From a virus (taxonomy: Duplodnaviria > Caudoviricetes), in IMG/VR virus record IMGVR_UViG_3300044831_000011, positions 1 through 59,696 of that record: a DNA stretch of 59,696 nt. One strand, given 5' to 3'. Both the position numbers and the translations under genes were made by a program. This document shows positions 1 through 59,696 of the stretch, piece after piece. Positions within the stretch are counted from its first letter, which is position 1. Each line of letters opens with the position of its first letter. Below the pieces are notes generated by a model. That model saw nothing but the letters and a program-made list of their open reading frames with translations. It ran no database searches and was not told the origin of the DNA.

Positions 1-127
1 CCGCAATCTTTTTCTTGATTGAATTCGACTCCGCCCAGATGACATAGATAATCGCCAATATGCCCCAGAAGTCTTTGCGCGTGAAAAAGAAGGCCAACAT
101 GCATCCGGTGCCCGCTATGACAAGCGC
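1..127. repeat. Terminal direct repeat copy 1 (identical to 59570-59696); circular assembly overlap
   Basis: Exact 127-bp identity between the window ends; 127 is a common assembler k-mer size. Confidence 0.95.
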
Positions 128-181
128 CAATTCACACAATACATTGAATAACTCGGCTCGCTCTTTAAACCATTTAGCCAC
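1..181 (-). CDS. 5' part of a small membrane protein that continues across the circular junction into 59487-59696
   Basis: GTG at 181 with GGAGGG upstream; VAKWFKERAELFNVLCELALVIAGTGCMLAFFF continues in frame into ORF 59487..59669. Confidence 0.7.
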   Translation of the reverse strand, partial: MAKWFKERAELFNVLCELALVIAGTGCMLAFFFTRKDFWGILAIIYVIWAESNSIKKKIA

Positions 182-209
182 GTCTGCCCTCCAGTACCTT
201 CCCTGAAAC

Positions 210-2402
210 TCACTGCGCTGCAAATAATCCATCTGTGTTTACCATCTCTGCCGCCTTCAAATTGGCCGTGGCTTCTTTCCAGTACGATTCCTTGAGTTCA
301 CATCCTATGAATTGCCGCCCCATTTTCACTGCCTGATAGCCCTCAGAGCCGATGCCGGCATATGGAGAAAAAACCGTGTCTCCTTCATTCGTCCATAGCC
401 TGATGCCACGCTCGATCACTTCTAATTGCAGTGGGCAGATATGGCGTTCGTCTTCATCCTCGCGCGCGCCCTCTTTGTTGAGCGTGTTCGATGGGTTGAT
501 GTCCATCCACACTGGCGAGGCGTAACGCTGCCATACCTGCACCGGAAAAGATTCGTTTGTGTTCGTCACGCGCTCAAGGTTTTCTCCCGGCTTGCGCATT
601 GTCACCAGATAATCTGGTATCCCCTGCCGACTCATACACGCGTCTTTCTTGAGTTGTTTGTGTAGTAGGCCGAGGGCTTTTGTCCGCTGCATTGCCGTAA
701 CCGGGTCTTTCCAAATACAGACTTCAGAATGGAAGATGAATCCTACCTCTTTGAAAATACGGATAAGTTCGCCGCGAAAATCACTAATACCGATCACGCC
801 ATCCCGCTCTTTTGATGTAGGCAGGTTCATGCAATGAAAACTCATCAATCGCCCAGGCTTAAGGATGCGCAGCAATTCAGGCGCGAGAAAACGGAAGTGC
901 TCAAAGAACTCCGCATGGGTCCGGCAGTTGCCCATGTCCCTCTCACTCGCTGAATAGGTGTAAAGACTGGCAAATGGTGGAGAGAAAATATGGTAATGCA
1001 CTGAGTCTGTGCGCAGGTCTTTGATTTTCTCAACCGTATCCGCGCAATGCAGTGTCCATGTTCGGCCAGCGGACATGCGGGGAATGTAGATGTCGCCTTT
1101 TCTGCCGTGGCCGTGAATTTCTGCCTGATTCAAATCGTGCATGTTGTTGACCATCTCCTCTGCCATTTTCTTTGCGTCCGATTCTTTGCGTTTGATATTG
1201 GCGACTACTTCACCCTCACCTGTGCTGGTTACGATGTAGCAGTCAACCGGCGACTTCTGACCAAATCGCCAGCAGCGCCGAATCGCCTGATAGAACTGCT
1301 CATAAGAGTCCGAGAGGCCAAGAAAAACCACGTTGTGACACGATTGAAAGTTCAAACCAAAACCACAAATTGAAGGCTTGGACACCAGCACGCGAATATT
1401 TCCAGTGGCGAAATCCAGCATGGCCTTTTCCTTGAAGTCTGAAGAATCCGAACCGCAAACCTCAACCGCGCCCGGTATCAGCTTCGCCGCTGCATTCGAT
1501 TCACTATTAAGGTTTGTCCATATCAGCCATTGCTCGTCCGGCTTCGTGGCGGCGATTCTGGCGACCTCCGCAGCCCGTTCGTCGGTACTGCCTGACCGCG
1601 CTCTCTGGCGCTCTTGTAGCGTCACGGCAGGCAGGGCAAACAATGCTCCCTCTGGTGCGCGCTCAACTTCTACGGTGCGTTCGTGAATGGTCAACTCAGG
1701 CAGGATGAAACCGGCATCGTCATACCCCAAATCGGAGGGCTTGCGAATCATCACAGCCCAGGAGCAAACCCACTTCCAGAAATCTTTTTGAGCGTGGCCT
1801 TTGAGTCGCCATTTGGAAGTGTCCCCGCCATCATGCACAAAGAACGTGCTCAACATCTCAGTCCGCGACAGGTTCCCTAAAAACTCTGAGTGATTGCCAA
1901 GTTCCATGTAATCGTTTGGCGAGGGGGTTGCCGTGCATTCCAGCTTGTATTCTGTCGCATGGAAATCTTCAATGATGGCGTTTTTGAATTTACCTTCAAA
2001 CGATTTCAGGATGCTGGATTCATCCAGCACTATGCCGGCGTAATCCGATGGCCGGAAGTGGTCAAGCATCTCGTAATTGGCGATCGTGATTTGAGCGTCA
2101 ACCGACTGGCGCGCATAAACCACTTCAATCCCAAGTTTCTTACCTTCGCGCACGGTCTGCGGAGCTACAGCCAATGGAGCAAGTATCAGCACCTTGCCGG
2201 GTATCTGCCGCGCCCATTCAAGCTGCATAAAGCTCTTGCCCAGCCCACAGTCGGCAAAGATAGCGGCGCGCCCTTTCCGCAAGCACCAGCGAACAATATC
2301 CCGCTGCACATCAAACAGAATCGGATTTATTGGCCCAGGTTCAAGGCCACTGGTTACAACGTGAATCTGCTTTGAGTCTAGGAATTGCTGATATGTGCTC
2401 AT
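210..2402 (-). CDS. SNF2/DEAD-like helicase fused to an N4-C/N6-A DNA methyltransferase
   Basis: Helicase motifs DCGLGKS, LDESS, TATP, QAIRRCWRFGQ; C-terminal FSPPF catalytic and FSPYAGIGS SAM-binding motifs; start MSTYQQF overlaps the upstream stop (ATGA). Confidence 0.9.
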   Translation of the reverse strand: MSTYQQFLDSKQIHVVTSGLEPGPINPILFDVQRDIVRWCLRKGRAAIFADCGLGKSFMQLEWARQIPGKVLILAPLAVAPQTVREGKKLGIEVVYARQSVDAQITIANYEMLDHFRPSDYAGIVLDESSILKSFEGKFKNAIIEDFHATEYKLECTATPSPNDYMELGNHSEFLGNLSRTEMLSTFFVHDGGDTSKWRLKGHAQKDFWKWVCSWAVMIRKPSDLGYDDAGFILPELTIHERTVEVERAPEGALFALPAVTLQERQRARSGSTDERAAEVARIAATKPDEQWLIWTNLNSESNAAAKLIPGAVEVCGSDSSDFKEKAMLDFATGNIRVLVSKPSICGFGLNFQSCHNVVFLGLSDSYEQFYQAIRRCWRFGQKSPVDCYIVTSTGEGEVVANIKRKESDAKKMAEEMVNNMHDLNQAEIHGHGRKGDIYIPRMSAGRTWTLHCADTVEKIKDLRTDSVHYHIFSPPFASLYTYSASERDMGNCRTHAEFFEHFRFLAPELLRILKPGRLMSFHCMNLPTSKERDGVIGISDFRGELIRIFKEVGFIFHSEVCIWKDPVTAMQRTKALGLLHKQLKKDACMSRQGIPDYLVTMRKPGENLERVTNTNESFPVQVWQRYASPVWMDINPSNTLNKEGAREDEDERHICPLQLEVIERGIRLWTNEGDTVFSPYAGIGSEGYQAVKMGRQFIGCELKESYWKEATANLKAAEMVNTDGLFAAQ

Positions 2403-2695
2403 CTGCTCGATTTCTCCCGCCCTGTTTCCAGTACCTTCCCGCTTGTACTGCTGACCCACCAGCTACTTTTTCCGCAGGCCACATGCCACCACTGACTTCG
2501 CAAAAAGTAGGCCGCAACTTCACAATCAACCATGCTCACGCCCTTTTTCCGCAGAGCATGTTGAACTACTTCGTAACCTGTAATCATTGGCTGCAAACTG
2601 TCGCTCCAATCGTTGTTTGTCTCTGAAAATCCATACTTCCGCAACATCTTTACTGATGCTATCCATAGCGGCGTTTCTAGGTTTATGGGCCTCAA
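2399..2695 (-). CDS. Hypothetical protein
   Basis: Translationally coupled at both ends. Confidence 0.55.
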   Translation of the reverse strand: MRPINLETPLWIASVKMLRKYGFSETNNDWSDSLQPMITGYEVVQHALRKKGVSMVDCEVAAYFLRSQWWHVACGKSSWWVSSTSGKVLETGREKSSR

Positions 2696-4347
2696 TGCGT
2701 AATCAGCTGTGCAGCCTTATTTGCCGGCCGCTGGGTCGTCTGCGTGTAGTTCTGTTGCACGGATAGTTGCGCGATTTCTGATCCTTTTTCCGCAATGATC
2801 CGGTAATACACAGGTGCCGGCGGCTGCTCTGCCTTCGTCTCAAATTCCATCTTCCGTACGCCCATTTCCTGATCTACCACACTGATACCTACGGCCCACT
2901 CAACCCAGCCACTGATTGCGCTTGAGCCGCGAATACGCTTAATTAAGCTGCCTTCGCTGGCCTTGCTGAAGTGATGGACCAGCCCGATTTGACAGCCCAC
3001 TTCTGCCGATATTTCATTGATTTTTTGCAGGATGTTCCGCATCTCCTGGTTGTCGTTTTCATCCGCTGAGTGCAGCACGTTCAAAACGTCCAGCACGCAA
3101 AACTGAATACGCCGGTCTTTCAATTCAGAAATCATTTCGCGGTGAAGCTCATCCACATCGAGCCGGTAATCTGGTGACTGCGTTTTGGTATTGATCCACA
3201 GGTTATTCACAACCAACTCCTTAGCTCCTGTTGTCTTGCCGCGGAGCAAGTGGCCTATGCGCCATGCAGTGAGCCCTGGCGTATCCTCGCGCGAGATAAT
3301 GGCCGTCCTGATTGGTTTGGGCACGCGGAAGTCCAACCAGTCAGCGCCGATGGCCAGCGATATTGCCAAGTCAACTGCTGCCCAGCTCTTTCCTGCTTTC
3401 GGGTCCGCGGCGAACATCCCGTTCGCGCCGGCCTGGATTACGCCCTCCACCAGCCAGTCAATCTGCTCCGGAATCGTGCGCACAAACTCTATTGCCGGCA
3501 CCAGCAAGTGATTCAGGGATTCAGCCGGCTTCCACCGCGGCGCCGCCTTGATCCGCTCAACCAGTTGGTCGGGAGTGTGAGTTTTCAGGAAGTCAGACAC
3601 GTCGCCATGGTCCGGCAGTTCAGGAAAGTGAACAACCTTCACGCCCAGCGCATACGGGTAAACCGATGCTGCCACCGTCTCAGCATGCTTGCGGCCTACT
3701 TCGTCATTATCCGAAAAAATCACTACTCGCTTTCCGGCGAAGTAAACCGATTCCGCATCTTTCCACTTTCCAGCGCCGTCAAAGTTCGTTGTTCCGGCAA
3801 TGAACGCAGCGTTTACCCCAGCAACGGATTTCAGAGCCCTGGCAGCGTTGTCCGCGTCTTTCTCGCCCTCTGCCACCACAATCTCATTTGCCACCAGAAC
3901 GGAAAGCAGGTTGTACAGCGGCTTGCGCGTGATCCCATCCAGCTTGTAAATCCAGCCGCCTTTGCCATCTGGCCGACGCTGGCTGAACCGCTTGCCAGGG
4001 AACCGCTGCTTTTCAAAGGCCAGCTTGCCTGAAGCGTCGAAGTATTGAAACGTGGCCTCTGCCTTTTGGCCGGGAATGTATTGCTGCTTTGCGCCGCTCA
4101 GATCCGCGATGTTCGCCCATGCGGTTTCCACGTCACAGCCGGAAAACTTTCGCTCGAAATCCAGAACCCCACCATTACCGCAGCCGGCATGACAATTCCA
4201 AACGCCCTTTTCCAGATTGATCGAGAGCGATGGCAAATTGTCATCATGGAAAACGCAGCGGACCGCCATGCTTACTTTGCCAGTAAAGCGTCCGTTCGGA
4301 ATCCTCGCCTCAAAGTACCGTGCTACTTCATCCCGCGAAAGTTTCAT
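2692..4347 (-). CDS. Primase-helicase (CHC2 zinc finger, TOPRIM, RecA-like AAA domain)
   Basis: CVFHDD...CHAGC; EGEKDA and DNDEVG TOPRIM motifs; ADPKAGKS Walker A, VLDVL, LVHH, RGSSA. Confidence 0.9.
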   Translation of the reverse strand: MKLSRDEVARYFEARIPNGRFTGKVSMAVRCVFHDDNLPSLSINLEKGVWNCHAGCGNGGVLDFERKFSGCDVETAWANIADLSGAKQQYIPGQKAEATFQYFDASGKLAFEKQRFPGKRFSQRRPDGKGGWIYKLDGITRKPLYNLLSVLVANEIVVAEGEKDADNAARALKSVAGVNAAFIAGTTNFDGAGKWKDAESVYFAGKRVVIFSDNDEVGRKHAETVAASVYPYALGVKVVHFPELPDHGDVSDFLKTHTPDQLVERIKAAPRWKPAESLNHLLVPAIEFVRTIPEQIDWLVEGVIQAGANGMFAADPKAGKSWAAVDLAISLAIGADWLDFRVPKPIRTAIISREDTPGLTAWRIGHLLRGKTTGAKELVVNNLWINTKTQSPDYRLDVDELHREMISELKDRRIQFCVLDVLNVLHSADENDNQEMRNILQKINEISAEVGCQIGLVHHFSKASEGSLIKRIRGSSAISGWVEWAVGISVVDQEMGVRKMEFETKAEQPPAPVYYRIIAEKGSEIAQLSVQQNYTQTTQRPANKAAQLITH

Positions 4348-4453
4348 GCTTCCCCCAGCCAGGAACAGACTCTAAAAATCTTGTTCGCCAGCCAAAACGA
4401 TCCCGCTATTCCACTCAGGCCCACTCGCACAACCGCCATTTTTACCGCCGATT

Positions 4454-5218
4454 TCACGTATTCCACCACTTCTCCATCTGCTCGTAACTTTTGAAAAGAT
4501 TGCTGATCCAGTCGCAATATTTCTTGCCTTTTCCCGCAGGGTCGCGGCCCATGTGCCAATCAGATCGCGCCAGATTGTCGATGGCCACCTGTAAAAGCTC
4601 CGCGGCTTTGTCGTAATCGCCTTTTGTCAGCTTCAGGCAATCTTTCAGGCGCGTGAGTGCCGCTTTACGGCGCTGATCGGTCAATCGGTAGGTGAGCCTG
4701 TTTCTTTCGGTGGCACAGCAATAATGCTCAAAAGCCGCTTCAATAATTGCGTTTTCTTTTTTGTGCTCAAGGTCGTAATCTGTCGGAGTTTTGATATCAA
4801 TAATCACCGGCGTAGCCGGTACATCCGGCGCTGGGGTATTTTGTGGTAAATCTTGCACCTTTTCTTTACTATCCTTACCTCTCCTTACCTCTCCTAATGG
4901 AGTATCTTGTTCATTCGTAAGGGCTAGAAACTCGCTGTTGATTAGCTGTTGTATCGCTGTTGTAGCGTTGTGGCGTTCCCGTGGTAGCACTGCTGTAGCT
5001 CTGACGATCCACTGTTGATCGTTAGGGAGGTTTCTGCCGTGTCTTCCACGAAGCCGGCAGATAGCGTCCAGCATGTACCGCTGCATCACTGTTAGCTGGC
5101 TGAAATATTGATCCCAATCCTTGTCCTTGTAGTCACGAATCCAAGGCAAGTTTTTGGTATCTTTGGGCTGATATTTTTCCCAATTTTTGATCGCCAGATA
5201 CTTGAAGGTTTCAGCCAT
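4454..5218 (-). CDS. Replication initiator-like protein (lambda O / replisome organiser type)
   Basis: N-terminal IKNWEKYQ...PWIR motif, internal tandem repeats, C-terminal helical domain; lies upstream of the primase-helicase. Confidence 0.65.
   Translation of the reverse strand: MAETFKYLAIKNWEKYQPKDTKNLPWIRDYKDKDWDQYFSQLTVMQRYMLDAICRLRGRHGRNLPNDQQWIVRATAVLPRERHNATTAIQQLINSEFLALTNEQDTPLGEVRRGKDSKEKVQDLPQNTPAPDVPATPVIIDIKTPTDYDLEHKKENAIIEAAFEHYCCATERNRLTYRLTDQRRKAALTRLKDCLKLTKGDYDKAAELLQVAIDNLARSDWHMGRDPAGKGKKYCDWISNLFKSYEQMEKWWNT
4861..5000. other. Putative replication origin inside the initiator gene
   Basis: GCTGTTG at 4934, 4945 and 4956 (11-bp period) with degenerate copies; adjacent CCTTACCTCT x2 at 4873-4892. 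Confidence 0.55.
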
Positions 5219-5423
5219 TTTGTACTGCCAACTCCTGAGGTTCCACGGTCAAGGTTTTGTCCCGCCGCACTCTCTCGGTCCGCTCTGCAATTAAGCCGAC
5301 CTGAGCAACCACAAGCGCCATATCTGCTGACTCTCCGTTTAGGTCGATGTAGTCGGCCAGATTCCGCGCTGCGGTCCCAATGTCTGAAATCTGCATTCGT
5401 ATTACTCCTGGTTCCCGTTCCAA
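5211..5423 (-). CDS. Hypothetical protein
   Basis: Operon position; overlaps the initiator start. Confidence 0.5.
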   Translation of the reverse strand: MEREPGVIRMQISDIGTAARNLADYIDLNGESADMALVVAQVGLIAERTERVRRDKTLTVEPQELAVQNG

Positions 5424-5480
5424 AATGAAATCGCTTGGGTTTACAGGTTCGTGCCCTGTGGTTCGCTTTCTTCTGGGGCC

Positions 5481-6059
5481 CTACCCACCGTCACCGCTTC
5501 CTGTGGTTGCTCCGCCGGGTGAGCTCTCTTCTCCAAATGCTCTACACGGCATTAGCAGCCCGATTGAATCCTTCGCTGCGCTGGGCCGAACCACAATGGC
5601 CTGATCCGGGCCAGCGATATGAAGGTGAACAATCATTGACTCTTCTGTGAGCGCCATCGCCAGCTTGTAGAGCAATTCGGCATTCAGCGCGACAGTGAAG
5701 GGCGGGATTTTCTTGGGGATAATTTTTTCGTACTCAGGGAATACGCCTTTCACTGAATCAAACGTGGCGCTTTGCAGTCCTTCCACGCTGAAAGTGATTG
5801 TGTCTTGCTCCTGAAGAATGGCCAGCTCGGTCTTGCGCTTCTTTGCCTTCTTTGCCAGCTTTCGCGCTTCCTTGAAGGCATCGGTAGGTATAACTCCGCC
5901 CACGTCAGCATCTTCAACTTCGTGCGGGATAATTGCCAACATGTGGCCGTCCGTCGCCACAAGGCGCTTTTTGCTGATGTCATACAAGACACCGTTAAGG
6001 GTGTAGCGAGATTCTTCCTCGCTGGTAGCCATTTCAATTCTGCATAGAGGTAACTTCAA
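5481..6059 (-). CDS. Truncated DNA polymerase III beta-clamp-like protein
   Basis: SRYTLNGV, VATDGHMLA, FPEYEKIIP and terminal LLMP match DnaN motifs; only 192 aa. Confidence 0.75.
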   Translation of the reverse strand: MKLPLCRIEMATSEEESRYTLNGVLYDISKKRLVATDGHMLAIIPHEVEDADVGGVIPTDAFKEARKLAKKAKKRKTELAILQEQDTITFSVEGLQSATFDSVKGVFPEYEKIIPKKIPPFTVALNAELLYKLAMALTEESMIVHLHIAGPDQAIVVRPSAAKDSIGLLMPCRAFGEESSPGGATTGSGDGG

Positions 6060-6105
6060 ATTTGTTTCTCCTTCTTCACTTCGTTCTGAAACCCGCCCCC
6101 AAAAC

Positions 6106-6381
6106 TCAAGCGGCTAGATTTTGCTCACAAACTTTCGAGAGCCTGTGGGCCTGATGATGTTCTGGACAATGCCAGAGGTCACATTTAACGCACCTGATTG
6201 CGTGCATCAAACTTTCTTCGCCGCAAATCCACTTCTCACATTTCGAGCACTGAATAAGCGCCAGAATCGTGCAGCGGCGAAAGCTCGATGGTTCGCCGTC
6301 ATCCCCTGGTATCTCTACTTTCATCTGGCAGGGATGATCGACTGCGTTCTTTCCGGCCTGTTCTATTTCTTCCGCGATCAT
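6106..6381 (-). CDS. Cys/His-rich zinc-finger protein
   Basis: CxxC...C, CxxC...CxxH pattern. Confidence 0.6.
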   Translation of the reverse strand: MIAEEIEQAGKNAVDHPCQMKVEIPGDDGEPSSFRRCTILALIQCSKCEKWICGEESLMHAIRCVKCDLWHCPEHHQAHRLSKVCEQNLAA

Positions 6382-6383
6382 GG

Positions 6384-6908
6384 CTATTTGATCCTCAAGA
6401 ATCGAGTTCCGGGGTTTTCAATCACATCCACGCACTCAGGCATTGGCTTGCCGATTTTGAGCGCCTCTTTCATGGCGAGTTTGTCCATCTCTGGATCTCG
6501 TGCGCGCACAAACTCTGGCGCTTGAGCCGCGAGAGAGAAAATGTCCGTGCCCGGCTTGAGCTGAAAGGCGGTTGTGACTGCAGAAGTTTGGCCCCAAACT
6601 GTAAATTTGGTTGTCTTGAGTTTTCCCGCGAAGGCCTTGTCCACGGCGTAAAGCATCAACCCTTTAAGCCGGTCCGCGCCCTTTTCTAGTCCGTTGGCGC
6701 GATCGATCAGGCGCTTAGCTTCCGCCCTGCATACAGCGGCATCGTCTTCCAAAGACTTGACCACAATGCAGGAAGATTCGATTTTGTCTTTGCCGTCCGC
6801 CATGAAAACGGCAATGCGTTCTTCGATCTCCGGGGTTAACTCGCCATAGGTTTCAGCGAGAATGGATTCGATCTCAGTTGCCTCTAATGGAATGTCGTAA
6901 AGTTTCAT
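6384..6908 (-). CDS. Siphovirus Gp157-family protein
   Basis: MKLYDI start, coiled coil, DKLAMKEALKIG, LRIK end; adjacent to ERF. Confidence 0.8.
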   Translation of the reverse strand: MKLYDIPLEATEIESILAETYGELTPEIEERIAVFMADGKDKIESSCIVVKSLEDDAAVCRAEAKRLIDRANGLEKGADRLKGLMLYAVDKAFAGKLKTTKFTVWGQTSAVTTAFQLKPGTDIFSLAAQAPEFVRARDPEMDKLAMKEALKIGKPMPECVDVIENPGTRFLRIK

Positions 6909-7630
6909 GCGTTCCCCCGCGCCCAAGCGATAGCGGCTTCAAACTGCTTGCGCTGCATTTCCTCGGTCTTCTCTATCCCGATTGAGCCGAAGTAGTTGAG
7001 GACTTCATCTTTCGATTTGTTGCCCTCATTGACCGCATTCCAGAACATGGTTCGCTGGGTTGAAGTCACAAGGTCAGATACGGGCTGGGGCCGCGTAGGC
7101 CGGTTTATGCTCTGCTGAGGCCGCATGTTCATGGCTTCGCGTCCGGTCACAGCCGCATTGCCGTCATCGTCGTCTTCTCCGGCGATGTTGAGCATGGCTT
7201 GATAGGAATACCGTCTGCCATACGTAATCGCGCTACCGGCGGTCTGAGAATCAAACCTCTGTGCAGTCCCAGCCGGCAGCGTCAGATCGTTTTCAAACCA
7301 TTCGCCAGAGCCGTGCGCAATCATGGTCGTAACCGTGGCACCATGCTCATTGCTGGAAGGTGACTGGATTACCACCAGATCGTTATCACTGAGAGCCTCA
7401 TACGTGGCATCGATCAGCGCGGAAATGTCCGCATACTTCGATTTGTAGTGCGGGTTGACTGAATCTTTTTTTACCGGCTTGAATTTCTTCCGGGCTGCTG
7501 CCATCGCTTTGGCAATCTGGCCAATTGCACTTGACCGGCGCAACGGGCTAGACACAATGACCGGCTCAGGTTCGCGGCCAACAAAATCTTCCACGTCTCT
7601 ATCAGTGATTTCCAAACTATTGGTTGCCAT
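6905..7630 (-). CDS. erf: ERF-family single-strand annealing protein
   Basis: KDSVNPHYKSKYADI, HGSGEW, GSAITYGRRYS...EDDDDGN. Confidence 0.9.
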   Translation of the reverse strand: MATNSLEITDRDVEDFVGREPEPVIVSSPLRRSSAIGQIAKAMAAARKKFKPVKKDSVNPHYKSKYADISALIDATYEALSDNDLVVIQSPSSNEHGATVTTMIAHGSGEWFENDLTLPAGTAQRFDSQTAGSAITYGRRYSYQAMLNIAGEDDDDGNAAVTGREAMNMRPQQSINRPTRPQPVSDLVTSTQRTMFWNAVNEGNKSKDEVLNYFGSIGIEKTEEMQRKQFEAAIAWARGNA

Positions 7631-7679
7631 AGGGGTTAGCCTCTTTCCTTTCCGTCCTCTAAAAAGCCTTAGTCCGCAC

Positions 7680-8012
7680 TTAAACTTTGAATTTCGCCAT
7701 GATTACAGCGCGGGATTTTTCGAGTGATTTAATCTTGAGCAGTGCTCCCTCGAAATTGCCAAGGATGAGCATTTCCCGAACGGGATTGAATTGCTTGCTG
7801 AAATTATTGGCAGCGGTGCTGGCTTTTCTATCGACCATCTTTTCCCATTGATCGACAGTCTTTTTGGCAGCCCGGATGTTGGCTGGCATGTTGAGTTTTT
7901 CTGATCTCCGAATGTCATACGAAGACAAGGACAGTTCGCAGATACGCTGCTCAATAAACTTCTTGGCTTCGCGTCTCTCTTGATAGGTTGAAGGGTTTGA
8001 CATATCTCTCAC
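7680..8012 (-). CDS. Hypothetical protein
   Basis: ORF in operon orientation with upstream SD. Confidence 0.55.
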   Translation of the reverse strand: MRDMSNPSTYQERREAKKFIEQRICELSLSSYDIRRSEKLNMPANIRAAKKTVDQWEKMVDRKASTAANNFSKQFNPVREMLILGNFEGALLKIKSLEKSRAVIMAKFKV

Positions 8013-8037
8013 TTTCCTTTCACTCGCCGGATTACTA

Positions 8038-8220
8038 TCACGCGGTTACTTTTGGTTTACGCACGTAAACGCGCTTCTTGGGCTGCTCTGGCGTGTCATC
8101 GCCGATCAGAGTCAACAGTGTTTGGCTGAGGGCAGTGTCAAACTTTCCGACTTCGGACTCATCAGCTCCGCTCACGAAGTTGCCCCGTAGCGTTGTCAGA
8201 ACTTCTTTCAGATTCGCCAT
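8038..8220 (-). CDS. Hypothetical protein
   Basis: ORF with GGGAG upstream. Confidence 0.55.
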   Translation of the reverse strand: MANLKEVLTTLRGNFVSGADESEVGKFDTALSQTLLTLIGDDTPEQPKKRVYVRKPKVTA

Positions 8221-8256
8221 ATTCTTTTTCTCCCTGCAAGATTTGAACTTCTACAT

Positions 8257-8529
8257 TTAGCGCAGCTTTGTGGCTTCTACTTTGGCCAGCCGTCGATCAA
8301 TCCGCTTCAGCATTATTCTTGTCTGCTCCGTGTTGTATTGAATGCTCTGAATCATTGAGCGCACGTCACACTGGAGCATCTGAGAATTCTTGATATCAAT
8401 CAGCACGTTGCGGACAGACTCCAGCATTTCCAGATTTTGAGCCGCTGTATCCTGGGTTTCTCCGTAAGCCCAAGTTGGCAAATACTGACTATCTTTCCCG
8501 TTTCTGCGCCGCGTTATTTCTCCAGCCAT
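8257..8529 (-). CDS. Hypothetical coiled-coil protein
   Basis: Coupled to the upstream stop; GGAGG SD. Confidence 0.6.
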   Translation of the reverse strand: MAGEITRRRNGKDSQYLPTWAYGETQDTAAQNLEMLESVRNVLIDIKNSQMLQCDVRSMIQSIQYNTEQTRIMLKRIDRRLAKVEATKLR

Positions 8530-8738
8530 TACTTTCCTCCCAGATATTCGTTAACTGCCTTGATGACGCACTCTTGACCACATAAATGTTTCCCGAACCT
8601 GACGAGCCGTTTCACTGTCTTTTCATTCCAGCGATGAATGCGGAACTCGGTAAGTGTCTTGCTCATTAGCCACCAATGATTGACATCACCCTTCTTCTTG
8701 CCGCAGATGTCGCAATTTATTTGCTCAGTCCAACTCAC
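8529..8738 (-). CDS. Small zinc-binding protein (CDICG...NHWW...HLCGQEC)
   Basis: Motif recalled from Acidobacteria hypothetical proteins; GTG start with GAGG upstream. Confidence 0.6.
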   Translation of the reverse strand: MSWTEQINCDICGKKKGDVNHWWLMSKTLTEFRIHRWNEKTVKRLVRFGKHLCGQECVIKAVNEYLGGK

Positions 8739-8853
8739 CAGAAGAACCTCGCCACCCGATAGCAGAAGTAGCCCACGCCCCAAAAGAAAGCGCCCCAGAT
8801 CCAGCCAATCACCACGCCACGCATCGGCCCCGCTTCCCGTTCTGATTCCCACA

Positions 8854-9081
8854 TCAACATGTGGCTACCTGCTTCCGGCGCTTTCGATTATTTGCCCTCG
8901 CCGCCGCTGCCCAAAAGTTAGCGTCGAACTCTTGGCGGCAATCTTCACTGCACACAATCTTTTTGACCTTGCCATTCTTTTCCGAAACGAGTGCTTCACT
9001 GCCAATCGGAATAACTGCATGGCACTCGCTACAGCGAACCTTTTTGGCGTAAACCTTGGGCTCAAAATCGCTTCCAATCAC
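8854..9081 (-). CDS. Small zinc-finger protein
   Basis: CSEC...CSEDC. Confidence 0.6.
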   Translation of the reverse strand: MIGSDFEPKVYAKKVRCSECHAVIPIGSEALVSEKNGKVKKIVCSEDCRQEFDANFWAAAARANNRKRRKQVATC

Positions 9082-9261
9082 CCTCTCACCTCGTATCTGT
9101 CAGTTCCGGGCCCGTTATCTGTCTTGTTTTCCGCAGTTCGCGCATACATAGGCGTGCACAATCTTCTTGTCTTCCGGGTCGCGCTTCATCCATTTGGGGT
9201 TAGGCTTGGCGCAGCAATTCATCACTGGCCGCATCTGTGACGTATAAGGAATAATTTGCAA

Positions 9262-10122
9262 TTACCACCTCCCGTTACTGTCGTGAATTGGGTCGCCCAT
9301 GTTTGGAAGTTCGCGGTTCAGCCGCATCTCGAAGTCAATGCGCTGCTTCAGGCTGACTCTTTCCACTGTGGCGAGAAGGTTTTCTATCGTGGTGCCTTGA
9401 TATTCAGGGGCGCAATCCGAGGCCGTGGACTGCACCCCTGTCTCTACCGATGCGGTGAGCCCCGGCAAAATTTGGGAGTCAGGAGGTGGGCCTTGATACC
9501 CACTGGTCATACAGCCACTCACTTGCGCAACTGGTGGCTTTGCGCTTGAGGGGGACACGCGATCTCTTGTGTATGATCCGGCGCGTGTGTCTACCTCGCG
9601 TCCTTCCGCGATGCCACTGACTCCCTCTCTGCCCAATGGAACGGGCAAACTTAAGAAGTCAGTGGGGCGACCTACAGAGCTGTGCACAGCGCATTCGGAA
9701 CGTTTACGACTCCCCGTACTGACTTCATCCTCAGTATTAAGCGCCTCCACATGAGGGCACTCAGACCGAGAACTTTGAAGCGGCGAAGCTGGGATACACA
9801 CAACCTCGCCGCTGCTGCCAACCTGAAGGCTATCTATGACCGGCGCACTGCCGGTAGCCTGGTCGGCAACGTCTAAAATGTTTGCTGTGCTCAACTGCCG
9901 GCATTCCTGACACTTCAGCCGGGCAATGATCTGTGCTGCTGTGAAGTGGCAATTGAAATCGCCTCGCACGCCACAGAGCGCGACAAACGTATTCCCGCCA
10001 TTCGCCGCAGAGGCATCCGTTTCCAGGTGGTACGGCCCTGCTTCAACTTCTGAAACCCATGCGTATTTCTTGGGATTTGGGGCGAAGACTCCTGAGAGCA
10101 GCACGTCCATTAACTGACTCAT
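9262..10122 (-). CDS. Hypothetical protein: N-terminal Zn-binding domain and a middle encoded by structured RNA-like DNA
   Basis: H...LCG...CQEC N-terminus; central part is hairpin-rich with atypical composition. Confidence 0.5.
   Translation of the reverse strand: MSQLMDVLLSGVFAPNPKKYAWVSEVEAGPYHLETDASAANGGNTFVALCGVRGDFNCHFTAAQIIARLKCQECRQLSTANILDVADQATGSAPVIDSLQVGSSGEVVCIPASPLQSSRSECPHVEALNTEDEVSTGSRKRSECAVHSSVGRPTDFLSLPVPLGREGVSGIAEGREVDTRAGSYTRDRVSPSSAKPPVAQVSGCMTSGYQGPPPDSQILPGLTASVETGVQSTASDCAPEYQGTTIENLLATVERVSLKQRIDFEMRLNRELPNMGDPIHDSNGRW
9474..9625 (-). ncRNA. tRNA-like RNA, copy B
   Basis: GGGAGTCAGTGG-CA-TCGC[GGAAGGAC]GCGA ... A-GTGGG[TATCAAGG]CCCAC-CTCCTGACTCCC; same loops as copy A, different stems. 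Confidence 0.7.
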
Positions 10123-10478
10123 GCCTGCACCGCCTCTGCCTTTTTAAGGGCGGCTCTTCCGGCGGCAAGAATGCATCCTTTATGCGCGACGCACTCCACA
10201 GCAAGGCGGCATTCATAGCAGCATCCAACGATGTAACCATTTTCTCTACGCGGCCTCTCGGCTTCCTGCTTGATGGCTACTGGTGGAAGCTCGACGGAGC
10301 GCGGGAAGCTGCTGCCATTTACCTCGTGAAGTCCGCTCTTGGTATCATGGCAATAAATATTTCGCGCCACATTCCGGTATGCCCTTAACGATTCATCCTG
10401 CGTTACCGTGGCCCAGCATCCTGTGCAGAGAGTCTCCTGTGAGTCCTTTAAGGGAGTGGTCATTGGCCACCGCACCAT
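10119..10478 (-). CDS. Cys-rich hypothetical protein
   Basis: Coupled ORF with CxxC motifs. Confidence 0.45.
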   Translation of the reverse strand: MVRWPMTTPLKDSQETLCTGCWATVTQDESLRAYRNVARNIYCHDTKSGLHEVNGSSFPRSVELPPVAIKQEAERPRRENGYIVGCCYECRLAVECVAHKGCILAAGRAALKKAEAVQA

Positions 10479-10765
10479 TTCCGCATGGCCTTGAGATCAG
10501 CAGCATTGAACTTTTCACAGCCGATTCTGAAAGTGGCCTTTGTGCGCTTTACCTGGAAATCTTGGAATTTTGGCTTTTCGTCTAGGGGCTGCGCTTTGGC
10601 ATGAGCTACATCCGCGCCTCCTAAAACATTTCTTACGGCATTCTTCGTCATGCGGTAAAAGAGATTCCCATTGCCACACCAATCAACAACCAAATGAGTA
10701 GAGGTCAGCCAGCGAGTACTGCTGCCCCAACCCGGCCGCGTGCTCAATTCAATTTTCTTTGCCAT
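10460..10765 (-). CDS. Hypothetical protein
   Basis: MAKKIEL start with GGAG SD. Confidence 0.55.
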   Translation of the reverse strand: MAKKIELSTRPGWGSSTRWLTSTHLVVDWCGNGNLFYRMTKNAVRNVLGGADVAHAKAQPLDEKPKFQDFQVKRTKATFRIGCEKFNAADLKAMRKWCGGQ

Positions 10766-10808
10766 CTCTCCGTCTCCTCTTCTTTCCGAACTTAGCGGGG
10801 CCGTGCGG

Positions 10809-11033
10809 TTACGCAGCGTCGTCTTCGTGTGGAATGTGCTTTTCCTGGCTGTCCAGCTTTTCGATTTCGTTCTGCAATTCCCACGCGACATCCGGGTGCA
10901 TTACGCCACCTTCGCGGTGAAGTCCCAAGGCTGCAGCGAACACGTCAACAATCGCCATCTGCGCCGAAAGGATTTCATTGCGCCTGCGAAGATCGACGAT
11001 TTCCTGCTTTGCTTGCATCAAAATATGTTTCAT
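10809..11033 (-). CDS. Hypothetical protein
   Basis: AAGGAG SD; coiled coil. Confidence 0.6.
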   Translation of the reverse strand: MKHILMQAKQEIVDLRRRNEILSAQMAIVDVFAAALGLHREGGVMHPDVAWELQNEIEKLDSQEKHIPHEDDAA

Positions 11034-11145
11034 TTATTTCTCCTTTTTTGAATTAGCGGGGCTGAGTATCCAGCCCCCTATCTGCCTGTTTGTGTCGCCC
11101 AGAGCTGCCAGGCCCTTCGGAGCAATCCCACTCAAGCAAAAATCG

Positions 11146-11580
11146 TTAGCGCGTTCTCCGCGCGTGTTCCATAAAGTCTTCCGTTTTGGAAATGGCAGCG
11201 CCCGCTTTGGAGATGGCAGCGCGGATTGGCGCAAGTTGGGCGATGGATGCCTTAAGGCGAATCAGCTCATTCTCGGCATGGTTCAGCGCGGCCAGCATGT
11301 CTGGGGCTGCGGCGATGAGATGGGCATTGGCTTTGTATTCGCCAAAGTCCACATCGTCAGGCCAAACGCCCTCGTAAACATCAATCGAGTGGACGCTGAA
11401 ATATTCGCTTGGGTCGGCAATGGCGGAGGCCATGCGGAGCGTAAAAGCTCCATTCTCTTCTTCGTAATCAATCATCCACGGGCCGGGAGTGTGTGCGGAC
11501 TGCTTTGTGGGGATATCACTATGAGCAGCAGACGTAATCTGTCTGTTATTCGATTCGGATGTATTGTGGTGGCGTTCCAT
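11146..11580 (-). CDS. Phage protein of the HTPGPW...ANAxLIAAAP family
   Basis: HTPGPW and ANAHLIAAAPDML motifs. Confidence 0.75.
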   Translation of the reverse strand: MERHHNTSESNNRQITSAAHSDIPTKQSAHTPGPWMIDYEEENGAFTLRMASAIADPSEYFSVHSIDVYEGVWPDDVDFGEYKANAHLIAAAPDMLAALNHAENELIRLKASIAQLAPIRAAISKAGAAISKTEDFMEHARRTR

Positions 11581-11640
11581 GGCTACCCTTTGGGTAGTAG
11601 CCGAACGCCTTAAGTGCGGCGGGTGCGCTTGAGTGGCATC

Positions 11641-11678
11641 TTATGAGTCTGCTGCTCTAACCATTGAGCTACAGGCCC
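11641..11678 (-). other. 5' half of a CAU-anticodon tRNA (Ile2/Met type); putative attP core
   Basis: GGGCCTG-TA-GCTC-AATGGTTA-GAGC-A-GCAGA-CTCATAA with no T arm or 3' acceptor strand; 360 bp downstream of the integrase. Confidence 0.7.
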
Positions 11679-11758
11679 GTCTGCTGCTCAAACGCCACCA
11701 TTTTAGCAAATAAGGCGTTCGATTACTGGTTGTGCGGAAAGCTCCGCAGGTTCAATGT

Positions 11759-11971
11759 TTAAGCGGTCTTTTCGTAAAGAACACGCCGTGAAAGTCCAAT
11801 TTTGCAAAGAATTAACTCGCCTGGGTCGCTCTTGCCGCGATATACATTGGACAAATAAGACTCGGAAATCCCAAGCTCTTGTTCCGCGAATTCACGCGCC
11901 GTCCGCTTCCCCTGTTTCTTCTTTAGAAGGTCAACAACTTCGGGCGCGGTAAGCATCTGGTTTCTTTTCAC
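11759..11971 (-). CDS. Cro-like XRE helix-turn-helix regulator
   Basis: TAREFAEQELGISESYLSNVYRG HTH; probable leaderless GTG start. Confidence 0.8.
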   Translation of the reverse strand: MKRNQMLTAPEVVDLLKKKQGKRTAREFAEQELGISESYLSNVYRGKSDPGELILCKIGLSRRVLYEKTA

Positions 11972-11978
11972 AACGTGA

Positions 11979-12006
11979 ATACTACTACACTTTTCCAACT
12001 TGTCAA
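11979..12006 (-). promoter_or_regulatory. Leftward early sigma70-type promoter
   Basis: TTGACA-16 bp-TAGTAT; predicted +1 coincides with GTG at 11971. Confidence 0.6.
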
Positions 12007-12039
12007 GCACTCTGGAAGGATTTTTTTCTGGCTGTGTTT

Positions 12040-13233
12040 TCATGCGGTTACACCCCTTCCATTTCTCCGCTGTGGAAATTCGGACTGAGGCTTCTTGCGA
12101 TCCGGGTCTATCAGGTCAAGCGCGGCGGCTTTTACCGTAGTCCGATGCTGGTCATAGTATCTGGTCATTTCATCTGAGACATGGCCAGCTACGGAACGAA
12201 CGGTTTCAATCGGCACCCCCGATTCAAGCATTTTGGTTATCGGCTGATTGCGGAAGTTTCGCCGGCTGATCCTGAAGGGAATGATTTTCAATTCCAGCGC
12301 CTTGGCTACCAGCTTGTTCCATTGGGCATTCGTCCAGGATGAGGACGCGGGACGCAACGGATCAAACAGGCCGCGCTTTACCCGGAACGGAAATACATAG
12401 TGGTGCGGTTGCGTTGATCCGCGCTTTGCCGCCCTTTCCAGCATGCGCTCAACCATCTTTTTGCCGCGTATATTTAGAGGGATGATACGAGGCCGATGTT
12501 CGTTTTTGGCTCCCAGCGGCACAGTGATTGTGGCAGGTTCGCCAGCAAGGTCAATGTCTGATAGCTGCATCAGGCGCAATTCAACGCCGTAAGCGGTCGT
12601 ATTGTTGGAAAGGGAAGCTTCCCAATAGGCACCCCACCAGCTTTGGTCACTCGCGGCCAACTCAAAAAAATCATCTTCCTGTTTGACGGTTAACACTCTG
12701 GGCTTGCCACGGCGCGGAACTTGCAGCGTTCGATAGTGTTCCGCAATCGGTTGCCATAGTCCGGCCTTCCGCATGATCTGAGAAAGGGTATTCAGGTCGT
12801 GGTTCACGTTGGCAGGACTGTACAGCTTTTTATTGATGCGCTGATATTCCTGAATGTGTCCGATGTGGATTTGATCTAGCCTCTCCGGCCATGGAAAGGA
12901 ATTGAGGCGCAGAATGTAATCGTCATAGCATTTGATCGTGCTTTCCGCTACGTATTCGCTATGTTGTTCTTTCCATTTTTCAGCCGCTTGTTTGAGTGGT
13001 AATTCCTTCAGGTCAGTAGCTTTTTCCACGATGGCCAGCCTTGCGCGTTCGGCGCTTACTTCAAATTCTGTTCTGAATGCCCCAAATCTTATCGCCTTAA
13101 TTTCGCTTTTACCAGACACAAAATCTTGGGTATTCAGCTCTGAAGGAACGCTAGCCATAGGTTTTCTTGCGTTTAAATTTACTGGCTCTTTCATAGGAAC
13201 TGCCCAGAGGGCAGAAGTGGATGAGTGCGTCAT
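12040..13233 (-). CDS. int: Tyrosine recombinase/integrase with atypical catalytic motifs
   Basis: Core-binding domain, KNEHRPRIIPL, RxxR box, GH-x8-Y (AGHVSDEMTRYY). Confidence 0.85.
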   Translation of the reverse strand: MTHSSTSALWAVPMKEPVNLNARKPMASVPSELNTQDFVSGKSEIKAIRFGAFRTEFEVSAERARLAIVEKATDLKELPLKQAAEKWKEQHSEYVAESTIKCYDDYILRLNSFPWPERLDQIHIGHIQEYQRINKKLYSPANVNHDLNTLSQIMRKAGLWQPIAEHYRTLQVPRRGKPRVLTVKQEDDFFELAASDQSWWGAYWEASLSNNTTAYGVELRLMQLSDIDLAGEPATITVPLGAKNEHRPRIIPLNIRGKKMVERMLERAAKRGSTQPHHYVFPFRVKRGLFDPLRPASSSWTNAQWNKLVAKALELKIIPFRISRRNFRNQPITKMLESGVPIETVRSVAGHVSDEMTRYYDQHRTTVKAAALDLIDPDRKKPQSEFPQRRNGRGVTA

Positions 13234-13313
13234 TTTTCGTTGCTCCTGAAGTATGAATTGGTATTAAGAAAATATTTATGAATTGTCGTGCGCGAAGAAT
13301 CCTAGCAGAAATC

Positions 13314-13377
13314 CGGTACACTGTGCCAGATTTATTTTCTTTCGCCCTTGACTAATCGCGGTACAGTGTGCCAGAAT
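13314..13377. promoter_or_regulatory. Two operator-like repeats overlapping divergent promoters
   Basis: CGGTACACTGTGCCAGA (13314-13330) and CGGTACAGTGTGCCAGA (13359-13375), quasi-palindromic; rightward TTGACT-18 bp-CAGAAT, leftward TGnTAGGAT. Confidence 0.7.
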
Positions 13378-13384
13378 ACTTTTC

Positions 13385-13855
13385 ATGTACCAACCTTACA
13401 TTGATATTCTTAAGCGTTTGGGCGCGCCTCTCTGGTGGGACGAAAACGGAGTCCCGCGATATGAAGATTTTGCACCTCGGGACTGCGCCAATATTTACGC
13501 AGAGTTTGCGGCCCTACTGGAAATACGTTGCCAAGGATGCGATAGGCTGTTCCCCGTTGCGTCCACTTGGGGCATATCCGACGCAATTATCGCTAACCGT
13601 CTTGATGATGTGGTCTGGGATGCAGAGGGGAAGAATCCAACGCCAAAGCATGGTCTCCCGAAAGAGGGCAGCGCGGGAGCTTTTGGTTATGGAGATGCCC
13701 CTTGGCATGACTATGATGGCGGATTCAATGGCCAGTGCGCGGGAACAACCATGACGACTGCAACCGTGCGAGTCTTGCAATTCTGGGACAAGCGCAGCTA
13801 TGACCTTAAGCGCCTACCAGAGTGCGAGGTTTACGTTGGCGAGGATAAAGAATAA
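13385..13855 (+). CDS. Hypothetical protein (CxxC)
   Basis: First gene of the rightward operon; probably leaderless. Confidence 0.7.
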   Translation: MYQPYIDILKRLGAPLWWDENGVPRYEDFAPRDCANIYAEFAALLEIRCQGCDRLFPVASTWGISDAIIANRLDDVVWDAEGKNPTPKHGLPKEGSAGAFGYGDAPWHDYDGGFNGQCAGTTMTTATVRVLQFWDKRSYDLKRLPECEVYVGEDKE

Positions 13856-14079
13856 TGCCTCGCTCTGCTTTACAATCTCCCGGCATGACACCAAAAGCGT
13901 TTGCTCCAGTGTGGAAGTGCCGACATTGCAAGTATCAGTGGCTCATTGTGAATGAAAACAAAGAGCCGGAACGCTGTCCAAATCGGAATTGCCGCGCCGT
14001 GGACTGGAATCGCAAGCCTAAGAAGGCAGGCAGGCCCAAGGGAACCAAGAAGAAGAAAGGGAATCATGGCAAAAATTGA
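13855..14079 (+). CDS. Zinc-ribbon protein with basic AT-hook-like tail; candidate DNA-binding regulator
   Basis: CRHC..W...P..CP..C...WN then KAGRPKG. Confidence 0.65.
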   Translation: MPRSALQSPGMTPKAFAPVWKCRHCKYQWLIVNENKEPERCPNRNCRAVDWNRKPKKAGRPKGTKKKKGNHGKN

Positions 14080-14242
14080 GGACAGCACGGCGGCAACGGT
14101 TGAGTGCAGCTATTCCAACATTGGCGAAGAGTGGTGTGCCGCGCTGATTGACGAGAACGGGCGCACCCTGAAATATGGCAAGTCCAGTTCGAGGGCAGAG
14201 GCACTGCGTAATTTGGCCGATGCCATTGAAGACGAATTTTAA
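14066..14242 (+). CDS. Small HicB-N-like protein
   Basis: GKSSSRAEALRNLADAI resembles the HicB G.T.EEA..N..EA motif. Confidence 0.5.
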   Translation: MAKIEDSTAATVECSYSNIGEEWCAALIDENGRTLKYGKSSSRAEALRNLADAIEDEF

Positions 14243-14265
14243 CCCCGAATCCACCAAGTGAGGAG

Positions 14266-14511
14266 ATGGACAATATGGCCAAAATAACAGTCACGATCAA
14301 AGATCCAGATGTTCTAGATGAGGCGGTCACCGAATCGGTTGAGGCGGAAGTGAAGGCAATGAATCTGCCGGAAGACGAGGCGGAAATGCTGATCGAAGCG
14401 CGGATCGACAAAACCAAAAAGGCCATGAGTAAGTGGTGGGAATACTCAGAATACATTGTGGTCGAGTTCGACATGGAAGCGATGTCTGCCAAAGTTATTG
14501 AACGAAAATGA
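14266..14511 (+). CDS. Acidic hypothetical protein
   Basis: GAGGAG SD. Confidence 0.7.
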   Translation: MDNMAKITVTIKDPDVLDEAVTESVEAEVKAMNLPEDEAEMLIEARIDKTKKAMSKWWEYSEYIVVEFDMEAMSAKVIERK

Positions 14512-14541
14512 GCCCCGGCCCCACCAAGGATAGGTGAAACC

Positions 14542-14709
14542 ATGGCTGAAAATCTTAAAATTCGCACTGAACACGTTAACCCGCCGATCCCGATCCGCAC
14601 GAAGGATTGGTCGGCATGGATTGATGGCCGCGAGGAAGATGGGCCATTTGGATACGGCAGAACGGAGCAAGAAGCCATTGCCGATTTACAGGAACTTTTA
14701 GAGGAATAG
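14542..14709 (+). CDS. Small HicB-N-like protein (55 aa, not in the ORF track)
   Basis: MAENLKIRTEHVNPPIPIRTKDWSAW...GYGRTEQEAIADLQELLEE; AGGTG SD. Confidence 0.65.
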   Translation: MAENLKIRTEHVNPPIPIRTKDWSAWIDGREEDGPFGYGRTEQEAIADLQELLEE

Positions 14710-14711
14710 TG

Positions 14712-14741
14712 ATGACAAATAACAATCTCTGCCCTTATCAT
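14712..14741 (+). promoter_or_regulatory. Promoter for the peptide/7-TM cassette
   Basis: ATGACA-18 bp-TATCAT with predicted +1 at ATG 14749; inverted repeat TGCCCTT/AAGGGCA spans the -10. Confidence 0.5.
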
Positions 14742-14748
14742 GAAGGGC

Positions 14749-14889
14749 ATGAAAACACGCATTCTTTTCGCAATCATAGTGTTAGCCGCCGTGGGCTTTG
14801 GAACGTGTCATGCGTCCAAGGTTCGAGAACTCAAACAGCAAACAGACGGGCCACCGTGCATTCCGCACATGATCTGTCCTGTGGGGTAA
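14749..14889 (+). CDS. Secreted pre-peptide (46 aa) with C-terminal Pro/Cys motif
   Basis: MKTRILFAIIVLAAVGFGTCHA signal peptide followed by SKVRELKQQTDGPPCIPHMICPVG; ends 4 nt before the 7-TM gene. Confidence 0.75.
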   Translation: MKTRILFAIIVLAAVGFGTCHASKVRELKQQTDGPPCIPHMICPVG

Positions 14890-14893
14890 CAGC

Positions 14894-15559
14894 ATGACGG
14901 CGGCTTATCTCGCATGGGCCGCCGAACTGCTCCTTGAATGCGCTGGAGCATACTGCAACCTCAAGCGCTCCAAACTTCTCTCGCTGATCCTGATTCTCTG
15001 CGCCATCTCGGATATGGCCACGTTCCTGGTCTTCCAGCTTTTCAGCCGCACGGTTTACGCATGGTCTTATTGGGGCGCGCACTCGCTAAAGGGCTTACTG
15101 CTGATCTGGCTGGGCTGCTCCATATGTGGCATGTTCGCTGCCGAGAAAGACAAGCTTAAGATCGTCTTTGGTAGCGGCTTCATCTCAGCTTCGATTATGT
15201 CTTTTGTGATGTTCGCGTTTTTCCGTGGCGATTCGCTGAAAGACCGACTGCTAGATGCTGAGATCGTCGCCAGCATGATTCTGTTGGCCATGGTGGCCTT
15301 GGGCTGGCTGGGCAGAAGCTCTTACCTCTCGCCAGCGTGGAAGGTGATTACGGCGGGATTCGTGCTCATGGTCGGCAGCGATTTGCTGTTTACTGCGCTC
15401 TGGATGTTTTGGGGTGGAGCGCGGCACTGGTATCCTCTGGGCACCATCACGGCCTATCTGGTTTGGGTAGCAGGGCCATTGATGCCCCATCGGTTGAAGG
15501 ATTGCCGACTGAGTTTAGGCCAGCGGGTGCAGGAAGCGGAAAGGGTTTCAGTATGCTGA
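14894..15559 (+). CDS. Seven-transmembrane membrane protein (candidate peptide receptor)
   Basis: Seven hydrophobic segments, YAWSYW at the start of TM3, short charged C-terminal tail. Confidence 0.8.
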   Translation: MTAAYLAWAAELLLECAGAYCNLKRSKLLSLILILCAISDMATFLVFQLFSRTVYAWSYWGAHSLKGLLLIWLGCSICGMFAAEKDKLKIVFGSGFISASIMSFVMFAFFRGDSLKDRLLDAEIVASMILLAMVALGWLGRSSYLSPAWKVITAGFVLMVGSDLLFTALWMFWGGARHWYPLGTITAYLVWVAGPLMPHRLKDCRLSLGQRVQEAERVSVC

Positions 15560-15711
15560 AAGCATGGGTGCTGTTCAATCTGGACGGCAAGCCAGAATTT
15601 ATTGATTCAGACTTGACCGAAGAAGCGTTTAAGAATTGGTATCTGAAATATCTAGATCAGGGCTGGAAAGCAAAATTCTGCGAAATAAATCCAATTTTGG
15701 ACGCGAGATAG
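15553..15711 (+). CDS. Hypothetical protein (52 aa)
   Basis: MLKAWVLFN..., overlaps the 7-TM stop. Confidence 0.5.
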   Translation: MLKAWVLFNLDGKPEFIDSDLTEEAFKNWYLKYLDQGWKAKFCEINPILDAR

Positions 15712-15722
15712 GCGGTGCGGAC

Positions 15723-15932
15723 GTGATTGATTATTTATGCTTTCTTTGCCCCGTTTGCCAGAATGATGGCAGCACTCGATACTCGCTGGAAATGGAACCA
15801 CGCAATGGCGATTGGGTGATTAAATGTGCCTGCTGTAAAACTATGTCCGTGTACATATTCGACGGTCAGTATTGGATGGCGCATATATTACAAGCGGGTA
15901 TCGAGATGCATGAAAAATCCCTTGCAACCTAA
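15723..15932 (+). CDS. Zinc-ribbon protein
   Basis: CPVC...CACC. Confidence 0.5.
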   Translation: MIDYLCFLCPVCQNDGSTRYSLEMEPRNGDWVIKCACCKTMSVYIFDGQYWMAHILQAGIEMHEKSLAT

Positions 15933-16022
15933 AAACGTAACGTGCTAGTGTAAATCCCAGAGCTGCCAGGCTCCATTTTTTAGCAATTCCCTTCTCAGGC
16001 AAGAGACGAAAGTTTCTTGTCC

Positions 16023-17489
16023 ATGCTCCCGAACTCACAAAACGGAATTAAGCCTCGCATTTCTGTCATCAGCGTTTGCTCTGGCATCGGTACTGATGCT
16101 GTAGCGTGGCAGCCGCTTGGCTGGAAGCATCTTTGCTTTGCCGAGATTGAGAAATTCCCCAGCGCGGTACTCGCGCATCACTGGCCGCATGTAATCAACC
16201 GTGGCGATTTCACAAAAATTGGAGATGAATACCGTGGAGCAGCAGACCTTCTGGTTGGCGGAACACCTTGCCAGTCTTTCAGTGTCGCCGGTCTCAGAGG
16301 CGGATTGGCAGATGATCGTGGCAACCTGGCCCTCGAATTTCTTAGGCTTGCTGACCGCACACGGCCCCGATGGGTGGTCTGGGAGAACGTCCCTGGCGTG
16401 TTGTCGAGCGATGGAGGACGGGACTTTGGTTCCATTCTCGGAGGGCTGGGGAAACTCGGGTACGGGTGGGCCTACAGAATCCTGGACGCTCAATACTTCG
16501 GAGTTCCACAGCGCCGCCGTCGCGTCTTCGTTGTCGGATGTCTTGGAGACTGGCGACGTGCCGCAGCGGTACTTTTTGAGCGCCACAGCCTGCAAGGGAA
16601 TCATCCGCCGAGCCGAGAAAAGGGGCAAGGATTTACCCATGAACTTGCGCCGGGCATTGGAGCAAGTGGCAGAGGGTTCGAGCGGGCAGGAGAAACACGC
16701 GGACAAGATCCAGTAGTAGCGGAGGAATTATGCCGACCATTTGCGATGGATGCAATGTTAGACCGCCATTTGAGCACAGATGCCACGGTGACCGATCATT
16801 TGTCGCCGGGGAGTCAACTGGATTGCAGTGCGAGTGCCAAGAGTGCAAAGAGCCAAGCCCGGAAGAACTCGCTGAGTTCGAAAAGTCGCTTAAATCCTGA
16901 GGTCTCCGGTGCCGTATCTTCCAAATGGGCCAAAGGAACCGGAGGGCCGTCAGGAGATGAATGCTACAACCTCGTAGCTCACCCACTCCGCGGCGATGGC
17001 TTCGATGCCTCAGAAGATGGCACTGGCAGAGGAACGCCGCTTATCGCAGCGGCACTGAAAGCTAATAGTGGCCGGAACAAAATTGAATCGCAATATCTCG
17101 CCATTCGCACAGCCCAGACCTCAGTCAATGGCCACGGAGTAGCAGAAGACGTTGCGCACACCTTGGACGGCGCACAAGGGCAGGCCGTCTGCTTCCACGA
17201 AAACCAGAGAGCAGAAGTCACGCTAAACGATACCGCAGGAAGCCTGAAGGTAGGCGGCGGTAAACCGGGACAGGGATACCCGGCAGTTCAAAGTGGCATG
17301 GCCGTCCGCAGACTAACTCCCCGAGAATGTGAGCGCCTCCAGGGACTACCCGATGACTTTACTTTAGTTCCCTTCAATGGAAAGACAGCTTCAGATGGTC
17401 CGCGATACAAAGCCATAGGCAACGGTATGGCAATGCCAGTCCTGCGCTGGATTGGTGAACGCATCGCCGCTGTAGAGGGTGCCCTGTGA
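16023..17489 (+). CDS. dcm: C5 cytosine DNA methyltransferase with modular variable region
   Basis: CSGIG, GGTPCQSFS, WENVPG, QRRRRVF, RRLTPRECERLQG, YKAIGN. Confidence 0.95.
   Translation: MLPNSQNGIKPRISVISVCSGIGTDAVAWQPLGWKHLCFAEIEKFPSAVLAHHWPHVINRGDFTKIGDEYRGAADLLVGGTPCQSFSVAGLRGGLADDRGNLALEFLRLADRTRPRWVVWENVPGVLSSDGGRDFGSILGGLGKLGYGWAYRILDAQYFGVPQRRRRVFVVGCLGDWRRAAAVLFERHSLQGNHPPSREKGQGFTHELAPGIGASGRGFERAGETRGQDPVVAEELCRPFAMDAMLDRHLSTDATVTDHLSPGSQLDCSASAKSAKSQARKNSLSSKSRLNPEVSGAVSSKWAKGTGGPSGDECYNLVAHPLRGDGFDASEDGTGRGTPLIAAALKANSGRNKIESQYLAIRTAQTSVNGHGVAEDVAHTLDGAQGQAVCFHENQRAEVTLNDTAGSLKVGGGKPGQGYPAVQSGMAVRRLTPRECERLQGLPDDFTLVPFNGKTASDGPRYKAIGNGMAMPVLRWIGERIAAVEGAL
16225..16716 (+). CDS. 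Nested out-of-frame gene in dcm (M.EcoHK31I beta-like arrangement)
   Basis: Stop-free +1 frame of about 164 aa ending in SLSDVLETGDVPQRYFLSATACKGIIRRAEKRGK. Confidence 0.65.
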   Translation: MNTVEQQTFWLAEHLASLSVSPVSEADWQMIVATWPSNFLGLLTAHGPDGWSGRTSLACCRAMEDGTLVPFSEGWGNSGTGGPTESWTLNTSEFHSAAVASSLSDVLETGDVPQRYFLSATACKGIIRRAEKRGKDLPMNLRRALEQVAEGSSGQEKHADKIQ

Positions 17490-18085
17490 AGCCGCGCACC
17501 GTACCAGCGCGCATGTCCGCTAAGCGCCGCGCCCAATTTGAGGCTGAGGGCCGGATTCCGTTTTCTACTATTCAGCGTAAACAAGTTTCCTGCGGCAGCA
17601 CGGAAGGACGTGCAGGGGAAAAACCACAGTACGGACTGACGCACTGGCGTGGATCGCGTAAAGCGGTTAAATCGGCTCAGCCGACGGCCATTACTTCGAT
17701 AGTTGAATCTAATGGTCGCATTCACGAACAACCGGAGGCAGCGCACGGAAACGGGTGCCCAAAGAGCCGGTATCAAGCCCGGTCCGCAGGGAAGCCCCGT
17801 AAGCCCATCCCATCCCGCAAGAAGCGCCCACGTCCTGTTTCTAAAACTCAGCGCCTTCGCCTGAAAGCCCTAAAACTCATCCGCGATAGATGGTGGGCAG
17901 AGGGTAAGCGTACCTGCGGGATCTGCGGGAAAGAAATCCTTGAGCGCGACGAGTACACGCTAGACCACATAGAGCCAGGATCGGCGAAGTCTGACGCTGA
18001 AGACAATCTTCAGCCGGCGCACTTCTATTGCAATGTGTTCTTAAAGGGTTCAAAGAGAAATTTCACATTGAAAGGGAAACCATGA
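17486..18085 (+). CDS. HNH endonuclease with basic N-terminus, interrupted in frame by a tRNA-like element
   Basis: CGICG...TLDHIEP...NLQPAHFYCN..KGS. Confidence 0.8.
   Translation: MKPRTVPARMSAKRRAQFEAEGRIPFSTIQRKQVSCGSTEGRAGEKPQYGLTHWRGSRKAVKSAQPTAITSIVESNGRIHEQPEAAHGNGCPKSRYQARSAGKPRKPIPSRKKRPRPVSKTQRLRLKALKLIRDRWWAEGKRTCGICGKEILERDEYTLDHIEPGSAKSDAEDNLQPAHFYCNVFLKGSKRNFTLKGKP
17589..17790 (+). ncRNA. tRNA-like RNA, copy A
   Basis: CCTGCGG-CA-GCAC[GGAAGGAC]GTGC ... A-GCCGG[TATCAAGC]CCGGT-CCGCAGG; interior of about 150 nt with several hairpins. Confidence 0.7.
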
Positions 18086-18127
18086 AAACGGAAACGCCCG
18101 GTATCACGAACGAAAGCAGGCTTGAAA

Positions 18128-18328
18128 ATGACAGGACAAGATAAACTACGACGCTGTTCCACCAGAACATGCAAGAAATACGCGGTTGCGGTTGTTTGGA
18201 ATACCTCAACAACACGTAAGCGGAGAGTATGCAATTTATGCGCTATTGACCTGATGAAAACCCGCGAATGGGTAATTACAAAACCAGCCACCAAGGATGA
18301 AACAGAAGATGCCAGGGGGTGTATTTAA
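18128..18328 (+). CDS. Small Cys-rich protein
   Basis: C....C...CNLC. Confidence 0.5.
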   Translation: MTGQDKLRRCSTRTCKKYAVAVVWNTSTTRKRRVCNLCAIDLMKTREWVITKPATKDETEDARGCI

Positions 18329-18331
18329 GCT

Positions 18332-18865
18332 ATGACTAAGCCCGGTATCACGCCCACGCCCGCGAAAATGCACACTCCTACGCCTTGGTCATTTTGTGAC
18401 CGATCAAAACACGGCGGCATGGCTTCTACCGAAAGCGATATTCCTTTCTCTATTTATCGCAATCTTGGTGGTTGCGTGGAGCCAATTGCTGATATCTGCA
18501 ACTTCCCGCCATCTACCGAAGCGCACACCGAAAGACAGAGGGCCAATGCTGCCTTGATTGTCGAAGCCGTAAACTCTCACGCCTCTCTGGTATCCCGCGT
18601 CACTGAGCTGGAAGCGGGTTTGTCCGAAATGGAGGAAGCGTGGAAAGCTGATTTAAAGCAGTGGGGCGAGGAGCAAAAAGAAAGAAACGACAGAATAGGG
18701 TTGCTGGAGAAGGCGCTGGCAACATACGGCAACCACATGAAAAGCTGCCCTGTTTACCAGAACTGGAGAACGCGGAATCCTAGCACTGGACTATGGGAAG
18801 ACAAGCCTTGCGATTGCGGATTCACTGAGGCACTTGAGGCCAAAGCTGCACTGGAGAACAAATGA
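18332..18865 (+). CDS. HTPxPW-family phage protein with coiled coil
   Basis: HTPTPW and ANAALIVEAVN; paralogue of 11146-11580. Confidence 0.7.
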   Translation: MTKPGITPTPAKMHTPTPWSFCDRSKHGGMASTESDIPFSIYRNLGGCVEPIADICNFPPSTEAHTERQRANAALIVEAVNSHASLVSRVTELEAGLSEMEEAWKADLKQWGEEQKERNDRIGLLEKALATYGNHMKSCPVYQNWRTRNPSTGLWEDKPCDCGFTEALEAKAALENK

Positions 18866-19173
18866 AGCCAAAAAAACATTATCTCTGTCCCGGCTGCGAT
18901 CAGCCGATGCTTCCAAAGGGCGAGGAAAAGGTCAAGGATTTTTATGACCATGCCACCGGATGCCCTCTGAGTTATGCGCCCGTATATCTTGAGCGCGAAA
19001 CGGCCTCTCTGGCAGAGAGAGTGCGGACGCTGGAAGAAATTTTGCAGCGAATAGAGTCCGTTATTGCATCGGCAGAAATGGGCAAAAGGGCAATCGCGCT
19101 CGACCAAATCCACGAAATCATTACCGAGGCCCGCGCTGAGTCCGTTCTCTCCTCTGAAGGGGAATCGAAATGA
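18862..19173 (+). CDS. Hypothetical protein
   Basis: Coupled ORF; CPGC...HATGC. Confidence 0.65.
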   Translation: MKPKKHYLCPGCDQPMLPKGEEKVKDFYDHATGCPLSYAPVYLERETASLAERVRTLEEILQRIESVIASAEMGKRAIALDQIHEIITEARAESVLSSEGESK

Positions 19174-19352
19174 AACGAGCCAGAAATCTTGAGGCGGCAA
19201 CTGATCTATTGGAGTTTGGCATGAAAGTCAGACATAACGGATTGAATGAAATTCTCACGCCTGAGGCTTTGATGGCATTGTTTTTATTGTTCGGAAGCAA
19301 AATGTGGAAGCTTGGGGCCGAACCTGCCCCGCATGAGGAGGGAAGAAAGTGA
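19170..19352 (+). CDS. Hypothetical protein
   Basis: Coupled ORF. Confidence 0.5.
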   Translation: MKRARNLEAATDLLEFGMKVRHNGLNEILTPEALMALFLLFGSKMWKLGAEPAPHEEGRK

Positions 19353-19558
19353 TGATGTACATGGTTGTTTGCTGCGATAAGTGCTTCGTCACGCTGGAAA
19401 CCACAAATACCAGTTTGTTGAAGGCTGAAAAGTTGGCAATCGAAAAGGATTGGGACTTGACCGGAGATGGCGAGTTCTGCCCCTCGTGCGCCGATAAATT
19501 GCAGAAGAAAAAAGAAGCTGCATTGCGGGGCGCGGCCACTCAAGGAGATACGGAATGA
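19349..19558 (+). CDS. Zinc-ribbon protein
   Basis: CDKC...W......CPSC. Confidence 0.65.
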   Translation: MMMYMVVCCDKCFVTLETTNTSLLKAEKLAIEKDWDLTGDGEFCPSCADKLQKKKEAALRGAATQGDTE

Positions 19559-19854
19559 TTGATTTTCCAGATGACGAACTAGAGTTCCGACTTTGCTGGA
19601 CTTCCAAGGCCAGTGAAGTTTCAACATATGCCGGGTGTCGCAACATGGCAGAGAATGCGGCTTCTACTGCCTACATTCGCAAGCGCGATGATGTAGCTGA
19701 ATCCATGCGCAATCTTGCTACTTCTTTCCAGGCTCTGGAGCAAACCGCAACTTCCGAACTGCGCGAATACATCAAGGAAGATCAGCGCCGGGAGTATGAG
19801 TTCCGCTCAAAGATGAAAGCAGCGCGCCCAAAACTAACTGCGGAAAGGGGCTGA
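19555..19854 (+). CDS. Hypothetical protein
   Basis: Coupled ORF. Confidence 0.6.
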   Translation: MIDFPDDELEFRLCWTSKASEVSTYAGCRNMAENAASTAYIRKRDDVAESMRNLATSFQALEQTATSELREYIKEDQRREYEFRSKMKAARPKLTAERG

Positions 19855-19892
19855 TATGGCGACTACACCGGAGCAGAAAAGGAGGAATAGAA

Positions 19893-20342
19893 GTGAATGT
19901 GATCCCCATTTCGATTAGCGATGCGTGTGAGTTTGTCCGGCGCGTCCATAGGCATCACAAGCCTCCGCAGGGAGCTAAATTCGCCATTGCCATTGAGGAA
20001 GCAGGGCAGGTTTGCGGAGTTTCGATTGTGGGCAGGCCAGTATCTCGGCACTTGGATGATGGGTGGACGGCTGAAGTAACGCGGCTGGCCACAGATGGCA
20101 GAAAGAACGCTTGCTCAATGCTTTACTCCGCAAGTTGGCGAGCTGCCAGAGCGATGGGTTATCGGCGCATGGTGACTTACATCCTGCAATCTGAAACAGG
20201 AACTAGCTTAATTGCGGCGGGATGGAAGCTGATTTCAGAATGCGGCGGCGGATCGTGGAGCAGAACATCGCGGCCCAGAATCGACAAGGCACCATTGCAA
20301 AATAAAATCAGATTTGAAGTAAAGCAGGAGCGTGAACCATGA
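19893..20342 (+). CDS. XF1762-family / Mom-like GNAT-fold protein
   Basis: HRHH, GRPVSR.LDDG, EVTRL.TDG..NACS.LY, TYIL..E.G.SL.AAGW. Confidence 0.8.
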   Translation: MNVIPISISDACEFVRRVHRHHKPPQGAKFAIAIEEAGQVCGVSIVGRPVSRHLDDGWTAEVTRLATDGRKNACSMLYSASWRAARAMGYRRMVTYILQSETGTSLIAAGWKLISECGGGSWSRTSRPRIDKAPLQNKIRFEVKQEREP

Positions 20343-20512
20343 ACCTGACACCGGAGCAGTTTTTATCTAAGCGCAAGAGAAAACCTTCAGACGTTCTCTC
20401 TGGCCATGAAATTGAATCGTTCGGCGGGTTGCAGCGCGATTGGGACAATGCCATTAATAAATATCGAACCGCAACTAAACCAAAGAAGCGGGAGGCCCGT
20501 GATGCCGGATGA
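20339..20512 (+). CDS. Hypothetical protein (57 aa, not in the ORF track)
   Basis: MNLTPEQFLSK...; ATGA coupling and AGGAG SD. Confidence 0.55.
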   Translation: MNLTPEQFLSKRKRKPSDVLSGHEIESFGGLQRDWDNAINKYRTATKPKKREARDAG

Positions 20513-20723
20513 ACGCCCCAAAAAGACTAAGCCCAAATGGTCATTCGATGGCCTATATGTTTGGGATAACTCCATCGTCGGAACCGTTTCTCAAGCGCCA
20601 AATAAATATTGGTACGCCCATGGTTGCGAGGATGAATGGGAAGATGTGCGACTAGGCTCATTCGATAAAGAACGGGATGCCAAGAAAACCGTCGAACGTT
20701 GGGTAAAGGAGAATTGCGAATGA
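20502..20723 (+). CDS. Hypothetical protein
   Basis: MPDERP start with GGAGG SD. Confidence 0.6.
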   Translation: MPDERPKKTKPKWSFDGLYVWDNSIVGTVSQAPNKYWYAHGCEDEWEDVRLGSFDKERDAKKTVERWVKENCE

Positions 20724-21025
20724 ACGTGCCGGATGAACGCCTGAGAGCCGCAGCCGATCTTATACGAAAGATTCAAGCCTGTGATATTTCAGATTGTCTG
20801 CTTTGCGCTGAGCAAGCGGAGTTGGTAGCTCGCTTCGCCAAAGAACGCGAGGACTCCGCTATGCGGGAAGCAGCGGGGCTGGTGTGCGGACTATGCGGTA
20901 ATCAGACGATAGCTAAAGCGCAACTATTTGGCAATGTTTGGGGCCATCCTGTGGGAAGAGATAATTATGTGCCTTGCAAAGCCGCTCCGATCTACGAACA
21001 TCTGGCAAGGAAAGGCGATCTATGA
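20720..21025 (+). CDS. Cys-rich hypothetical protein
   Basis: AAGGAG SD; coupled. Confidence 0.6.
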   Translation: MNVPDERLRAAADLIRKIQACDISDCLLCAEQAELVARFAKEREDSAMREAAGLVCGLCGNQTIAKAQLFGNVWGHPVGRDNYVPCKAAPIYEHLARKGDL

Positions 21026-21327
21026 AAATCAGTTTATTGGTTTTGTTGGTGATTCTTGTTGGGTGTGATCCGGTTACGAGAACTAGGCCGGTCGGAGAAT
21101 CAAAAATAGTTACCGTTGAAGAAAGCTGCACTCATTTTAGCTATTGCTTTACGTGTATGCCCGGATTCGACGGAAAGAATGAATGCGGATATAAAGCATC
21201 ATCTCTCTGTCCCGGAAACCAGAAGGTTCAAATATCTATTACGCCGATGGAACTAACTCGCAAAAGTGGAAAGACAGAAATTGAGCAACAGCGGCGGACG
21301 ATCAAAGAAATTACTGCATGTGAATAA
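21022..21327 (+). CDS. Lipoprotein
   Basis: MKISLLVLLVILVG-C lipobox. Confidence 0.7.
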   Translation: MKISLLVLLVILVGCDPVTRTRPVGESKIVTVEESCTHFSYCFTCMPGFDGKNECGYKASSLCPGNQKVQISITPMELTRKSGKTEIEQQRRTIKEITACE

Positions 21328-21355
21328 AAGCGGGGCGCGGAGAGAAGGGGAAACA

Positions 21356-22219
21356 ATGATTTGTAAGCACTGTCACAAACCAGTCGAACTGGTGAAGCGA
21401 GAAGTCTTTATGCACGAAGGCAATTCGCATTTATGCGCTCCGTGGACAAACTCAAAAACAGTTGCCGAACCAGCGGAGCCAGTACCAGTAGCAGCCGCAC
21501 CGCAGCCGTTGTGTGTACCTTTTGGGTGTCTTACTGAAGATGAATGTCGTACTGCAAATAGATGTCTAGGCAAGCCCCCAGCCCCAGCCGATAGTACGCC
21601 ACCCAGGGAACCACATTTGGATTGTGAAGATTACGGTTGCGAGTCCGGCAGTATGCCACCCAAGTGTGACTGTACTGCTGGCAAGAAAGCGGCCATTTAT
21701 AAACATGACCCCAAGTGTGCGTGGGTGAAATGGATAATAAATCCTACGCCCGAGTCCGGCATTACGCGCACAGAGCCGCCAAAGTGGGCAGAATGTGGAT
21801 TGACCAAGGATGAGCACGACGACCCCAAGCAATTCATTGCCGCAGCGCCACGTACTCAAGGGAGCGAACTCGCACGAGCAGAGGAAGCAGAGAAGATTGC
21901 CAGCAATGGGCTAGATGAAATTCGTCGATTAACGGAAGAAGTTGTCAGACTGAAAGAAGCCCAGCCTCAGCCAACTCCGCGTGCACCAGTTTGCCTTTGG
22001 TGCGAGCAAGGCAACAAGCCAGTTCATCGCTTGCAAGATGGCCGATGGCTTCAGCCGTGTACCGCCATCCCAGCCCAAAATTCAGATTTCTACACAGCCA
22101 TGAAAGAGCGGTTGCAATCCTGGCAGACCGATATTGTGCATGTGAGTGTAGTGCTCAAGCTGATGGAAGAGTTGGCCCCAGCGGCCACAGATGAGGAGAA
22201 AGGGAGCAAACAACAATGA
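21356..22219 (+). CDS. Mosaic Cys/Pro-rich hypothetical protein
   Basis: Several short Cys/His modules joined by Pro-rich linkers. Confidence 0.6.
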   Translation: MICKHCHKPVELVKREVFMHEGNSHLCAPWTNSKTVAEPAEPVPVAAAPQPLCVPFGCLTEDECRTANRCLGKPPAPADSTPPREPHLDCEDYGCESGSMPPKCDCTAGKKAAIYKHDPKCAWVKWIINPTPESGITRTEPPKWAECGLTKDEHDDPKQFIAAAPRTQGSELARAEEAEKIASNGLDEIRRLTEEVVRLKEAQPQPTPRAPVCLWCEQGNKPVHRLQDGRWLQPCTAIPAQNSDFYTAMKERLQSWQTDIVHVSVVLKLMEELAPAATDEEKGSKQQ

Positions 22220-22839
22220 GCCGTAGAGATATGCACACTGTACCTGACAAAGAAGCCATCGAGCGCAACAAGAGCCGTGAGCCATTGGGCGAACAATGCC
22301 GTGCTGAATTGATTGGCTGGATAAACCGATGGGGAATTGTGGGAGTCTTGCTGGATACAGAGGAGCACTGCATAGCCATCGACAGCGTTAGATTGCCGCC
22401 CGACATAAAGCCAATACTCACCCATTGCGGATCAATCTACGTGAAAGACGATGGTTCGGCCATCCCAGCCGCACAGCCCGCGCTGGGGGCCGGGGAGCAC
22501 AACTGTCCATCTTGTGGAAGATGGCATGACATTCTTAATACTCCCACTAAAAAACCGGGATGCGAAATAAATACTCAATCCAGTATGCAGTATGTGGGCA
22601 TGAAGCTCTATTCAGGAGATGCCACGTTGCAAGAAGTTTTGGAGTGGATGGTTGACGGCGGTTCTGCTGTGTCGCTTAACTTTGGCGAGGATACGGGGCT
22701 CTGGGAATGCTCATGGATTACATGGGGCGAGAGGTTTACAGGCGTTCAAAAATTAGTGCGAATGGCCGTGCTTGAATCACTCAATAAGGCGTTTGCGCGA
22801 GCTGTCGAACTTGGGCCACCAAAGGAAAGGGAATTATGA
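22216..22839 (+). CDS. Hypothetical protein
   Basis: Coupled ORF. Confidence 0.6.
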   Translation: MSRRDMHTVPDKEAIERNKSREPLGEQCRAELIGWINRWGIVGVLLDTEEHCIAIDSVRLPPDIKPILTHCGSIYVKDDGSAIPAAQPALGAGEHNCPSCGRWHDILNTPTKKPGCEINTQSSMQYVGMKLYSGDATLQEVLEWMVDGGSAVSLNFGEDTGLWECSWITWGERFTGVQKLVRMAVLESLNKAFARAVELGPPKEREL

Positions 22840-23105
22840 ACGAAGATAAAACCGTAGCACAGCCCGCGCCGGGGTGGATCAGCGTGAAAACAAAATATCC
22901 CGTTAAAGCTGTTCCGGTTTGCGAAGACGACGCGCCGCCGCAATATCTCTGCTTCACTGTTATTGGCGGCGAAGAGGATCAAGAGGTTTGCGAGTGGATA
23001 TGCGGCAAGTTCTACGACTACGGCGGAACTGATGTAACCAGCCGTGTTACCCACTGGCAACCACTGGCTGCACCACCTGAGCCTGCGCCGGGGGACACGA
23101 AGTGA
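22836..23105 (+). CDS. DUF551-like protein
   Basis: WISVK...P and VTHWQPL..PP. Confidence 0.75.
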   Translation: MNEDKTVAQPAPGWISVKTKYPVKAVPVCEDDAPPQYLCFTVIGGEEDQEVCEWICGKFYDYGGTDVTSRVTHWQPLAAPPEPAPGDTK

Positions 23106-23596
23106 GCAACTCGCTTTTTGATATGTCGGTTGCCAGTTTTCGCCCGATACCTTTAAGCGAAGCCAATGATGCGCTTTGTAAGTGGCAGCACAAGATGGGC
23201 GCACTCCATCGTGGCAATCAAGGTGCTGTATGCCATGGCCTGTTCCATGGGGAGAAATTGGTAGCCGTGACAACTGTATCGACGTTAATAGCGCCCCGTG
23301 TTGGAGGCGGACTCATAGAATTGACGCGACAGAACTGCTGTGAGTTATCTCGCTTATGTGCGGAGAGAAGCGGACTTTGCAGGGTAGCCATACGACTTTG
23401 GAGGGAGTTCGTTTTCCCCGCGCTTGGCTACCAATTCGCAATTTCTTATCAGGATGCCGACTTGCACAGCGGAAACACATATCGCTTCGACGGATGGCGG
23501 AGAGCTGCCTACGCGAGAAGCGGAAAAGACACCAGAAGCCAGAGGCCCGGAAGAAACAAATGGGTATGGATTTGGTGCGCGCCGGGGGAGGAGTAA
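23102..23596 (+). CDS. Second Mom-like GNAT-fold protein
   Basis: I.L.EAN..L..W.H, ELSRLC, ISYQD...HSG.TYR..GW. Confidence 0.7.
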   Translation: MSNSLFDMSVASFRPIPLSEANDALCKWQHKMGALHRGNQGAVCHGLFHGEKLVAVTTVSTLIAPRVGGGLIELTRQNCCELSRLCAERSGLCRVAIRLWREFVFPALGYQFAISYQDADLHSGNTYRFDGWRRAAYARSGKDTRSQRPGRNKWVWIWCAPGEE

Positions 23597-23601
23597 CCGA
23601 A

Positions 23602-23859
23602 ATGAGCCAACAACTGCGTAATTTACAAGCCAATATAGCGGACTCTCTTGAAGACATTCGCGAGCTGTTCTTGGGCGATCCAAAAATAACTTTGATCGTC
23701 CGCAACCCAAATGTAGAGGATGGCGACGTGATTTTATCGGATGACGATTTTGAACTGGCCATCGCCGCAATACGCCATCTTCAGGCGAAGGCGGCACACA
23801 CATTTCCGCCCACAGGTCAACGCGCGGCCGCACCCCCAGCAGCCCACAAGGAGACGTAG
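23602..23859 (+). CDS. Hypothetical protein
   Basis: MSQQLRN start with GGAGGAG SD. Confidence 0.65.
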   Translation: MSQQLRNLQANIADSLEDIRELFLGDPKITLIVRNPNVEDGDVILSDDDFELAIAAIRHLQAKAAHTFPPTGQRAAAPPAAHKET

Positions 23860-24033
23860 ATGAGCGCGAACTCAATACAGGAAGTATTTCCCGATGACGC
23901 GCAAGCCCCAAGCTGCCACGTATGCGGAGCGGAGATGGTGAAGCGTGGACAATGGGGAGGAAAGCATAAAACCCATGAAAACGATTACGCTTACGATTGC
24001 ATGGCCTGCGGAGCCACAACTGGATGCACCTAA
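23860..24033 (+). CDS. Zinc-ribbon peptide resembling the class II RNR (NrdJ) C-terminal tail
   Basis: APSCHVCGAEMVKRG...YDCMACGATTGCT; AAGGAG SD. Confidence 0.65.
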   Translation: MSANSIQEVFPDDAQAPSCHVCGAEMVKRGQWGGKHKTHENDYAYDCMACGATTGCT

Positions 24034-24037
24034 ACGC

Positions 24038-24064
24038 AAAAAGGGGCAGCTCCATAGCCGCCCG
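24038..24064 (-). terminator. Intrinsic terminator ending the late/lysis operon
   Basis: GGGCGGCT-ATGG-AGCTGCCC then CTTTTT on the minus strand. Confidence 0.7.
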
Positions 24065-24081
24065 TTGGGGGAGAAAAGGCT

Positions 24082-24420
24082 TTAGCTTTCGGGGAGCACT
24101 GGGGCTGGTTTTGGGAGCACCGCCATTGCCTGTTCATGATTATCATCCTTCACGCTATGCGCCAGGACAAAGCCCATGATGATACCAATGAAGCTCATGT
24201 ATGTGGGATCTAGCCGATGGAACCAGTGCATGATGGTTCCCATGAGCGTAAAGAACGCCAAAAATGTTGTGGTGCGGCCCTGTAGCGCGCTAAAAAGTGG
24301 ATTTCCGCCCGTCGACGTCACCCCTGGCAGATTGGCGTGTACTTGAGAGGTGGCGTCGACCATTGGCGTATGGTTGCGGTCGACGTCACCCCTGGGTATC
24401 AAAGTTTCAGCCGCGCTCAT
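24082..24420 (-). CDS. Holin-like membrane protein
   Basis: Two TM segments; lysis module. Confidence 0.5.
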   Translation of the reverse strand: MSAAETLIPRGDVDRNHTPMVDATSQVHANLPGVTSTGGNPLFSALQGRTTTFLAFFTLMGTIMHWFHRLDPTYMSFIGIIMGFVLAHSVKDDNHEQAMAVLPKPAPVLPES

Positions 24421-25103
24421 TTAGGCTCACTCCCAAAGTGGACGCTCACGCCAGCAAATACCGCCTTATTCTCGGCGCCCATAAACAAGCCCCATTTTGA
24501 CTGAATCCGGTAATCAATGAACAGAGCAGGGGTGTAGCCTTCACTTCCGCCGGCACGCGCAACTCCCAGGCCGGCCGTCCACCGCGGCACGGCGCCCGCG
24601 GCTTTCCATTCGTTGTTGGATTTCGTCAATGAGGCAATCTGGGCCTTGTAGTCCAGCGCGTCAGCATCGCATTTCGTCAGCCCTGCTTCTGTGAGTTGGC
24701 AGGACTTCTCCCGCTGGCCTAAGAGCACCATCTGAGGATCGGATAGCAGGGTGTAGTTCGTGTTGGCAGCGCCCGGTAAGGCTTTCTGTACATCCGGCGG
24801 CAATTCGGCCTTGGTGACTTGCTGAGGGGAAGGCTGGCCTGCTGGCGATACTACAGGCTGAATGACCGTAACAGCTTGTTTGGCTGTCATGGTGGCAATC
24901 TGCTGCTGTACCTGATCCTTGAATGCCTCAAAGGTTTTGTCACGGTCCGTCAGAGCTTGGTTTTTGGCCGCGATGACCTGATCCGTGGCCTTCTGCTGCT
25001 CCTCAGCCCTTGCCAGAGAGACGGAATACTTGATGGCAAAGAAGCCGATGATCAGCACCAGCGCGCCCACGATGACGAGATAGATTTTGTGGAGTTTGGT
25101 CAT
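24417..25103 (-). CDS. Spanin-like protein
   Basis: N-terminal TM anchor, coiled coil, C-terminal beta-rich segment; lysis module. Confidence 0.5.
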   Translation of the reverse strand: MTKLHKIYLVIVGALVLIIGFFAIKYSVSLARAEEQQKATDQVIAAKNQALTDRDKTFEAFKDQVQQQIATMTAKQAVTVIQPVVSPAGQPSPQQVTKAELPPDVQKALPGAANTNYTLLSDPQMVLLGQREKSCQLTEAGLTKCDADALDYKAQIASLTKSNNEWKAAGAVPRWTAGLGVARAGGSEGYTPALFIDYRIQSKWGLFMGAENKAVFAGVSVHFGSEPK

Positions 25104-25300
25104 ACCAGCTTTTTAACCTTCCCCGCGCTGTTGACCAATATCGCCTCTCCCTTTTTGGCCAGAGCTTCCGCTTTCTGCGCCTCAGAACGGAAGAGATCGA
25201 GAATCAAATCGACCAAGTTGTAGTTTTTGAGGTATTCCACCAGCGATGTGACGAAACCGCCGACTGCGAGTCCGATAATCAATGCTAACCAGGGATTCAT
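25100..25300 (-). CDS. Small membrane protein
   Basis: N-terminal TM; AAGGAG SD. Confidence 0.6.
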   Translation of the reverse strand: MNPWLALIIGLAVGGFVTSLVEYLKNYNLVDLILDLFRSEAQKAEALAKKGEAILVNSAGKVKKLV

Positions 25301-25380
25301 TGGTGCTCCTTTTTGTGCTATATTTGATGCCGTGATTCTTAACCGTTCATCCCGATCGTCAAGTTCCCGCTAGCCATAGC

Positions 25381-25475
25381 GGAGGGTTGGGACAGTCCGG
25401 TCTACTCCAGTGCATTGCTAACGCACCGAAGCCCCTAACAAGGCGACACAGGTTCAAATCCTGTACCCTCCGCCA
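25381..25475 (+). tRNA. tRNA-Ser(GCT)
   Basis: GGAGGGT/ACCCTCC acceptor, loop TTGCTAA, long variable arm, GGTTCAAATCC, G73, CCA; extended -10 TGCTATATT upstream. Confidence 0.9.
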
Positions 25476-25484
25476 AAGTTTTAT

Positions 25485-25573
25485 GGAAGGTTCCGCTAAA
25501 TGGTAGGCAACTAGTCCTGAAAACTAGGGTATGGTGATGAGCCATAGGGGTTCGATTCCTCCACCTTCCGCCA
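25485..25573 (+). tRNA. tRNA-Ser(TGA) with C33
   Basis: GGAAGGT/ACCTTCC acceptor, CTAGT-CCTGAAA-ACTAG, long variable arm, GGTTCGATTCC, G73, CCA. Confidence 0.85.
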
Positions 25574-25798
25574 GTTTTGCCCGGATGCGGGAGCCTTGAA
25601 AGCTCTCGCTAGTTGCAACCGGACATAGAACGGCGTGGTAACTATGCAACGGTTGCCACGCATGTTTCTATGGTGCTATTCCGCACTTGTGCAGAAATTC
25701 TTCATCCGTTTCTAGCTCAGGTGTAGTTCCGATTACGCCGGAATACTCAGTTGCAATAGCGCCTGAGGATATTGGCCCATCGCTTGAAAAATTGAAAT

Positions 25799-26083
25799 TC
25801 ATACATTCGGCCCGGTTTTCCAGCCTTTGCCCCAGCCGAAATGCCAGACAAGAAAGGCTGCTGCTACAGCGAATATGACCACCAGCGCAATCAGCACAGG
25901 ACGTGAGACGTTGTAACGAATGAACCATGTGTAAGCCGTGAAGTTTTTCACTCCAGCGCCCCAGAGTGATTCGCCAATTGCAAAGCTGAGCAGAAAAAGA
26001 AAGCCAAATCCAGTTGTAACCGTCCACCAAATATCAGAGGTAGAAGGGAAGGGAGAATTGAGAGCTTTAGATAGCCAGCTCAT
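25799..26083 (-). CDS. Small two-TM membrane protein
   Basis: MSWLSKAL start with GGAG SD; two hydrophobic segments. Confidence 0.55.
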   Translation of the reverse strand: MSWLSKALNSPFPSTSDIWWTVTTGFGFLFLLSFAIGESLWGAGVKNFTAYTWFIRYNVSRPVLIALVVIFAVAAAFLVWHFGWGKGWKTGPNV

Positions 26084-26371
26084 CGTCCGAACTCCACCAT
26101 AACGCCGCCGCAATCTGTTACAGGGCAACCGAGTGCGCCGTCGCCATAAATATCCGGTTGGCAATCACCGCCGCGGCACGTTGATCCGCAAAGTGAGCAG
26201 ACCATTGGAACATCAAGAATGCTACCCAGTTCAGTCATGCTTTTTCCTTTTTTAACGCGTTCCCCACAGCCTTGCAGTTTGCTTCACAAGTAGGGCACAC
26301 GTTCCATATTCCGCCGGGGTAAACAGTTGGCTGAAGTTTCACGTTATGAGCGTTGCAGAATCCGGGGCGCG

Positions 26372-26782
26372 TCATTGCCATTCTCCAATCTGAATTTGCA
26401 GTGCCAGACGGTGAGCGCGCGCGCCGATCTGCTCTGCCCACTTGCTCTGCAACATCTCTTCTGAGGCTTTCTCGTAGTCTCCCGCATGAATCATGGCGAG
26501 GGTGTTCCTGAAGCCCATGAGGCCGTGAATGCCCATATTGAAAGCCATGTTGATGAGTGCGCCGCGGCGAACTTCATCCAGTTCGGCAGTCCAAGGCAGG
26601 GTTTCCAGAAGCGCAGCCGTGGCTTTGCCGATGTCATTGTTCAGCAGGAGTTCTGCCTCAGCTTGGCTGATTCCCACGTCTGAAATGTTACGGCCCACGC
26701 CTATTGTGAGCTTGCCGACTGAGTCCGTATAGACCCTCAGTCGGCAGCCCTCATCTCGCAAAAGTTGCTCAGTGATTGTCAT
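26372..26782 (-). CDS. Endolysin (phage lysozyme, GH24/T4-like)
   Basis: DEG.RL.VY.DS.G.LTIGVGRN, NMAFNMG, SKWA.Q...RA.RL. Confidence 0.92.
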   Translation of the reverse strand: MTITEQLLRDEGCRLRVYTDSVGKLTIGVGRNISDVGISQAEAELLLNNDIGKATAALLETLPWTAELDEVRRGALINMAFNMGIHGLMGFRNTLAMIHAGDYEKASEEMLQSKWAEQIGARAHRLALQIQIGEWQ

Positions 26783-26907
26783 TACGGGTTTGGTGGTTTC
26801 GGCGGATGTGGCGGCTGATCGTCCCAGTCTTTCGGTTGGTCACTGGGAGGCTGTGGCGGCTTGGGTGGCTGATCGTCTGACGGTTTGGGTTTGTGCTTAT
26901 CGGGCAT
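26782..26907 (-). CDS. Pro-rich peptide (41 aa)
   Basis: MPDKHKPKPSDDQPPKPP...; AAGGAG SD; coupled to the lysozyme gene. Confidence 0.5.
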   Translation of the reverse strand: MPDKHKPKPSDDQPPKPPQPPSDQPKDWDDQPPHPPKPPNP

Positions 26908-27448
26908 CGGCTATCTCCTTTGGTGGAATTGGAAACTTGACGCTCTGGCCATTGCCATCGCTGTATTTTATGTATCCCAGGTTCGGGCCGTTCATGCTCT
27001 TGCAGCCATGCTTCTGCTCATAAATCCAGATTTGCAGTTTCTCTCCGGGCTCCCAATCGGCGGAAGAGTTTGGGCAAATGACGGCTCCGAATGACTGCCC
27101 CCATTCCGTTTGCAGCCTGTAGTTTTGGGGGTCGAATCTATTCAACACCAGCACATCACCCATGGTCTGTGTATTGCGGTAAGTCTGAAATTCACGGCTT
27201 GCGTATCCTATCCCCACGCCCAGGATGAGAGCCGTTATGGTCGCTATGTAGATCGACCTCTTGCCCCGCTGCTGCACTATGGGCATGTTGATGTGCAGAG
27301 GCGTCCGGAGAGGTTCCCATGCCAGCTTCTTTGTGGCGGATTTCTCTCTCATGCTCTCTCTGACGCCGCCGAATATCACCCACACGGATATGGATGTAAG
27401 CGATAGCAATGGCAGCCACGATATTGCAAATGCCAGTAAAGATCTCAT
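26897..27448 (-). CDS. Membrane protein
   Basis: Two TM segments and a C-terminal soluble domain. Confidence 0.6.
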   Translation of the reverse strand: MRSLLAFAISWLPLLSLTSISVWVIFGGVRESMREKSATKKLAWEPLRTPLHINMPIVQQRGKRSIYIATITALILGVGIGYASREFQTYRNTQTMGDVLVLNRFDPQNYRLQTEWGQSFGAVICPNSSADWEPGEKLQIWIYEQKHGCKSMNGPNLGYIKYSDGNGQSVKFPIPPKEIADAR

Positions 27449-27553
27449 GTAACATCCTTCTCTCCCCCGCAACCGGATTTATTGCCTGCTCTCCGCAAAC
27501 CTGCGGGTTTATAACTTTCCGCCAACTACTTCCCGGAAGGGAAAAACTATTTG

Positions 27554-27832
27554 CTAATGTCCGTTGCCGCTGGATTCTTGCCGGTCTTTTTCTTCGAGCA
27601 CGCCCTTGGCATGTTCCTGCGCGCCGACTGCCGCAATGCGTTCGTCCTTTACGCCCATGGTGACGACTTGGGCCGCGATTGTCGCGTCTTTTGAATCGGT
27701 CAGCTTCGTAACCACTCCATTAACCGATTTCTCCACTCTGCGGGCTCCCCAGAGAATGGCTCCCGCGGCCATCATGGAAGCAAACACTGTTCCCATGAAC
27801 TGAATCAGCGCGATCTTTACGGCATCTGTCAT
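27554..27832 (-). CDS. Holin-like single-TM protein
   Basis: N-terminal TM followed by coiled coil. Confidence 0.5.
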   Translation of the reverse strand: MTDAVKIALIQFMGTVFASMMAAGAILWGARRVEKSVNGVVTKLTDSKDATIAAQVVTMGVKDERIAAVGAQEHAKGVLEEKDRQESSGNGH

Positions 27833-27849
27833 GACAAGTTCCTTTATTA

Positions 27850-27877
27850 GAAAGCGGGGCAGCCGAAGCCGCCCCAC
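27850..27877 (-). terminator. Intrinsic terminator
   Basis: GTGGGGCGGC-TTCG-GCTGCCCCGC-TTTCT. Confidence 0.75.
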
Positions 27878-27883
27878 CTGGAT

Positions 27884-28198
27884 TTATGCAGCCGGGGGAA
27901 CAGCCGCCGGGGTGTTGGCCGCGACAGCCGCCGCCAGTTCGCTCTTGTTGGCCGCGATTGCATCGCTGAGAGCCTGAAGTTTTACGGGATCAGTTCCAGC
28001 AGCCGCGAGCTGCGCCGAAATGCTGTTGAGTAGCGTAACTGCTCCGTCAATCACGGTCTTTTCGTCCGCAACTGCCTGAATATCCTGGTCGAGTGAAATT
28101 GCCATTTGTGCTTCTCCTTTTTCGATTACGCCTAAGGCGTTTAGTATTTGATCCAACTTCTTGTCAATTGAGTACAGCGTTACAAAATTCCACGTCAT
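27884..28198 (-). CDS. Ala-rich coiled-coil phage protein
   Basis: LAAAVAANTP C-terminus; possible internal start MAISLDQ with AGGAG. Confidence 0.65.
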   Translation of the reverse strand: MTWNFVTLYSIDKKLDQILNALGVIEKGEAQMAISLDQDIQAVADEKTVIDGAVTLLNSISAQLAAAGTDPVKLQALSDAIAANKSELAAAVAANTPAAVPPAA

Positions 28199-28500
28199 AA
28201 TCTGGGCTCTTTTCTGCGTTCTTTTTGCTCTTCCTCTTCCCAAAGCCAGCGTGTGATTTGATTGTTTGCCCAATGCAGACCGCCCTTGGCATCGCGCTTC
28301 CAAACGGTTTCATCAATGAGCCGCTTCACTTCTATCTGCTGCTGCGCGGTTAGGCCGTCAGGCGATGCGCCGAATATTCCCTTCAACTGCTTGGCAGTCC
28401 ACACGCCCACATAAACCAGAAAGGCAAAGGCGATCAGCCATGCTGGAACGGAGTTCTCCCACTCTTTAATACTGAATGGAGCCTGTAGAGAGCAGAGCAT
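28195..28500 (-). CDS. Holin-like membrane protein
   Basis: One TM and a charged C-terminus. Confidence 0.5.
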   Translation of the reverse strand: MLCSLQAPFSIKEWENSVPAWLIAFAFLVYVGVWTAKQLKGIFGASPDGLTAQQQIEVKRLIDETVWKRDAKGGLHWANNQITRWLWEEEEQKERRKEPRL

Positions 28501-29427
28501 TTAGCTGAAGGTCACTTGCAGATTGTTGATGGTGGCCTTGTAGGGCTTCGCGTCACCTGTAGCGTCAAGCTGCCACGCTGCATTGCAATACGGCTGGCCT
28601 TTTACATCCATCGTCACCGGATGGCTGAAGGCGACTGGCGTTGCAGTTCCATCCACAATCACCTGCACAAACTGCACGGTCTTTCCGTCACAGGTGGCTT
28701 GAATTTCAATGTGGATCATCTTCCCTGGTGTTGGCTTTGCCGTGACGCCCAGAGCCACCCAAGACTTCTTCACAAAATCAAAGCCGCGAAGCTGCCAGCT
28801 ACCAGCAGAGGGAAAGAGCTGAGGGCCAACATTGATTACCGTGCCGTCGGATTTGCGGATTTGGTAATCCAATTCACCCGCCTGCACGGAAGCCAGCGGA
28901 TCAAACATGTAATCGCAGGAGATGGAAAACTTAGTTGCCGTTTCCATGATCAACTTCTGCGCAGCCGTGAGCGTGCTGTAGAGCCTGCGGAGCAAGTAAA
29001 CGTTGTCGCTGCTCTTGTCGGCCAAAACCACCGGATGGAAGTCTGCCGTGGCCGGCGCTCCCGGCGTAACGGTGACTGTTCCGTGTGGGCCCGTCTTGGG
29101 TGAGCTTGCTGAACGCGCTTCATACCAAAGCTGTTCTGGCATCACAGCTTGGATCTCGGAAATCGTTACAATTCCGGCCGCTGCGGTCAGGTCGGCAACC
29201 TGCTTTTGCAGCGTGGTGATTTGCTGGCCTTGCTGGGTAATCGTCTGGTCTTTCGCGTCGTCAAGTTTGCCTGCTTCCGCAATATCGTTTTGGGCCGCTG
29301 TAAGTGCGCTATTCATGGGTTCTCCTGTGGATTTGACAATGATTTCTCCTACCCCTTTGCACTTGGAGCAGGTGTTCTTTCCGTAGCCGTGGCATCGGGG
29401 ACATTTGCGAACTTTCACTACTGGCAT
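28501..29427 (-). CDS. Zn-finger + coiled coil + beta-sandwich (lectin-like) protein
   Basis: CPRCHG...CSKCKG N-terminus; strong internal start at 29316; beta-rich C-terminal domain. Confidence 0.55.
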   Translation of the reverse strand: MPVVKVRKCPRCHGYGKNTCSKCKGVGEIIVKSTGEPMNSALTAAQNDIAEAGKLDDAKDQTITQQGQQITTLQKQVADLTAAAGIVTISEIQAVMPEQLWYEARSASSPKTGPHGTVTVTPGAPATADFHPVVLADKSSDNVYLLRRLYSTLTAAQKLIMETATKFSISCDYMFDPLASVQAGELDYQIRKSDGTVINVGPQLFPSAGSWQLRGFDFVKKSWVALGVTAKPTPGKMIHIEIQATCDGKTVQFVQVIVDGTATPVAFSHPVTMDVKGQPYCNAAWQLDATGDAKPYKATINNLQVTFS

Positions 29428-29443
29428 GGGGGAACATTGGCGG

Positions 29444-29653
29444 CTAAGGGTGATCGCCTGCGTATGGCAGCAGAAGCCAGATGATGACGATTATCAGCAG
29501 AATCAACAGCACTACCCTGAGCGGCTTTTGTGCTTCTGCTGGTGCGAGGCCGGTTAAAACATAAAGCCCGTAAAACAAAAGGCCCACGATGAGAACCCAC
29601 AGAAGAATATGAATTGGGTTAAGTGCGGCCAACATGGCGACGGCTAAGAGCAT
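29444..29653 (-). CDS. Small two-TM membrane protein
   Basis: Highly hydrophobic; AAGGAG SD. Confidence 0.65.
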   Translation of the reverse strand: MLLAVAMLAALNPIHILLWVLIVGLLFYGLYVLTGLAPAEAQKPLRVVLLILLIIVIIWLLLPYAGDHP

Positions 29654-29684
29654 GACTGAATCTCCTTGGGTTTAAATTCCAATG

Positions 29685-29707
29685 AAAAAGCAGCCCGTAG
29701 GCTGCCT
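29685..29707 (-). terminator. Intrinsic terminator
   Basis: GGCAGCC-TACG-GGCTGCT-TTTT. Confidence 0.7.
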
Positions 29708-29729
29708 GTGTTTTGAATTGTGTTTTCTT

Positions 29730-30044
29730 TTACCAGCGATAGGATTTAGCTTCTGCTTGTTTTTTGAGCAACTTATTTTCTATCCGTGCGCAGAGATTCT
29801 GATGTTCTTTAGTTGTCGGCGGATCGATATGGCATTGCTTGTAAATTCTGAAATCCAGATCGCCCAACTGTTTTTCAATGAGTTCAGTTTGCAGTTGTTT
29901 TATGTGTTCCGCAGTTTCAAAAATTCTGCCATTCTGCTCGACGAGGGCCGCCATTTCCTTGTCTTCTTCAGGCGCTGTTATCCATGCAGTTGCGCCGATG
30001 GCCAAAATTCCCACAACTACAATGGCCGCTATCCTCTTTCCCAT
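29730..30044 (-). CDS. Membrane-anchored hypothetical protein
   Basis: N-terminal TM; GGAGG SD. Confidence 0.6.
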   Translation of the reverse strand: MGKRIAAIVVVGILAIGATAWITAPEEDKEMAALVEQNGRIFETAEHIKQLQTELIEKQLGDLDFRIYKQCHIDPPTTKEHQNLCARIENKLLKKQAEAKSYRW

Positions 30045-30089
30045 TTCTTTCCTCCCGGAGTCCAGTAGCTTACACCAGAGTTCCGGGAA

Positions 30090-30290
30090 TTACACGGCAA
30101 CTTTAACGGCAGCCGCTGATTCCACGGGATCGCTCACCGTGATTGTGCCAACCTGGACGGTCTTAACCATCTGGTAAATAGTGAATGGCAGCTCATCCGG
30201 GCGGCCCTGGCAGTAGGCAATTGCCGCGTCAACTGTATCAAATTCATCAGGATAGAGAAGGGCTTGCGCTTTGCTGGAAACCTTAAACAT
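30090..30290 (-). CDS. Hypothetical protein
   Basis: GAGGT SD. Confidence 0.6.
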   Translation of the reverse strand: MFKVSSKAQALLYPDEFDTVDAAIAYCQGRPDELPFTIYQMVKTVQVGTITVSDPVESAAAVKVAV

Positions 30291-30318
30291 TAGTTACCTC
30301 TTAGACTAAAAATGGCTA

Positions 30319-30347
30319 TTGACAATGCTTACGTGTTAGCATAAAGT
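30319..30347 (+). promoter_or_regulatory. Moron promoter with palindromic operator in the spacer
   Basis: TTGACA-17 bp-TAAAGT; spacer contains TGCTTAC-GT-GTTAGCA; ATG 7 nt after the -10. Confidence 0.75.
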
Positions 30348-30354
30348 ACATTCC

Positions 30355-30495
30355 ATGGAGCGAATGACAAAAGCCGAAAAGACCGCGCTGCGTAAGGCGA
30401 CAAGCAAAGCCGGGAAAGCATCGGCAGCTAAACTGACTCCTGAACAGCGCAAAGAACGTGCCAGCAATGCTGCAAAAGCTCGCTGGAAACAATAA
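30355..30495 (+). CDS. Small basic protein (LTPEQR...A..AA.ARW family), probable DNA-binding regulator
   Basis: MERMTKAEKTALRKATSKAGKASAAKLTPEQRKERASNAAKARWKQ. Confidence 0.75.
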   Translation: MERMTKAEKTALRKATSKAGKASAAKLTPEQRKERASNAAKARWKQ

Positions 30496-30496
30496 C

Positions 30497-30571
30497 GGCC
30501 AGCCCGGAAGCTCTAACTTCCGAACCGGCCTAACCGTAACTCAGGGTGATAGGACACCCCAAATCATGGCT
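30497..30571 (+). ncRNA. Structured leader resembling the c4-a1b1-type phage RNA motif
   Basis: GGCC..CGGAAG-CTCTAA-CTTCCG..GGCC hairpin, CTAACCGTAAC, then a hairpin over the SD and ATCATGGCT; family assignment from memory. Confidence 0.45.
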
Positions 30572-31099
30572 AAGAAATTCTACCTCTTTTTGTTTATCTC
30601 ACTGGCCGCAATAAGCGGCTTTGCCCAAACCTTCAACAGCGCCGTTTCTTGTAACTCTCCGTTGCGCACGCTCGAAGATGGATCTAATCCACCCGCCGAT
30701 ACAGATGACGGAAGCGGCTCTCTTCAGGTGACGATCAATTGCACGGCGGTTTCAGTTGCCGGGGCATCTGGTTACATGAGCGGTTTTTTTTACTCCAACG
30801 TGGTCACTCTGCAGCACGACATTGATGTCTCTTTTGTGAACGGCTATGTGGTTAACGATGGCAAGCATTCCGGCTGGACGATCACGCTCGAAGTAACTCT
30901 TCCGTCAGCGCAGATGAAGCGGTTTAAAATTCCGTTCAACTCCACGCCGCCTACGAATAACGAATTGGTGATCCAGTGGCCCATTCTGCTGCACTTGCCA
31001 GCTGGAACCAAGCTGCAATCCTCGGTTTATGTATTTGCGGATAACGCTGCTACCTGCTCTGCCACCTGCTATGGATCGGCGCAATGGAGCTTGCAGTAA
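30566..31099 (+). CDS. Secreted beta-rich protein (moron)
   Basis: MAKKFYLFLFISLAAISGFA-Q signal peptide. Confidence 0.75.
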   Translation: MAKKFYLFLFISLAAISGFAQTFNSAVSCNSPLRTLEDGSNPPADTDDGSGSLQVTINCTAVSVAGASGYMSGFFYSNVVTLQHDIDVSFVNGYVVNDGKHSGWTITLEVTLPSAQMKRFKIPFNSTPPTNNELVIQWPILLHLPAGTKLQSSVYVFADNAATCSATCYGSAQWSLQ

Positions 31100-31124
31100 C
31101 ACACTTTTTATCAGGAGGGCTATA

Positions 31125-31325
31125 ATGTTAGGCATGTTGTATCTTTTCTCTGGCCTTGTAGCCCTCGTTATTTTCTATGTCTGGCTCATGATGAAGTGGC
31201 CGCCGTCAATGTTGCCCGTCGCATGGTACGACCTGTTTTTTAATGTTCCTTTGATCTGGAAGGCTATCCGCCACAAAGAAGACCCAGACGATATTTTTCT
31301 GGACGCATTCAATGATCACCCGTAA
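31125..31325 (+). CDS. Small membrane protein (moron)
   Basis: AGGAGG SD; TM segment. Confidence 0.6.
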   Translation: MLGMLYLFSGLVALVIFYVWLMMKWPPSMLPVAWYDLFFNVPLIWKAIRHKEDPDDIFLDAFNDHP

Positions 31326-32609
31326 TCATCTACCCATAGCGATGAAGAAAAACGAATAAGACGTTCCAGCCACCGGCGTGCCAAGTATTCCAATAGTTGC
31401 GGCAGTAGCAGTTGTACCACTGACAAATGCGCCCGCTTGAGGGGAGTTTGCATCGGATCGGCAAACCACCACAATTGGATTGTTCGTCCATGTTCCATCT
31501 GCGAACGTGATCACAAAAGTTGCATTTGCTGATTGACCCGTTCCTGAAGAATTTATCGTTATAAATCCCGCGCTATCTGTTCCTATAACTGTTCCAACAG
31601 ATGCCGTAGTACCAAATCCCGTGAGCGATCCAACCTTAGCCGCTGTAAGTGCCGTTCCCCGCGTGGCCCCTAAGCGGTTGAAGGGAGTAAGAGGGCTTGA
31701 TGCTGCCGTTCCGCCAAGCGTTGAGGCCCCCGCTATAGCAGCATTGTTTACTACGGTTGGCGATGTGCCATTCAATGGAATCTGAAAGCGTATGCCTGAC
31801 TGATTATCAAAAATCGTGAACAGCGTGGCCGCTGATTGGAAAATGCTCGTTGTATTGAAACTTGGAATATTGGCGCTCGTTGCCACAATGTTGCCCAGAA
31901 CATCGACCTTGAAAAGCGTTACCCCTGCAAGGCTTTTGAAGTTGATGAAGTTCCCGGTGGGGCTGGAATCAGTCGCGCGCGATCCCGATAGAGCATCAGT
32001 TGAATTGGTGCCCTGATTGGCTATGAAATTGTTTGCCGTGGAACCACAAGTTGGAGTTGAGCCGCCGCTATTGATGACGGTTACGAAACTGTTCGAGCAG
32101 CTACCTGTACCCGCAAGATTTGGCGCGCCGATTGCATTTGAAAATGTCTTAACACCGCCGATTGTCTGATTCGAGAATGTGTCCACAAGATTATAAGCAG
32201 GCGTGAGCGAAGGCGTTGCGGGTACAGTCGTAATGTCCAACGTGCTGCCAATGGCGTACATCACAAAGCAGCTTCCTGGCTGAATAAAGTTTGGCTGGAC
32301 GCAGGCTTTGTACGAAGTCCCAGATGGGGTGGTAATTGATGTGTTCTGCACCAGCGTGCACGTAGAAACTCCGTCCAATGCTTTCAGCACGCCAGAGCCA
32401 TTGATGAGGCAATCCACTTCTGTTGGCGTGAATCGTGCCGTGCCGCTCACCTGCGTATCAATCCCCGGCTGAAGAGTGAAAGCCACTTGCCCGGATGTGA
32501 TGAGCGCACCCGTGAGATCACGAAACGTTCCAGTTACCGCCGTTGTGCTCTGAGCACTGGCTATGCCGGCCAACAAAAACAGAAATGCGAGTACGCGAAT
32601 AAGGCGCAT
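31326..32609 (-). CDS. Tail fibre/spike-like Gly/Ser/Thr-rich protein with a signal peptide
   Basis: MRLIRVLAFLFLLAGIASA-Q; NQTIGGVKTFS fibre motif; gp53-like C-terminus. Confidence 0.65.
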   Translation of the reverse strand: MRLIRVLAFLFLLAGIASAQSTTAVTGTFRDLTGALITSGQVAFTLQPGIDTQVSGTARFTPTEVDCLINGSGVLKALDGVSTCTLVQNTSITTPSGTSYKACVQPNFIQPGSCFVMYAIGSTLDITTVPATPSLTPAYNLVDTFSNQTIGGVKTFSNAIGAPNLAGTGSCSNSFVTVINSGGSTPTCGSTANNFIANQGTNSTDALSGSRATDSSPTGNFINFKSLAGVTLFKVDVLGNIVATSANIPSFNTTSIFQSAATLFTIFDNQSGIRFQIPLNGTSPTVVNNAAIAGASTLGGTAASSPLTPFNRLGATRGTALTAAKVGSLTGFGTTASVGTVIGTDSAGFITINSSGTGQSANATFVITFADGTWTNNPIVVVCRSDANSPQAGAFVSGTTATAATIGILGTPVAGTSYSFFFIAMGR

Positions 32610-32648
32610 GAATGAAGACTCCAAAATTGTGGGCTTTTTAAGTGAGGC

Positions 32649-32933
32649 TTAGATTTGAGCTAGCTGTTCGAGGCGGTTCATTTTTGTATCGTCAACTTCA
32701 ACGATTCCAACGGGCGTTATAGGGTGATTCATTACGCTTGCCTTTACATTGCTGACAGTGTTTTCATCGAACCCCAGCACTTCTAACGCCACCTCTAAGG
32801 ACTCGATTATTCCGAAGTAAAAAAACAACGAGAAAAGGCTAGTGCCACTCCGGTGCGCCATCAATTTAAACTGAGTGGGCTGATTGGGCGGCTTAATCTT
32901 AACAATGTGGAAACTGAAATTGTCTGGCGTCAT
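32649..32933 (-). CDS. Hypothetical protein
   Basis: ORF in operon orientation. Confidence 0.45.
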   Translation of the reverse strand: MTPDNFSFHIVKIKPPNQPTQFKLMAHRSGTSLFSLFFYFGIIESLEVALEVLGFDENTVSNVKASVMNHPITPVGIVEVDDTKMNRLEQLAQI

Positions 32934-33096
32934 TGAATTTTGCGCGTGCGAATCTTGTGGCCCATATCGTGAGAGGGCAGCACTTCAACCTTTTTTACAT
33001 TCTTGGGATCGAGCGCCATCAGCTCCTCAAATGTGCCGACGCGATCACTTGATTCCTGCTTCGGTTTGGCCTTTGGCGGCCCTTGAAATTTAGGCT

Positions 33097-35415
33097 TCAT
33101 TTCTTGCCAACTTCTTTAATGTTACCAAATTCTCCGCGTTCTGGTGCATTTCCCGCTGCTTTTCTGGCAGCTTTCATTTTGTACATGTTCTGCTCTGCCG
33201 TGGTCAAATCCCCGGCTGAGCCATAAGAGAAATCCGCTCCTGCATAATCGTGAGTCTGTCCGTCTGCATCCGTTACTCGAATTGTGGTATTTCTGAGGGT
33301 GTCGCGTGCATTTTCAAGTTGCTGATCTGAGGCATTGCGCGCCCCAAACTCATCCCCGCCGAAATGGTAGACCTCAATCCCTGCTTTCTTCAGCGCATCG
33401 CCTTTGGCCTTTAGAAGTGCATTGCCTGCTTCATGGCCAAACTTGTCATTGAAGGCCTTGAGTCCGTCTGCATCCGTCATAGTAACGGAAGGCGCTTGGC
33501 TGTTGGTCTGCGCAATGTCAAAGGCGCGGCGATTCGGCAATTCCGTTTGCGGACTCATGAAAACGGCGCGCTGCTTGTCTTCCGGCGGCATCTTTTCCAA
33601 TTCGGCGCGCAAGTCTGGGTATTGGATGCGCTGATCTGGAGCTTTCTGGGCTACATTTTGCATCAATCCCGGCCCCTTGGGTGCATCCGGGTTGACTCCC
33701 TTTGCCTGAAGGCTCTGGCGCAACAGGTCTTCCATGTTGGCTTCCGTGGCAATCTGGGGCTGTGGAACTGGCGCTTGTGGTTGCATCGGCTGGGCTGCTG
33801 GCGTGGCCTGTGCTGGCGACGGTGGCCCACCTTTACGACCCTTTGCTCTGGCCATGATGCCCGGTGATGTCTGAGGCTCCTCTGGTGGCAATACGGCCTG
33901 CCCTGAGGCATTTGCTTGCTCAATGGCGCTATTTAGTGTCTTACCGGCTTGTGCGTTCATTAAGCCGGGAGTCTTCGCGCCCGGTGCCTGCTGGTTATGT
34001 GCTTCCATCCATCCCTGAAGTTTGGCTTGCCCTTCTTCGTCGCCTGCCTGCCCTTCAAGTTCGTTCTGAGTTTTGGCCAGAAATTCGTGCTCTCGTATGC
34101 CATCCAAAAGGCTTGGCTTTTGAGCCGGAACGCCCTGAAAAAGTGACTGCGCAGAGTTCGTGGCCGTTGGTGCAACTTGATCTGTGGCTGGCGAGGTCAG
34201 GAACTGCACGCGGGGATTACCGTCTTTATCCAGCGTGAAACGCGGCGCCGCTGGCAACAATCCTTCTGGCGAATCAGGCGGAAGTATCTCGCCCGGTCCT
34301 AACTGGATTGCTCCGCTGGCCTTCTCGGGCAGGATCAGCCCTAAGCGTTGTGCGCGTGTGGTAGCTGCTACCGGTGGCGGCGTATACGGTACGGAACCGC
34401 TTGTATCCGCCGGCGGTGGCGTGACGATTGGGCCTGAGGCAAGCTGCTTTAGTGGCGATTGTGGCGGCTGCTCACCATTGAACTTAACAGGCGCGGCTGC
34501 ATCTGGATTTGTGCTGAAAAGCGGGGAGTTGCCCAGCTTAGGCGTGTTGTTGAATAAATCAAGTTGCGGGTCTGCCGTGGTCTTAGCAGCTTCAGCGTAA
34601 TCCGCGAATGATGGACGGCGAACCAAGCGGCCAACCATCGGGATATGGCTGATTAAATCATCTTTCGCCAGACTGCCAACGGCAGAGGCTTTTGCAGCAA
34701 TGTCTGGTGAGACCTTGCTCATCAGGCCCGGTATACCCTTGGCTGCTGCCATCCCGCCGCCAATATTTCCAAGGTCACTGGCGAATTGCTGCTGGGCTTC
34801 GTTCCCGCCTAATAGCTGCGTTGTTTTTTCAGCCGCTTTGCCGCCGAGATAGCCGCCGCCGATTGCACTCGCGGTTTCAAGTGGCGACATAACCGCTGAA
34901 ACTGGCAATGTCTTAGCGACAAGAGGCAGCGTCATTAGAGCGCCACTTTTGATGATCCTGTGGCCGCCTTGGGCAATGTTTCCGTCTGCGACATCGCCAA
35001 TTCCTTGCGACATTTCCCAGAGTGTAGGCTTGATTACCTGCCCGTATGCGGCCGCATCGCCTTCAGGATCGGGCTGGCCATTGTAAAACTGCTTTGCCCA
35101 TGAATCCATTGCTCCCGGCATGGTCGTAAGTTTCAGCTTGGTATACCACGGCAGCTTGTCATAGGCCGCATTCTTGACGGCTGCCTGAGGCGTGGTTTCC
35201 TCTCCATCGTCACCAATCATCGCCGGGGGTGCCGTGGGAACGGTAGGCGGTTGCTGATAGGTGACTTCTGGCTGCGGGGCCGCAGGTGCGGACAATGGGC
35301 GCACTACGGCCCCAGGTGGCAAACCCTGTACGTTCTGGGTCTGCGGAGCAAGCGGTTTGATGACCGCTCCCGGTGGCAATCCGGCGATTTGTGGCGTTAC
35401 AGGCTGAGTGCTCAT
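33097..35415 (-). CDS. Probable ejection/internal virion protein with C-terminal GGDEF domain
   Basis: Pro/Ala/Gln-rich body; TELPNRRAF, DADGLKAFNDKFGHEAGN, FGGDEF, AEQNMY..K. Confidence 0.85.
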   Translation of the reverse strand: MSTQPVTPQIAGLPPGAVIKPLAPQTQNVQGLPPGAVVRPLSAPAAPQPEVTYQQPPTVPTAPPAMIGDDGEETTPQAAVKNAAYDKLPWYTKLKLTTMPGAMDSWAKQFYNGQPDPEGDAAAYGQVIKPTLWEMSQGIGDVADGNIAQGGHRIIKSGALMTLPLVAKTLPVSAVMSPLETASAIGGGYLGGKAAEKTTQLLGGNEAQQQFASDLGNIGGGMAAAKGIPGLMSKVSPDIAAKASAVGSLAKDDLISHIPMVGRLVRRPSFADYAEAAKTTADPQLDLFNNTPKLGNSPLFSTNPDAAAPVKFNGEQPPQSPLKQLASGPIVTPPPADTSGSVPYTPPPVAATTRAQRLGLILPEKASGAIQLGPGEILPPDSPEGLLPAAPRFTLDKDGNPRVQFLTSPATDQVAPTATNSAQSLFQGVPAQKPSLLDGIREHEFLAKTQNELEGQAGDEEGQAKLQGWMEAHNQQAPGAKTPGLMNAQAGKTLNSAIEQANASGQAVLPPEEPQTSPGIMARAKGRKGGPPSPAQATPAAQPMQPQAPVPQPQIATEANMEDLLRQSLQAKGVNPDAPKGPGLMQNVAQKAPDQRIQYPDLRAELEKMPPEDKQRAVFMSPQTELPNRRAFDIAQTNSQAPSVTMTDADGLKAFNDKFGHEAGNALLKAKGDALKKAGIEVYHFGGDEFGARNASDQQLENARDTLRNTTIRVTDADGQTHDYAGADFSYGSAGDLTTAEQNMYKMKAARKAAGNAPERGEFGNIKEVGKK

Positions 35416-37241
35416 TTTCCTAAAGCAACATACTTCCCGTTAACGATATGGCCGATGAGAGTCTTATTGTCTGCGGCATATACTTCATCGCTTGCGCCCG
35501 GCGGTGGAGTCGCTGAGGATGGACTGTTCTGCGCTGCCGATCTGGATAAGCGTCCTTGTACTCCCTGCGTTGGCGCTGGCGCTTCATCCAATCCACCACC
35601 GGGCCCGGAACCTGCCACCTGATAGCCGTAAACTCGCTTTACGTCCCGCAGGTTGTCGTTTGAGTTCTTGATTTTACTGTTGGCAATCTTTGTTGCCGTG
35701 GCCGAAATATCCTGAAGGATTTCAGGCGCGAACTGCTGGCCAGTCGTCCAATTCAGTACCGCCCGGTAAGCGCGGTCTGGCAAGCTGCCCTGGTTCTTGA
35801 TGGCGTTCAATTCTGTTTCGTTGATCCGGTGGACTCCATCGGGAAGATCAAGCCCCAAGGCTTTGAAGGCGAGAGAGGTTTGATCGGTCGGAGATTTGCT
35901 GCTGGCCAGATCCTGCACAAGTCCAAGCTGGTTCTGGGCAGCGCGCATGTCGTTCAAATGTTTTAGCGCCTGCTCGCGGCCTGCGTTTACGGTCTTGTTT
36001 TCCTCTCCTATGTTGGCCGCCTGAATTGCGGCCGCAATCTGTTTCCCTTGACGGTCAGCAGCTATGCCAGCCACGCGAGATTCTTTGTCAACTTCTTCAT
36101 TTACGAGCTGACTATGAATTCCTGTGGCAGATTTTGCCAATGCCTGAGCATCTGGATCATTGGGCAACTGGTTTGGCGGGTAGAAATTGCCCTGCCGATC
36201 AGTCAGTCCCTCAAAAACTCCCTTTTCTCCAGTCTTTACCGTGAATTTCGGCCCGATTGGCTTTGTGTTCTGAATTACGCTGTCAATTTCCTCTGGTGCA
36301 ACGTTCATCCCGTTGTATTGGGCTGTGGTCAGAGCACGGCGGCGTAATTCATCCGGTGGAATCTTGCCAGCTTCCGCTTCTTGCTGAAGTTGCGCGATGA
36401 ACTGCGCTTTCCTCTGCTGGGGAGGGCCAAAGAGCTGAAGATTCTGATTCTCGATGCTGGTTTTCTGGATTCCTGCAACATCTTGGGCCTGTTTCAGGCG
36501 TTGATCTATGACGGCATTGTCGGCATTACGCTGGGCAACCGGCAAATTCTGGTTGTATTCGCGCAACGCTTCAACTTGGCGCATCAATCCCGGCGCTACT
36601 GTGGCCTGCCCGTGATCGAGTGAAGCCCCTACGCTATCCAGTGCGGCAAATAATCCAGTGAGCGCCAATTTCTTGCCCTGCGGAACATAAGGTGCATTCG
36701 CAACTGGCGCGTGTCCGCCCGGATAGGCGGCGAGAATTGATTCTGGGGTCAATTGCTGCGGTGGCGTGGCGGGCTGGCGAACTGCTGGCGCTCCGCCGGT
36801 AAGTGCATCCTCAAGGCTGGCTGGCGCTGGCACGTTCTTCATCAGCCCCGGCCCTTGCGTAGTGCTTGTGGGTGCAGCCTGAGGCGTAGGACTGCCGTAA
36901 AGCTGTGCTTCTGGGCTGCCTGATACGTCTGGGCTGAAAGGTGGAGTGCCATCTGATGACGGCTGAATTGCTGACTGCACCTTTGCCGCTACCACGCTGG
37001 GCATGGGAGTATTCGGCGGAATCGGCTGCGGAACTTTGGCCACGTTTACCGGGTCGGCGTGCCAGTCCAAGAATGTTTTAGGCACGGCACCGCCCAGAGG
37101 TACATTCGCCTGATCGCCCGGTGTCATCTGTGGAGTTTGCGGAGCTTCTACTTGGGCAATCTGGCTGATTGCGTCCGGGTCATCAAAAAGCGATGGCGGG
37201 AAAAGCGAATTTTTAAGTTGATTTTGCTGTGTGCCTGCCAT
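35412..37241 (-). CDS. Probable ejection/internal virion protein
   Basis: Pro/Ala/Gln-rich; position after tail genes in a podovirus-like layout. Confidence 0.6.
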   Translation of the reverse strand: MAGTQQNQLKNSLFPPSLFDDPDAISQIAQVEAPQTPQMTPGDQANVPLGGAVPKTFLDWHADPVNVAKVPQPIPPNTPMPSVVAAKVQSAIQPSSDGTPPFSPDVSGSPEAQLYGSPTPQAAPTSTTQGPGLMKNVPAPASLEDALTGGAPAVRQPATPPQQLTPESILAAYPGGHAPVANAPYVPQGKKLALTGLFAALDSVGASLDHGQATVAPGLMRQVEALREYNQNLPVAQRNADNAVIDQRLKQAQDVAGIQKTSIENQNLQLFGPPQQRKAQFIAQLQQEAEAGKIPPDELRRRALTTAQYNGMNVAPEEIDSVIQNTKPIGPKFTVKTGEKGVFEGLTDRQGNFYPPNQLPNDPDAQALAKSATGIHSQLVNEEVDKESRVAGIAADRQGKQIAAAIQAANIGEENKTVNAGREQALKHLNDMRAAQNQLGLVQDLASSKSPTDQTSLAFKALGLDLPDGVHRINETELNAIKNQGSLPDRAYRAVLNWTTGQQFAPEILQDISATATKIANSKIKNSNDNLRDVKRVYGYQVAGSGPGGGLDEAPAPTQGVQGRLSRSAAQNSPSSATPPPGASDEVYAADNKTLIGHIVNGKYVALGK

Positions 37242-37293
37242 GAATCCTCAGTAAGTTGACAATTAAGCTCTCAGAAGAGCAAAATTCATGCCC

Positions 37294-37695
37294 ATGAAAA
37301 CGCTAGTGATGTTGCTTTTATTTATTCCCTGTGCGGTCGTTGCGAAAGACAAGCGCCCAATCCCACCATACCAAGACGGCATTCTGCTGGAAATGACCGA
37401 GAGCGAAACTCCTGGCTATATCACCCCGAACAATGGATACGGCTCAGTAGTTGTTAATCGACACAGTTTCACAATTGTTATCGCCATCGGCGACATTGCA
37501 TATACAGGATGGCTCGGGCGAACATATATACCAAATGCAATCCTGAATGATCCGATTAAAGCTAGTGTTGACGAAAAGTATTTATACTTTCTGACCCCGG
37601 AAAAACACATCCCGGTTAAAGCGCAAATTATCCAAAGGAAGAGGATTGGCAAGCCTCCCACTCCTCAGCCCTCCGCAGAGCAGCCGCAAAAATAG
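37294..37695 (+). CDS. Secreted protein (moron) on the opposite strand
   Basis: MKTLVMLLLFIPCAVVA signal peptide; own promoter TTGACA(37256)-18 bp-CAAAAT. Confidence 0.7.
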   Translation: MKTLVMLLLFIPCAVVAKDKRPIPPYQDGILLEMTESETPGYITPNNGYGSVVVNRHSFTIVIAIGDIAYTGWLGRTYIPNAILNDPIKASVDEKYLYFLTPEKHIPVKAQIIQRKRIGKPPTPQPSAEQPQK

Positions 37696-38500
37696 GCTGA
37701 AAGAACGTTCGGAAAATAACGCTCCGCTCAACTATGGTAGCAATTCGTTCTCCGAACTTTCGGTACATTGCAACCATCAGTGAGCCGATAAATGTTTTCT
37801 CGTACTCATTCACAAGCCATGCGCGAATCAGATGCGTGCGTGAATCATCAACCCCATAGATGACCTCAGCAATCCAGCAAGGCGACTTTGGCTTACCAGT
37901 GAGTGCGGCAGACCCCACGCTACCACCCGCCTGTAATCCGCCACCAAGTGCGGCCCCTAGCACGCTGGGATTTGGCGTTGAAGCTGTGCCATACAGGTTG
38001 GCATAGTTGTTTGCCGCCGCCGAATCAGCGGAGATAGCAGCATTTGTGTTCGTCGCTGCTGAACCGCTGGCGATGTTGTTTGCATTCCAGAAATTAGAGA
38101 GTGCATCCTGGTAAGACTTTCCGGCTAGATCGGTAAACGCTGCACCCTTTTGTGAAGTTGCATCCTCTGCTGCCTGCCGCGACTGATCGGCCTGAAATCC
38201 TGATGGCGCGTTGCCGAATCCGCGTGAAGCATAAGAGCGCGCAAGAGAGCCCTGCACCTGATTGCTCTGCTTCGCGATGTTGCCGATTGCCTGCTTATAT
38301 TGCAGCCCGTAAGCGCCCGTTGGCGCAGAAACATTCAGGGAATTGGGGTCAAGAAAGTTTGATAGCGTGCCGCCTGTGCTCCCGGTTGTGCCGGAGCCGA
38401 AGAGCAAATCATGGGCCTGCTTCGCATAGGCCGTGCTCTGATTCGCCTGATTCGCAAGTGCCTGATCTGATGCTTGAGCCCCCGCAGAGGAGCTGGCCAT
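37628..38500 (-). CDS. Ejection-like Gly/Ala/Ser-rich protein with CFI-box-CTERM-like end
   Basis: PCWIAEVIYG...R.WL...G...V..Y...GE.IA. Confidence 0.65.
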   Translation of the reverse strand: MASSSAGAQASDQALANQANQSTAYAKQAHDLLFGSGTTGSTGGTLSNFLDPNSLNVSAPTGAYGLQYKQAIGNIAKQSNQVQGSLARSYASRGFGNAPSGFQADQSRQAAEDATSQKGAAFTDLAGKSYQDALSNFWNANNIASGSAATNTNAAISADSAAANNYANLYGTASTPNPSVLGAALGGGLQAGGSVGSAALTGKPKSPCWIAEVIYGVDDSRTHLIRAWLVNEYEKTFIGSLMVAMYRKFGERIATIVERSVIFRTFFQPIFAAALRRAEEWEACQSSSFG

Positions 38501-38585
38501 TGTCGATGAGTCGCGTGGTTTGCTACCGATGGCACACCTCCCCGGAAGGAATCACTCCGTTTGTCTCAAATCCATGCTTCATTCG

Positions 38586-38981
38586 CTAAACATCCATTCC
38601 AAAGGTGCGGCACCCTTTGTAGATTTCCATGCAACCCACTTTTTCAGCCCACGTCGCCACTGCATCTTCTTTCGTGACAAACCAGAAGCTATGAATTCCG
38701 CTCTTGTTCCGCGTGCGGTCTGAAATCCAGCTTTTCATCTCACGGAATAATTGAAACATTGCGCGCCTTTTAGCGTTCTTTGTTTTGCCGCCCCAGATAA
38801 AAGCAGGTTCAATCTGAAGCCATCCAACCCGCGCAGCTATGAGTCCAATCGGCTCACCGTCTTCTTCCACAACGAACACAAACGACTGCGCCAGATTCAC
38901 TTTCTCCTGATCGCTGTCATTGATTTTTTGCTGCAAAAACGTAAGGTCTTCCGCTCTCGCTGGCCTTGTGGTTACGCTCAT
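38586..38981 (-). CDS. GNAT-like protein (podovirus T7 gp13-like position)
   Basis: RPARAEDL...FVVEEDGEPIG. Confidence 0.6.
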   Translation of the reverse strand: MSVTTRPARAEDLTFLQQKINDSDQEKVNLAQSFVFVVEEDGEPIGLIAARVGWLQIEPAFIWGGKTKNAKRRAMFQLFREMKSWISDRTRNKSGIHSFWFVTKEDAVATWAEKVGCMEIYKGCRTFGMDV

Positions 38982-39235
38982 ACCTGCGGTGTCGCTATCC
39001 CTGCTGTCTGGAGTTTTTCAGCCAATGCCGTTTCAATTTCCGTGACGTGATCCACGATGGTTTGAGCTGAAGCGTTCAAATCTTTTGTGCCGCCCGGTAA
39101 CGCCATCCCGCATGTTGGACAAGGATCGCCAAACAAGGGAATCGTGTGCGTGGTGACGTTGCCGAAAATGTCCTGCACATCCACTGCTACGGAACGAAGT
39201 GCAATGTTGACTCTGCGCTGAATTTCTTTAGCCAT
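38978..39235 (-). CDS. Hypothetical protein
   Basis: CPTCG; coupled. Confidence 0.6.
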   Translation of the reverse strand: MAKEIQRRVNIALRSVAVDVQDIFGNVTTHTIPLFGDPCPTCGMALPGGTKDLNASAQTIVDHVTEIETALAEKLQTAGIATPQV

Positions 39236-39238
39236 GAT

Positions 39239-40627
39239 TTAGCTTCCCGGCAACGGTCTGCCGCCGCTGCCACCTGTACCACCACCCGCTCCACCGCCGC
39301 CTGTTGAACCACCGCCACCACCTGAGGCAACCGTGGTCACTACGCCTGCAAAGACAAAGTTATCTGGCAAGATTCCCGGTGCTGTTACTTGCGCGCCATA
39401 AAGCTGGTTGATGACATCCCAGACGATCCAATATTTTGTCGTATAGGATTTATGAAGGATCGTTCCCGCTGCATATGTCTCATTGCCGTATCCCGTGGTG
39501 CGTGTCCATGAACTGCCTACGCCGCCTGTACCGTAAATTCTGATCGTGGCATCCGTTCCCGCATCAACTGAATCCACCGTGGCAAAGTTTGTGTTATTGA
39601 ATGGCGCATTCGGCGGCTGGTCGGCGCTGGTAAGCGAAGCCGGATCGGGCAATATCTGCGCACTCGCTGCACCATTTCCCGTCGCATTCACTGCGAACAC
39701 GTACCATTCAAAGATTCCACCTAAGCCGCCAGTGTCCAAGAAAACATACGCGCTAGAGCCCGTTGGCGTAACCGTTCCAATGCTCGAAGCTGCCGCGAAT
39801 CCACCGCCGCGCCTTCCGCGAAAGACCTGATAGAGCGTGATGCCCGTTTCTGCCCCGGCTGGAAATATGATCTGCACCCCGGTTGCTATCTCCGTCGCCG
39901 TGGCACCAATGATCTTCGCCGGCACGCTTGCGGAAGTTCCCAGCGTGATTACCTTGGTTGGCGCTGTGCCTGTAGACTGCGCTCCCGTTTGCGAAACCGC
40001 GATGGCCGTAAGCGTCACCGTTTCCCCGGTCTGCTCAAGTTGAAAAGAGAATGGAGAAACTGAGCTTTCGGCAATCAGCACTGAGGCCGTTATGCCGTTG
40101 TAGCCTGCAATCTCAATCAGTACATGGTCAAAGCGTGGATCACCAACAGGCGGGAGAAATGAAACTCCAATTGTGACCGTGCCGCCTGATACTGCTCCGC
40201 GTGAAACGTCAAAATCCAAGATTGGATTCGGCGGACCCTGCACCAGCGTTATGCTTGTGGTCTGCGGCCCGACAACTACAGGATCAAAATCGCTCTGTGT
40301 TGGGTCGCATTCAATCCAGTAAAATACCTCCGCTGCCGTTGCTATTGCCTGATCCGTATCGTCGTAAACAATGCCCTGATTATTTTCAAGAGATTGCGCA
40401 TTCCATGTGTTTATTACTTTTGCCGAGCCTATATCCTGGCTGAAGTTCCGCTTGAGCACCAGTGTTCCAATGCCGGAATTATTTACCAGCGTAAAGCTGA
40501 TCGTCGCGCCCAGAGTGGTGCTATTGAAATCGACTCCAAAGCCGTCTATGGGCTGGTCGGTAATCGGGCGGCGTGGTGCAATGAGGTCTACCCGATTCGC
40601 CAGTTCCTCAAGTGTGGTATATGGCAC
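39239..40627 (-). CDS. Tail protein with Fn3-like domains
   Basis: Beta-rich; YQVFR...WYVFAVNATG; Gly-rich C-terminus. Confidence 0.65.
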   Translation of the reverse strand: MPYTTLEELANRVDLIAPRRPITDQPIDGFGVDFNSTTLGATISFTLVNNSGIGTLVLKRNFSQDIGSAKVINTWNAQSLENNQGIVYDDTDQAIATAAEVFYWIECDPTQSDFDPVVVGPQTTSITLVQGPPNPILDFDVSRGAVSGGTVTIGVSFLPPVGDPRFDHVLIEIAGYNGITASVLIAESSVSPFSFQLEQTGETVTLTAIAVSQTGAQSTGTAPTKVITLGTSASVPAKIIGATATEIATGVQIIFPAGAETGITLYQVFRGRRGGGFAAASSIGTVTPTGSSAYVFLDTGGLGGIFEWYVFAVNATGNGAASAQILPDPASLTSADQPPNAPFNNTNFATVDSVDAGTDATIRIYGTGGVGSSWTRTTGYGNETYAAGTILHKSYTTKYWIVWDVINQLYGAQVTAPGILPDNFVFAGVVTTVASGGGGGSTGGGGAGGGTGGSGGRPLPGS

Positions 40628-42576
40628 TACGGCGCGCCTTCAAAGATTGGCTTGGAATAAATCGTGATCCTTTTGAGTGTGGCCAGCGTTCCATCAGAAG
40701 GGAAAACTACAGACAGCCGCACGAATTTCCCGAATGAAGCGCCAGGAACTTGCATGCCAGCGCGAAACGTCATTGGGTCAACTCCGCTCTCATCTGAGAC
40801 TATGCCGTTTTCCAATGGAACGCCTCTAACTAGCGGGTTTGGCGCTCCGGAAACCATTGCCGACACAGAAAAACTGTCTTTTGAGTCTGGCCTATCTGTG
40901 ATGAAATCGGCCCAATAGCAGCGTTTATTGCCGTCAAATTCGCATGTTGACCATGCTGGGCTCACCATTGGCGTAAAGTTTTTGCCGTTGTGCTGATACC
41001 CATCTGGCCAGCGATAGATATTTCCATCACTGAAGCCGCCAAAGAAAATAAACGGCGTTGGCCCCTGCAATACGTTGCTCATTGAGGCGAATTTATCTGA
41101 GGGAATGAAATCAGTTTCCCCAAGTCCTGCAATCTGCCCTTGCTCGAAAGAGACATACCAGAGCTGAATCCAGTTGAGCGCCGTGGTTGGTTCGTCAATC
41201 GTGCTGGCCGCGCACATCAAATAGTGCTGCTTCCCGTAAGCGAACCATGCCAGCTTTGCATTCTGAATCTCTGAGTCTTCCAAGTCTTCCATGGAGTACG
41301 TTCCGGCCAATTTCTGCTGAATAGGCTGAGACATATCAATTGGCATTGCCGGAACGCCGGCTACTCCCTCAAGCGTGGTATTCCATGCATTCAATTTCTT
41401 ATCGCGGCTGATCCAGACCAAATGTGTTGGCGTGCGCGTGGTGCCATCTTTGCCGCATGGCCCCGGTGAAACGACACGCTCTTTCATCTGGAAAGTGTTG
41501 GCGTCATAGCCAGTAAGTTTTGTCCATGCTTCCTCTGTGCCAATGAGTAGAGTATTCCCATCGTCTACCACTTCACAGCCCGTAGGCTTACGGCTTCCCG
41601 CTGGTGGCTGAAAGAACAGCGCTGAAGGAAACGATGCCATGGGATCGCCCAAGTCCACTTCCTCAAAGCCGCTGAAAAGCACATTGCCTAAAACCTGATC
41701 GACAATTACGGCACGGCTCTGATATTCGCGCACGATTTCCCCAAGCGGCGCCGGGAAGTTCTCAAACGGTGCAAGGCGCGTCGTGTCGAGATCGCCATCC
41801 GTGAGCGTGTCACCAAAACTGGTAGTTGCGTTCGTCAATTCGGCTTCAAAGTAAAACACGCTGCTCGTATCGTCTGCCGTGTCCATGGTTGAGAAAACCC
41901 ATTTGTGCGTTACCTGGGGGTCGGCTGATACCTGCATGCTGCCCAAGTTTGGCACTGAGCTTGTTTGCGGTCCCGTGTGAGCGCTTAGAGGGCTGGGCGG
42001 CCCAATGTGCATGCGCTGCGTTCCAGCTGCATCCGTGATATAGCCAACGAACGAATAGCAATATTTTCTGCCAGCCGCGAGCGTCTGAGTTCCCGCGCTG
42101 AAGGAAATGGTCGGCGCTACAGTCGGCGCGTCAATGCCCCACTGGTACGCTGTGGCCACCCCAGCGTTGTCCATGATGCGATAGGCGTTTTTACCGTTGT
42201 TCGCGTAAGCCGCATAGTAGCTGGTGGTGAAATCGAAACTTGCTGTGTCATCTTCTCCCGTGGTCAGCGTTGCTGGCGCTGAAAAGGTTCCATCTGCATT
42301 CTGCTTGAGGATTACGAGTTTCCCGCCTGCCTGCACCAAAAGAAATTGCTTTTTGTCGGATGGCCGCTGCCAATCAAACGTCTTTACAATCTTGCTGCCG
42401 ATGGCGGCGAGGGCTTGCACCAGCGTGTAACCGGGGCACGTCTTAACCGTGTCATCGCCTTGGCAAATGACGTTCTTTGCGGCAAGGAGATATTGCGGCC
42501 CCGTGTTTACCGTGTTGTCGTCCGTATTCTTCCCAATGAAGCTGGAGAATGCGGTAGGCTGAAGACCTTTAATCAC
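40627..42576 (-). CDS. Tail nozzle/stabilisation protein (P22 gp10 / T7 gp12-like position)
   Basis: 649-aa beta-rich protein after the adaptor. Confidence 0.6.
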   Translation of the reverse strand: MIKGLQPTAFSSFIGKNTDDNTVNTGPQYLLAAKNVICQGDDTVKTCPGYTLVQALAAIGSKIVKTFDWQRPSDKKQFLLVQAGGKLVILKQNADGTFSAPATLTTGEDDTASFDFTTSYYAAYANNGKNAYRIMDNAGVATAYQWGIDAPTVAPTISFSAGTQTLAAGRKYCYSFVGYITDAAGTQRMHIGPPSPLSAHTGPQTSSVPNLGSMQVSADPQVTHKWVFSTMDTADDTSSVFYFEAELTNATTSFGDTLTDGDLDTTRLAPFENFPAPLGEIVREYQSRAVIVDQVLGNVLFSGFEEVDLGDPMASFPSALFFQPPAGSRKPTGCEVVDDGNTLLIGTEEAWTKLTGYDANTFQMKERVVSPGPCGKDGTTRTPTHLVWISRDKKLNAWNTTLEGVAGVPAMPIDMSQPIQQKLAGTYSMEDLEDSEIQNAKLAWFAYGKQHYLMCAASTIDEPTTALNWIQLWYVSFEQGQIAGLGETDFIPSDKFASMSNVLQGPTPFIFFGGFSDGNIYRWPDGYQHNGKNFTPMVSPAWSTCEFDGNKRCYWADFITDRPDSKDSFSVSAMVSGAPNPLVRGVPLENGIVSDESGVDPMTFRAGMQVPGASFGKFVRLSVVFPSDGTLATLKRITIYSKPIFEGAP

Positions 42577-43289
42577 TAAAAGGTTCCACTCATGAATGGT
42601 TGCGCGGTGGGCATTTGCTGAATCTGCCGATTGCGTACCCAGGAAAGGAATTTTGTTTCGAGCGCCTGACCGACCTGCTCAAACTCCATCGAAAGAGAGT
42701 CATTATTCAGGCGTAGCAGTTTCGCTGTGGCCTTGGCTTCCATCGCATACGTTCCTTCGGATGGCAGCATAAGGATTGAGTTTTGGTTCACAATCGGCAA
42801 CCATTTTGCGCTGTAAACGATCTGCACAAAGCGGGGAGCATCGGGAATTGGAGCAATCCTGATTTTCTGCAACTGTGCCGCTGCGGCTGCCTGTGAATCT
42901 GCTGAATCAAGATATGGGCCGTAATAGGTGTACTGGCTATCTGATCCGAAATTCAGAGAGATTAGCCCGGAATTACTCAACTGGTTGGCGACAACGCTTT
43001 CCAAGTCTTCTGCTGGGTTAATCTCATGCCAGTTCTCGCTCGATGTCAGCCGCTCTGCCAAATGCACCATCTGGGAGAAGTCAGCAGGCAAGGTGTATTC
43101 CTGGTTCGCCTGTCCAACCGTCAGCGTCAAGCTTGTTTCATCGAACTTGATAAAGAAGCCGGAATTTTCCTTGAGGACTGCGGTGTAAACCTCAAATCCA
43201 GCTTCTTCAAGCTTGGCGTAGATGCTTTTGGTTTGCGAGTAATAGCTGGCAGCATCGCAATTGGCTACCATCTGAGCTAAGTTCGGCAT
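42576..43289 (-). CDS. Head-tail adaptor
   Basis: EYTLPADF, IRIAPIPD; size and position. Confidence 0.65.
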   Translation of the reverse strand: MPNLAQMVANCDAASYYSQTKSIYAKLEEAGFEVYTAVLKENSGFFIKFDETSLTLTVGQANQEYTLPADFSQMVHLAERLTSSENWHEINPAEDLESVVANQLSNSGLISLNFGSDSQYTYYGPYLDSADSQAAAAAQLQKIRIAPIPDAPRFVQIVYSAKWLPIVNQNSILMLPSEGTYAMEAKATAKLLRLNNDSLSMEFEQVGQALETKFLSWVRNRQIQQMPTAQPFMSGTF

Positions 43290-43292
43290 GAG

Positions 43293-43943
43293 TTACGCGC
43301 TTTTCCCTTTGCTGGTTGGCTTCGCTTCCGCTGGTGCAGTCTGATTGGCAAGCAACTGCTGGAGCAATTCGCCCTGCTCTTTCAGTTGGCGGCCCTGATC
43401 TTCAGCGAGCTTCTTCAGCACTGAAACATCTTCGCTGGGTTGCGCAATTGGGGTTGGAGTCGGCAGATTCGCAACAAGAGGCGGCAACATGCCAAGCTCT
43501 TTATACGCATGCACGGTAAAATCCGTGGGCCGTGTTCTCTGGAGTCCCATCGTGGCCCTCTGCTCGTTTGTTTCTTCCCATGTGCGCGTGACTTTCAGGC
43601 AGTGATCTAGCCACAATTTGCGGCCCTTTATCTGTGCTGACTCTTCGGAGTTGGCAACATAGACCTCGCTGGCGGCTTCATCGTCTGTCAGATTCAGGTC
43701 AATCATGACAATGCCCCGTGAGCCGTACAGATCAATTACCTCTTTCGGTAGTCCGACGAACTGCGATCCGCCTTGCGTTTTCATCTCTCGCGGGACTTCG
43801 AAGAATCCCTGCCTTGGGGCGTTCATGTCGAAGTATCCGACACAGTTAGAAACCCGCATATCTTCATCGGCTTTCGTGTAATTGAAGCGGCTTTTGATTG
43901 GGTCACCCGCGTTATAGAACCGGGCCATTTCCATTTTCGGCAT
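43293..43943 (-). CDS. Hypothetical virion-region protein
   Basis: ORF with AAGGA SD. Confidence 0.65.
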   Translation of the reverse strand: MPKMEMARFYNAGDPIKSRFNYTKADEDMRVSNCVGYFDMNAPRQGFFEVPREMKTQGGSQFVGLPKEVIDLYGSRGIVMIDLNLTDDEAASEVYVANSEESAQIKGRKLWLDHCLKVTRTWEETNEQRATMGLQRTRPTDFTVHAYKELGMLPPLVANLPTPTPIAQPSEDVSVLKKLAEDQGRQLKEQGELLQQLLANQTAPAEAKPTSKGKSA

Positions 43944-44006
43944 TGTGTTTTCCTTTTGTGGCGGTGAAGACGCTCACGCATGAGCGGCCCCGCGTTGGGA
44001 TTTGAG

Positions 44007-44474
44007 TTACTGGTTAACCTCTAGTGAATGCTGCTGAATGATATGCAGCATTTGGCCGAGCTGCCGCCGATTCGAGCGCGTGGCGTGGCGAGTGTTTGCG
44101 CGCCGCTCTGCCTTAAGATTTGCCTGATACGCTTCGTCTTTGTTGCGAAGATTCAAAAGGTGCTGGTCTAGCGCGCTGGCTGAATTCCAGAGGTCATTCT
44201 TGCGGAGCCAGTCGAGAACATCACGGCAAAGCGGCATGTAATCGCCGTTGTCTTCCTGCACCACTTTTACATTCGTGGTGGGACATTCAGGAGAGTGCGC
44301 GTGATTGGCAGTATGTTTTTCCCCGCCAACAGTGCAGCGGTCAATAATCCAGCGTTCGCGCACATGATTCCAATAAACGATTAGCGATGGATCAATATCC
44401 CGCAGGCCAGTGATGAACCAATCGGGAATTACTCTCTGCTGCGCAACGTGGTGAGGGATGATTAGATTGCTCAT
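44007..44474 (-). CDS. Hypothetical protein
   Basis: MSNLII start after the capsid terminator. Confidence 0.65.
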   Translation of the reverse strand: MSNLIIPHHVAQQRVIPDWFITGLRDIDPSLIVYWNHVRERWIIDRCTVGGEKHTANHAHSPECPTTNVKVVQEDNGDYMPLCRDVLDWLRKNDLWNSASALDQHLLNLRNKDEAYQANLKAERRANTRHATRSNRRQLGQMLHIIQQHSLEVNQ

Positions 44475-44486
44475 AAAATCCTGCTT

Positions 44487-44518
44487 AAAAGTCCGGGCCA
44501 CCAGTGAAGGCAGCCCGG
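44487..44518 (-). terminator. Terminator after the major capsid gene
   Basis: CCGGGCTGCC...GGTGGCCCGG-ACTTTT. Confidence 0.6.
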
Positions 44519-44544
44519 AGCAAGGGAGAGAATAGTTGACAGGT

Positions 44545-45789
44545 TTATTTCGCGTAGAAGTTCGCGACAGCGAGGCCCTGAATGCGGCCGAGGTTGTTGG
44601 GACGTGGATACACAAAGTTCCCCGTCTCAATTGCTACTGCTGTGTAAGCAGCGAAACCGGCAGACCATTTCAGCATCTGGCCTTCACGATCCATCCAGCC
44701 CAAAGGCTTGATGATTCCGTTCTGCACCAGCTTCATGGTCAGAGCAAAGATTGCAGCGGGAGGGCAGTCCACATCTTTCTTGAACGGCAACCCGTTGTAA
44801 TCGACTGACTGGAAACCCTTGTCCAGTGTGTCATTCATGAAACGCTTTTGCGCGTAACCGAGTGACACATAGGCATCCCACTGCGCTTGCCCAGTGCGGA
44901 ACTCTTCAATCGGGACAGAGGTTCCAGCATTGATTTCAACGCCGCTCAATACCTGCTGAAGATAGGACTCCTGTAAGCCGTTGCCAGCCGCATCCACCAC
45001 GTTCGATTTCAGGATGGAGAAAGTGCTGCGGCTCAATCCCTGGAACGTGCCGGTATCGTTGTTGGTGGCAGACCACAGGCCAACGTAAGTTTTGTTGACC
45101 TTGCCAGCACCACGGACGACCACATCGTTTGTGGTGGTAGCAGACGAAGCGGAGAGCACTACTGTGGCATTGCCGCCGCCAGAGCTGGGCGTGATTGAGT
45201 TGACCGTGTATCCGGCCCCTGCCGAGCGGCTGGTGGTCAACGTGGAATCGTAAATGTCAATCACATCATTGACCTGAATGTAGCGCGAACCGAATGCGCC
45301 AAATCCAGTGCCAACAAGCAGCGTCTGGGTTGCGGAAGTTGCGCCGGCGGAGATGGTAGACAAGATGCCCGAGCCATCCATGAAAGTGTCGATGTTCTGC
45401 ACCTTCAGGAAGTCCTCGATCATGTTGTTTACTTCGTCGTCCAGGTGGTTGATGAAAGCCCGGTCATTGCCTTCCGTGTTCTGGATGTCCTTTTCGAACA
45501 TCTTGATTGTGCCGGTGTACATGCGGTCGAACACCTGCCACTTTTGTTCGTTCTGCCGGGAAGATACGGCCAGGGCATCGTCTGATGCCTGGGATTGAAT
45601 CGCAGCGCGCGCACCACGAACCCTTGCGGGAAATTCGTAGTGGTCGCCGCCCAAGCGTGCGGAATCGGGAGCTTTGCTGAAGTCCTTCCGAGTAACCGCC
45701 GCCTTATTCTGCTGCTCGACAACGTATTGAGGGCCGTAGGTATTCTTGAGAATGCCGCCAATACGTGCGAGTGTTGCTGAATCGGCCAT
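44545..45789 (-). CDS. Major capsid protein
   Basis: 414 aa after the scaffold; LKNTYGP, YNGLPFKKDVDCP, PNNLGRI; AGGAG SD; downstream terminator. Confidence 0.8.
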   Translation of the reverse strand: MADSATLARIGGILKNTYGPQYVVEQQNKAAVTRKDFSKAPDSARLGGDHYEFPARVRGARAAIQSQASDDALAVSSRQNEQKWQVFDRMYTGTIKMFEKDIQNTEGNDRAFINHLDDEVNNMIEDFLKVQNIDTFMDGSGILSTISAGATSATQTLLVGTGFGAFGSRYIQVNDVIDIYDSTLTTSRSAGAGYTVNSITPSSGGGNATVVLSASSATTTNDVVVRGAGKVNKTYVGLWSATNNDTGTFQGLSRSTFSILKSNVVDAAGNGLQESYLQQVLSGVEINAGTSVPIEEFRTGQAQWDAYVSLGYAQKRFMNDTLDKGFQSVDYNGLPFKKDVDCPPAAIFALTMKLVQNGIIKPLGWMDREGQMLKWSAGFAAYTAVAIETGNFVYPRPNNLGRIQGLAVANFYAK

Positions 45790-45926
45790 GGTGTGGCTCC
45801 TGTTTGGAATAGCCGTCAACGTGACGGCGGTTCTCACCAGGGACTTGTGCCGATCCTTAGGCCCGGTCTAAACCGTAAGCCCGAATACGCTTGGTCGCTG
45901 TTGGAAACTGGTATTGCTAAAACTTT

Positions 45927-46166
45927 TTAGTTCACTGACAAAATGCGAAAGAGTGAGCGTTCAATGAGCCCATAGGCCAAATTAAACGCATCTATAAAGG
46001 TTTTGCAGGTATGCGAACGCCCTTCATAGCGGAAAACAAAACATCCTGCGACCGTACGAATTTTTATTGGCCCACCCACACGCTCAAGCATTGCTGCTTT
46101 TTGATGGGCTGGACGGCCAATGAAAACATCGCGCACAAATTGTCTTTCCATGCCAATGAGTGTCAT
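45927..46166 (-). CDS. Hypothetical protein
   Basis: ORF with upstream GGGGA. Confidence 0.4.
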   Translation of the reverse strand: MTLIGMERQFVRDVFIGRPAHQKAAMLERVGGPIKIRTVAGCFVFRYEGRSHTCKTFIDAFNLAYGLIERSLFRILSVN

Positions 46167-46177
46167 CGCTTATCCCC

Positions 46178-47236
46178 TTAGCTGCTCTGGTAACTTGCCA
46201 GCATCTTTGCTCGACGCTTTTCCGGGTCCATCTCAACCAGTGATGTTTCAGGCTCAGTCGTGCTGGCTGGCGTAGTGCCGCCTGTTACCTGTGTCGGAAT
46301 GGTGGCCTGCTTCGCTTTCTTCGCGGCAATCATGCGGTCAATGCGCGCCTTGAATAGCGTGGCTTCCTGATTGCGTGCCGCCAAAAGTGCTTTGTTGACT
46401 TGCGAGAAATCGCCCTTTTCGGCGGCTTCCACGATCTTCATGGTGCTATCTGCGCCGAGCTGCGCACCGATGACGGTCAACAGCCGTTCGCCTTCACCAT
46501 CAAGCCATGTTCCCTTGAGCGAGGTATTGATGCTCTCCAGAACTTTGGTTCGGGCTTCGCCAATCCGCTTTGTGGTCTGGGCCTGTACCTCTGCCGTTTT
46601 CCTGTCAGCGGCTTCTTTCTCAAGTGTGGCAATGCGCTTCTGTTCCGGTGTCTGCTGCACTCCTGCTGCGGCTGCGGCAAGTTGCTGGCCTGTCTCTTGC
46701 TCATAGAACGCCTTGAAGTCGCCAAGGATCTTCTGAAATGTTGCCGGGTCAGCGGCTTTCGCGGCAATCAGGATTTCTGATACGTTGGCTTTTCCTTCGC
46801 TGATTTTCCAGAGCACATCTGCGTCTGCAATCGCGTTGGCAATGGCTGCGTTTTTGTCTGTTGCGCCCTTGATGTAATCAGAGGCTTCGATAAAGCCTTT
46901 GACCGCCGTTTCCGCCGCGACAAGCTCCTGCACGCGAGGATTGTCTTTTAGTGCGGCCAGTGGATCGTTCGGGTCGACTGCTGGCGGTGCTGCGGCGACT
47001 GGTGCTTTGAGGTCATCGCCCAGAAGATCGGTCAGGCCTTCGAGATCGCCAGCGGCAACAGGAGCATCTGCCGGTGGAGTTGCCGCCGCTGCGGGAGTGC
47101 TGGGGGTCGCAGGGGTTGAAGGTGCAGCCGCCGGAGGCGTTACGGGCGTGGGCTCAGTCTTCGCCGGTGCGCTGGCATCCCATGCCGCTGCTGCTGCGTC
47201 AGAACTTGGAATTGCTGGAGTTGTCGGAGTGCTCAT
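46178..47236 (-). CDS. Scaffolding protein
   Basis: Disordered Pro/Ala N-terminus, coiled coil; between portal and capsid genes. Confidence 0.7.
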   Translation of the reverse strand: MSTPTTPAIPSSDAAAAAWDASAPAKTEPTPVTPPAAAPSTPATPSTPAAAATPPADAPVAAGDLEGLTDLLGDDLKAPVAAAPPAVDPNDPLAALKDNPRVQELVAAETAVKGFIEASDYIKGATDKNAAIANAIADADVLWKISEGKANVSEILIAAKAADPATFQKILGDFKAFYEQETGQQLAAAAAGVQQTPEQKRIATLEKEAADRKTAEVQAQTTKRIGEARTKVLESINTSLKGTWLDGEGERLLTVIGAQLGADSTMKIVEAAEKGDFSQVNKALLAARNQEATLFKARIDRMIAAKKAKQATIPTQVTGGTTPASTTEPETSLVEMDPEKRRAKMLASYQSS

Positions 47237-47322
47237 AGATTGTCTTATCCTTTTCGCGGAAACGTAAAAGGCTGGACTAATCCAGCCTCCATTTCGCTAT
47301 TTTGGTGTGAGTGATTTTCGGT

Positions 47323-47658
47323 TTACAGAACGCCTTCAACTTGGGCGTAGAGCTTCAATGCGCTTGCATCTCCGTTGTTTGCGAGCTGCACCGCGCCGGA
47401 GGTGTAGAGTAAAACTTTGCCGTTTGCCCGGTCGTAGGCAATATCAGAAATTGCGGCCGTGATGGCAGGCCCAAGACACAGCGGAACAAATTTGCGAATC
47501 CGCGAGAAACCGAACAATGCCGGAGTGATTGCATAGCCGCCCGTTGGATATGCGTTATCGAGCTGAATTTCGGCGATGCCCGCGAAGTAAGCGCCGGGCG
47601 ATTCTTTCACTCCGGCTGCGGTATTTTGTGAGTCCTGAAAAGTTGCTGTGATTGCCAC
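47323..47658 (-). CDS. Capsid decoration-like protein
   Basis: YPTGGY motif; followed by a terminator at about 47266-47289. Confidence 0.55.
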   Translation of the reverse strand: MAITATFQDSQNTAAGVKESPGAYFAGIAEIQLDNAYPTGGYAITPALFGFSRIRKFVPLCLGPAITAAISDIAYDRANGKVLLYTSGAVQLANNGDASALKLYAQVEGVL

Positions 47659-47659
47659 G

Positions 47660-47860
47660 TTATTTCTCCTGTGCCGGAGTACCGGCTGTGTTTCCGGCTA
47701 TGCCGGAGAAAGATTTGTGCTGATTCATGATCGCGAGGATGCGCCAGAACGTTTGGGGATCGCGGCCTACATACTGCGGTGGCAGATCAAGCCATATCGA
47801 CAATGCGACGATGGCCGCACCTGCCAATAGAGTTCCGGACACAATCAGAAACGTTATCAT
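47660..47860 (-). CDS. Small membrane protein
   Basis: N-terminal TM; coupled. Confidence 0.45.
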   Translation of the reverse strand: MITFLIVSGTLLAGAAIVALSIWLDLPPQYVGRDPQTFWRILAIMNQHKSFSGIAGNTAGTPAQEK

Positions 47861-50154
47861 GCCGCTCCTGGTGTTGCGTTCTGCGCGAACTGCGCGCCCT
47901 GCTTTGCTGCTGCGCCTTCTACGTTGGCTGGGCTATCGCTTGCACCCGGTACGCCGTTCAATGGATTGCCCGCGCCCGGTTGTCCGCCTCCTGCCATCGC
48001 TGCCGCCATCTGCTTATTGAGTAATTGCGGATCAGGCGGTACACCCTGCGTTATGGCCGCCAACTTGTCTGAGCAATACTGGAAATACATCAAAAGGCCT
48101 TGCTGAATTGGCGAATCAAGCCCTCTAAACTCTTCCGTGAGCTGATAATTACCCAGCCCTTTGACCCAAATATCCCACTTCTGCGAAGGAACTTCAGAGG
48201 GAGTTTGCCCCAGCTTCAGAATCTCTAAATCGACATCGAATTTCGCATAGTTGTAGTGATTCGCCTTGTTCAGATCGTTCAAATTCAGCGCAGAGAGCAC
48301 ATAATCCTGATTTACCGGGTCCTGCATGTCCACAATGCCGCTCTGGGCTGCTGTGGTGATGGCTTGCAACTTTTCTGACTGAGTTTTGGGCCGCGAGGAG
48401 TCTTTGACCGCTGAAATCCCGTAATTTCCCGCTAAATCCTTACCAAAAAGCTCTTTCATTCCCAGCTTGCCGTTAAAGCCGGAGACTTTGGCCTTGCGTG
48501 GCTCATCCCAGACCTTCTGCGCCATTATCAGGAGCTTTTCTTTCCGTAAAGTGTGCGCCTGTTCCCAGAGAAACCGCTGAGTGCCGATAGATTCCTCTTG
48601 TTTCGCGCCCAAATAGGCGATGCCACGAAAAGATTTCACGCCTGACGGTGCATCTCCTGTGCCTACGCCTTCGGTGTAGCCCAAGCGGTCAAAATCGCTG
48701 AGGATTTGCTGGCGACGGGCCGGAAGTGCAGGGCCATAAGGATTCGGCAGAACGAAGTGCGGAGCTACTTTGCCGTCGCCCTGATTGTCAAAATAGATGT
48801 GGTCATGTGGTGAGCCTGTGATTGGAGTCATGCTGCCCACCTGAGTGCGCGGGATGATCCATTTGCCCACTGAATTTGTCATTGCAGACAATTCCATGAG
48901 GCTATCCAAGCGATTCAGTTGCTTTTGCAGTGGCACCAGGCGCGCACCCTGCCCAATTGGATACGGTGAAGCAGGGTCTTTCTCCCACGGAAAGAACGTA
49001 AAGCACTTTTTCCCGTCCCATGGGTTCTCAGATTTGGCCAGCGTCTTGCCATTGACGAAAATAAAGTAAATTCCATACTGCTGGGCAGCCTGAAATTTGC
49101 TCAACTGCTCATAACCGATGACCTGTGAAGGTTCGCTCTGCCATTCTGCTTCGATTGCTTCTTGCACGTCTTCGTCAAGCTCTGCCCAATCGCTCCAGAT
49201 TTCCGTGAACGTCACCAGATCAGAGTGCTCCTGCCCAGACATCACCAGAGATTGCAGAGCGTCAGCGTAATACTGCGGGATGTCGCGGGATGAATCCGTG
49301 GGAAGTTCGCCAGCATCGGGAAATAAGCTCTTGGCCTTGTTCTTTGAGCGCCGGAAGCGGTGCGTGAGGATTGGCGTTAGGTTGGCATCGCGGCAATCGC
49401 GCGGCAGGTAAATCTCAAATATCTTCACCACTTCAGAATTTAGCTTGCCCTTGGGGAAACTCTGCATGTCGCCTGCCTGTGGCTCCATCAGGTTCTCTGT
49501 GCTCATCGGAGCATTGCACTGTGGGCAAGGTGCTTGCGGTGCAGGCGGCTCCATCGTGGGCAAGCTGGGCTGCTGTGGCTGCTGGCCTATCGCCATATAG
49601 CCGCACGACTGGCAGACGTTCACATTGGATGTCTGCATATCCATGCCCGGAATCTGCGAAACTCCAGTGGCCAGCGAAGTGTCTACCGTGTCCTTTACGC
49701 AGCCCATACCCCAGAGCGTCGTATGTTTCGCCAGAATCGGATTCAGCACATCCATGCCGGTTTCTTTGTCCAACTCTTCCATGATGGATTCGGCGGCTTC
49801 GGCTGCCCTGCGGTTTACTGTGTCCGTATCGTCTGGCGTGGCTTCGATCTCTGGGATGGCAGCGCCTAAAGAGTTGGCATTCGCGTTGATCGTCTTTGAG
49901 AAGTAATCTGAGACGGGCATCGGCACGGGTTTTTTGGGATCCTGCGGGATCTGCTCCCATTTGCCAGAACTATTCAGGCGGTTCCATTGCTTCATCTGGT
50001 AGACAAGTGCCTGCTGATACCACTCGCGATCTTCAGCAAAGCGGTTGCGAGAGTCACGCTCGTAAATCTTCTCGCCAAATGAGCGCAGCATTTTATCCAG
50101 AGGGCTTTCCATCTGGACTGGATTCTGATTTTTTGCTACTGAGGCAGTGGCCAT
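47857..50154 (-). CDS. Portal protein (with inserted CxxC...CxxC)
   Basis: 765 aa; P22-like portal features LVPLQKQLNRL and SFRGI; position. Confidence 0.8.
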   Translation of the reverse strand: MATASVAKNQNPVQMESPLDKMLRSFGEKIYERDSRNRFAEDREWYQQALVYQMKQWNRLNSSGKWEQIPQDPKKPVPMPVSDYFSKTINANANSLGAAIPEIEATPDDTDTVNRRAAEAAESIMEELDKETGMDVLNPILAKHTTLWGMGCVKDTVDTSLATGVSQIPGMDMQTSNVNVCQSCGYMAIGQQPQQPSLPTMEPPAPQAPCPQCNAPMSTENLMEPQAGDMQSFPKGKLNSEVVKIFEIYLPRDCRDANLTPILTHRFRRSKNKAKSLFPDAGELPTDSSRDIPQYYADALQSLVMSGQEHSDLVTFTEIWSDWAELDEDVQEAIEAEWQSEPSQVIGYEQLSKFQAAQQYGIYFIFVNGKTLAKSENPWDGKKCFTFFPWEKDPASPYPIGQGARLVPLQKQLNRLDSLMELSAMTNSVGKWIIPRTQVGSMTPITGSPHDHIYFDNQGDGKVAPHFVLPNPYGPALPARRQQILSDFDRLGYTEGVGTGDAPSGVKSFRGIAYLGAKQEESIGTQRFLWEQAHTLRKEKLLIMAQKVWDEPRKAKVSGFNGKLGMKELFGKDLAGNYGISAVKDSSRPKTQSEKLQAITTAAQSGIVDMQDPVNQDYVLSALNLNDLNKANHYNYAKFDVDLEILKLGQTPSEVPSQKWDIWVKGLGNYQLTEEFRGLDSPIQQGLLMYFQYCSDKLAAITQGVPPDPQLLNKQMAAAMAGGGQPGAGNPLNGVPGASDSPANVEGAAAKQGAQFAQNATPGAA

Positions 50155-50163
50155 TTTATAGAG

Positions 50164-50505
50164 TTACTGTGTTGCCCTAACCTGATTGATAAACGCCTCA
50201 TCGTCATGCGCCTGCACGTCCATCAGTGAATCCAGTGGCAGTACCGGGCTCATCTTGTCATCCGTGTTGTGCTCCGAAGACAGATGCACCGTTTCAAACT
50301 TGGACTGGATTACCATGCCGATCTGCTCATCTTTGCGCTCAAGCTGGCGCGATAGACGGGCTTCGCGCAACCGGGCTTCCTTCAACTGCTCAAGCAGGAC
50401 GGTGCATGTCTGGCAATTAAGCACTGGCGCTGCCTTTTGCTGCGTGTTCGGCAACTGCGCTTTGGTGCCGCCGAATCGCTTTAACAAATCCATGAGCTTT
50501 GACAT
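50164..50505 (-). CDS. Hypothetical coiled-coil protein
   Basis: CQTC and coiled coil. Confidence 0.6.
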   Translation of the reverse strand: MSKLMDLLKRFGGTKAQLPNTQQKAAPVLNCQTCTVLLEQLKEARLREARLSRQLERKDEQIGMVIQSKFETVHLSSEHNTDDKMSPVLPLDSLMDVQAHDDEAFINQVRATQ

Positions 50506-50722
50506 GTTCTATTCCTATCGCTACGCCGTCTTTAACCCAGAGGTTAGGAGTGTCCGCGTGCTGCTCGAATCCAGCTGCTTTCATCTGCTCCGTAACTTCC
50601 GCGTGCTTCTTGGCAAACGCTTCTTTGCAGTCATCACCACAGAACAGCCCAGCCATTGGCTTGCGAGTATAAGAACGGCCACAATGGGTACACCGTAACG
50701 GCGCTTTTCGTTTCGAAGACAT

Positions 50723-50980
50723 TTAGCGGTAGAATCCCAAGCCATTAACGCCAAGCGGGCGCGGGGCATTGGGAATACAGAGCGGGACTGGCACGAATAT
50801 CTTCTCTGCCATTTGAGGATTCTTTCCGGCCAGCAATTGATCTACTACTCTGCGGGCCGATGCCTTCCACTGCCGGTTAGTGGTGCACATCTTAAAGTCT
50901 TTCGAGAAATGGGATTTGCGCACACGGGCGGCAAGCTCATGACGAACCCGCCGCCGTTCGCGCTTCTCTTCTTTGGTCAT
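50723..50980 (-). CDS. Basic hypothetical protein
   Basis: Coupled ORF. Confidence 0.5.
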   Translation of the reverse strand: MTKEEKRERRRVRHELAARVRKSHFSKDFKMCTTNRQWKASARRVVDQLLAGKNPQMAEKIFVPVPLCIPNAPRPLGVNGLGFYR

Positions 50981-51258
50981 TAAGCCACCGGCACCACAGG
51001 TGCAACAGCGACAGGCTTTGAAGTGTCTGCCGGCTGAAATGCCAGGGGTTGATGGTTGTCGCCCACGGCTGTTTCGCCGGCTGGATGCGCAACGATCACC
51101 GGCTTGGGCGGTAGGATTTCCAGCAGTTCATCCACCGTGAGCGTCACGGTTCCGCTGTTGTGCCGTGCGTCTTTGGCCTTCTCGTGCAATTCAAAAAGGC
51201 GTGCATCGGTTAATACCTTGGGTTTGGCTGGCTGGTTGTCGAGGACTGTATCGGTCAT
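50980..51258 (-). CDS. Hypothetical protein
   Basis: AAGGAG SD. Confidence 0.6.
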   Translation of the reverse strand: MTDTVLDNQPAKPKVLTDARLFELHEKAKDARHNSGTVTLTVDELLEILPPKPVIVAHPAGETAVGDNHQPLAFQPADTSKPVAVAPVVPVA

Positions 51259-51360
51259 AAAATCTCCTTTTAAAAAGTTTCGGTTTGACTAGAGGCTGGC
51301 GTATAGGAATTGAGCGGTAAAGCCAAGCATAGAATCAGACGGCGGCACATCGCTGAAAGT

Positions 51361-52926
51361 CTAATTTCCGTTTCGGCCCCAAACATCAAGGCGTGTTCCA
51401 GCAGAAAAGGTTGTTGCCGCGAGGGCAGTAGTTGCCAAAGTTGCATACACGCCAAGAGTGAACTGTTGGAGCGGAGCGTTTGTGGAAAGATCGGAAAACC
51501 AGCCGACACCTTGAAAAATTGTAGGAGCAGCCGACACTGAAGGATTCCCTTCGAGGCCGTTAATGTTGATGCTCTTAAGGCTGCCCGATGCTCCGTCAAT
51601 CATGATCCAGCCATCGCGGGCGATTGCCGTTACCGTAATCGCGAGCGGTATCCCTGGAATGCTTACGGCAGCGGTGGATACGTCCGTTGCGGTCGCCGTG
51701 GTGACTTCGCGCAAACCTGAGCCATTGGTCCCAGCGGTCGTGCTCGGCGTGCCCGGTCCCATGAGTAAACGTCCCACTGCGCCAGCACTGTAGCCCACGA
51801 TCAGGTAATGGATCATGAACTCGCGGCAGGTTGTGCCGTTGCAGCAAGTCGCGGCGTTAACCGGGGTAAGTTCATTTACAGCACCATTGGTCGTTCCACA
51901 GAAAGCCCAATTGATTGCCCCAGCAGCCATAGTTGCCTGAGTGACGCTCGTACAGGTTGGAGCCGCGTCAGCATTCAATGTGCTGGCAAATTGGTTGGTA
52001 CACGCGCCGGTGCCGCTTGCCGCTCCTGTGCTGGCTACCTCATCCGTGCCGTTCCATTTGAAATAGCCGCCCGTGGTAGAAGGATGCGCGATTCGCTGCC
52101 ACGTCGGAGTAGCGCCGATAGCAAACAGGCCATCCCCGCGTATAGGAGCAGCAGCCGTGGTGTCTGAGTGTGTGGCGGAAAGCAGCGCGTGAGCTGTCGG
52201 CGCGAAGGTGGTTGGCACGCTCGTAAGCTGCCCATAGCCAACCTGGGCGCACGTCAGATTGCCGCTGGCATCAATTGCATCCGCGTATTGGTTTGCCGAG
52301 CAGTCTGTCGGATTGGTCGCAAGGGCCGTGGCTGTCGCCGCGTTGCCTGTGGTATTGGCTGCGTTGTTCGGTATGTCGCCAGAGGCTAGATTTGTGCCTG
52401 ACGTGACTAACCCCTTGGCGTTAAATGTAACCTTCGGGCTGGTTCCCGGCGTGGCCACGGTTGCCAAAGTGAACGCTAGTGCTCCGCCCGCCGTTGTGCC
52501 ATCCCCGGTCAATGCTGGGAAAGAAGATGCCTTGAGCAAGCCCGTAATGTCTGCGCTTGAAACGTCAACGGTCTTCGCTGCACCATCCTGTACGCCTGCG
52601 GTTATATGCGTAAAGCCTGTACCTGTCGGAACTACACCGCCACTCCCACCTGTCCCGTTTACTTTGAACCATGAGCCCAGCAGGCAGTCGTAAAAGTCAC
52701 CAGTCGTATCGTCTTCTGCCACGTTGAACGAAAAGCAAGATCCTGTCGGCACGCCATTGAAATGCACCAGCACAGCGTTACCGCTTGCCTTAAATCCCTG
52801 AGCCCAGCCATGGCCATGGAGAAATAAAAGCAACAGCAAGAGCACAGCCAGGCAGCGCAACACGAGGCTTACCGTATCGCTGGTCTTTGTGTCCTTCTGT
52901 GGCGGATGTGAGTGATTGGAGAGCAT
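51361..52926 (-). CDS. Fibre-like Gly/Ala/Thr-rich protein with a signal peptide
   Basis: LAVLLLLLLFLHGHGWA-Q; KVTFNAKGLVTSG and GNAATATALA fibre motifs. Confidence 0.65.
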   Translation of the reverse strand: MLSNHSHPPQKDTKTSDTVSLVLRCLAVLLLLLLFLHGHGWAQGFKASGNAVLVHFNGVPTGSCFSFNVAEDDTTGDFYDCLLGSWFKVNGTGGSGGVVPTGTGFTHITAGVQDGAAKTVDVSSADITGLLKASSFPALTGDGTTAGGALAFTLATVATPGTSPKVTFNAKGLVTSGTNLASGDIPNNAANTTGNAATATALATNPTDCSANQYADAIDASGNLTCAQVGYGQLTSVPTTFAPTAHALLSATHSDTTAAAPIRGDGLFAIGATPTWQRIAHPSTTGGYFKWNGTDEVASTGAASGTGACTNQFASTLNADAAPTCTSVTQATMAAGAINWAFCGTTNGAVNELTPVNAATCCNGTTCREFMIHYLIVGYSAGAVGRLLMGPGTPSTTAGTNGSGLREVTTATATDVSTAAVSIPGIPLAITVTAIARDGWIMIDGASGSLKSININGLEGNPSVSAAPTIFQGVGWFSDLSTNAPLQQFTLGVYATLATTALAATTFSAGTRLDVWGRNGN

Positions 52927-53247
52927 TTATCTGGTTGAAACGATGAGCGCGCTTGGCGAGCCTGAAGCCGCTTTCAGAGAGCAAACGGCATTGCCAGACT
53001 GAAATCTTGCTGGACTGAAAGCCCTTGGTCGTGGACCGCCGATTTCAAACTGCTGGCCGGGGCCGATTGTCACTTCTGAGTTTGCATTTGCAGGGTCACT
53101 GCGCAGAGCCATTGCTATTGCCGATGGATTGATGATTACCACCGTATTGCAGTCGATTGGCACAAACGAATCTGCTACATCCGTAAATACCGATGAACTC
53201 ACAGGCAGCACGCGAACCGCGAAATTCTCTTCCCAGACTCTAGCCAT
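52927..53247 (-). CDS. Hypothetical beta-rich protein
   Basis: Coupled ORF. Confidence 0.6.
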   Translation of the reverse strand: MARVWEENFAVRVLPVSSSVFTDVADSFVPIDCNTVVIINPSAIAMALRSDPANANSEVTIGPGQQFEIGGPRPRAFSPARFQSGNAVCSLKAASGSPSALIVSTR

Positions 53248-53919
53248 TTAGCGGTAACTGATTGTGTAATCTCCCGGCGTGGTGCCGGTGGCTGACGTGA
53301 TGCACAGGCCAACATTGAACTGCACGTCATAGCTGAATGTAGCTGCCTGTGCCGTTGCGTCAATGGTGGCAATCTTTGTGCCGGTGCAGGTCGTATTGTC
53401 GAACAGCGTCAGGGTTTCATTCGTGCTGCCCTTGGTTGAAATGATGACCTGATGCAGGAATCCCGGCGATGTCTTTACCACGGTGTTCGTGTTGGTGGTG
53501 ATATTGACGTACTGATAGGAAAATATGGTCGGAGCTGAATTAGCCGAGGCGTAGACGTTCAAGATTGCCGTTGGTGAAGCTCCGCCCGTCCAACTCGCCG
53601 TGACGATCAGCGAAGTATAAAGGCCCGTGATTGACCTGATGGCGTTGGCGTTCGTCGTATACGAGTCGATTATCTGGCATGTTCCGCCAACCATGCAGCC
53701 CTGCACCGTAACTGCCACTGATGCCGGAGCGCCCGTAAACTTCTCCTCAATCGAGAAATTCAGCACGCCCTTGATGTTGTTGTAGGTGACTGAGTTTCCT
53801 GAGGTGGCAATGGTGAAGGTCTGGCGGTCAAGGTTGTAGGCTGCCTGAGCATGGCTTTGGATGTTGCAGGCCAGAATTCCCAGAGCAATGAGCCAGAGCA
53901 GATATGTGCGTTTACGCAT
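53248..53919 (-). CDS. Beta-rich virion-type protein with a signal peptide
   Basis: MRKRTYLLWLIALGILACNIQSHA-Q; VVKTSPGFLH...FNVGL C-terminal domain. Confidence 0.65.
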   Translation of the reverse strand: MRKRTYLLWLIALGILACNIQSHAQAAYNLDRQTFTIATSGNSVTYNNIKGVLNFSIEEKFTGAPASVAVTVQGCMVGGTCQIIDSYTTNANAIRSITGLYTSLIVTASWTGGASPTAILNVYASANSAPTIFSYQYVNITTNTNTVVKTSPGFLHQVIISTKGSTNETLTLFDNTTCTGTKIATIDATAQAATFSYDVQFNVGLCITSATGTTPGDYTISYR

Positions 53920-53922
53920 CGG

Positions 53923-54210
53923 TTACTCCCACGACGGCTTCAATCCGTCCCTATAAATAACAGCGTTACAGCGAGTGCAGTTGTAATGCGATAGATCAGA
54001 GCTTTTGAGATGCCCGCGAAAGAAGCAGCAGATTCGCCTTGGCAGCGATACCATACCTGTTATTCTTTGGGCCCGTTTGATCTCGTTCCAATTCTCCAAT
54101 GCCTTAGCGCCGCTTGGAGTGAGAGGCCTATTTCTAAAATTGGTAGTGAGTTCATTGCAGTGCTCAGCGAGATCACGGCGAGTTGCACACTTCAAGTCGG
54201 TTAGCTGCAT
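53923..54210 (-). CDS. Hypothetical protein
   Basis: CFFRGH...CTRC. Confidence 0.5.
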   Translation of the reverse strand: MQLTDLKCATRRDLAEHCNELTTNFRNRPLTPSGAKALENWNEIKRAQRITGMVSLPRRICCFFRGHLKSSDLSHYNCTRCNAVIYRDGLKPSWE

Positions 54211-54569
54211 AGCACCTGATACATGGTCATCTTTTGTCCACCGTTCTCTGCTTCCAGCGCGATCTTGTCACGATAGCGTTTCAGCTCTGCCGACTCTTCC
54301 GCCGCCACGATGCAAGGCCTACACAGAAAGCGTTCAATTGCTTGCTGGCCCTGAAAGATTCCAGCGTCACTCCATCCCTTGGCCTTAAGATTTGGAGTGA
54401 GCACGAAACCCTTGGCTACAAAACGACGACTGCGTCGAACCAAATGCTCAAGCTGGTTGCAGTCTGGAGCGTGGCCCATTACATCGCCACCCTTACAACT
54501 ACAGGGCTCAGTCGTGAATGAGGGTCGATCTGGGATATGACATAAGCAGCAGTTACGCACTATTTGCAC
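54201..54569 (-). CDS. Cys-rich hypothetical protein
   Basis: Multiple CxxC motifs. Confidence 0.5.
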   Translation of the reverse strand: MQIVRNCCLCHIPDRPSFTTEPCSCKGGDVMGHAPDCNQLEHLVRRSRRFVAKGFVLTPNLKAKGWSDAGIFQGQQAIERFLCRPCIVAAEESAELKRYRDKIALEAENGGQKMTMYQVLCS

Positions 54570-54587
54570 CTGCCTTCGTAATCGGCA

Positions 54588-56099
54588 TCACTGATACTCT
54601 CTTTCTTGCTCGTATTTTGCCCGCGCCCATGCTTCCTGATCCTCTTGGCTCATTTCAGATTGTGATAGCAGGTCTGGCGTTACTTCACGGGCGAACGTCA
54701 GATTGAATGCGTCGGCATCGTCAGGTGATTTCTCGCCACGCTCCTGAATGCTTTTCTTGGACTCGATTACAAGTTTGCTCGATTGGTTGATGTGGTATCC
54801 CGGCAATCTGAGTTGCTGTTTTAACTCTTCATCGTTTGGAATCGTGCCAAGCAATAGATGTTCTTTCGCCTTCATCCACATGTAAGCGCGCATGTTGAGG
54901 CAGTGTTTCTCGTCAGGACTTTCCCCGCCAGCCACAACCTCATACACATTGGTAAAGCCCATGCCTCGTAACTGTACTGCTATCGCAGCGCCAAAAGCTG
55001 AATCTACAAACAACGCAGCCAGTATTCTTTCGGGCCGTCTGTCTCTCAGTAGTTCGGCACAGATTGCAACTCGCTCTGAACGGTCAGGATCTCGCTCTCC
55101 TGGTATCCGGATAGGCTTCATGCCTTCCGGGTCACCATCCAAACCACGCCGAAACCTGATTACATTCCACGCCCTGCCGCCGCCTGAAACGTCAAACCCT
55201 GCAATGAGTGGAACGCCAATGGGCACCGGAACTTTGCGGTGGGCTGCTTCCTCAATCCGCTTAGTGTCAATATATTGAAGCTCTGAAGCAGATGGCGGAT
55301 AGCCGAATATTCTGACCTTGCAAAAATCAGAGTGTTCGCCGTAATCCTCAATCCATTGCTGAAGCAGGGCCTTGTTAGTGAACCTGCTATTGAGAGAATT
55401 GACGCGCCGATGATTCCAGCGTGCGACCTTATCGCCATTGGTAATACGGTAAAACTCTCCAGTGTTCCTGACCATCTGGCCCCAAGCGAAGAACATGGGT
55501 TCGCCGTCAGTGAGTCCACCATAGGACGTATCCCATATTTTGTCAGGAACTTCTGAGGCTTCATCGAATAGATACCAGCTTGTACTTTTGCGTGCGTGTT
55601 GGCCGGCGAATGTTTGAGCATTTTGCTCTTTGCAGGTCTGAGGGCTGACTTTCCATGTTTCAGAATGGCGACGATGATAGATGCCCGATGCCTGGATATC
55701 GAACCATCGGGCCGTGATGCACATCTTGCCCCATGACGTGATAGCAGCCCATGTTTTCTCTTCAAGCTGTTGATAAGTACCAGCCGTAACCGTGCCGATA
55801 CTGTGAGGCCGCGTTGAAGCAATCCACCAGGCCAGCCAAGCACCCATTGCGCTCTTACCTGTACCGTGGCCTGAGCTTTCGGCCATCTGGATTGGCATAA
55901 CTGGATTCGAGCCGTCAAACTTCCTGCTCTTAACTTCCTCGCCAAGAGAGCGGAGAAATTCAATCTGGTGCTCATCTGGGCCAGGTTCATCGTGCAATGG
56001 GCCTTCTGATCCCCAAGGCCATGCGAAGTAAACGAATCCGAGTGGGTCTGCATAGTAGTTACTGACCTCGCGGGCCAGTTCAAGATCGACAGGAGTCAT
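54588..56099 (-). CDS. terL: Terminase large subunit
   Basis: SGHGTGKS Walker A, LFDEAS Walker B, GFDVSGGG and SPDDADA nuclease motifs. Confidence 0.95.
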   Translation of the reverse strand: MTPVDLELAREVSNYYADPLGFVYFAWPWGSEGPLHDEPGPDEHQIEFLRSLGEEVKSRKFDGSNPVMPIQMAESSGHGTGKSAMGAWLAWWIASTRPHSIGTVTAGTYQQLEEKTWAAITSWGKMCITARWFDIQASGIYHRRHSETWKVSPQTCKEQNAQTFAGQHARKSTSWYLFDEASEVPDKIWDTSYGGLTDGEPMFFAWGQMVRNTGEFYRITNGDKVARWNHRRVNSLNSRFTNKALLQQWIEDYGEHSDFCKVRIFGYPPSASELQYIDTKRIEEAAHRKVPVPIGVPLIAGFDVSGGGRAWNVIRFRRGLDGDPEGMKPIRIPGERDPDRSERVAICAELLRDRRPERILAALFVDSAFGAAIAVQLRGMGFTNVYEVVAGGESPDEKHCLNMRAYMWMKAKEHLLLGTIPNDEELKQQLRLPGYHINQSSKLVIESKKSIQERGEKSPDDADAFNLTFAREVTPDLLSQSEMSQEDQEAWARAKYEQEREYQ

Positions 56100-56656
56100 C
56101 CTGCATGGGCCGCAGCTCTCTGTCGCCCAGCAGCCAGAACCTTAAGCAAGTCATCGTCTGCAGTAAACTCAACCTTGTCCGTAAACATCTTCAGGTGCTT
56201 CCCGGCCAACTCAGCGCCCTTCAGGACCGCATACGGCTCAAATGCAACCACCGCTGCCCTGAGTAGCTTTCCTGTAGCGTCACAGCCGGGACAATCTCGC
56301 GGAATCGCTTCGCCAATATCTAGCGTCTTTGCGCCTTCACAGATAGGGCAAACTTCATCCGTGGGCAACATGAGCGGCTTCCCGTTTTTGTCTGCTACCA
56401 GCTTCACGTTGCGGCAGCGCTCTACTGTCTCTTCAATCCACCCCAGCACGCGATCCTGGTCAATTCCAGTCCGTTGCGCCCGTTTTTCCATGGCGACCTG
56501 GATGGCGGCGGCCACACTAACATTCGCTAACAGCCGAGAGCCTTGTTCGTTTGCAGTTCTCTTGCTGTATCCGGACTTGATTGCTGCCTGAGTCGCATTG
56601 AGCGAAACCAGATATTCAGCAACAAAGGTTTTCTGCCGTGCCGTGAGTTTTGCCAT
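56096..56656 (-). CDS. terS: Terminase small subunit with inserted zinc finger
   Basis: LTARQKTFVAEYL..LNATQAAIKSGYS...A...GSRLL; ELAGKHLKMFTDKVE. Confidence 0.92.
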   Translation of the reverse strand: MAKLTARQKTFVAEYLVSLNATQAAIKSGYSKRTANEQGSRLLANVSVAAAIQVAMEKRAQRTGIDQDRVLGWIEETVERCRNVKLVADKNGKPLMLPTDEVCPICEGAKTLDIGEAIPRDCPGCDATGKLLRAAVVAFEPYAVLKGAELAGKHLKMFTDKVEFTADDDLLKVLAAGRQRAAAHAG

Positions 56657-56673
56657 TGATTCCGATCCCCGGC

Positions 56674-57057
56674 CTAAGACGCTCTCACAAGAGAGTCCGA
56701 CCTCGTATCGTCCAGAATGGGATAAGTGCATCCCTTTGTTCCTTGCATATGTGGCCCAATCTCTATAAAGCACTTGTGGGCACGCGCGCCGCAACTATCA
56801 CAGACAGAAATAAACTGGCTTGAACTAGATGCACTCCATAAATGAGCGCACTTTGCGACACGGTCAGCTAATTCCATAAGCTCTTCAAGTATTTTCGCGA
56901 GTTCCTCTGTGGACTCATAGCGCCCACTCATCTGCATATCGGCGCAACTACAGCGCTTATCTCCAGAGTGCAGCCATAGAGCCAATGCTGTTCCGCTGCG
57001 GGGAATAGAAATATGGAGTTGATATTTCTCTCCGTTCGCATGTGTTTCGAAAATCAT
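56674..57057 (-). CDS. Hypothetical protein
   Basis: Coupled ORF. Confidence 0.45.
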   Translation of the reverse strand: MIFETHANGEKYQLHISIPRSGTALALWLHSGDKRCSCADMQMSGRYESTEELAKILEELMELADRVAKCAHLWSASSSSQFISVCDSCGARAHKCFIEIGPHMQGTKGCTYPILDDTRSDSLVRAS

Positions 57058-57368
57058 TACTCCCCGCCGCCCATGTGGTGTTTCATGTGGGCCAGCGCGT
57101 GACTCGCTTTGGTGAAGACGTGAGTGCTGGTGCCATCTTGTGAGCCTGGCGCTTGACTGGCTGATCCGCCTACCTGATCGCTCCCGTCGCCTTCCGCTTG
57201 TTCGGGTGCTGGCTTCGGTGGCAGATCGCGATGGACGCGCACGCTGAAACCGTTCTCTGCCGGCTCAACGTGAATCGAGCTCAGTTTGCCTTTGGGCATG
57301 TCCTGCAATTTGTCCAGCATGCCGTTTACGCGAGATGTTTTCTCTTCTGGTTTTTCGTAGCTTTTCAT
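57057..57368 (-). CDS. Hypothetical protein
   Basis: IHVEPAENGFSV motif typical of small proteins upstream of terminase. Confidence 0.65.
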   Translation of the reverse strand: MKSYEKPEEKTSRVNGMLDKLQDMPKGKLSSIHVEPAENGFSVRVHRDLPPKPAPEQAEGDGSDQVGGSASQAPGSQDGTSTHVFTKASHALAHMKHHMGGGE

Positions 57369-57425
57369 GATTTATGCACGCCTTTTATGTGTTAACTCTG
57401 TATCTAGAGCGGTAAAATCGGACTT

Positions 57426-57581
57426 ATGCGATCAAATACCGCCGAAATAGAACGCTTTCGCTTACTGATTCGCTCAATGAGCCGTGATTCCATTCTCTAC
57501 AAGATGTTGAAAGAGGAGCTTGGTAGGCTTGGACATTGGAAGAACATGCCGCGCGGGAAGCCGAAACGCTTTCAGTCTTGA
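57426..57581 (+). CDS. Small basic phage protein (51 aa, not in the ORF track)
   Basis: SILYKMLKEELGRLGHWKNMPRGKP. Confidence 0.55.
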   Translation: MRSNTAEIERFRLLIRSMSRDSILYKMLKEELGRLGHWKNMPRGKPKRFQS

Positions 57582-57621
57582 GTGGATTCAGGATCTTATC
57601 CAGCCGTGCCGCCAAAGCCGT

Positions 57622-57756
57622 TCATTTTGAATAGCCTATGACCTGCCAGCCCAAGGGCTTAGTGATCAACTGCCACACGCCGAATGCTGCCGCTGGTATT
57701 TTCTTAGCGTTGCAGTCATCAACATACTGGCGATAGGCTGATTCGTCGCGGCTCAT
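57622..57756 (-). CDS. Small protein (44 aa) coupled to the NusG paralogue
   Basis: MSRDESAYRQYVDDCNAKKIPAAAFGVW...; ATGA overlap. Confidence 0.5.
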   Translation of the reverse strand: MSRDESAYRQYVDDCNAKKIPAAAFGVWQLITKPLGWQVIGYSK

Positions 57757-58382
57757 GCAAGCATCAGGTCTAACTTGTTGATTTCTAAACTCATCGCTAA
57801 CCCGCGTGTTTGCTGGTGATAGCCCTGATTGGCCGATAAGGTTTCGAGCAATACTCTTACCCGTCCGCTGGCCGATAGCTCAGAATCAAATACGCCATAC
57901 CAGCCTTTGAATGCGCCGGCGGTCACTGCTACTCTGTCGCCAGCCTGGAACTTATCGCGGCGCTCCGTTACCAGCTTCATCTCCCGCAGGTCGGCAATCA
58001 CTGAATCCGGTACCATGGCCGGAACCATCCCGAATTTGACGATCTTCCGCACGCCAAAGGCGTTATTCACTTTTGAGGCGAGATAGTCCGGGAAGCTTCC
58101 AAAGATGTAACCGGGGAAAAAGGGCCGCAATTCGAGGGAATTTTCTGTGCTGGCCAGCGGAAGGAAAACTTCAACGCCGAGGAGGGATAGAAAATGCTGT
58201 GCGCGATCTTCTTGGCAGGGCTTTGTGCGAATCAAAAACCAGGGGTTTTGGGAAAAGCTACCGCACTGGTTTTCTATGGCCGTACTAGAAAAAGCCGATG
58301 TGCTCAATGTTTTAAGTTCACCCAAGTCTTCATTACAAAAGGAGATAGAAACACTATAGGCAGGGATTAAGGCAGAGTGCAA
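57753..58382 (-). CDS. RfaH/NusG-family transcription antiterminator (start uncertain)
   Basis: WFLIRTKP.QE, PFFPGYIF, GVRKIVKFG..P..VPD, KOW motif GDRV.V..G.F.G..G. Confidence 0.9.
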   Translation of the reverse strand: MHSALIPAYSVSISFCNEDLGELKTLSTSAFSSTAIENQCGSFSQNPWFLIRTKPCQEDRAQHFLSLLGVEVFLPLASTENSLELRPFFPGYIFGSFPDYLASKVNNAFGVRKIVKFGMVPAMVPDSVIADLREMKLVTERRDKFQAGDRVAVTAGAFKGWYGVFDSELSASGRVRVLLETLSANQGYHQQTRGLAMSLEINKLDLMLA

Positions 58383-58449
58383 TCGTCTGTTCCACGCGGA
58401 ATAGTTCTACGTGGCACGCTTCAGTGCCCGAGCCATCTCAATAAATGGC

Positions 58450-58812
58450 TTAAGGGCTGCTCGGCGCTTGCGCTCGGCTTCGTTGTGGCAATCCTTGCAG
58501 TATCTTTGTCCCGTGCTTCTTACAGGATTCATATTGCAAGCTGCACAAGTTTTCGATCTCTTCATGGTCAGGCCTCTTAGCTAACTCAATGCGGCTGAAA
58601 TCTGCCAAGTTGTGATGTTTTTTACAAAGAAACCAAACATAGAATGGCCTCCAGTAATCCTCATGGTGGATAGTCGTTTTAGGATCGCCACATATCTCAC
58701 ATGGCAGTCTTTTCATCCACCCTTTCTTGACCGCCATGCGCGCCAAATATCCGGCTTCGGCGTGCCTTCCTCTCTCTTGTGGATCGTCAATGTTTTTCTT
58801 TATTATTCCCAT
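58450..58812 (-). CDS. HNH-like zinc-binding protein
   Basis: PCEICG....HHEDY..P..V.FLC..HH. Confidence 0.7.
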   Translation of the reverse strand: MGIIKKNIDDPQERGRHAEAGYLARMAVKKGWMKRLPCEICGDPKTTIHHEDYWRPFYVWFLCKKHHNLADFSRIELAKRPDHEEIENLCSLQYESCKKHGTKILQGLPQRSRAQAPSSP

Positions 58813-59025
58813 TCTTTAAAACTAGGATGGATGTAAACCTTTGTAAACAAAAAATTTAGCTAGCACTTTTTACTCCTGCATCCACTTATCGACTTGCTTG
58901 CACGCTGGGCAGAGCGCTATTGCTCCGTAAGTTTCTGCTGGCGCGTCAAAGAACTCTGCGCACCGATAGCAGATCACGCGCACCAGTTTGAACCTCTCGC
59001 TCATACTCGATACTCCCTCACGGCC

Positions 59026-59349
59026 TCAAACTTCCTGAATTTTTACGCTGTAGATGGCCTCTACCAGCTTCTTTTTGATCTTGTAAACATCTGTTTTCAT
59101 GCCTTTTACATCTTCCACGCGGGTACGATTGGCCGCGATGTCGAAATATTGAAAGTCGGCAACATATGTGCAGATCAGGGCGCTTTCTATGAAAATCTTG
59201 AAGCGCGGCTGCAACTGCAAATCGCTGATTTTTCCGGCGCGCTCCAGGATTTTCAGCGTTCCATAGTGGGCAGCTTCCTTCTTGCTGGCGAACCGTATGC
59301 CGTCCACGATGGTGGGAACCGCTCTGTACTTGCTGCGGCTAGTGGGCAT
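59026..59349 (-). CDS. DUF1064-family PD-(D/E)xK nuclease
   Basis: SKY.A....VDGIRFASKKEA, YVADF.Y, VEDVKG. Confidence 0.85.
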   Translation of the reverse strand: MPTSRSKYRAVPTIVDGIRFASKKEAAHYGTLKILERAGKISDLQLQPRFKIFIESALICTYVADFQYFDIAANRTRVEDVKGMKTDVYKIKKKLVEAIYSVKIQEV

Positions 59350-59497
59350 CGTTGGCTCCTTTTAGGGCGCACTCAGGTGAACAAAATAGCCTTCCCAGAG
59401 TGGTGCTCATAAACTTCTTCTCGCACAATTTGCCACACTTAACACAGCGAGCATTGCCCTTCTTTGCTGTAACTCTCTTTTCCGTCTCAGTGGGCAT
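59339..59497 (-). CDS. Small zinc-finger protein (52 aa)
   Basis: CVKCG...FCSPEC. Confidence 0.55.
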   Translation of the reverse strand: MPTETEKRVTAKKGNARCVKCGKLCEKKFMSTTLGRLFCSPECALKGANDAH

Positions 59498-59696
59498 GGG
59501 AGGGCTCCTCTGGCTTCACTGGTAATTCAACTTTCACCGTGAGTTGGTCGATGACGATGTACTGCCGCTCCGCAATCTTTTTCTTGATTGAATTCGACTC
59601 CGCCCAGATGACATAGATAATCGCCAATATGCCCCAGAAGTCTTTGCGCGTGAAAAAGAAGGCCAACATGCATCCGGTGCCCGCTATGACAAGCGC
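59487..59696 (-). CDS. 3' part of the junction-spanning membrane protein
   Basis: In frame with 1..181 across the circular junction. Confidence 0.7.
   Translation of the reverse strand, partial: ALVIAGTGCMLAFFFTRKDFWGILAIIYVIWAESNSIKKKIAERQYIVIDQLTVKVELPVKPEEPSHAH
59570..59696. repeat. Terminal direct repeat copy 2
   Basis: Identical to 1-127. Confidence 0.95.

Follow-up and report, generated by a model that had tools for sequence, protein, structure and literature searches.

A conserved, co-evolving pair of peptide and seven-helix membrane protein genes in a temperate phage, possibly encoding a type-specific envelope complex

Introduction

Bacterial signalling, bacteriocin immunity and some phage exclusion systems rely on a small peptide that is exported and paired with a cognate membrane protein. 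To our knowledge, the phage examples of such pairs described so far all use protein families other than those discussed here. The window, meaning the whole stretch of DNA that was analysed, represents the complete genome (59.7 kb) of a temperate phage, which looks podovirus-like, with a weak match to an internal virion protein. It contains a small gene for a peptide with a signal sequence, directly followed by a gene for a seven-helix membrane (7TM) protein. Both proteins are orphans. The locus raises the question of whether the two genes form a unit and, if so, which task this unit performs for the phage.

The pair is part of a block of small genes of accessory or DNA-modification type. The integrase gene (12040..13233, minus strand) is located ~1.5 kb away, close to the 1.4 kb to the int/operator switch region given in a first-pass annotation of the same DNA. 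The lysis cassette is separate from the pair, at ~24.1–27.5 kb. On the 3' side, the boundary of the cassette is marked by an ORF of 52 aa (15553..15711, plus strand), which starts with an ATG inside the last codons of the 7TM gene. This ORF is placed outside the conserved unit, since related loci differ in what follows the 7TM gene (14 junctions).

The peptide gene and its product

The peptide gene spans 14749..14889 on the plus strand, encodes 46 aa, and was delimited by ORF calls and alignment with relatives. In the alignment, the ATG at 14749 corresponds to the start codon of the closest relative, L001; an alternative ATG is present at 14740, and the TAA stop codon ends at 14889. This bears out the first-pass annotation, which had described an uncalled 46-aa ORF with a signal peptide and a C-terminal Cys motif. 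Gene finders almost never call the small gene, with only two matches obtained in a profile search of 5.8 billion proteins. The sequence changes of the small ORF are those of a coding gene under purifying selection. The median dN/dS is 0.25 (49 of 78 pairs usable), and diversity at the first, second and third codon positions amounts to 0.38, 0.26 and 0.58, the third position being the most variable.

The peptide begins with an n-region (MKTR), after which comes a hydrophobic segment that closes with G-x-C (Cys20). A conserved basic stretch and a variable-length linker then lead to DGPPCIPHMICPVG, which carries two invariant Cys. The C-terminal motif, DGPxC-x-P...CP, is found once per locus. In 13 peptide sequences, C20, D33, G34, P35, C37, P39, C43 and P44 are invariant. 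The mature peptide of ~24–27 aa is hydrophilic and proline-rich, with a net charge of +1 to +4. A literature search for the motif string DGPPCIP yielded no occurrence, and an Atlas look-up with the peptide homologue P0103 gave a score of 0.77.

The Cys closing the hydrophobic segment is present in all 15 distinct peptides. A lipobox of the form [LVI..][ASTVI..][GAS]-C, scored with a PROSITE-like pattern, was recognised in 9 of the 13 scored peptides, corresponding to 9/15 of the distinct ones. The pattern does not fit the window peptide (FGT-C, with T preceding the Cys) or those of L001, L005 and L015, and by reading it is also missing in L013 (LAI-C) and L019 (VGV-C). A beta-branched T, V or I thus precedes the Cys in 6/15 distinct peptides. 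Tethering of the peptide to the membrane is suggested by the conserved Cys with which the signal peptide ends. An alternative signal-peptidase-I site, C-x-[AS], fits 13/13 scored peptides; in L013 and L019, the site is followed by Pro. Given this site and the failure of the lipobox pattern in the window peptide, a free periplasmic peptide is equally likely here.

The seven-helix membrane protein

The 7TM gene (14894..15559, plus strand) encodes 221 aa and was defined by its ORF call, an AlphaFold2 model and family alignments. The model comprises seven long helices and a C-terminal helix (pLDDT 81.5, pTM 0.75), and the ATG at 14894 stands 4 nt behind the peptide stop codon, just as the first-pass annotation had described a 221-aa 7TM protein after a 4-nt gap. 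Counts of K and R in the loops orient the N-terminus out and the C-terminus in, with summed means of 11.05 inside vs 0.21 outside. According to this model, the protein sits in the inner membrane, with a periplasmic N-terminus and the C-terminal helix in the cytoplasm.

The family is rare, with 46 representatives among 1.84 billion. W8, E11, E15, G18, D40, Y55 and W191 are kept in at least 90% of 41 family sequences, at identities down to 22%; of these, the conserved E11, E15 and D40 are membrane-buried. Residues 1–63 are variable and residues 64–196 conserved. Conservation is highest in two periplasmic segments, with mean pairwise identities of 0.72 and 0.63, and drops to its lowest value, 0.31, in periplasmic loop 2. 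From these alignments, the periplasmic face of the protein looks functional.

No family above threshold was found for the 7TM protein in Pfam, PHROG, NCBIfam or PADLOC. The PADLOC search returned 0 families for both the peptide and the 7TM protein, and the PHROG search returned no Sie family; these results speak to family membership alone, not to exclusion-like action. The best hit of a PDB profile search had an E-value of 0.22. A Foldseek search with the model gave nothing at E ≤ 1e-3, with TM-scores of 0.4–0.5. The best VIA matches reached Z 10.5–10.2 (rmsd 3.9–6.9 Å over 171–198 residues), and values of Z <~13 are common for helical bundles. Hence, neither Pfam nor the PDB profile, Foldseek or VIA searches point to a known transporter or enzyme, a match that would have spoken against the first-pass reading. 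The nearest structural neighbours are GPCRs, LYCHOS and rhodopsins, at 5–16% sequence identity. The modelled protein shares with 7TM receptors and rhodopsins the seven-helix bundle, the N-out, C-in orientation and a short cytoplasmic eighth helix. It has no retinal Lys in helix 7, and G-protein or transducer partners are not known from bacteria or from this phage. As judged from the model, the fold is only generically GPCR/rhodopsin-like. In the Atlas, unnamed clusters scored 0.92–0.93, and the sensor domains HisKA_7TM and MASE3/4 scored 0.80–0.82, which is chance level.

Three more specific assignments were considered and not supported. Against a microbial rhodopsin speak helix 7 (residues 174–196), which lacks the retinal Lys, and a Foldseek TM-score of ~0.48 with E > 0.1. 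For the CPBP/Abi family (PF02517), which is marked by EExxxR, FxxxH and HxxxN motifs, no match was found in the window protein or in 41 family members, and E11-x3-E15 is not accompanied by a conserved His. A thiol-oxidoreductase acting via C75-x-x-C78 was dropped, as the motif is lost in the wider family and is placed towards the cytoplasm.

The 7TM protein could also be an enzyme that processes, modifies or exports the peptide as its substrate, in an AgrB/AgrD-like or RiPP-like manner, with the product acting elsewhere. The buried conserved acids E11, E15 and D40 are potential catalytic residues, C75-x-x-C78 and R177-H178 occur in the close subfamily, and the two genes are strictly adjacent. 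However, neither the CxxC nor R177-H178 is kept across the wider family, and the model places the CxxC in the cytoplasmic half of TM3, far from an exported peptide. Pfam and PDB profile searches detected no match to AgrB, CPBP, rhomboid, DsbB/VKOR or any other enzyme, and the enzyme-substrate relation is considered very unlikely.

Even less probable, and disfavoured here, is an accessory role in lysis as a holin/antiholin or spanin-like pair. Small Pro-rich lipoproteins are typical of o-spanins, and a search around the lysis genes of the window revealed no canonical one. Residues 85–165 of the 7TM protein weakly match lambda-S holins (PF05106, E 1.7e-3; phrog_126, E 2.2e-4; TIGR01594, 18.4 bits). 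These scores are below the cut-offs, with 19.2 vs 23.8 bits for PF05106 and 18.4 vs 55.05 bits for TIGR01594, and the matches occur in only 2/41 (phrog_126) and 1/41 (PF05106) family members. In spanin pairs, the gene of the small lipoprotein adjoins, overlaps or is nested in that of a type-II i-spanin inside the lysis cassette. Here, the partner is a 7TM protein rather than a type-II i-spanin, and 10 kb separate the pair from the endolysin gene and its neighbouring membrane-protein genes, which are on the opposite strand.

Linkage and distribution

The small ORF is located immediately upstream of the 7TM gene in 16/16 fetched related loci, with a gap of 2–16 nt; one of them, L013, is truncated by a contig end. 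The first-pass annotation had proposed inspecting the neighbourhoods of homologues for an upstream peptide gene, and this gene is present in every case. The genes on both flanks of the pair differ among loci. An integrase gene is found upstream on the opposite strand in the five loci with sufficient flank, and a zinc-ribbon gene is common to 11. Among the loci compared, the 7TM gene has no conserved neighbour coding for a kinase, a regulator or a DNA-binding protein. All of these loci belong to one syntenic lineage, and the context comparison covers this lineage rather than the family members at 22–35% identity. Together with the results presented below, the linkage supports the peptide and 7TM genes as a real, conserved and co-evolving unit.

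At the junction of the two genes (14881..14896, plus strand), the last peptide codons (GGG or AGG) and the stop codon form a G-rich, Shine-Dalgarno-like stretch. It stands 6–10 nt before the 7TM ATG and in most loci reads AGGT(A/G)A-NNGC-ATG. This arrangement suggests translational coupling of the two genes.

Relatives are scarce. A tblastn search against cultured phages and plasmids gave no match. Scans of a species-representative genome collection, one with the 7TM alignment and one with the major capsid protein, revealed no relative either, and a recurrence of similar pairs in Acidobacteria, which the first-pass annotation had mentioned, was not confirmed by these two scans. Scanning the viral collection with P0094, P0072, P0048, P0046 and P0057 singly provided no further locus, and P0029 provided one additional locus, L019.

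Co-variation and mosaic structure

The first-pass annotation had also suggested looking for co-variation between the peptide and its presumed receptor. Distances for the peptide Cys loop indeed co-vary with those for periplasmic loop 2 of the 7TM protein (residues 45–60), a result drawn from 13–14 related loci with few independent events. For 13 loci, r is 0.52 and partial r 0.49 (p ~0.0008), and for 14 loci, r is 0.45 and partial r 0.39 (partial Mantel, p 0.001). In the set of 14 loci, the ten other regions showed no significant relation. The three GPRCLP peptides pair with the three short loop-2 forms. At the level of whole proteins, the correlation between peptide and 7TM protein is weak (Pearson 0.35; Spearman 0.115, not significant).

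The two genes have a mosaic structure. L002 shares 87–89% identity with L008 and L011 over 7TM residues 64–196, vs 30–32% over residues 1–63 and 54–58% in the peptide. The variable cassette comprises the peptide gene together with the first third of the 7TM gene and is set on a conserved core. Recombination breakpoints occur within the 7TM gene and not between the peptide and 7TM genes. The co-variation could also be a by-product of physical linkage, as the peptide gene adjoins the 5' end of the 7TM gene and the recombination breakpoint would lie in TM3.

This bears on another alternative, namely that the two genes are unrelated neighbours, held together by narrow-lineage ancestry without any physical or functional interaction. 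Every locus derives from one syntenic lineage, and linkage could account for the co-variation. On the other hand, both flanks have been reshuffled and the pair has never been split, the spacing of a few nucleotides and the Shine-Dalgarno-like junction are conserved, and the breakpoints fall inside the 7TM gene. In addition, the co-variation is highest at loop 2 and not at TM1/TM2, although TM1/TM2 are nearer on the DNA. Unrelated neighbours are accordingly regarded as improbable. The pair bears the signature of a specificity system, in which an invariant frame holds a hypervariable loop and the matching receptor segment is swapped along with it as a cassette. Linkage, purifying selection and loop co-variation make a cognate ligand/partner relation plausible.

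A possible envelope complex

The best guess for the function, put forward tentatively, is a type-specific envelope complex of the exclusion type that acts in the producing cell. In this view, the temperate soil phage carries the pair as an accessory cassette of two genes. The first would encode a mini-protein that is exported through its N-terminal signal sequence and probably remains at the membrane, held there by an uncleaved anchor or by lipidation of the conserved Cys. Its two invariant C-terminal Cys are predicted to join as a disulfide, closing a short proline-rich loop. The second gene, probably translationally coupled, would provide the 7TM protein, with its N-terminal third oriented towards the peptide. 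The peptide loop may then bind loop 2 on the periplasmic side of the cognate 7TM protein, giving a type-specific complex that is active in the cell producing both proteins. The likeliest job of such a complex would be superinfection exclusion, with related phages being stopped at the periplasm/inner-membrane step.

Exclusion was picked by prior and not by homology, because there is neither a PHROG or PADLOC match nor a two-protein precedent. We know of no exclusion system made of two co-varying phage proteins. A literature search on exclusion lipoproteins and inner-membrane proteins of prophages (supplementary files outside its scope) found no such pair. Moreover, the pair is embedded in a tightly packed co-directional operon in which the 7TM stop codon is overlapped by the next gene. 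This makes expression of the pair from a prophage uncertain and counts against the exclusion reading. If the pair is an exclusion module, it would be of two-part design, with type specificity built in.

Two known exclusion proteins offer partial parallels. SieA of phage P22 is an inner-membrane exclusion protein with strongly diverged types that acts at the periplasm/inner-membrane step (PMC10883804). Both SieA and the 7TM protein are integral inner-membrane proteins of temperate phages without an enzymatic domain, and the podovirus-like look of the window phage is a further parallel. SieA has 162–164 aa and three predicted TM segments and works alone, whereas seven helices and an obligatory exported peptide partner are predicted here. 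There is no sequence relation between them (no PHROG match), and the exclusion role remains putative for the 7TM protein.

The small outer-membrane lipoprotein Llp of phage T5 contains a disulfide (Cys11-Cys58) and excludes phages by jamming the receptor FhuA (PMC9586334; bioRxiv 10.64898/2026.03.26.714494). Like Llp and Cor, the peptide is a small exported phage protein, as far as its signal sequence predicts, with a Cys at the end of that sequence and a predicted disulfide. The gene of Llp lies beside that of the receptor-binding protein and has no membrane partner; the peptide gene, in contrast, adjoins the 7TM gene in the accessory region. The peptide is also about half the size of Llp, matches the lipobox in only part of the distinct peptides, as given above, and has no sequence relation to it.

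Toxin-immunity and signalling as alternatives

A possible, if rather unlikely, alternative to the exclusion complex is a secreted, disulfide-looped cationic peptide toxin that would harm cells without the phage; the 7TM protein would serve the producer as an immunity protein that binds the peptide or shields its target. A small exported peptide gene next to a gene for a polytopic protein is the classic bacteriocin-immunity layout. In the Sec-dependent class II bacteriocins, the gene of a small cationic disulfide peptide precedes that of a multi-pass protein of ~220 aa, and the pairs are polymorphic. The phage locus follows this order, with tight coupling and a promoter candidate of its own. 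The positive net charge of the mature peptide fits as well, and polymorphic toxin-immunity pairs likewise combine a conserved core with a hypervariable cassette that co-varies. However, the peptide lacks the amphipathic or hydrophobic stretch expected of membrane-active peptides, and it is too short and too hydrophilic for their known classes. It has no double-glycine leader, and no exporter gene is located nearby. The 7TM protein matches neither CPBP/Abi nor any other Pfam family, nor an immunity family. Nor does a toxin explain why an invariant Cys closes the signal sequence. Unlike class II bacteriocins, the pair is phage-borne and its host may be diderm; an outer membrane, if the host has one, would keep the peptide in the periplasm.

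The first-pass annotation had interpreted the pair as ligand and receptor for density sensing, lysis-lysogeny control, exclusion or interference with a host signalling family. In such a system, a looped peptide would be released, perhaps after trimming to its C-terminal Cys loop, and sensed extracytoplasmically by a stand-alone GPCR-like 7TM protein, with the types acting as 'pherotypes' for lysis-lysogeny control or exclusion. The cognate pairing in this proposal is supported by the data above, and the peptide has the build of a signal, with a signal peptide, a conserved basic pro-region, a variable linker and a constrained C-terminal loop. The 7TM bundle is GPCR/rhodopsin-like in its arrangement and includes a cytoplasmic 'helix 8'. 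Variation in the peptide loop tracks that of an extracytoplasmic loop of the 7TM protein, the hypervariable cassette spans the peptide and the part of the 7TM protein next to it, and the integrase gene is close. The sensing part fares less well, as neither an output domain nor a conserved regulator accompanies the pair. The 7TM protein is stand-alone throughout the 46 family representatives (103–312 aa), and no fused or longer forms were found, which is weak evidence. Conserved kinase, regulator or DNA-binding genes are absent from its neighbourhood, fold matches are generic (TM-scores of 0.4–0.5, Z ~10), and sensor-domain scores in the Atlas are at chance. The lipobox-like Cys favours tethering over release, and a 2.6-kDa peptide would not cross an outer membrane unaided. 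Signalling by the pair is therefore judged unlikely.

Two peptide systems are instructive in this respect. In agr, the specificity groups differ in a hypervariable cassette that runs from the peptide into the neighbouring stretch of the membrane protein, and the variable cassette of the phage pair resembles this specificity region. A pre-peptide of ~46 aa with a functional Cys and a neighbouring polytopic membrane protein are further common features. Unlike agr, the pair has no AgrB, histidine-kinase or response-regulator domain (Pfam; window at E ≤ 1, 41 family members at E ≤ 0.01). The amphipathic leader and thiolactone of agr are replaced by a Sec-type signal and two Cys that could form a disulfide, and the gene order differs. 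Phage phiCDHM1 carries agr genes, and this published case of phage-borne agr genes with membrane components (PMC3901668) is consistent with signalling.

In arbitrium, AimP and AimR form cognate types of peptide and partner (PMC13220667). Like AimP, the peptide is a small temperate-phage product with a Sec signal sequence and a conserved, putatively functional C-terminal part. The arbitrium receptor is a cytoplasmic, DNA-binding TPR/RRNPP protein reached by peptide import, whereas the partner here is a membrane protein of seven predicted helices in which Pfam detects neither TPR nor HTH. The first-pass annotation had likewise set the architecture apart from arbitrium. A literature search on temperate-phage control by peptides and membrane receptors (supplementary files outside its scope) returned only arbitrium and quorum sensing. 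Should signalling prove true, soil phages would have a second way to communicate, one that runs through the membrane and is mechanistically unrelated to arbitrium, and peptide-plus-sensor cassettes would serve communication or kin recognition among these phages.

Putative regulatory elements

Upstream of the peptide gene, a sigma-70-like promoter candidate (14712..14741, plus strand) has the composition ATGACA-18-TATCAT and matches the consensus at 10/12 positions. Its -10 element ends 7 nt before the ATG at 14749, and a transcript from it would consequently be leaderless or nearly so. Among the read sets listed for 13300–16100, none was RNA, and the only one spanning the whole region was a DNA run, probably of the source sample. 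An inverted repeat, TGCCCTT-N6-AAGGGCA (14730..14749; arms 14730–36 and 14743–49), covers the -10 hexamer and the start codon. It is short and escaped a search at a minimum length of 8. The repeat is unique in the genome, with one match, and at least one match also occurred in 24/100 shuffles. Thus, the repeat over the -10 reported in the first-pass annotation exists, but it shows no conservation in related loci and may be due to chance.

The promoter, which the same annotation had described as leaderless, is partly upheld. Taken alone, the site is not significant, with 7 such sites in 5.5 kb vs 4.1 ± 1.9 in shuffles. A promoter-like site with a -10 ending 5–7 nt before the peptide ATG nevertheless recurs with a score of at least 8 in 6/13 loci, against a background of 1.4% of the window's 1973 ATGs. 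By virtue of this recurrence, the sigma-70-like sequence abutting the peptide ATG is a candidate promoter of the pair.

A conserved two-gene unit

The small ORF encodes a peptide of 46 aa (14749..14889, + strand; an alternative in-frame ATG lies 9 nt earlier, at 14740), and the ORF for the 221-aa seven-transmembrane (7TM) protein (14894..15559, + strand) starts 4 nt past its stop. The short N-terminus of the peptide is basic and leads into a hydrophobic segment (about 16 residues, with G-x-C at its end); next come a conserved basic stretch and the C-terminal DGPPCIPHMICPVG. Homologue DNA comprised 16 loci (handles between L001 and L019), of which 5 + 1 were viral-collection entries and 10 metagenomic, with L012 duplicating L010 and L014 duplicating L004. 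Each of the 16 has a similar small ORF 2-16 nt 5' of its 7TM gene; in L013 it is truncated by the contig end, with the C-terminal motif still present. Exactly one copy per locus of the motif GPxC[ILV]P-x(2-8)-CP is found in the 15/16 loci keeping Gly-Pro, which is missing from the L013 variant, hence outside the motif. Invariant residues among 13 distinct aligned peptides are C20, R26, D33, G34, P35, C37, P39, C43 and P44; R26 is replaceable, as the L019 peptide, outside this alignment, has another residue.

Mean pairwise differences in the peptide frame are 0.38, 0.26 and 0.58 at codon positions 1, 2 and 3, and the median dN/dS is 0.25 (49/78 pairs, saturated pairs left out). These values mark the small ORF as a real gene evolving under purifying selection. 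It is almost never called by gene finders, with 2 matches in 5.8 billion proteins in a profile search.

The genes 5' of the pair vary between loci, as does the gene 3' of the 7TM gene, though the start of the latter mostly overlaps the 7TM stop. An integrase gene lies upstream on the opposite strand in the loci with enough flank (the window, L002, L004, L008 and L011). Since the pair is kept while its flanks vary, it constitutes a conserved two-gene unit in a mosaic region of one phage lineage; mere neighbourhood of the two genes is improbable. At the 3' end of the 7TM gene (15545-15560 in the window; also L002, L004, L005, L006, L008, L011 and L015), a GTGATGTGA-type junction recurs, its ATG/GTG being the overlapping start of the locus-specific downstream gene. 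This junction resembles a module border that recombination uses repeatedly.

The 7TM protein

The predicted structure of the 7TM protein contains seven long helices and a C-terminal helix (201-220), the confidence being good (pLDDT 81.5, pTM 0.75). Among 39 homologues, the mean K+R sums of the loops are 11.05 on one side vs 0.21 on the other; the N-terminus and loops 2, 4 and 6 are therefore placed on the periplasmic side, and the C-terminal helix is cytoplasmic. The first-pass annotation had thus described both genes correctly.

A word-indexed search returned 52 proteins with 42-100% identity, all metagenomic and all unnamed or "hypothetical". Of 1.84 billion cluster representatives scanned exhaustively with HMMER, just 46 reached E <= 1e-3, with lengths of 103-312 aa, so the family is rare and always stand-alone. 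A dedicated search, as weak evidence, found no longer or fused forms, and species-representative genomes, GenBank phages and plasmids yielded no relatives. All Pfam, PHROG, NCBIfam and PADLOC families scored below threshold, and the family profile had no match among PDB sequences. Matches to the lambda-S holin were under the cut-offs, present in only 1-2/41 family members, and were treated as hydrophobic noise.

Foldseek returned nothing at E <= 1e-3 for the model, its best rows, at TM-scores of 0.4-0.5, being GPCRs, LYCHOS and microbial rhodopsins. A second, Foldseek-independent aligner gave Z values of 10.5-10.2 to the same kinds of protein, values common for helical bundles. These generic matches assign the protein to the general seven-helix receptor/rhodopsin arrangement without a specific relative. 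A rhodopsin identity was ruled out because helix 7 carries no lysine.

An alignment of the wider family (41 sequences, identity down to 22%) retains W8, E11, L14, E15, G18, L29, D40, Y55 and W191 in at least 90%. Two glutamates of TM1 and one aspartate of TM2 lie near mid-membrane; C75-x-x-C78 and R177-H178, present in the close subfamily, are not general in the family. An enzyme–substrate relation, with the peptide as substrate of the 7TM protein, is highly improbable.

Covariation and mosaicism

Conservation within the close subfamily was computed from 39 of the 52 proteins. The most conserved segments are periplasmic (167-182 and 109-124, mean pairwise identity 0.72 and 0.63), and so is the most variable one, residues 45-60, spanning the end of TM2, loop 2 and the start of TM3 (0.31). 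The peptide parallels this pattern, its frame being invariant and the Cys loop between its two C-terminal cysteines hypervariable, with 5-8 residues.

Cys-loop distances track 7TM residues 45-60 best, with r 0.52 and, controlling for the rest of the protein, partial r 0.49 (p about 0.0008, 13 loci); the 14-locus set gives r 0.45 and partial r 0.39 (p 0.001). Mantel tests are liberal on related sequences, and few independent events are represented. Correlation over the whole proteins is weak (Pearson 0.35, Spearman 0.115). The three GPRCLP peptides pair with the three 7TM proteins in which loop 2 is 3 residues shorter. Physical linkage is a rival explanation of the covariation; none of the other ten 7TM regions correlated significantly with the Cys loop, including TM1 and TM2, which are nearer on the DNA.

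Identity also differs by region. L002 vs L008/L011 share 87-89% in 7TM residues 64-196, 30-32% in residues 1-63 and 54-58% in the peptide, and the values for L006 vs L007 are 85%, 38% and 56%. The peptide gene together with the 5' third of the 7TM gene therefore behaves as a variable cassette on a conserved core, and the breakpoints fall inside the 7TM gene, not between the two genes. The Cys loop would bind loop 2 of the cognate 7TM protein.

Fate of the peptide

The peptide may be a lipoprotein, a free periplasmic peptide or a signal-anchored subunit; two of these three fates would keep it on the producing cell. A Cys ends the hydrophobic segment in 15/15 distinct peptides. A PROSITE-like lipobox matches 9/13 scored peptides; the window's own peptide (FGT-C) and those of L001, L005 and L015 deviate from it, as do, by reading outside the scored set, L013 (LAI-C) and L019 (VGV-C). 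The host lipobox is probably ordinary, because the same phage carries two canonical lipoprotein ORFs, one of 101 aa with an LVILVGC signal and a Cys-rich mature part in the accessory block of the pair (21022-21327, +) and one with an LGILAC signal (53248..53919, -). The signal-peptidase-I site C-x-[AS] matches 13/13 scored peptides; in L013 and L019, Pro comes after. Covariation is also seen between the signal-sequence part and the C-tail of the 7TM protein (r 0.42, p 0.001), as well as TM6; an uncleaved anchor would fit this. The peptides of L004, L007, L008 and L009 have an extra Cys four residues before the conserved one (LAAC/LAVC-S/T-W/F-G/A-A-C), giving two possible lipobox cysteines per signal sequence.

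Expression signals and genome setting

A promoter-like ATGACA-18-TATCAT (14712..14741) ends 7 nt 5' of the ATG at 14749. A comparable site, placed so that its -10 ends 5-7 nt before the peptide ATG, scores at least 8 of 12 in 6/13 loci (window and L002, 10; L001, L006 and L007, 9; L005, 8), against a background of 1.4% of 1973 window ATGs reaching at least 8 and 0.46% at least 9. It was not found in L003, L004, L008-L011 and L015; some loci without it carry a Shine-Dalgarno-like G-run instead. The surrounding DNA is otherwise unconserved between loci, and the inverted repeat that spans the -10 does exist but is short (7 nt), single in the genome and unconserved elsewhere. With the putative promoter, the pair would form a leaderless unit under its own control, comparable to lambda cI transcribed from PRM and to moron genes.

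The virus record is complete at 59,696 bp with direct terminal repeats. Its left arm (210..11580, -) encodes replication and recombination functions (helicase-methylase fusion, primase, RusA-like, Gam-like and Erf-like genes). Next on that strand come an HTH gene (11759..12043, -) and, about 1.5 kb from the pair, a tyrosine integrase (12040..13233, -). In the accessory block (13385 to about 23600, +), the pair is accompanied by many small genes, among them a C5 DNA methyltransferase (16017..17489, +), an HNH endonuclease and a Mom-like gene (19893..20342, +).

The lysis region (about 24.1-27.5 kb; 24082-27472, -) contains a T4-lysozyme-like ORF (26372..26782, -), small membrane ORFs (25100..25300, 25799..26164 and 24082..24420, all -) and a possible i-spanin of 228 aa that has a TM segment at its N-terminus (24417..25103, -); an ORF scan found no canonical lipobox ORF (o-spanin) near the lysis genes. 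Because the lysis region maps there, on the - strand, the pair belongs to the accessory/DNA-modification side of this temperate phage, distinct from the lysis cassette, and a lysis role is very remote.

Possible function

The data establish a conserved, selected and tightly coupled pair, in which a predicted exported Cys-loop mini-protein and a periplasm-facing seven-helix protein share a matched variable module. Candidate functions were weighed by setting the observed features against what is known of accessory membrane genes in temperate phages. The tentative first choice is a type-specific envelope complex, acting in cis and of the exclusion type, because the peptide seems to be tethered, the 7TM protein neither carries nor neighbours a transducer or regulator, the position and promoter-like site fit prophage-expressed accessory genes, and inner-membrane exclusion proteins with deeply diverged types exist, such as P22 SieA (PMC10883804). 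A toxin–immunity pair would account for the covarying hypervariable cassette at least as well as such a complex and is judged unlikely; peptide signalling, the function proposed in the first-pass annotation, would account for it equally well or better and is quite unlikely.

Both proteins are orphans. The literature searched contained no match to the peptide motif and no comparable phage peptide/membrane-protein pair. Cognate pairs of an exported peptide and a membrane protein are known in general; it is the families and the setting in a phage that are new.

Further observations

The DNA-modification set is unusually rich, comprising the C5 methyltransferase, HNH and Mom-like genes and a 749-aa ORF (210-2459, -) that matches phrog_16 (DNA helicase, residues 22-745) and, towards its C-terminus, phrog_67 (DNA methyltransferase, residues 464-739). 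Between the accessory block and the lysis region lie two adjacent genes for tRNA-Ser (anticodons GCT and TGA; 25381-25573, +). The structural genes occupy the right part of the window (31.3-58.8 kb, -). Beside them, two ORFs (30458-31099, +, and 31326-32624, -) start with Sec-type signal sequences (…AISGFAQ and …LAGIASAQ), which are unusual for virion proteins; both may encode secreted or surface accessory proteins.

Follow-up and report, generated by a model that had tools for sequence, protein, structure and literature searches.

The C-terminus of a 772-aa protein encoded in the window (the whole stretch of DNA that was analyzed, 59,696 nucleotides) is a real GGDEF domain, far beyond chance, and the module is not a one-off but a member of a large clade. 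We favor, with a probability of roughly 55%, the explanation that it is a cyclic-dinucleotide synthase without sensor or feedback sensitivity, riding as cargo on an ejection-type protein of the phage; such a synthase would probably be injected together with the phage DNA. The window represents a complete 59.7-kb temperate phage: the virus record is complete with terminal repeats, and an integrase, which is the basis for calling the phage temperate, lies at 12040–13233.

A GGDEF domain at the end of a 772-aa protein

The C-terminal cargo module comprises ~180 aa. The gene and the features of the module are as follows.

33097–35415, minus strand: whole gene, 772 aa, span including the stop codon (ORF list)
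33559–33630, minus strand: clade-specific N-terminal extension of the module, aa 596–619 (conserved columns)
33166–33549, minus strand: GGDEF (palm) domain proper, aa 623–750 (Pfam, six-frame search, PDB sequence and fold matches)
33472–33474, minus strand: Asp648, first Asp of DADGLK, which lines up with the first DxD Asp of solved cyclases
33421–33423, minus strand: Asn665 (AAT), where canonical enzymes have the Asp that reads guanine and the Hypr enzyme GacA has Ser348
33346–33360, minus strand: GGDEF motif, aa 686–690; the plus strand reads aaactcatccccgcc, GGDEF being on the minus strand
33163–33174, minus strand: Lys748 and Arg751 of the last helix, aligned with the phosphate-binding Lys/Arg of the cyclase consensus

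The Pfam GGDEF model (PF00990) matched aa 623–750 with an E-value of 3.4e-8 (33.9 bits, compared with a curated cut-off of 23.8), and a six-frame family search gave 36.3 bits at 33166–33549. An AF2 model of the module reached a pLDDT of 91.3 and a pTM of 0.82. With Foldseek, the model matched 92 chains of the PDB at E ≤ 1e-3; the best-ranked matches listed were GGDEF cyclases throughout, with 4urg_B among the best (E 1.7e-8, TM 0.65 by target). Sequence matches in the PDB were also cyclases except for the weakest row (best 5euh, E 4.3e-6), and eight viral folds in BFVD matched the module at E ≤ 1e-3, among them the GGDEF protein of Bordetella phage CN1 (TM 0.79 by target, rmsd 2.7 Å). The Pfam, AF2 and Foldseek results bear out the GGDEF motif that the first-pass annotation had placed at the C-terminus of this protein.

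The residues expected of an active diguanylate cyclase, whose roles have been described (PMC6456294, in the part of that paper covered here), were found in the module with one exception: the GG[D/E]EF hairpin (GGDEF, 686–690), the metal Asp (D648), the base-contacting Asn (N656) and the phosphate-binding Lys and Arg (K748 and R751) are present, and the guanine-reading Asp is replaced by Asn665. The stretch DADGLK corresponds to D648–K653 and NDKFGHEAGN to N656–N665 of the protein. From the PleD literature, we take Asp648 to be the metal-binding Asp of diguanylate cyclases, as previously annotated, and, from our reading of the alignment, Lys748 and Arg751 presumably occupy the K442 and R446 positions of PleD. 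In phmmer alignments to solved cyclases, GHEAGN lined up column for column with GHQAGD (5euh) and GHLSGD (4urs); therefore, Asn665 sits at the canonical Asp position, in agreement with the initial reading of this segment. Where the feedback site (I-site) would lie, assumed from PleD to be 9 to 6 residues ahead of the first Gly in the motif, the sequence is KAGI instead of RxxD. Because the first 580 aa gave no match to Pfam or PHROG families (PHROGs at E up to 0.5), including ejection, MuF and portal families, they contain no known sensor domain. The absence of both an inhibitory site and a sensor had been claimed earlier, and both claims held. Judged from its sequence, the domain appears to be a catalytically intact GGDEF module without an I-site or a sensor.

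The fold, the GGDEF hairpin, the metal Asp and the base-contacting Asn are common to the module and to PleD, WspR, the T. maritima cyclase (4urg/4urs), DosC and DgcZ, and canonical diguanylate cyclases and the module are also alike in the phosphate Lys/Arg and, by prediction, in the need for two domains to meet. However, the identity to canonical cyclases is 20–26%, and the module differs from them in the lack of a sensor or receiver and of RxxD, in Asn for the guanine-reading Asp, in a helix α1 that is ~8 residues shorter than in the aligned solved cyclases, in extra N-terminal helices predicted as a dimer, and in its phage source.

These extra helices (family consensus ERRxDxxxRKxVxEMSPEEMRxxLLTS; pLDDT 85–96 in the AF2 model) make up most of the interface of a predicted homodimer, which is formed by construct residues 19–42 and 50–62, corresponding to the extension and to the helix at aa 627–639. 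The predictions gave ipSAE values of 0.62, 0.63 and 0.58, compared with 0.06 for the best control; at least 91% of contacts agreed among runs, and the pLDDT of the partner was at least 89. Of proteins solved as one-chain pairs, 20 of 30 reached the ipSAE mark, compared with 1 of 23 solved as single chains, a benchmark that holds only roughly here because our own alignment was used and ligands were included. The extension is predicted to form a homodimer, and the pass may reflect model memory of solved cyclase dimers.

A phage clade with a variable base-reading position

The module belongs to a discrete, phage-specific GGDEF clade: members scored at least 90 bits to the module, and the other proteins retrieved at most 45, except for one split match at 61. 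The whole protein matched 2,702 cluster representatives at E ≤ 1e-3 and 547 at E ≤ 1e-10, and the module was present in 140 of the best 150 of the 2,702. A scan of IMG/VR with the single protein found only one relative, and an alignment-based scan was needed. The Pfam GGDEF model mostly misses the clade at strict thresholds, flagging 5 of 23 giant proteins at E ≤ 1e-5.

Among 218 distinct family domains, D648, N656, K748 and R751 were conserved in 217, 218, 215 and 207, respectively, and the G-D-E-F of the motif (G687, D688, E689 and F690) in 217, 218, 218 and 215, while RxxD was found at the I-site place in a single domain. The first motif residue was K in 120 domains, S in 64, G in 13, Q in 12, H in 7, and R and N in 1 each; that is, most clade members carry Lys or Ser for the first Gly of GGDEF, and the window protein is one of the few with the canonical Gly. 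The position of His661 is Tyr in 127 of the 218. The clade signature consists of xGDEF (Lys/Ser), Tyr/His, D/N switching, the missing I-site and the N-terminal extension with its predicted pairing.

Degenerate GGDEF domains serve as receptors in bacteria and are well known in that role, and the module might by analogy be a non-catalytic remnant that forms a structural or nucleotide-binding part of a virion protein. We regard this as very improbable, because receptor-type GGDEF domains keep RxxD and lose the active site, whereas the reverse was observed here: RxxD in 1 and the catalytic residues in at least 207 of the 218 domains. With no I-site and an intact active site, a degenerate domain of the receptor type was rejected.

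It is also improbable, to a lesser degree, that the module is an enzyme of other chemistry, such as an NTPase, a maker of linear pppNpN or oligonucleotides, or another nucleotidyltransferase. The distance in bits between the clade and the cellular cyclases retrieved would fit such an activity, as would Lys or Ser for the first Gly in 184 of 218 domains, the frequent Tyr for His661 and the short helix α1. ATPase activity of the YybT GGDEF domain is cited in PMC7824862, and mCpol and Cas10, which have the GGDEF fold, make 2',3'-c-di-AMP or cyclic oligoadenylates according to the portion of PMC12657218 considered here. On the other hand, every residue required by the cyclase mechanism is kept, namely the metal-binding Asp, the Asp and Glu of the motif (Glu being proposed as the general base, PMC6456294), the base-contacting Asn and the phosphate Lys and Arg, and the predicted dimer is symmetric; these points speak against another chemistry.

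The Asn at the base-reading position had been taken as a pointer to a possible non-standard product. The residue at this position was D in 144, N in 69, T in 4 and S in 1 of the 218 family domains, and Asn was found in 60 of the 150 nearest representatives and at 10 of 73 IMG/VR loci. On a 242-tip tree, the position switched between D and N at least 42 times. A cellular comparison set of 24 domains, small and biased by how it was retrieved, contained D in 23 and N in 1. Asn is not a rare or singular signature but a common clade polymorphism that flips repeatedly, and it is therefore weak evidence for a special product here.

We compared the module with the Hypr GGDEF enzymes (GacA of Geobacter and Bd0367 of Bdellovibrio, which make 3',3'-cGAMP), in which the change is at the same base-reading position. 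As the first-pass annotation stated, Ser for the canonical Asp leads to cGAMP. Hallberg et al. (2019, PMC6456294) showed this, and also that changing the Ser back to Asp yields an enzyme that acts purely as a diguanylate cyclase. In the sections of that paper drawn on here, Hypr enzymes are defined by Ser or Thr at the base-reading position, and the 'Goldilocks' model states that non-Asp readers need Asp as the third motif residue. The motif of the module is GGDEF and not GGEEF in this respect (D688; Asp in 218/218 clade members). However, the module has Asn665 instead of Ser or Thr and no receiver domain. Furthermore, R629, the first Arg of an NRR motif (R in 141 and K in 29 of 218), is kept, and the replacement of this Arg in Hypr enzymes by Tyr, Ser, Ala or Gln was not found; the assignment of R629 to the cross-dimer residue (Tyr304 in GacA), made by counting 44 residues back in the 4urs alignment, is of moderate certainty. 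Hypr membership was rejected on account of the Asn and the apparently kept cross-dimer Arg.

OptS of Panoptes (a minimal CRISPR polymerase) and Cas10 have a homologous palm fold and make cyclic di- or oligonucleotides in phage–host conflict, and in palms of the OptS/Cas10 type the balance between A and G as substrates is altered by a single Ser/Asn exchange (PMC12657218, in the part covered). These are host defence enzymes in which the GGDEF motif is nearly absent, whereas the window domain is a true GGDEF by score and is phage-encoded. We would put the odds at about even that the major product of the module is c-di-GMP, which is the single most likely one; that the Asn variant accepts ATP as well, yielding cGAMP or c-di-AMP, has a lower but still considerable probability.

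Anchor, operon and relatives

The regions upstream of the module in the same protein, and the preceding gene, are as follows.

35412–37241, minus strand: upstream 609-aa gene; composition similar to that of the 772-aa protein, with 2 further PG[LI]M motifs
35293–35382, minus strand: tandem short peptide GLPPGAV[IV][KR]PL, 2 copies (aa 12–22 and 31–41), read from the sequence
34606–35238, minus strand: conserved N-terminal core, aa 60–270, common to proteins without the GGDEF module
33661–34729, minus strand: Ala/Pro/Gly/Gln-rich linker, aa 229–585 (composition and four PG[LI]M motifs)

For the N-terminal core, a purely alpha-helical structure is predicted, with long hairpins of helices and a single Gly-rich stretch of moderate hydrophobicity (hydropathy maximum 1.44, at aa 158–176); the AF2 model is of moderate confidence (pLDDT 68.6). 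Several proteins (P0058, P0059, P0070, P0128, P0130, P0166 and P0178) match this core only, and we take it to be an anchor part with swappable cargo that recurs with other C-termini. Homologues carry other duplicated short motifs at the place of the tandem peptide; that the peptide is a packaging or targeting signal is only an idea. The PG[LI]M motifs of the linker, at aa 229, 483, 518 and 582, end 10 aa before the cyclase module, and a count of four was reached by 0 of 20,000 shuffles. A motif of this kind precedes the module by 5–12 aa in 8 of the 154 family proteins, and all 8 are closely related to the window protein. Full-length homologues with the same architecture were found (P0002 and P0009–P0014, module identity 54–97%), and an artefact of ORF fusion was rejected because of this recurrence.

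Within the late (structural) operon, the 772-aa gene is the last of the large genes, in line with its earlier placement at the end of a cluster. The start (ATG) of this gene and the stop codon of the 609-aa gene upstream form a 4-nt overlap. The 609-aa protein, which gave no family match in Pfam or PHROG, is likely a partner of the 772-aa protein in the same cluster. On the minus strand, the order is TerS, TerL, portal, major head protein, adaptor (weak), internal-virion protein (weak), 609 aa and 772 aa, with a lysozyme gene beyond, several of these assignments being weak. The terminase, portal and head genes in the window indicate that the protein is phage-encoded; polyvalent proteins are those of phages or conjugative elements. 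The gene order corresponds to that of podovirus internal or ejection proteins, whose genes follow those for the adaptor and tail and precede those for fibres and lysis in the late operon, with the same weakness of several neighbor assignments: the adaptor match (SU10-type) scored 23.9 bits, under the cut-off of 27, and the internal-virion match (phrog_511) had an E-value of 4.9e-4, and both the tail type and the label 'ejection cluster' rest on these weak matches. The phage is distant from any cultured phage; its major head protein is 22–25% identical to actinophage proteins, and a tblastn search of cultured phages with the neighboring 649-aa protein gave no match. A search for the host by contig scan returned one weak match, to a Bryobacteraceae MAG (35% identity over 75 aa), and 0 of 401 genomes of the phylum of that MAG matched at E ≤ 1e-15.

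Enzyme-bearing ejected proteins include the T7 gp16 transglycosylase, the N4 virion RNA polymerase and P1 DarB, the enzyme entering with the DNA. The anchor of the window protein showed no sequence or fold likeness to ejected enzymes of these types in PHROG and BFVD searches. A protein-atlas lead from the N-terminal part to P22 gp16 (0.89) was below the bar of the tool, and the N-terminal model had 0 BFVD fold matches at E ≤ 1e-3. For ejection likeness, nothing informative came from PHROG searches of 12 neighboring proteins (E up to 0.5) or from searching the PDB with the sequences of the 649-aa, 462-aa and portal proteins. The earlier description as a probable ejection protein is an inference from gene order and from the relatives; the N-terminal part matches no known ejection protein in PHROG, Pfam, the atlas or BFVD.

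Giant polyvalent proteins hold most members of the clade: the length is at least 1,000 aa in 83 of 154 family proteins (6,981 aa in the longest) and at least 1,500 aa in 64 of the 73 IMG/VR ORFs that host the module. Of 12 giant IMG/VR ORFs scanned, 4 have the module followed immediately by the C-terminal portion of phrog_21 ('portal protein'), and 3 carry minor head protein, virion structural protein and DarB-like antirestriction families. Modules of portal or minor-head type were found in 7 of these 12 relatives. None was found in the window protein, although its location among the structural genes fits such a link. DarB-like modules share polypeptides with this GGDEF clade. At one locus (L007), a tail protein (phrog_376), an internal virion protein (phrog_418), a 726-aa protein and a GGDEF-bearing 2,093-aa protein follow one another, and 14 of 57 flanking ORFs in relatives had a PHROG match, 10 of them to families of tail, head or packaging proteins.

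The occurrence of GGDEF domains in polyvalent proteins was already reported by Iyer et al. (Iyer, Burroughs, Anand, de Souza and Aravind 2017, PMC5512222), as the first-pass annotation stated, and were predicted there to be delivered on invasion and to act on nucleotide signals. The relatives of this module are the same objects, with GGDEF beside ART-PolyVal, ddrB-ParB, 2H phosphoesterase, SNF2-type ATPase and methylase domains, and some clade proteins may already be among those in the supplements of that paper. GGDEF is called 'not very widespread' there, whereas the clade here comprises hundreds of cluster representatives, and the text of that paper covered here contains no residue analysis of GGDEF. 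Polyvalent proteins carry 2 to 15 unrelated effector domains, and relatives with this module are rich in domains; the window protein is a small form with an uncharacterised anchor and one recognizable enzymatic domain as cargo, without a MuF or portal module.

Free-standing GGDEF proteins are encoded by the siphophages LK3, CN1 and FP1 of Bordetella and AN14, PAC6 and PC1 of Pseudomonas (phrog_5594, the best PHROG match of the window protein). These proteins are ~155 aa long, have antirestriction and SprT-like genes as their neighbors in the early region, carry Asp where the base is read and show 26–29% identity; LK3 ORF70 shares the short helix α1, AGDEF, the C-terminal K..RE..G.R..RGE tail and the N-terminal helix of the clade signature. 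We further considered the possibility that the 772-aa protein is not packaged but is made late or from the prophage and raises c-di-GMP in the producing cell, so that a changed surface (biofilm, pili, motility or receptor display) would bring about lysogenic conversion or superinfection exclusion. This possibility, which we judge unlikely though more probable than a remnant or another chemistry, fits a temperate phage, the occurrence of the clade in the cultured relatives LK3 and PC1 as a free early-region protein rather than a virion protein, and an N-terminal part without a match to known virion proteins (PHROG, BFVD). Lysogens of Bordetella bronchiseptica with LK3 are hyper-biofilm formers, which the authors linked to the phage GGDEF without a gene test (PMC8471281, in the part consulted). 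However, the window domain is fused to a 590-aa anchor and linker within the late structural operon, its gene is translationally coupled to the preceding one, and relatives fuse the module to portal-type, minor-head and DarB-like modules and adjoin tail, internal-virion and terminase genes. In a promoter and terminator scan around the gene, which is weak evidence in either direction, counts were at chance level and no above-chance promoter-like signal preceded the gene.

Proposed mechanism and role

Returning to the injected synthase, we propose that the alpha-helical anchor and the low-complexity linker would mark the 772-aa protein as an internal or ejected protein of a podovirus-like temperate phage. 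The cargo would be a working GGDEF-type nucleotidyl cyclase, as the kept metal, catalytic and phosphate residues suggest, and, by prediction, its N-terminal helical extension brings two modules together, which would allow the joining of two NTPs. Having reached the host cytoplasm, most likely by entering with the DNA, the module would condense a pair of purine NTPs to a cyclic dinucleotide, free of feedback. Since RxxD is lost, no sensor is present and the module has its own pairing extension, its action is likely constitutive.

Cyclic dinucleotides are the currency of much bacterial signaling and of several antiphage systems, and phages are known to destroy or soak them up; their synthesis by a phage enzyme delivered at entry would supply the opposite strategy, which has been missing. 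The purpose may be early host takeover or counter-defence in nucleotide-signaling conflicts, as suggested by the Acb1-like 2H phosphoesterases, ADP-ribosyltransferases and DarB-like modules of relatives. A bolder version, which we regard as unlikely, is that of an always-on 'signal forger', a self-pairing injected cyclase whose reading position switches between D and N (rarely T/S) in an arms race and whose Asn forms make A-containing products. If so, different phages would make different cyclic dinucleotides, and the Asn forms, including the window protein, would make cGAMP or c-di-AMP. A cyclase fused to an Acb1-like 2H phosphodiesterase would then erase host immune nucleotides and supply a substitute, which could silence decoy-guarded Panoptes-type systems or jam effector receptors. 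Such an outcome would amount to the 'anti-anti-anti-defence' anticipated by the authors of the Panoptes work (PMC12657218, in the part covered). The clear signature, the natural D/N/T/S variants and the small cultivable Pseudomonas and Bordetella phage relatives make the question of the product directly testable.

Of 259 module-bearing sequences (without de-duplication), 27 have a 2H phosphoesterase within the one polypeptide, and in 17 it lies immediately upstream of the module; ART-PolyVal and ddrB-ParB domains occur in other module-bearing relatives. In Pfam, the 2H domain of the relatives is named 2_5_RNA_ligase2 or LigT, and in one of them (P0080) also Acb1, exactly at the cut-off. In the phage itself, no other cyclic-nucleotide gene (2H, Acb1 or sponge) was recognized by Pfam among the ORFs scanned, including 39 small ones, and one of the latter gave a weak match to Mom.

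The GGDEF module and its phage-specific clade

We analyzed the C-terminal GGDEF module of the 772-aa protein, for which the following features are relevant:

33097-35415, minus strand: ORF of the 772-aa protein, starting within the last 4 nt of the preceding 609-aa gene
35412-37241, minus strand: the preceding 609-aa gene
33166-33549: GGDEF domain detected by the six-frame family search (36.3 bits)
33346-33360: GGDEF motif

Pfam assigned a GGDEF domain to aa 623-750 with 33.9 bits (curated cut-off 23.8). The protein contains both DADGLK and NDKFGHEAGN, and HMMER aligned the GHEAGN of the latter with GHQAGD and GHLSGD of solved cyclases. KAGI occupies the place of the RxxD product-inhibition site (I-site), and neither Pfam nor PHROG gave a family match in the first 580 aa, in agreement with the absence of a sensor domain. 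The sequence observations of the first-pass annotation, namely an intact motif and metal-binding Asp, Asn in place of the usual Asp, and no RxxD or sensor, were accordingly all borne out. An AlphaFold2 model of aa 578-772, built from 30 homologues, had a pLDDT of 91.3, and its best PDB fold matches were without exception GGDEF domains of diguanylate cyclases (4urg_B, E = 1.7e-8), with 92 chains in all matching at E ≤ 1e-3.

When the module was searched against 5.8 billion proteins, 31 relatives scored 120-383 bits, followed by ordinary sensor-linked cyclases at no more than 52 bits. With the whole protein as query, an exhaustive search reached 2,702 cluster representatives at a threshold of E ≤ 1e-3, a number that fell to 547 at 1e-10 and to 81 at 1e-30; among the 150 matches listed of these 2,702, 140 carried the module and 10 matched the N-terminal part only. 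On local re-scoring, clade members obtained at least 90 bits and other retrieved proteins at most 45, except for one split match at 61. Among 154 family proteins, 83 reach 1,000 aa or more and 40 reach 2,000 aa or more (maximum 6,981 aa); the module was C-terminal in only 51 of the 154. An alignment-based scan of IMG/VR yielded 153 relatives, from which 80 loci were kept; for these and one further related locus (L002), a simple motif search found the host ORF in 73 of 81 cases, with lengths of at least 1,500 aa in 64 and at least 3,000 aa in 29.

These giant module-bearing ORFs are the 'polyvalent proteins' of Iyer et al., who, in the available part of their paper, described GGDEF domains for some of these proteins and predicted their delivery on invasion (PMC5512222). 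Pfam domains sharing chains with the module include ART-PolyVal, ddrB-ParB, AAA_34/Helicase_C_4, methyltransferase and 2H phosphoesterase. Among 23 giant proteins, only 5 were recognised by the Pfam GGDEF model as bearing the module at E ≤ 1e-5, and 12 matched no Pfam family whatever. GGDEF domains on polyvalent or virion proteins of phages had thus already been described computationally in 2017 (PMC5512222, as far as its available text goes), and the 772-aa protein is a small example of this known kind. The clade itself is large, distinct and biochemically unexplored, with a specificity position that toggles between Asp and Asn, and the 2017 supplementary tables may include some of its members. 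No biochemical or virion study of a phage GGDEF protein was found in a literature search whose scope lay largely outside subscription journals; what it returned, in the parts available, was the 2017 computational note (PMC5512222), a 2020 eLife paper in which the queried terms occur, annotations of Bordetella and Yuavirus phage genomes that mention the domain, and the Panoptes papers.

Residue signature and predicted product

We aligned 218 distinct family domains, comprising protein hits and IMG/VR loci, to the family profile. The cyclase residues were nearly invariant (D648 in 217, N656 in 218, G687 in 217, D688 in 218, E689 in 218, F690 in 215, K748 in 215 and R751 in 207), and three positions near the nucleotide pocket (686, 661 and 665) varied. 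The first Gly of the motif was most often replaced (Lys 120, Ser 64, Gly 13, Gln 12, His 7, Arg 1, Asn 1), and position His661 was Tyr in 127 domains and His in 81. RxxD was present at the I-site place in 1 of 218 domains. The third motif residue was Asp in all 218 and Glu in none; in the portion of the study available, the D:E ratio at this residue is 57:43 in ordinary Asp-type enzymes, and the Ser/Thr-type (Hypr) enzymes, which make 3',3'-cGAMP, have GGDEF only (PMC6456294).

The canonical Asp at the base-reading position accepts two hydrogen bonds from guanine. In the family, this position (665) is Asp in 144 domains, Asn in 69, Thr in 4 and Ser in 1, and the combination seen in the 772-aa protein, Asn665 with the canonical first Gly, occurs in 3 of 218. 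On a FastTree phylogeny of 242 domains, parsimony required at least 42 state changes at position 665, against 66 on average, and never fewer than 54, in 200 label shuffles; the state is therefore somewhat clustered and yet switches very often. The D-to-N change is a single transition (GAT/AAT). In the survey of homologues (Asn in 69 of 218; at least 42 switches), Asn665 is thus a frequent clade allele and no peculiarity of this phage. The interpretation in the first-pass annotation was partly supported, including its placing of GGDEF domains on phage polyvalent proteins. The switching may be near-neutral, or it may reflect product diversification; the data are compatible with both.

In the Hypr enzyme GacA, Ser at the base-reading position allows use of ATP or GTP and the S-to-D replacement gives a pure diguanylate cyclase (PMC6456294, in the part available). 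In the 772-aa protein, the first Arg of the NRR motif is retained as R629 (Arg in 141 and Lys in 29 of 218 domains). Counting back 44 residues in the 4urs alignment makes R629 the counterpart of the cross-dimer residue, which is Tyr in GacA and, by this count, Arg in the 772-aa protein, and its retention would argue against a Hypr-like reading. At a base-contact position other than residue 665, mCpol enzymes with Ser prefer adenine and those with Asn prefer guanine (PMC12657218, available in part). Based on the GacA data, the retained R629 and the mCpol preference, we give c-di-GMP, as sole or major product, about an even chance; A-containing products are a tentative second prediction, and other outcomes take the rest.

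Predicted pairing and probable delivery with the DNA

Approximately 30 residues upstream of the Pfam boundary, the conserved module opens with a stretch specific to the clade (consensus ERRxDxxxRKxVxEMSPEEMRxxLLTS), which the AlphaFold2 model renders with high confidence as two short helices. For two copies of aa 595-772, predicted with GTP and Mg, the ipSAE values were 0.62, 0.63 and 0.58 (best control, 0.06), with at least 91% contact agreement between runs and a partner pLDDT of at least 89. The ipSAE mark was reached by 20 of 30 same-chain solved pairs and 1 of 23 solved single chains, counts that apply only roughly here given our own alignment and the ligands present. Most of the predicted interface is formed by aa 596-619 and 627-639, and residues close to the GGDEF hairpin (G687, R693) also make contact. 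Structures of cyclase dimers have been solved, so the homodimer score may partly reflect likeness to them. The model thus supports, as a prediction, the pairing of two modules, and pairing without an I-site or a sensor suggests a constitutive enzyme.

The window's own evidence on delivery is positional: the cyclase gene comes behind the head and presumed adaptor/tail genes, closes the series of large genes in the late operon, and is coupled to the 609-aa gene, whose product has a similar composition. For the protein's own anchor, no known match was found in PHROG, the protein atlas or a BFVD fold search of the N-terminal model. The N-terminal core (aa 60-270) also occurs in GGDEF-less proteins that have other domains at their C-termini, and this recurrence, as judged from sequence, would fit a constant anchor with exchangeable cargo.

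The evidence from relatives is stronger. The C-terminal part of the phrog_21 'portal protein' directly follows the module in 4 of 12 GGDEF-bearing giant ORFs scanned, and minor head protein, virion structural protein and DarB-like antirestriction families occur in 3 of the 12. In L007, a related locus, the order is that of a podovirus (tail protein, internal virion protein, a 726-aa protein and a GGDEF-bearing 2,093-aa protein). Flanking ORFs were examined at 16 loci (57 in all), and 14 of them matched a PHROG family at E ≤ 1e-5: 10 tail, head or packaging, 2 'other' and 2 unknown. However, two observations count against virion delivery: the protein's own anchor resembles nothing known, and in cultured relatives the clade is present as a free early gene. 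Overall, we assign a probability of about 0.6 to packaging of the 772-aa protein in the virion.

Repeated short peptides were observed outside the module. The 772-aa protein contains four copies of PG[LI]M (aa 229, 483, 518 and 582; 33661-34729, minus strand), a number reached in 0 of 20,000 shuffles of that protein, and the 609-aa protein contains two; elsewhere in the window it appears only in one, probably spurious, ORF (17291-17869, minus strand). The motif lies 5-12 aa ahead of the cyclase module in 8 close homologues and may be a cleavage or docking site parting the modules. Two proteins with the N-terminal core of the 772-aa protein, P0058 and P0166, share an unannotated C-terminal module (approximately 80 aa, Gly/Ser/Thr-rich, beta-like) in place of GGDEF, and the linker regions of P0166 carry another short motif, RGITQ, in five copies; lineage-specific repeated linker motifs may be general to these proteins. 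At the N-terminus of the 772-aa protein (35293-35382, minus strand), the peptide GLPPGAV[IV][KR]PL is duplicated, and homologue N-termini (P0003-P0032) carry other duplicated peptides, such as IDLSxGxVPK (twice), DPWAVVS (twice) and NPFAA (three times), which could be a common N-terminal signal.

Possible purpose and genome context

A 2H phosphoesterase shares a polypeptide with the module in 27 of 259 module-bearing sequences (not de-duplicated), and lies directly upstream of it in 17 (gap, -3 to 36 aa). The Pfam name of the 2H domain is either 2_5_RNA_ligase2 or LigT; in P0080 it additionally matches Acb1, with a score right at the cut-off.

Sequences with an Acb1/LigT-like 2H domain directly upstream of the GGDEF module
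IMG/VR loci: L010, L011, L014, L021, L023
Proteins: P0078, P0079, P0080, P0090, P0104, P0107, P0108, P0113, P0117, P0150

The pair would be a recurrent tandem of a breaker type and a maker type of cyclic nucleotides, and the fusion points to nucleotide-signal conflict. In the available part of the Panoptes study, hosts guard a decoy cyclic-dinucleotide pool, the defence is triggered by Acb2 and by over-expressed Acb1, and a phage answer is still awaited (PMC12657218). The boldest reading is that a delivered cyclase refills or imitates this pool; it is weaker for the window phage, because Pfam recognised no 2H, Acb1 or sponge gene among the ORFs examined. A more conventional reading is that c-di-GMP raised by the module changes host surface behaviour, for which the increased biofilm of LK3 lysogens of Bordetella bronchiseptica is one correlative precedent (PMC8471281, in the part available).

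At 59,696 bases and with direct terminal repeats, the window represents a single complete virus record. It contains the following genes:

Minus strand: small and large terminase, portal, major head protein
Minus strand: SU10-type adaptor, weak match (23.9 bits, below the cut-off of 27)
Minus strand: 649-aa protein, weak 'internal virion protein' match (phrog_511, E = 4.9e-4)
Elsewhere: lysozyme, integrase, ERF recombinase, primase-helicase, methylases, two tRNA-Ser genes

This content, including the integrase and structural genes, therefore indicates a temperate tailed phage. Its major head protein shares 22-25% identity with actinophage proteins, which places the phage far from cultured ones, and the 649-aa protein had zero matches when compared with cultured phages.

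DNA modification appears to be a heavy investment of this phage. A 749-aa fusion (210-2459, minus strand) joins a helicase C-terminal domain to an N6/N4 DNA methylase (Pfam), a pair reminiscent of DarB-type antirestriction proteins; DarB-type families co-occur with the GGDEF clade in single polypeptides of other phages. An ORF at 19893-20342 (plus strand) gives a weak match to Mom proteins (21.4 bits against a cut-off of 27.1), in a region that also encodes a C-5 cytosine methylase and HNH endonuclease.

Just downstream of the cyclase gene, two ORFs without a family match (31326-32624, minus strand; 30458-31099, plus strand) begin with signal-peptide-like hydrophobic N-termini, each followed by AQ (LAFLFLLAGIASAQ; LFLFISLAAISGFAQ), and may encode secreted or surface proteins (morons) rather than tail fibres. 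A 308-aa ORF (28501-29427, minus strand) has an N-terminal CxxC...CxxCxGxG zinc-ribbon-like motif, with weak DnaJ_CXXCXGXG and zinc-finger matches below their cut-offs, and its C-terminal part is beta-rich; it may encode a receptor-binding or tail protein. The two tRNA-Ser genes (anticodons GCT and TGA) are adjacent at 25381-25573 (plus strand), between the lysis and early regions.
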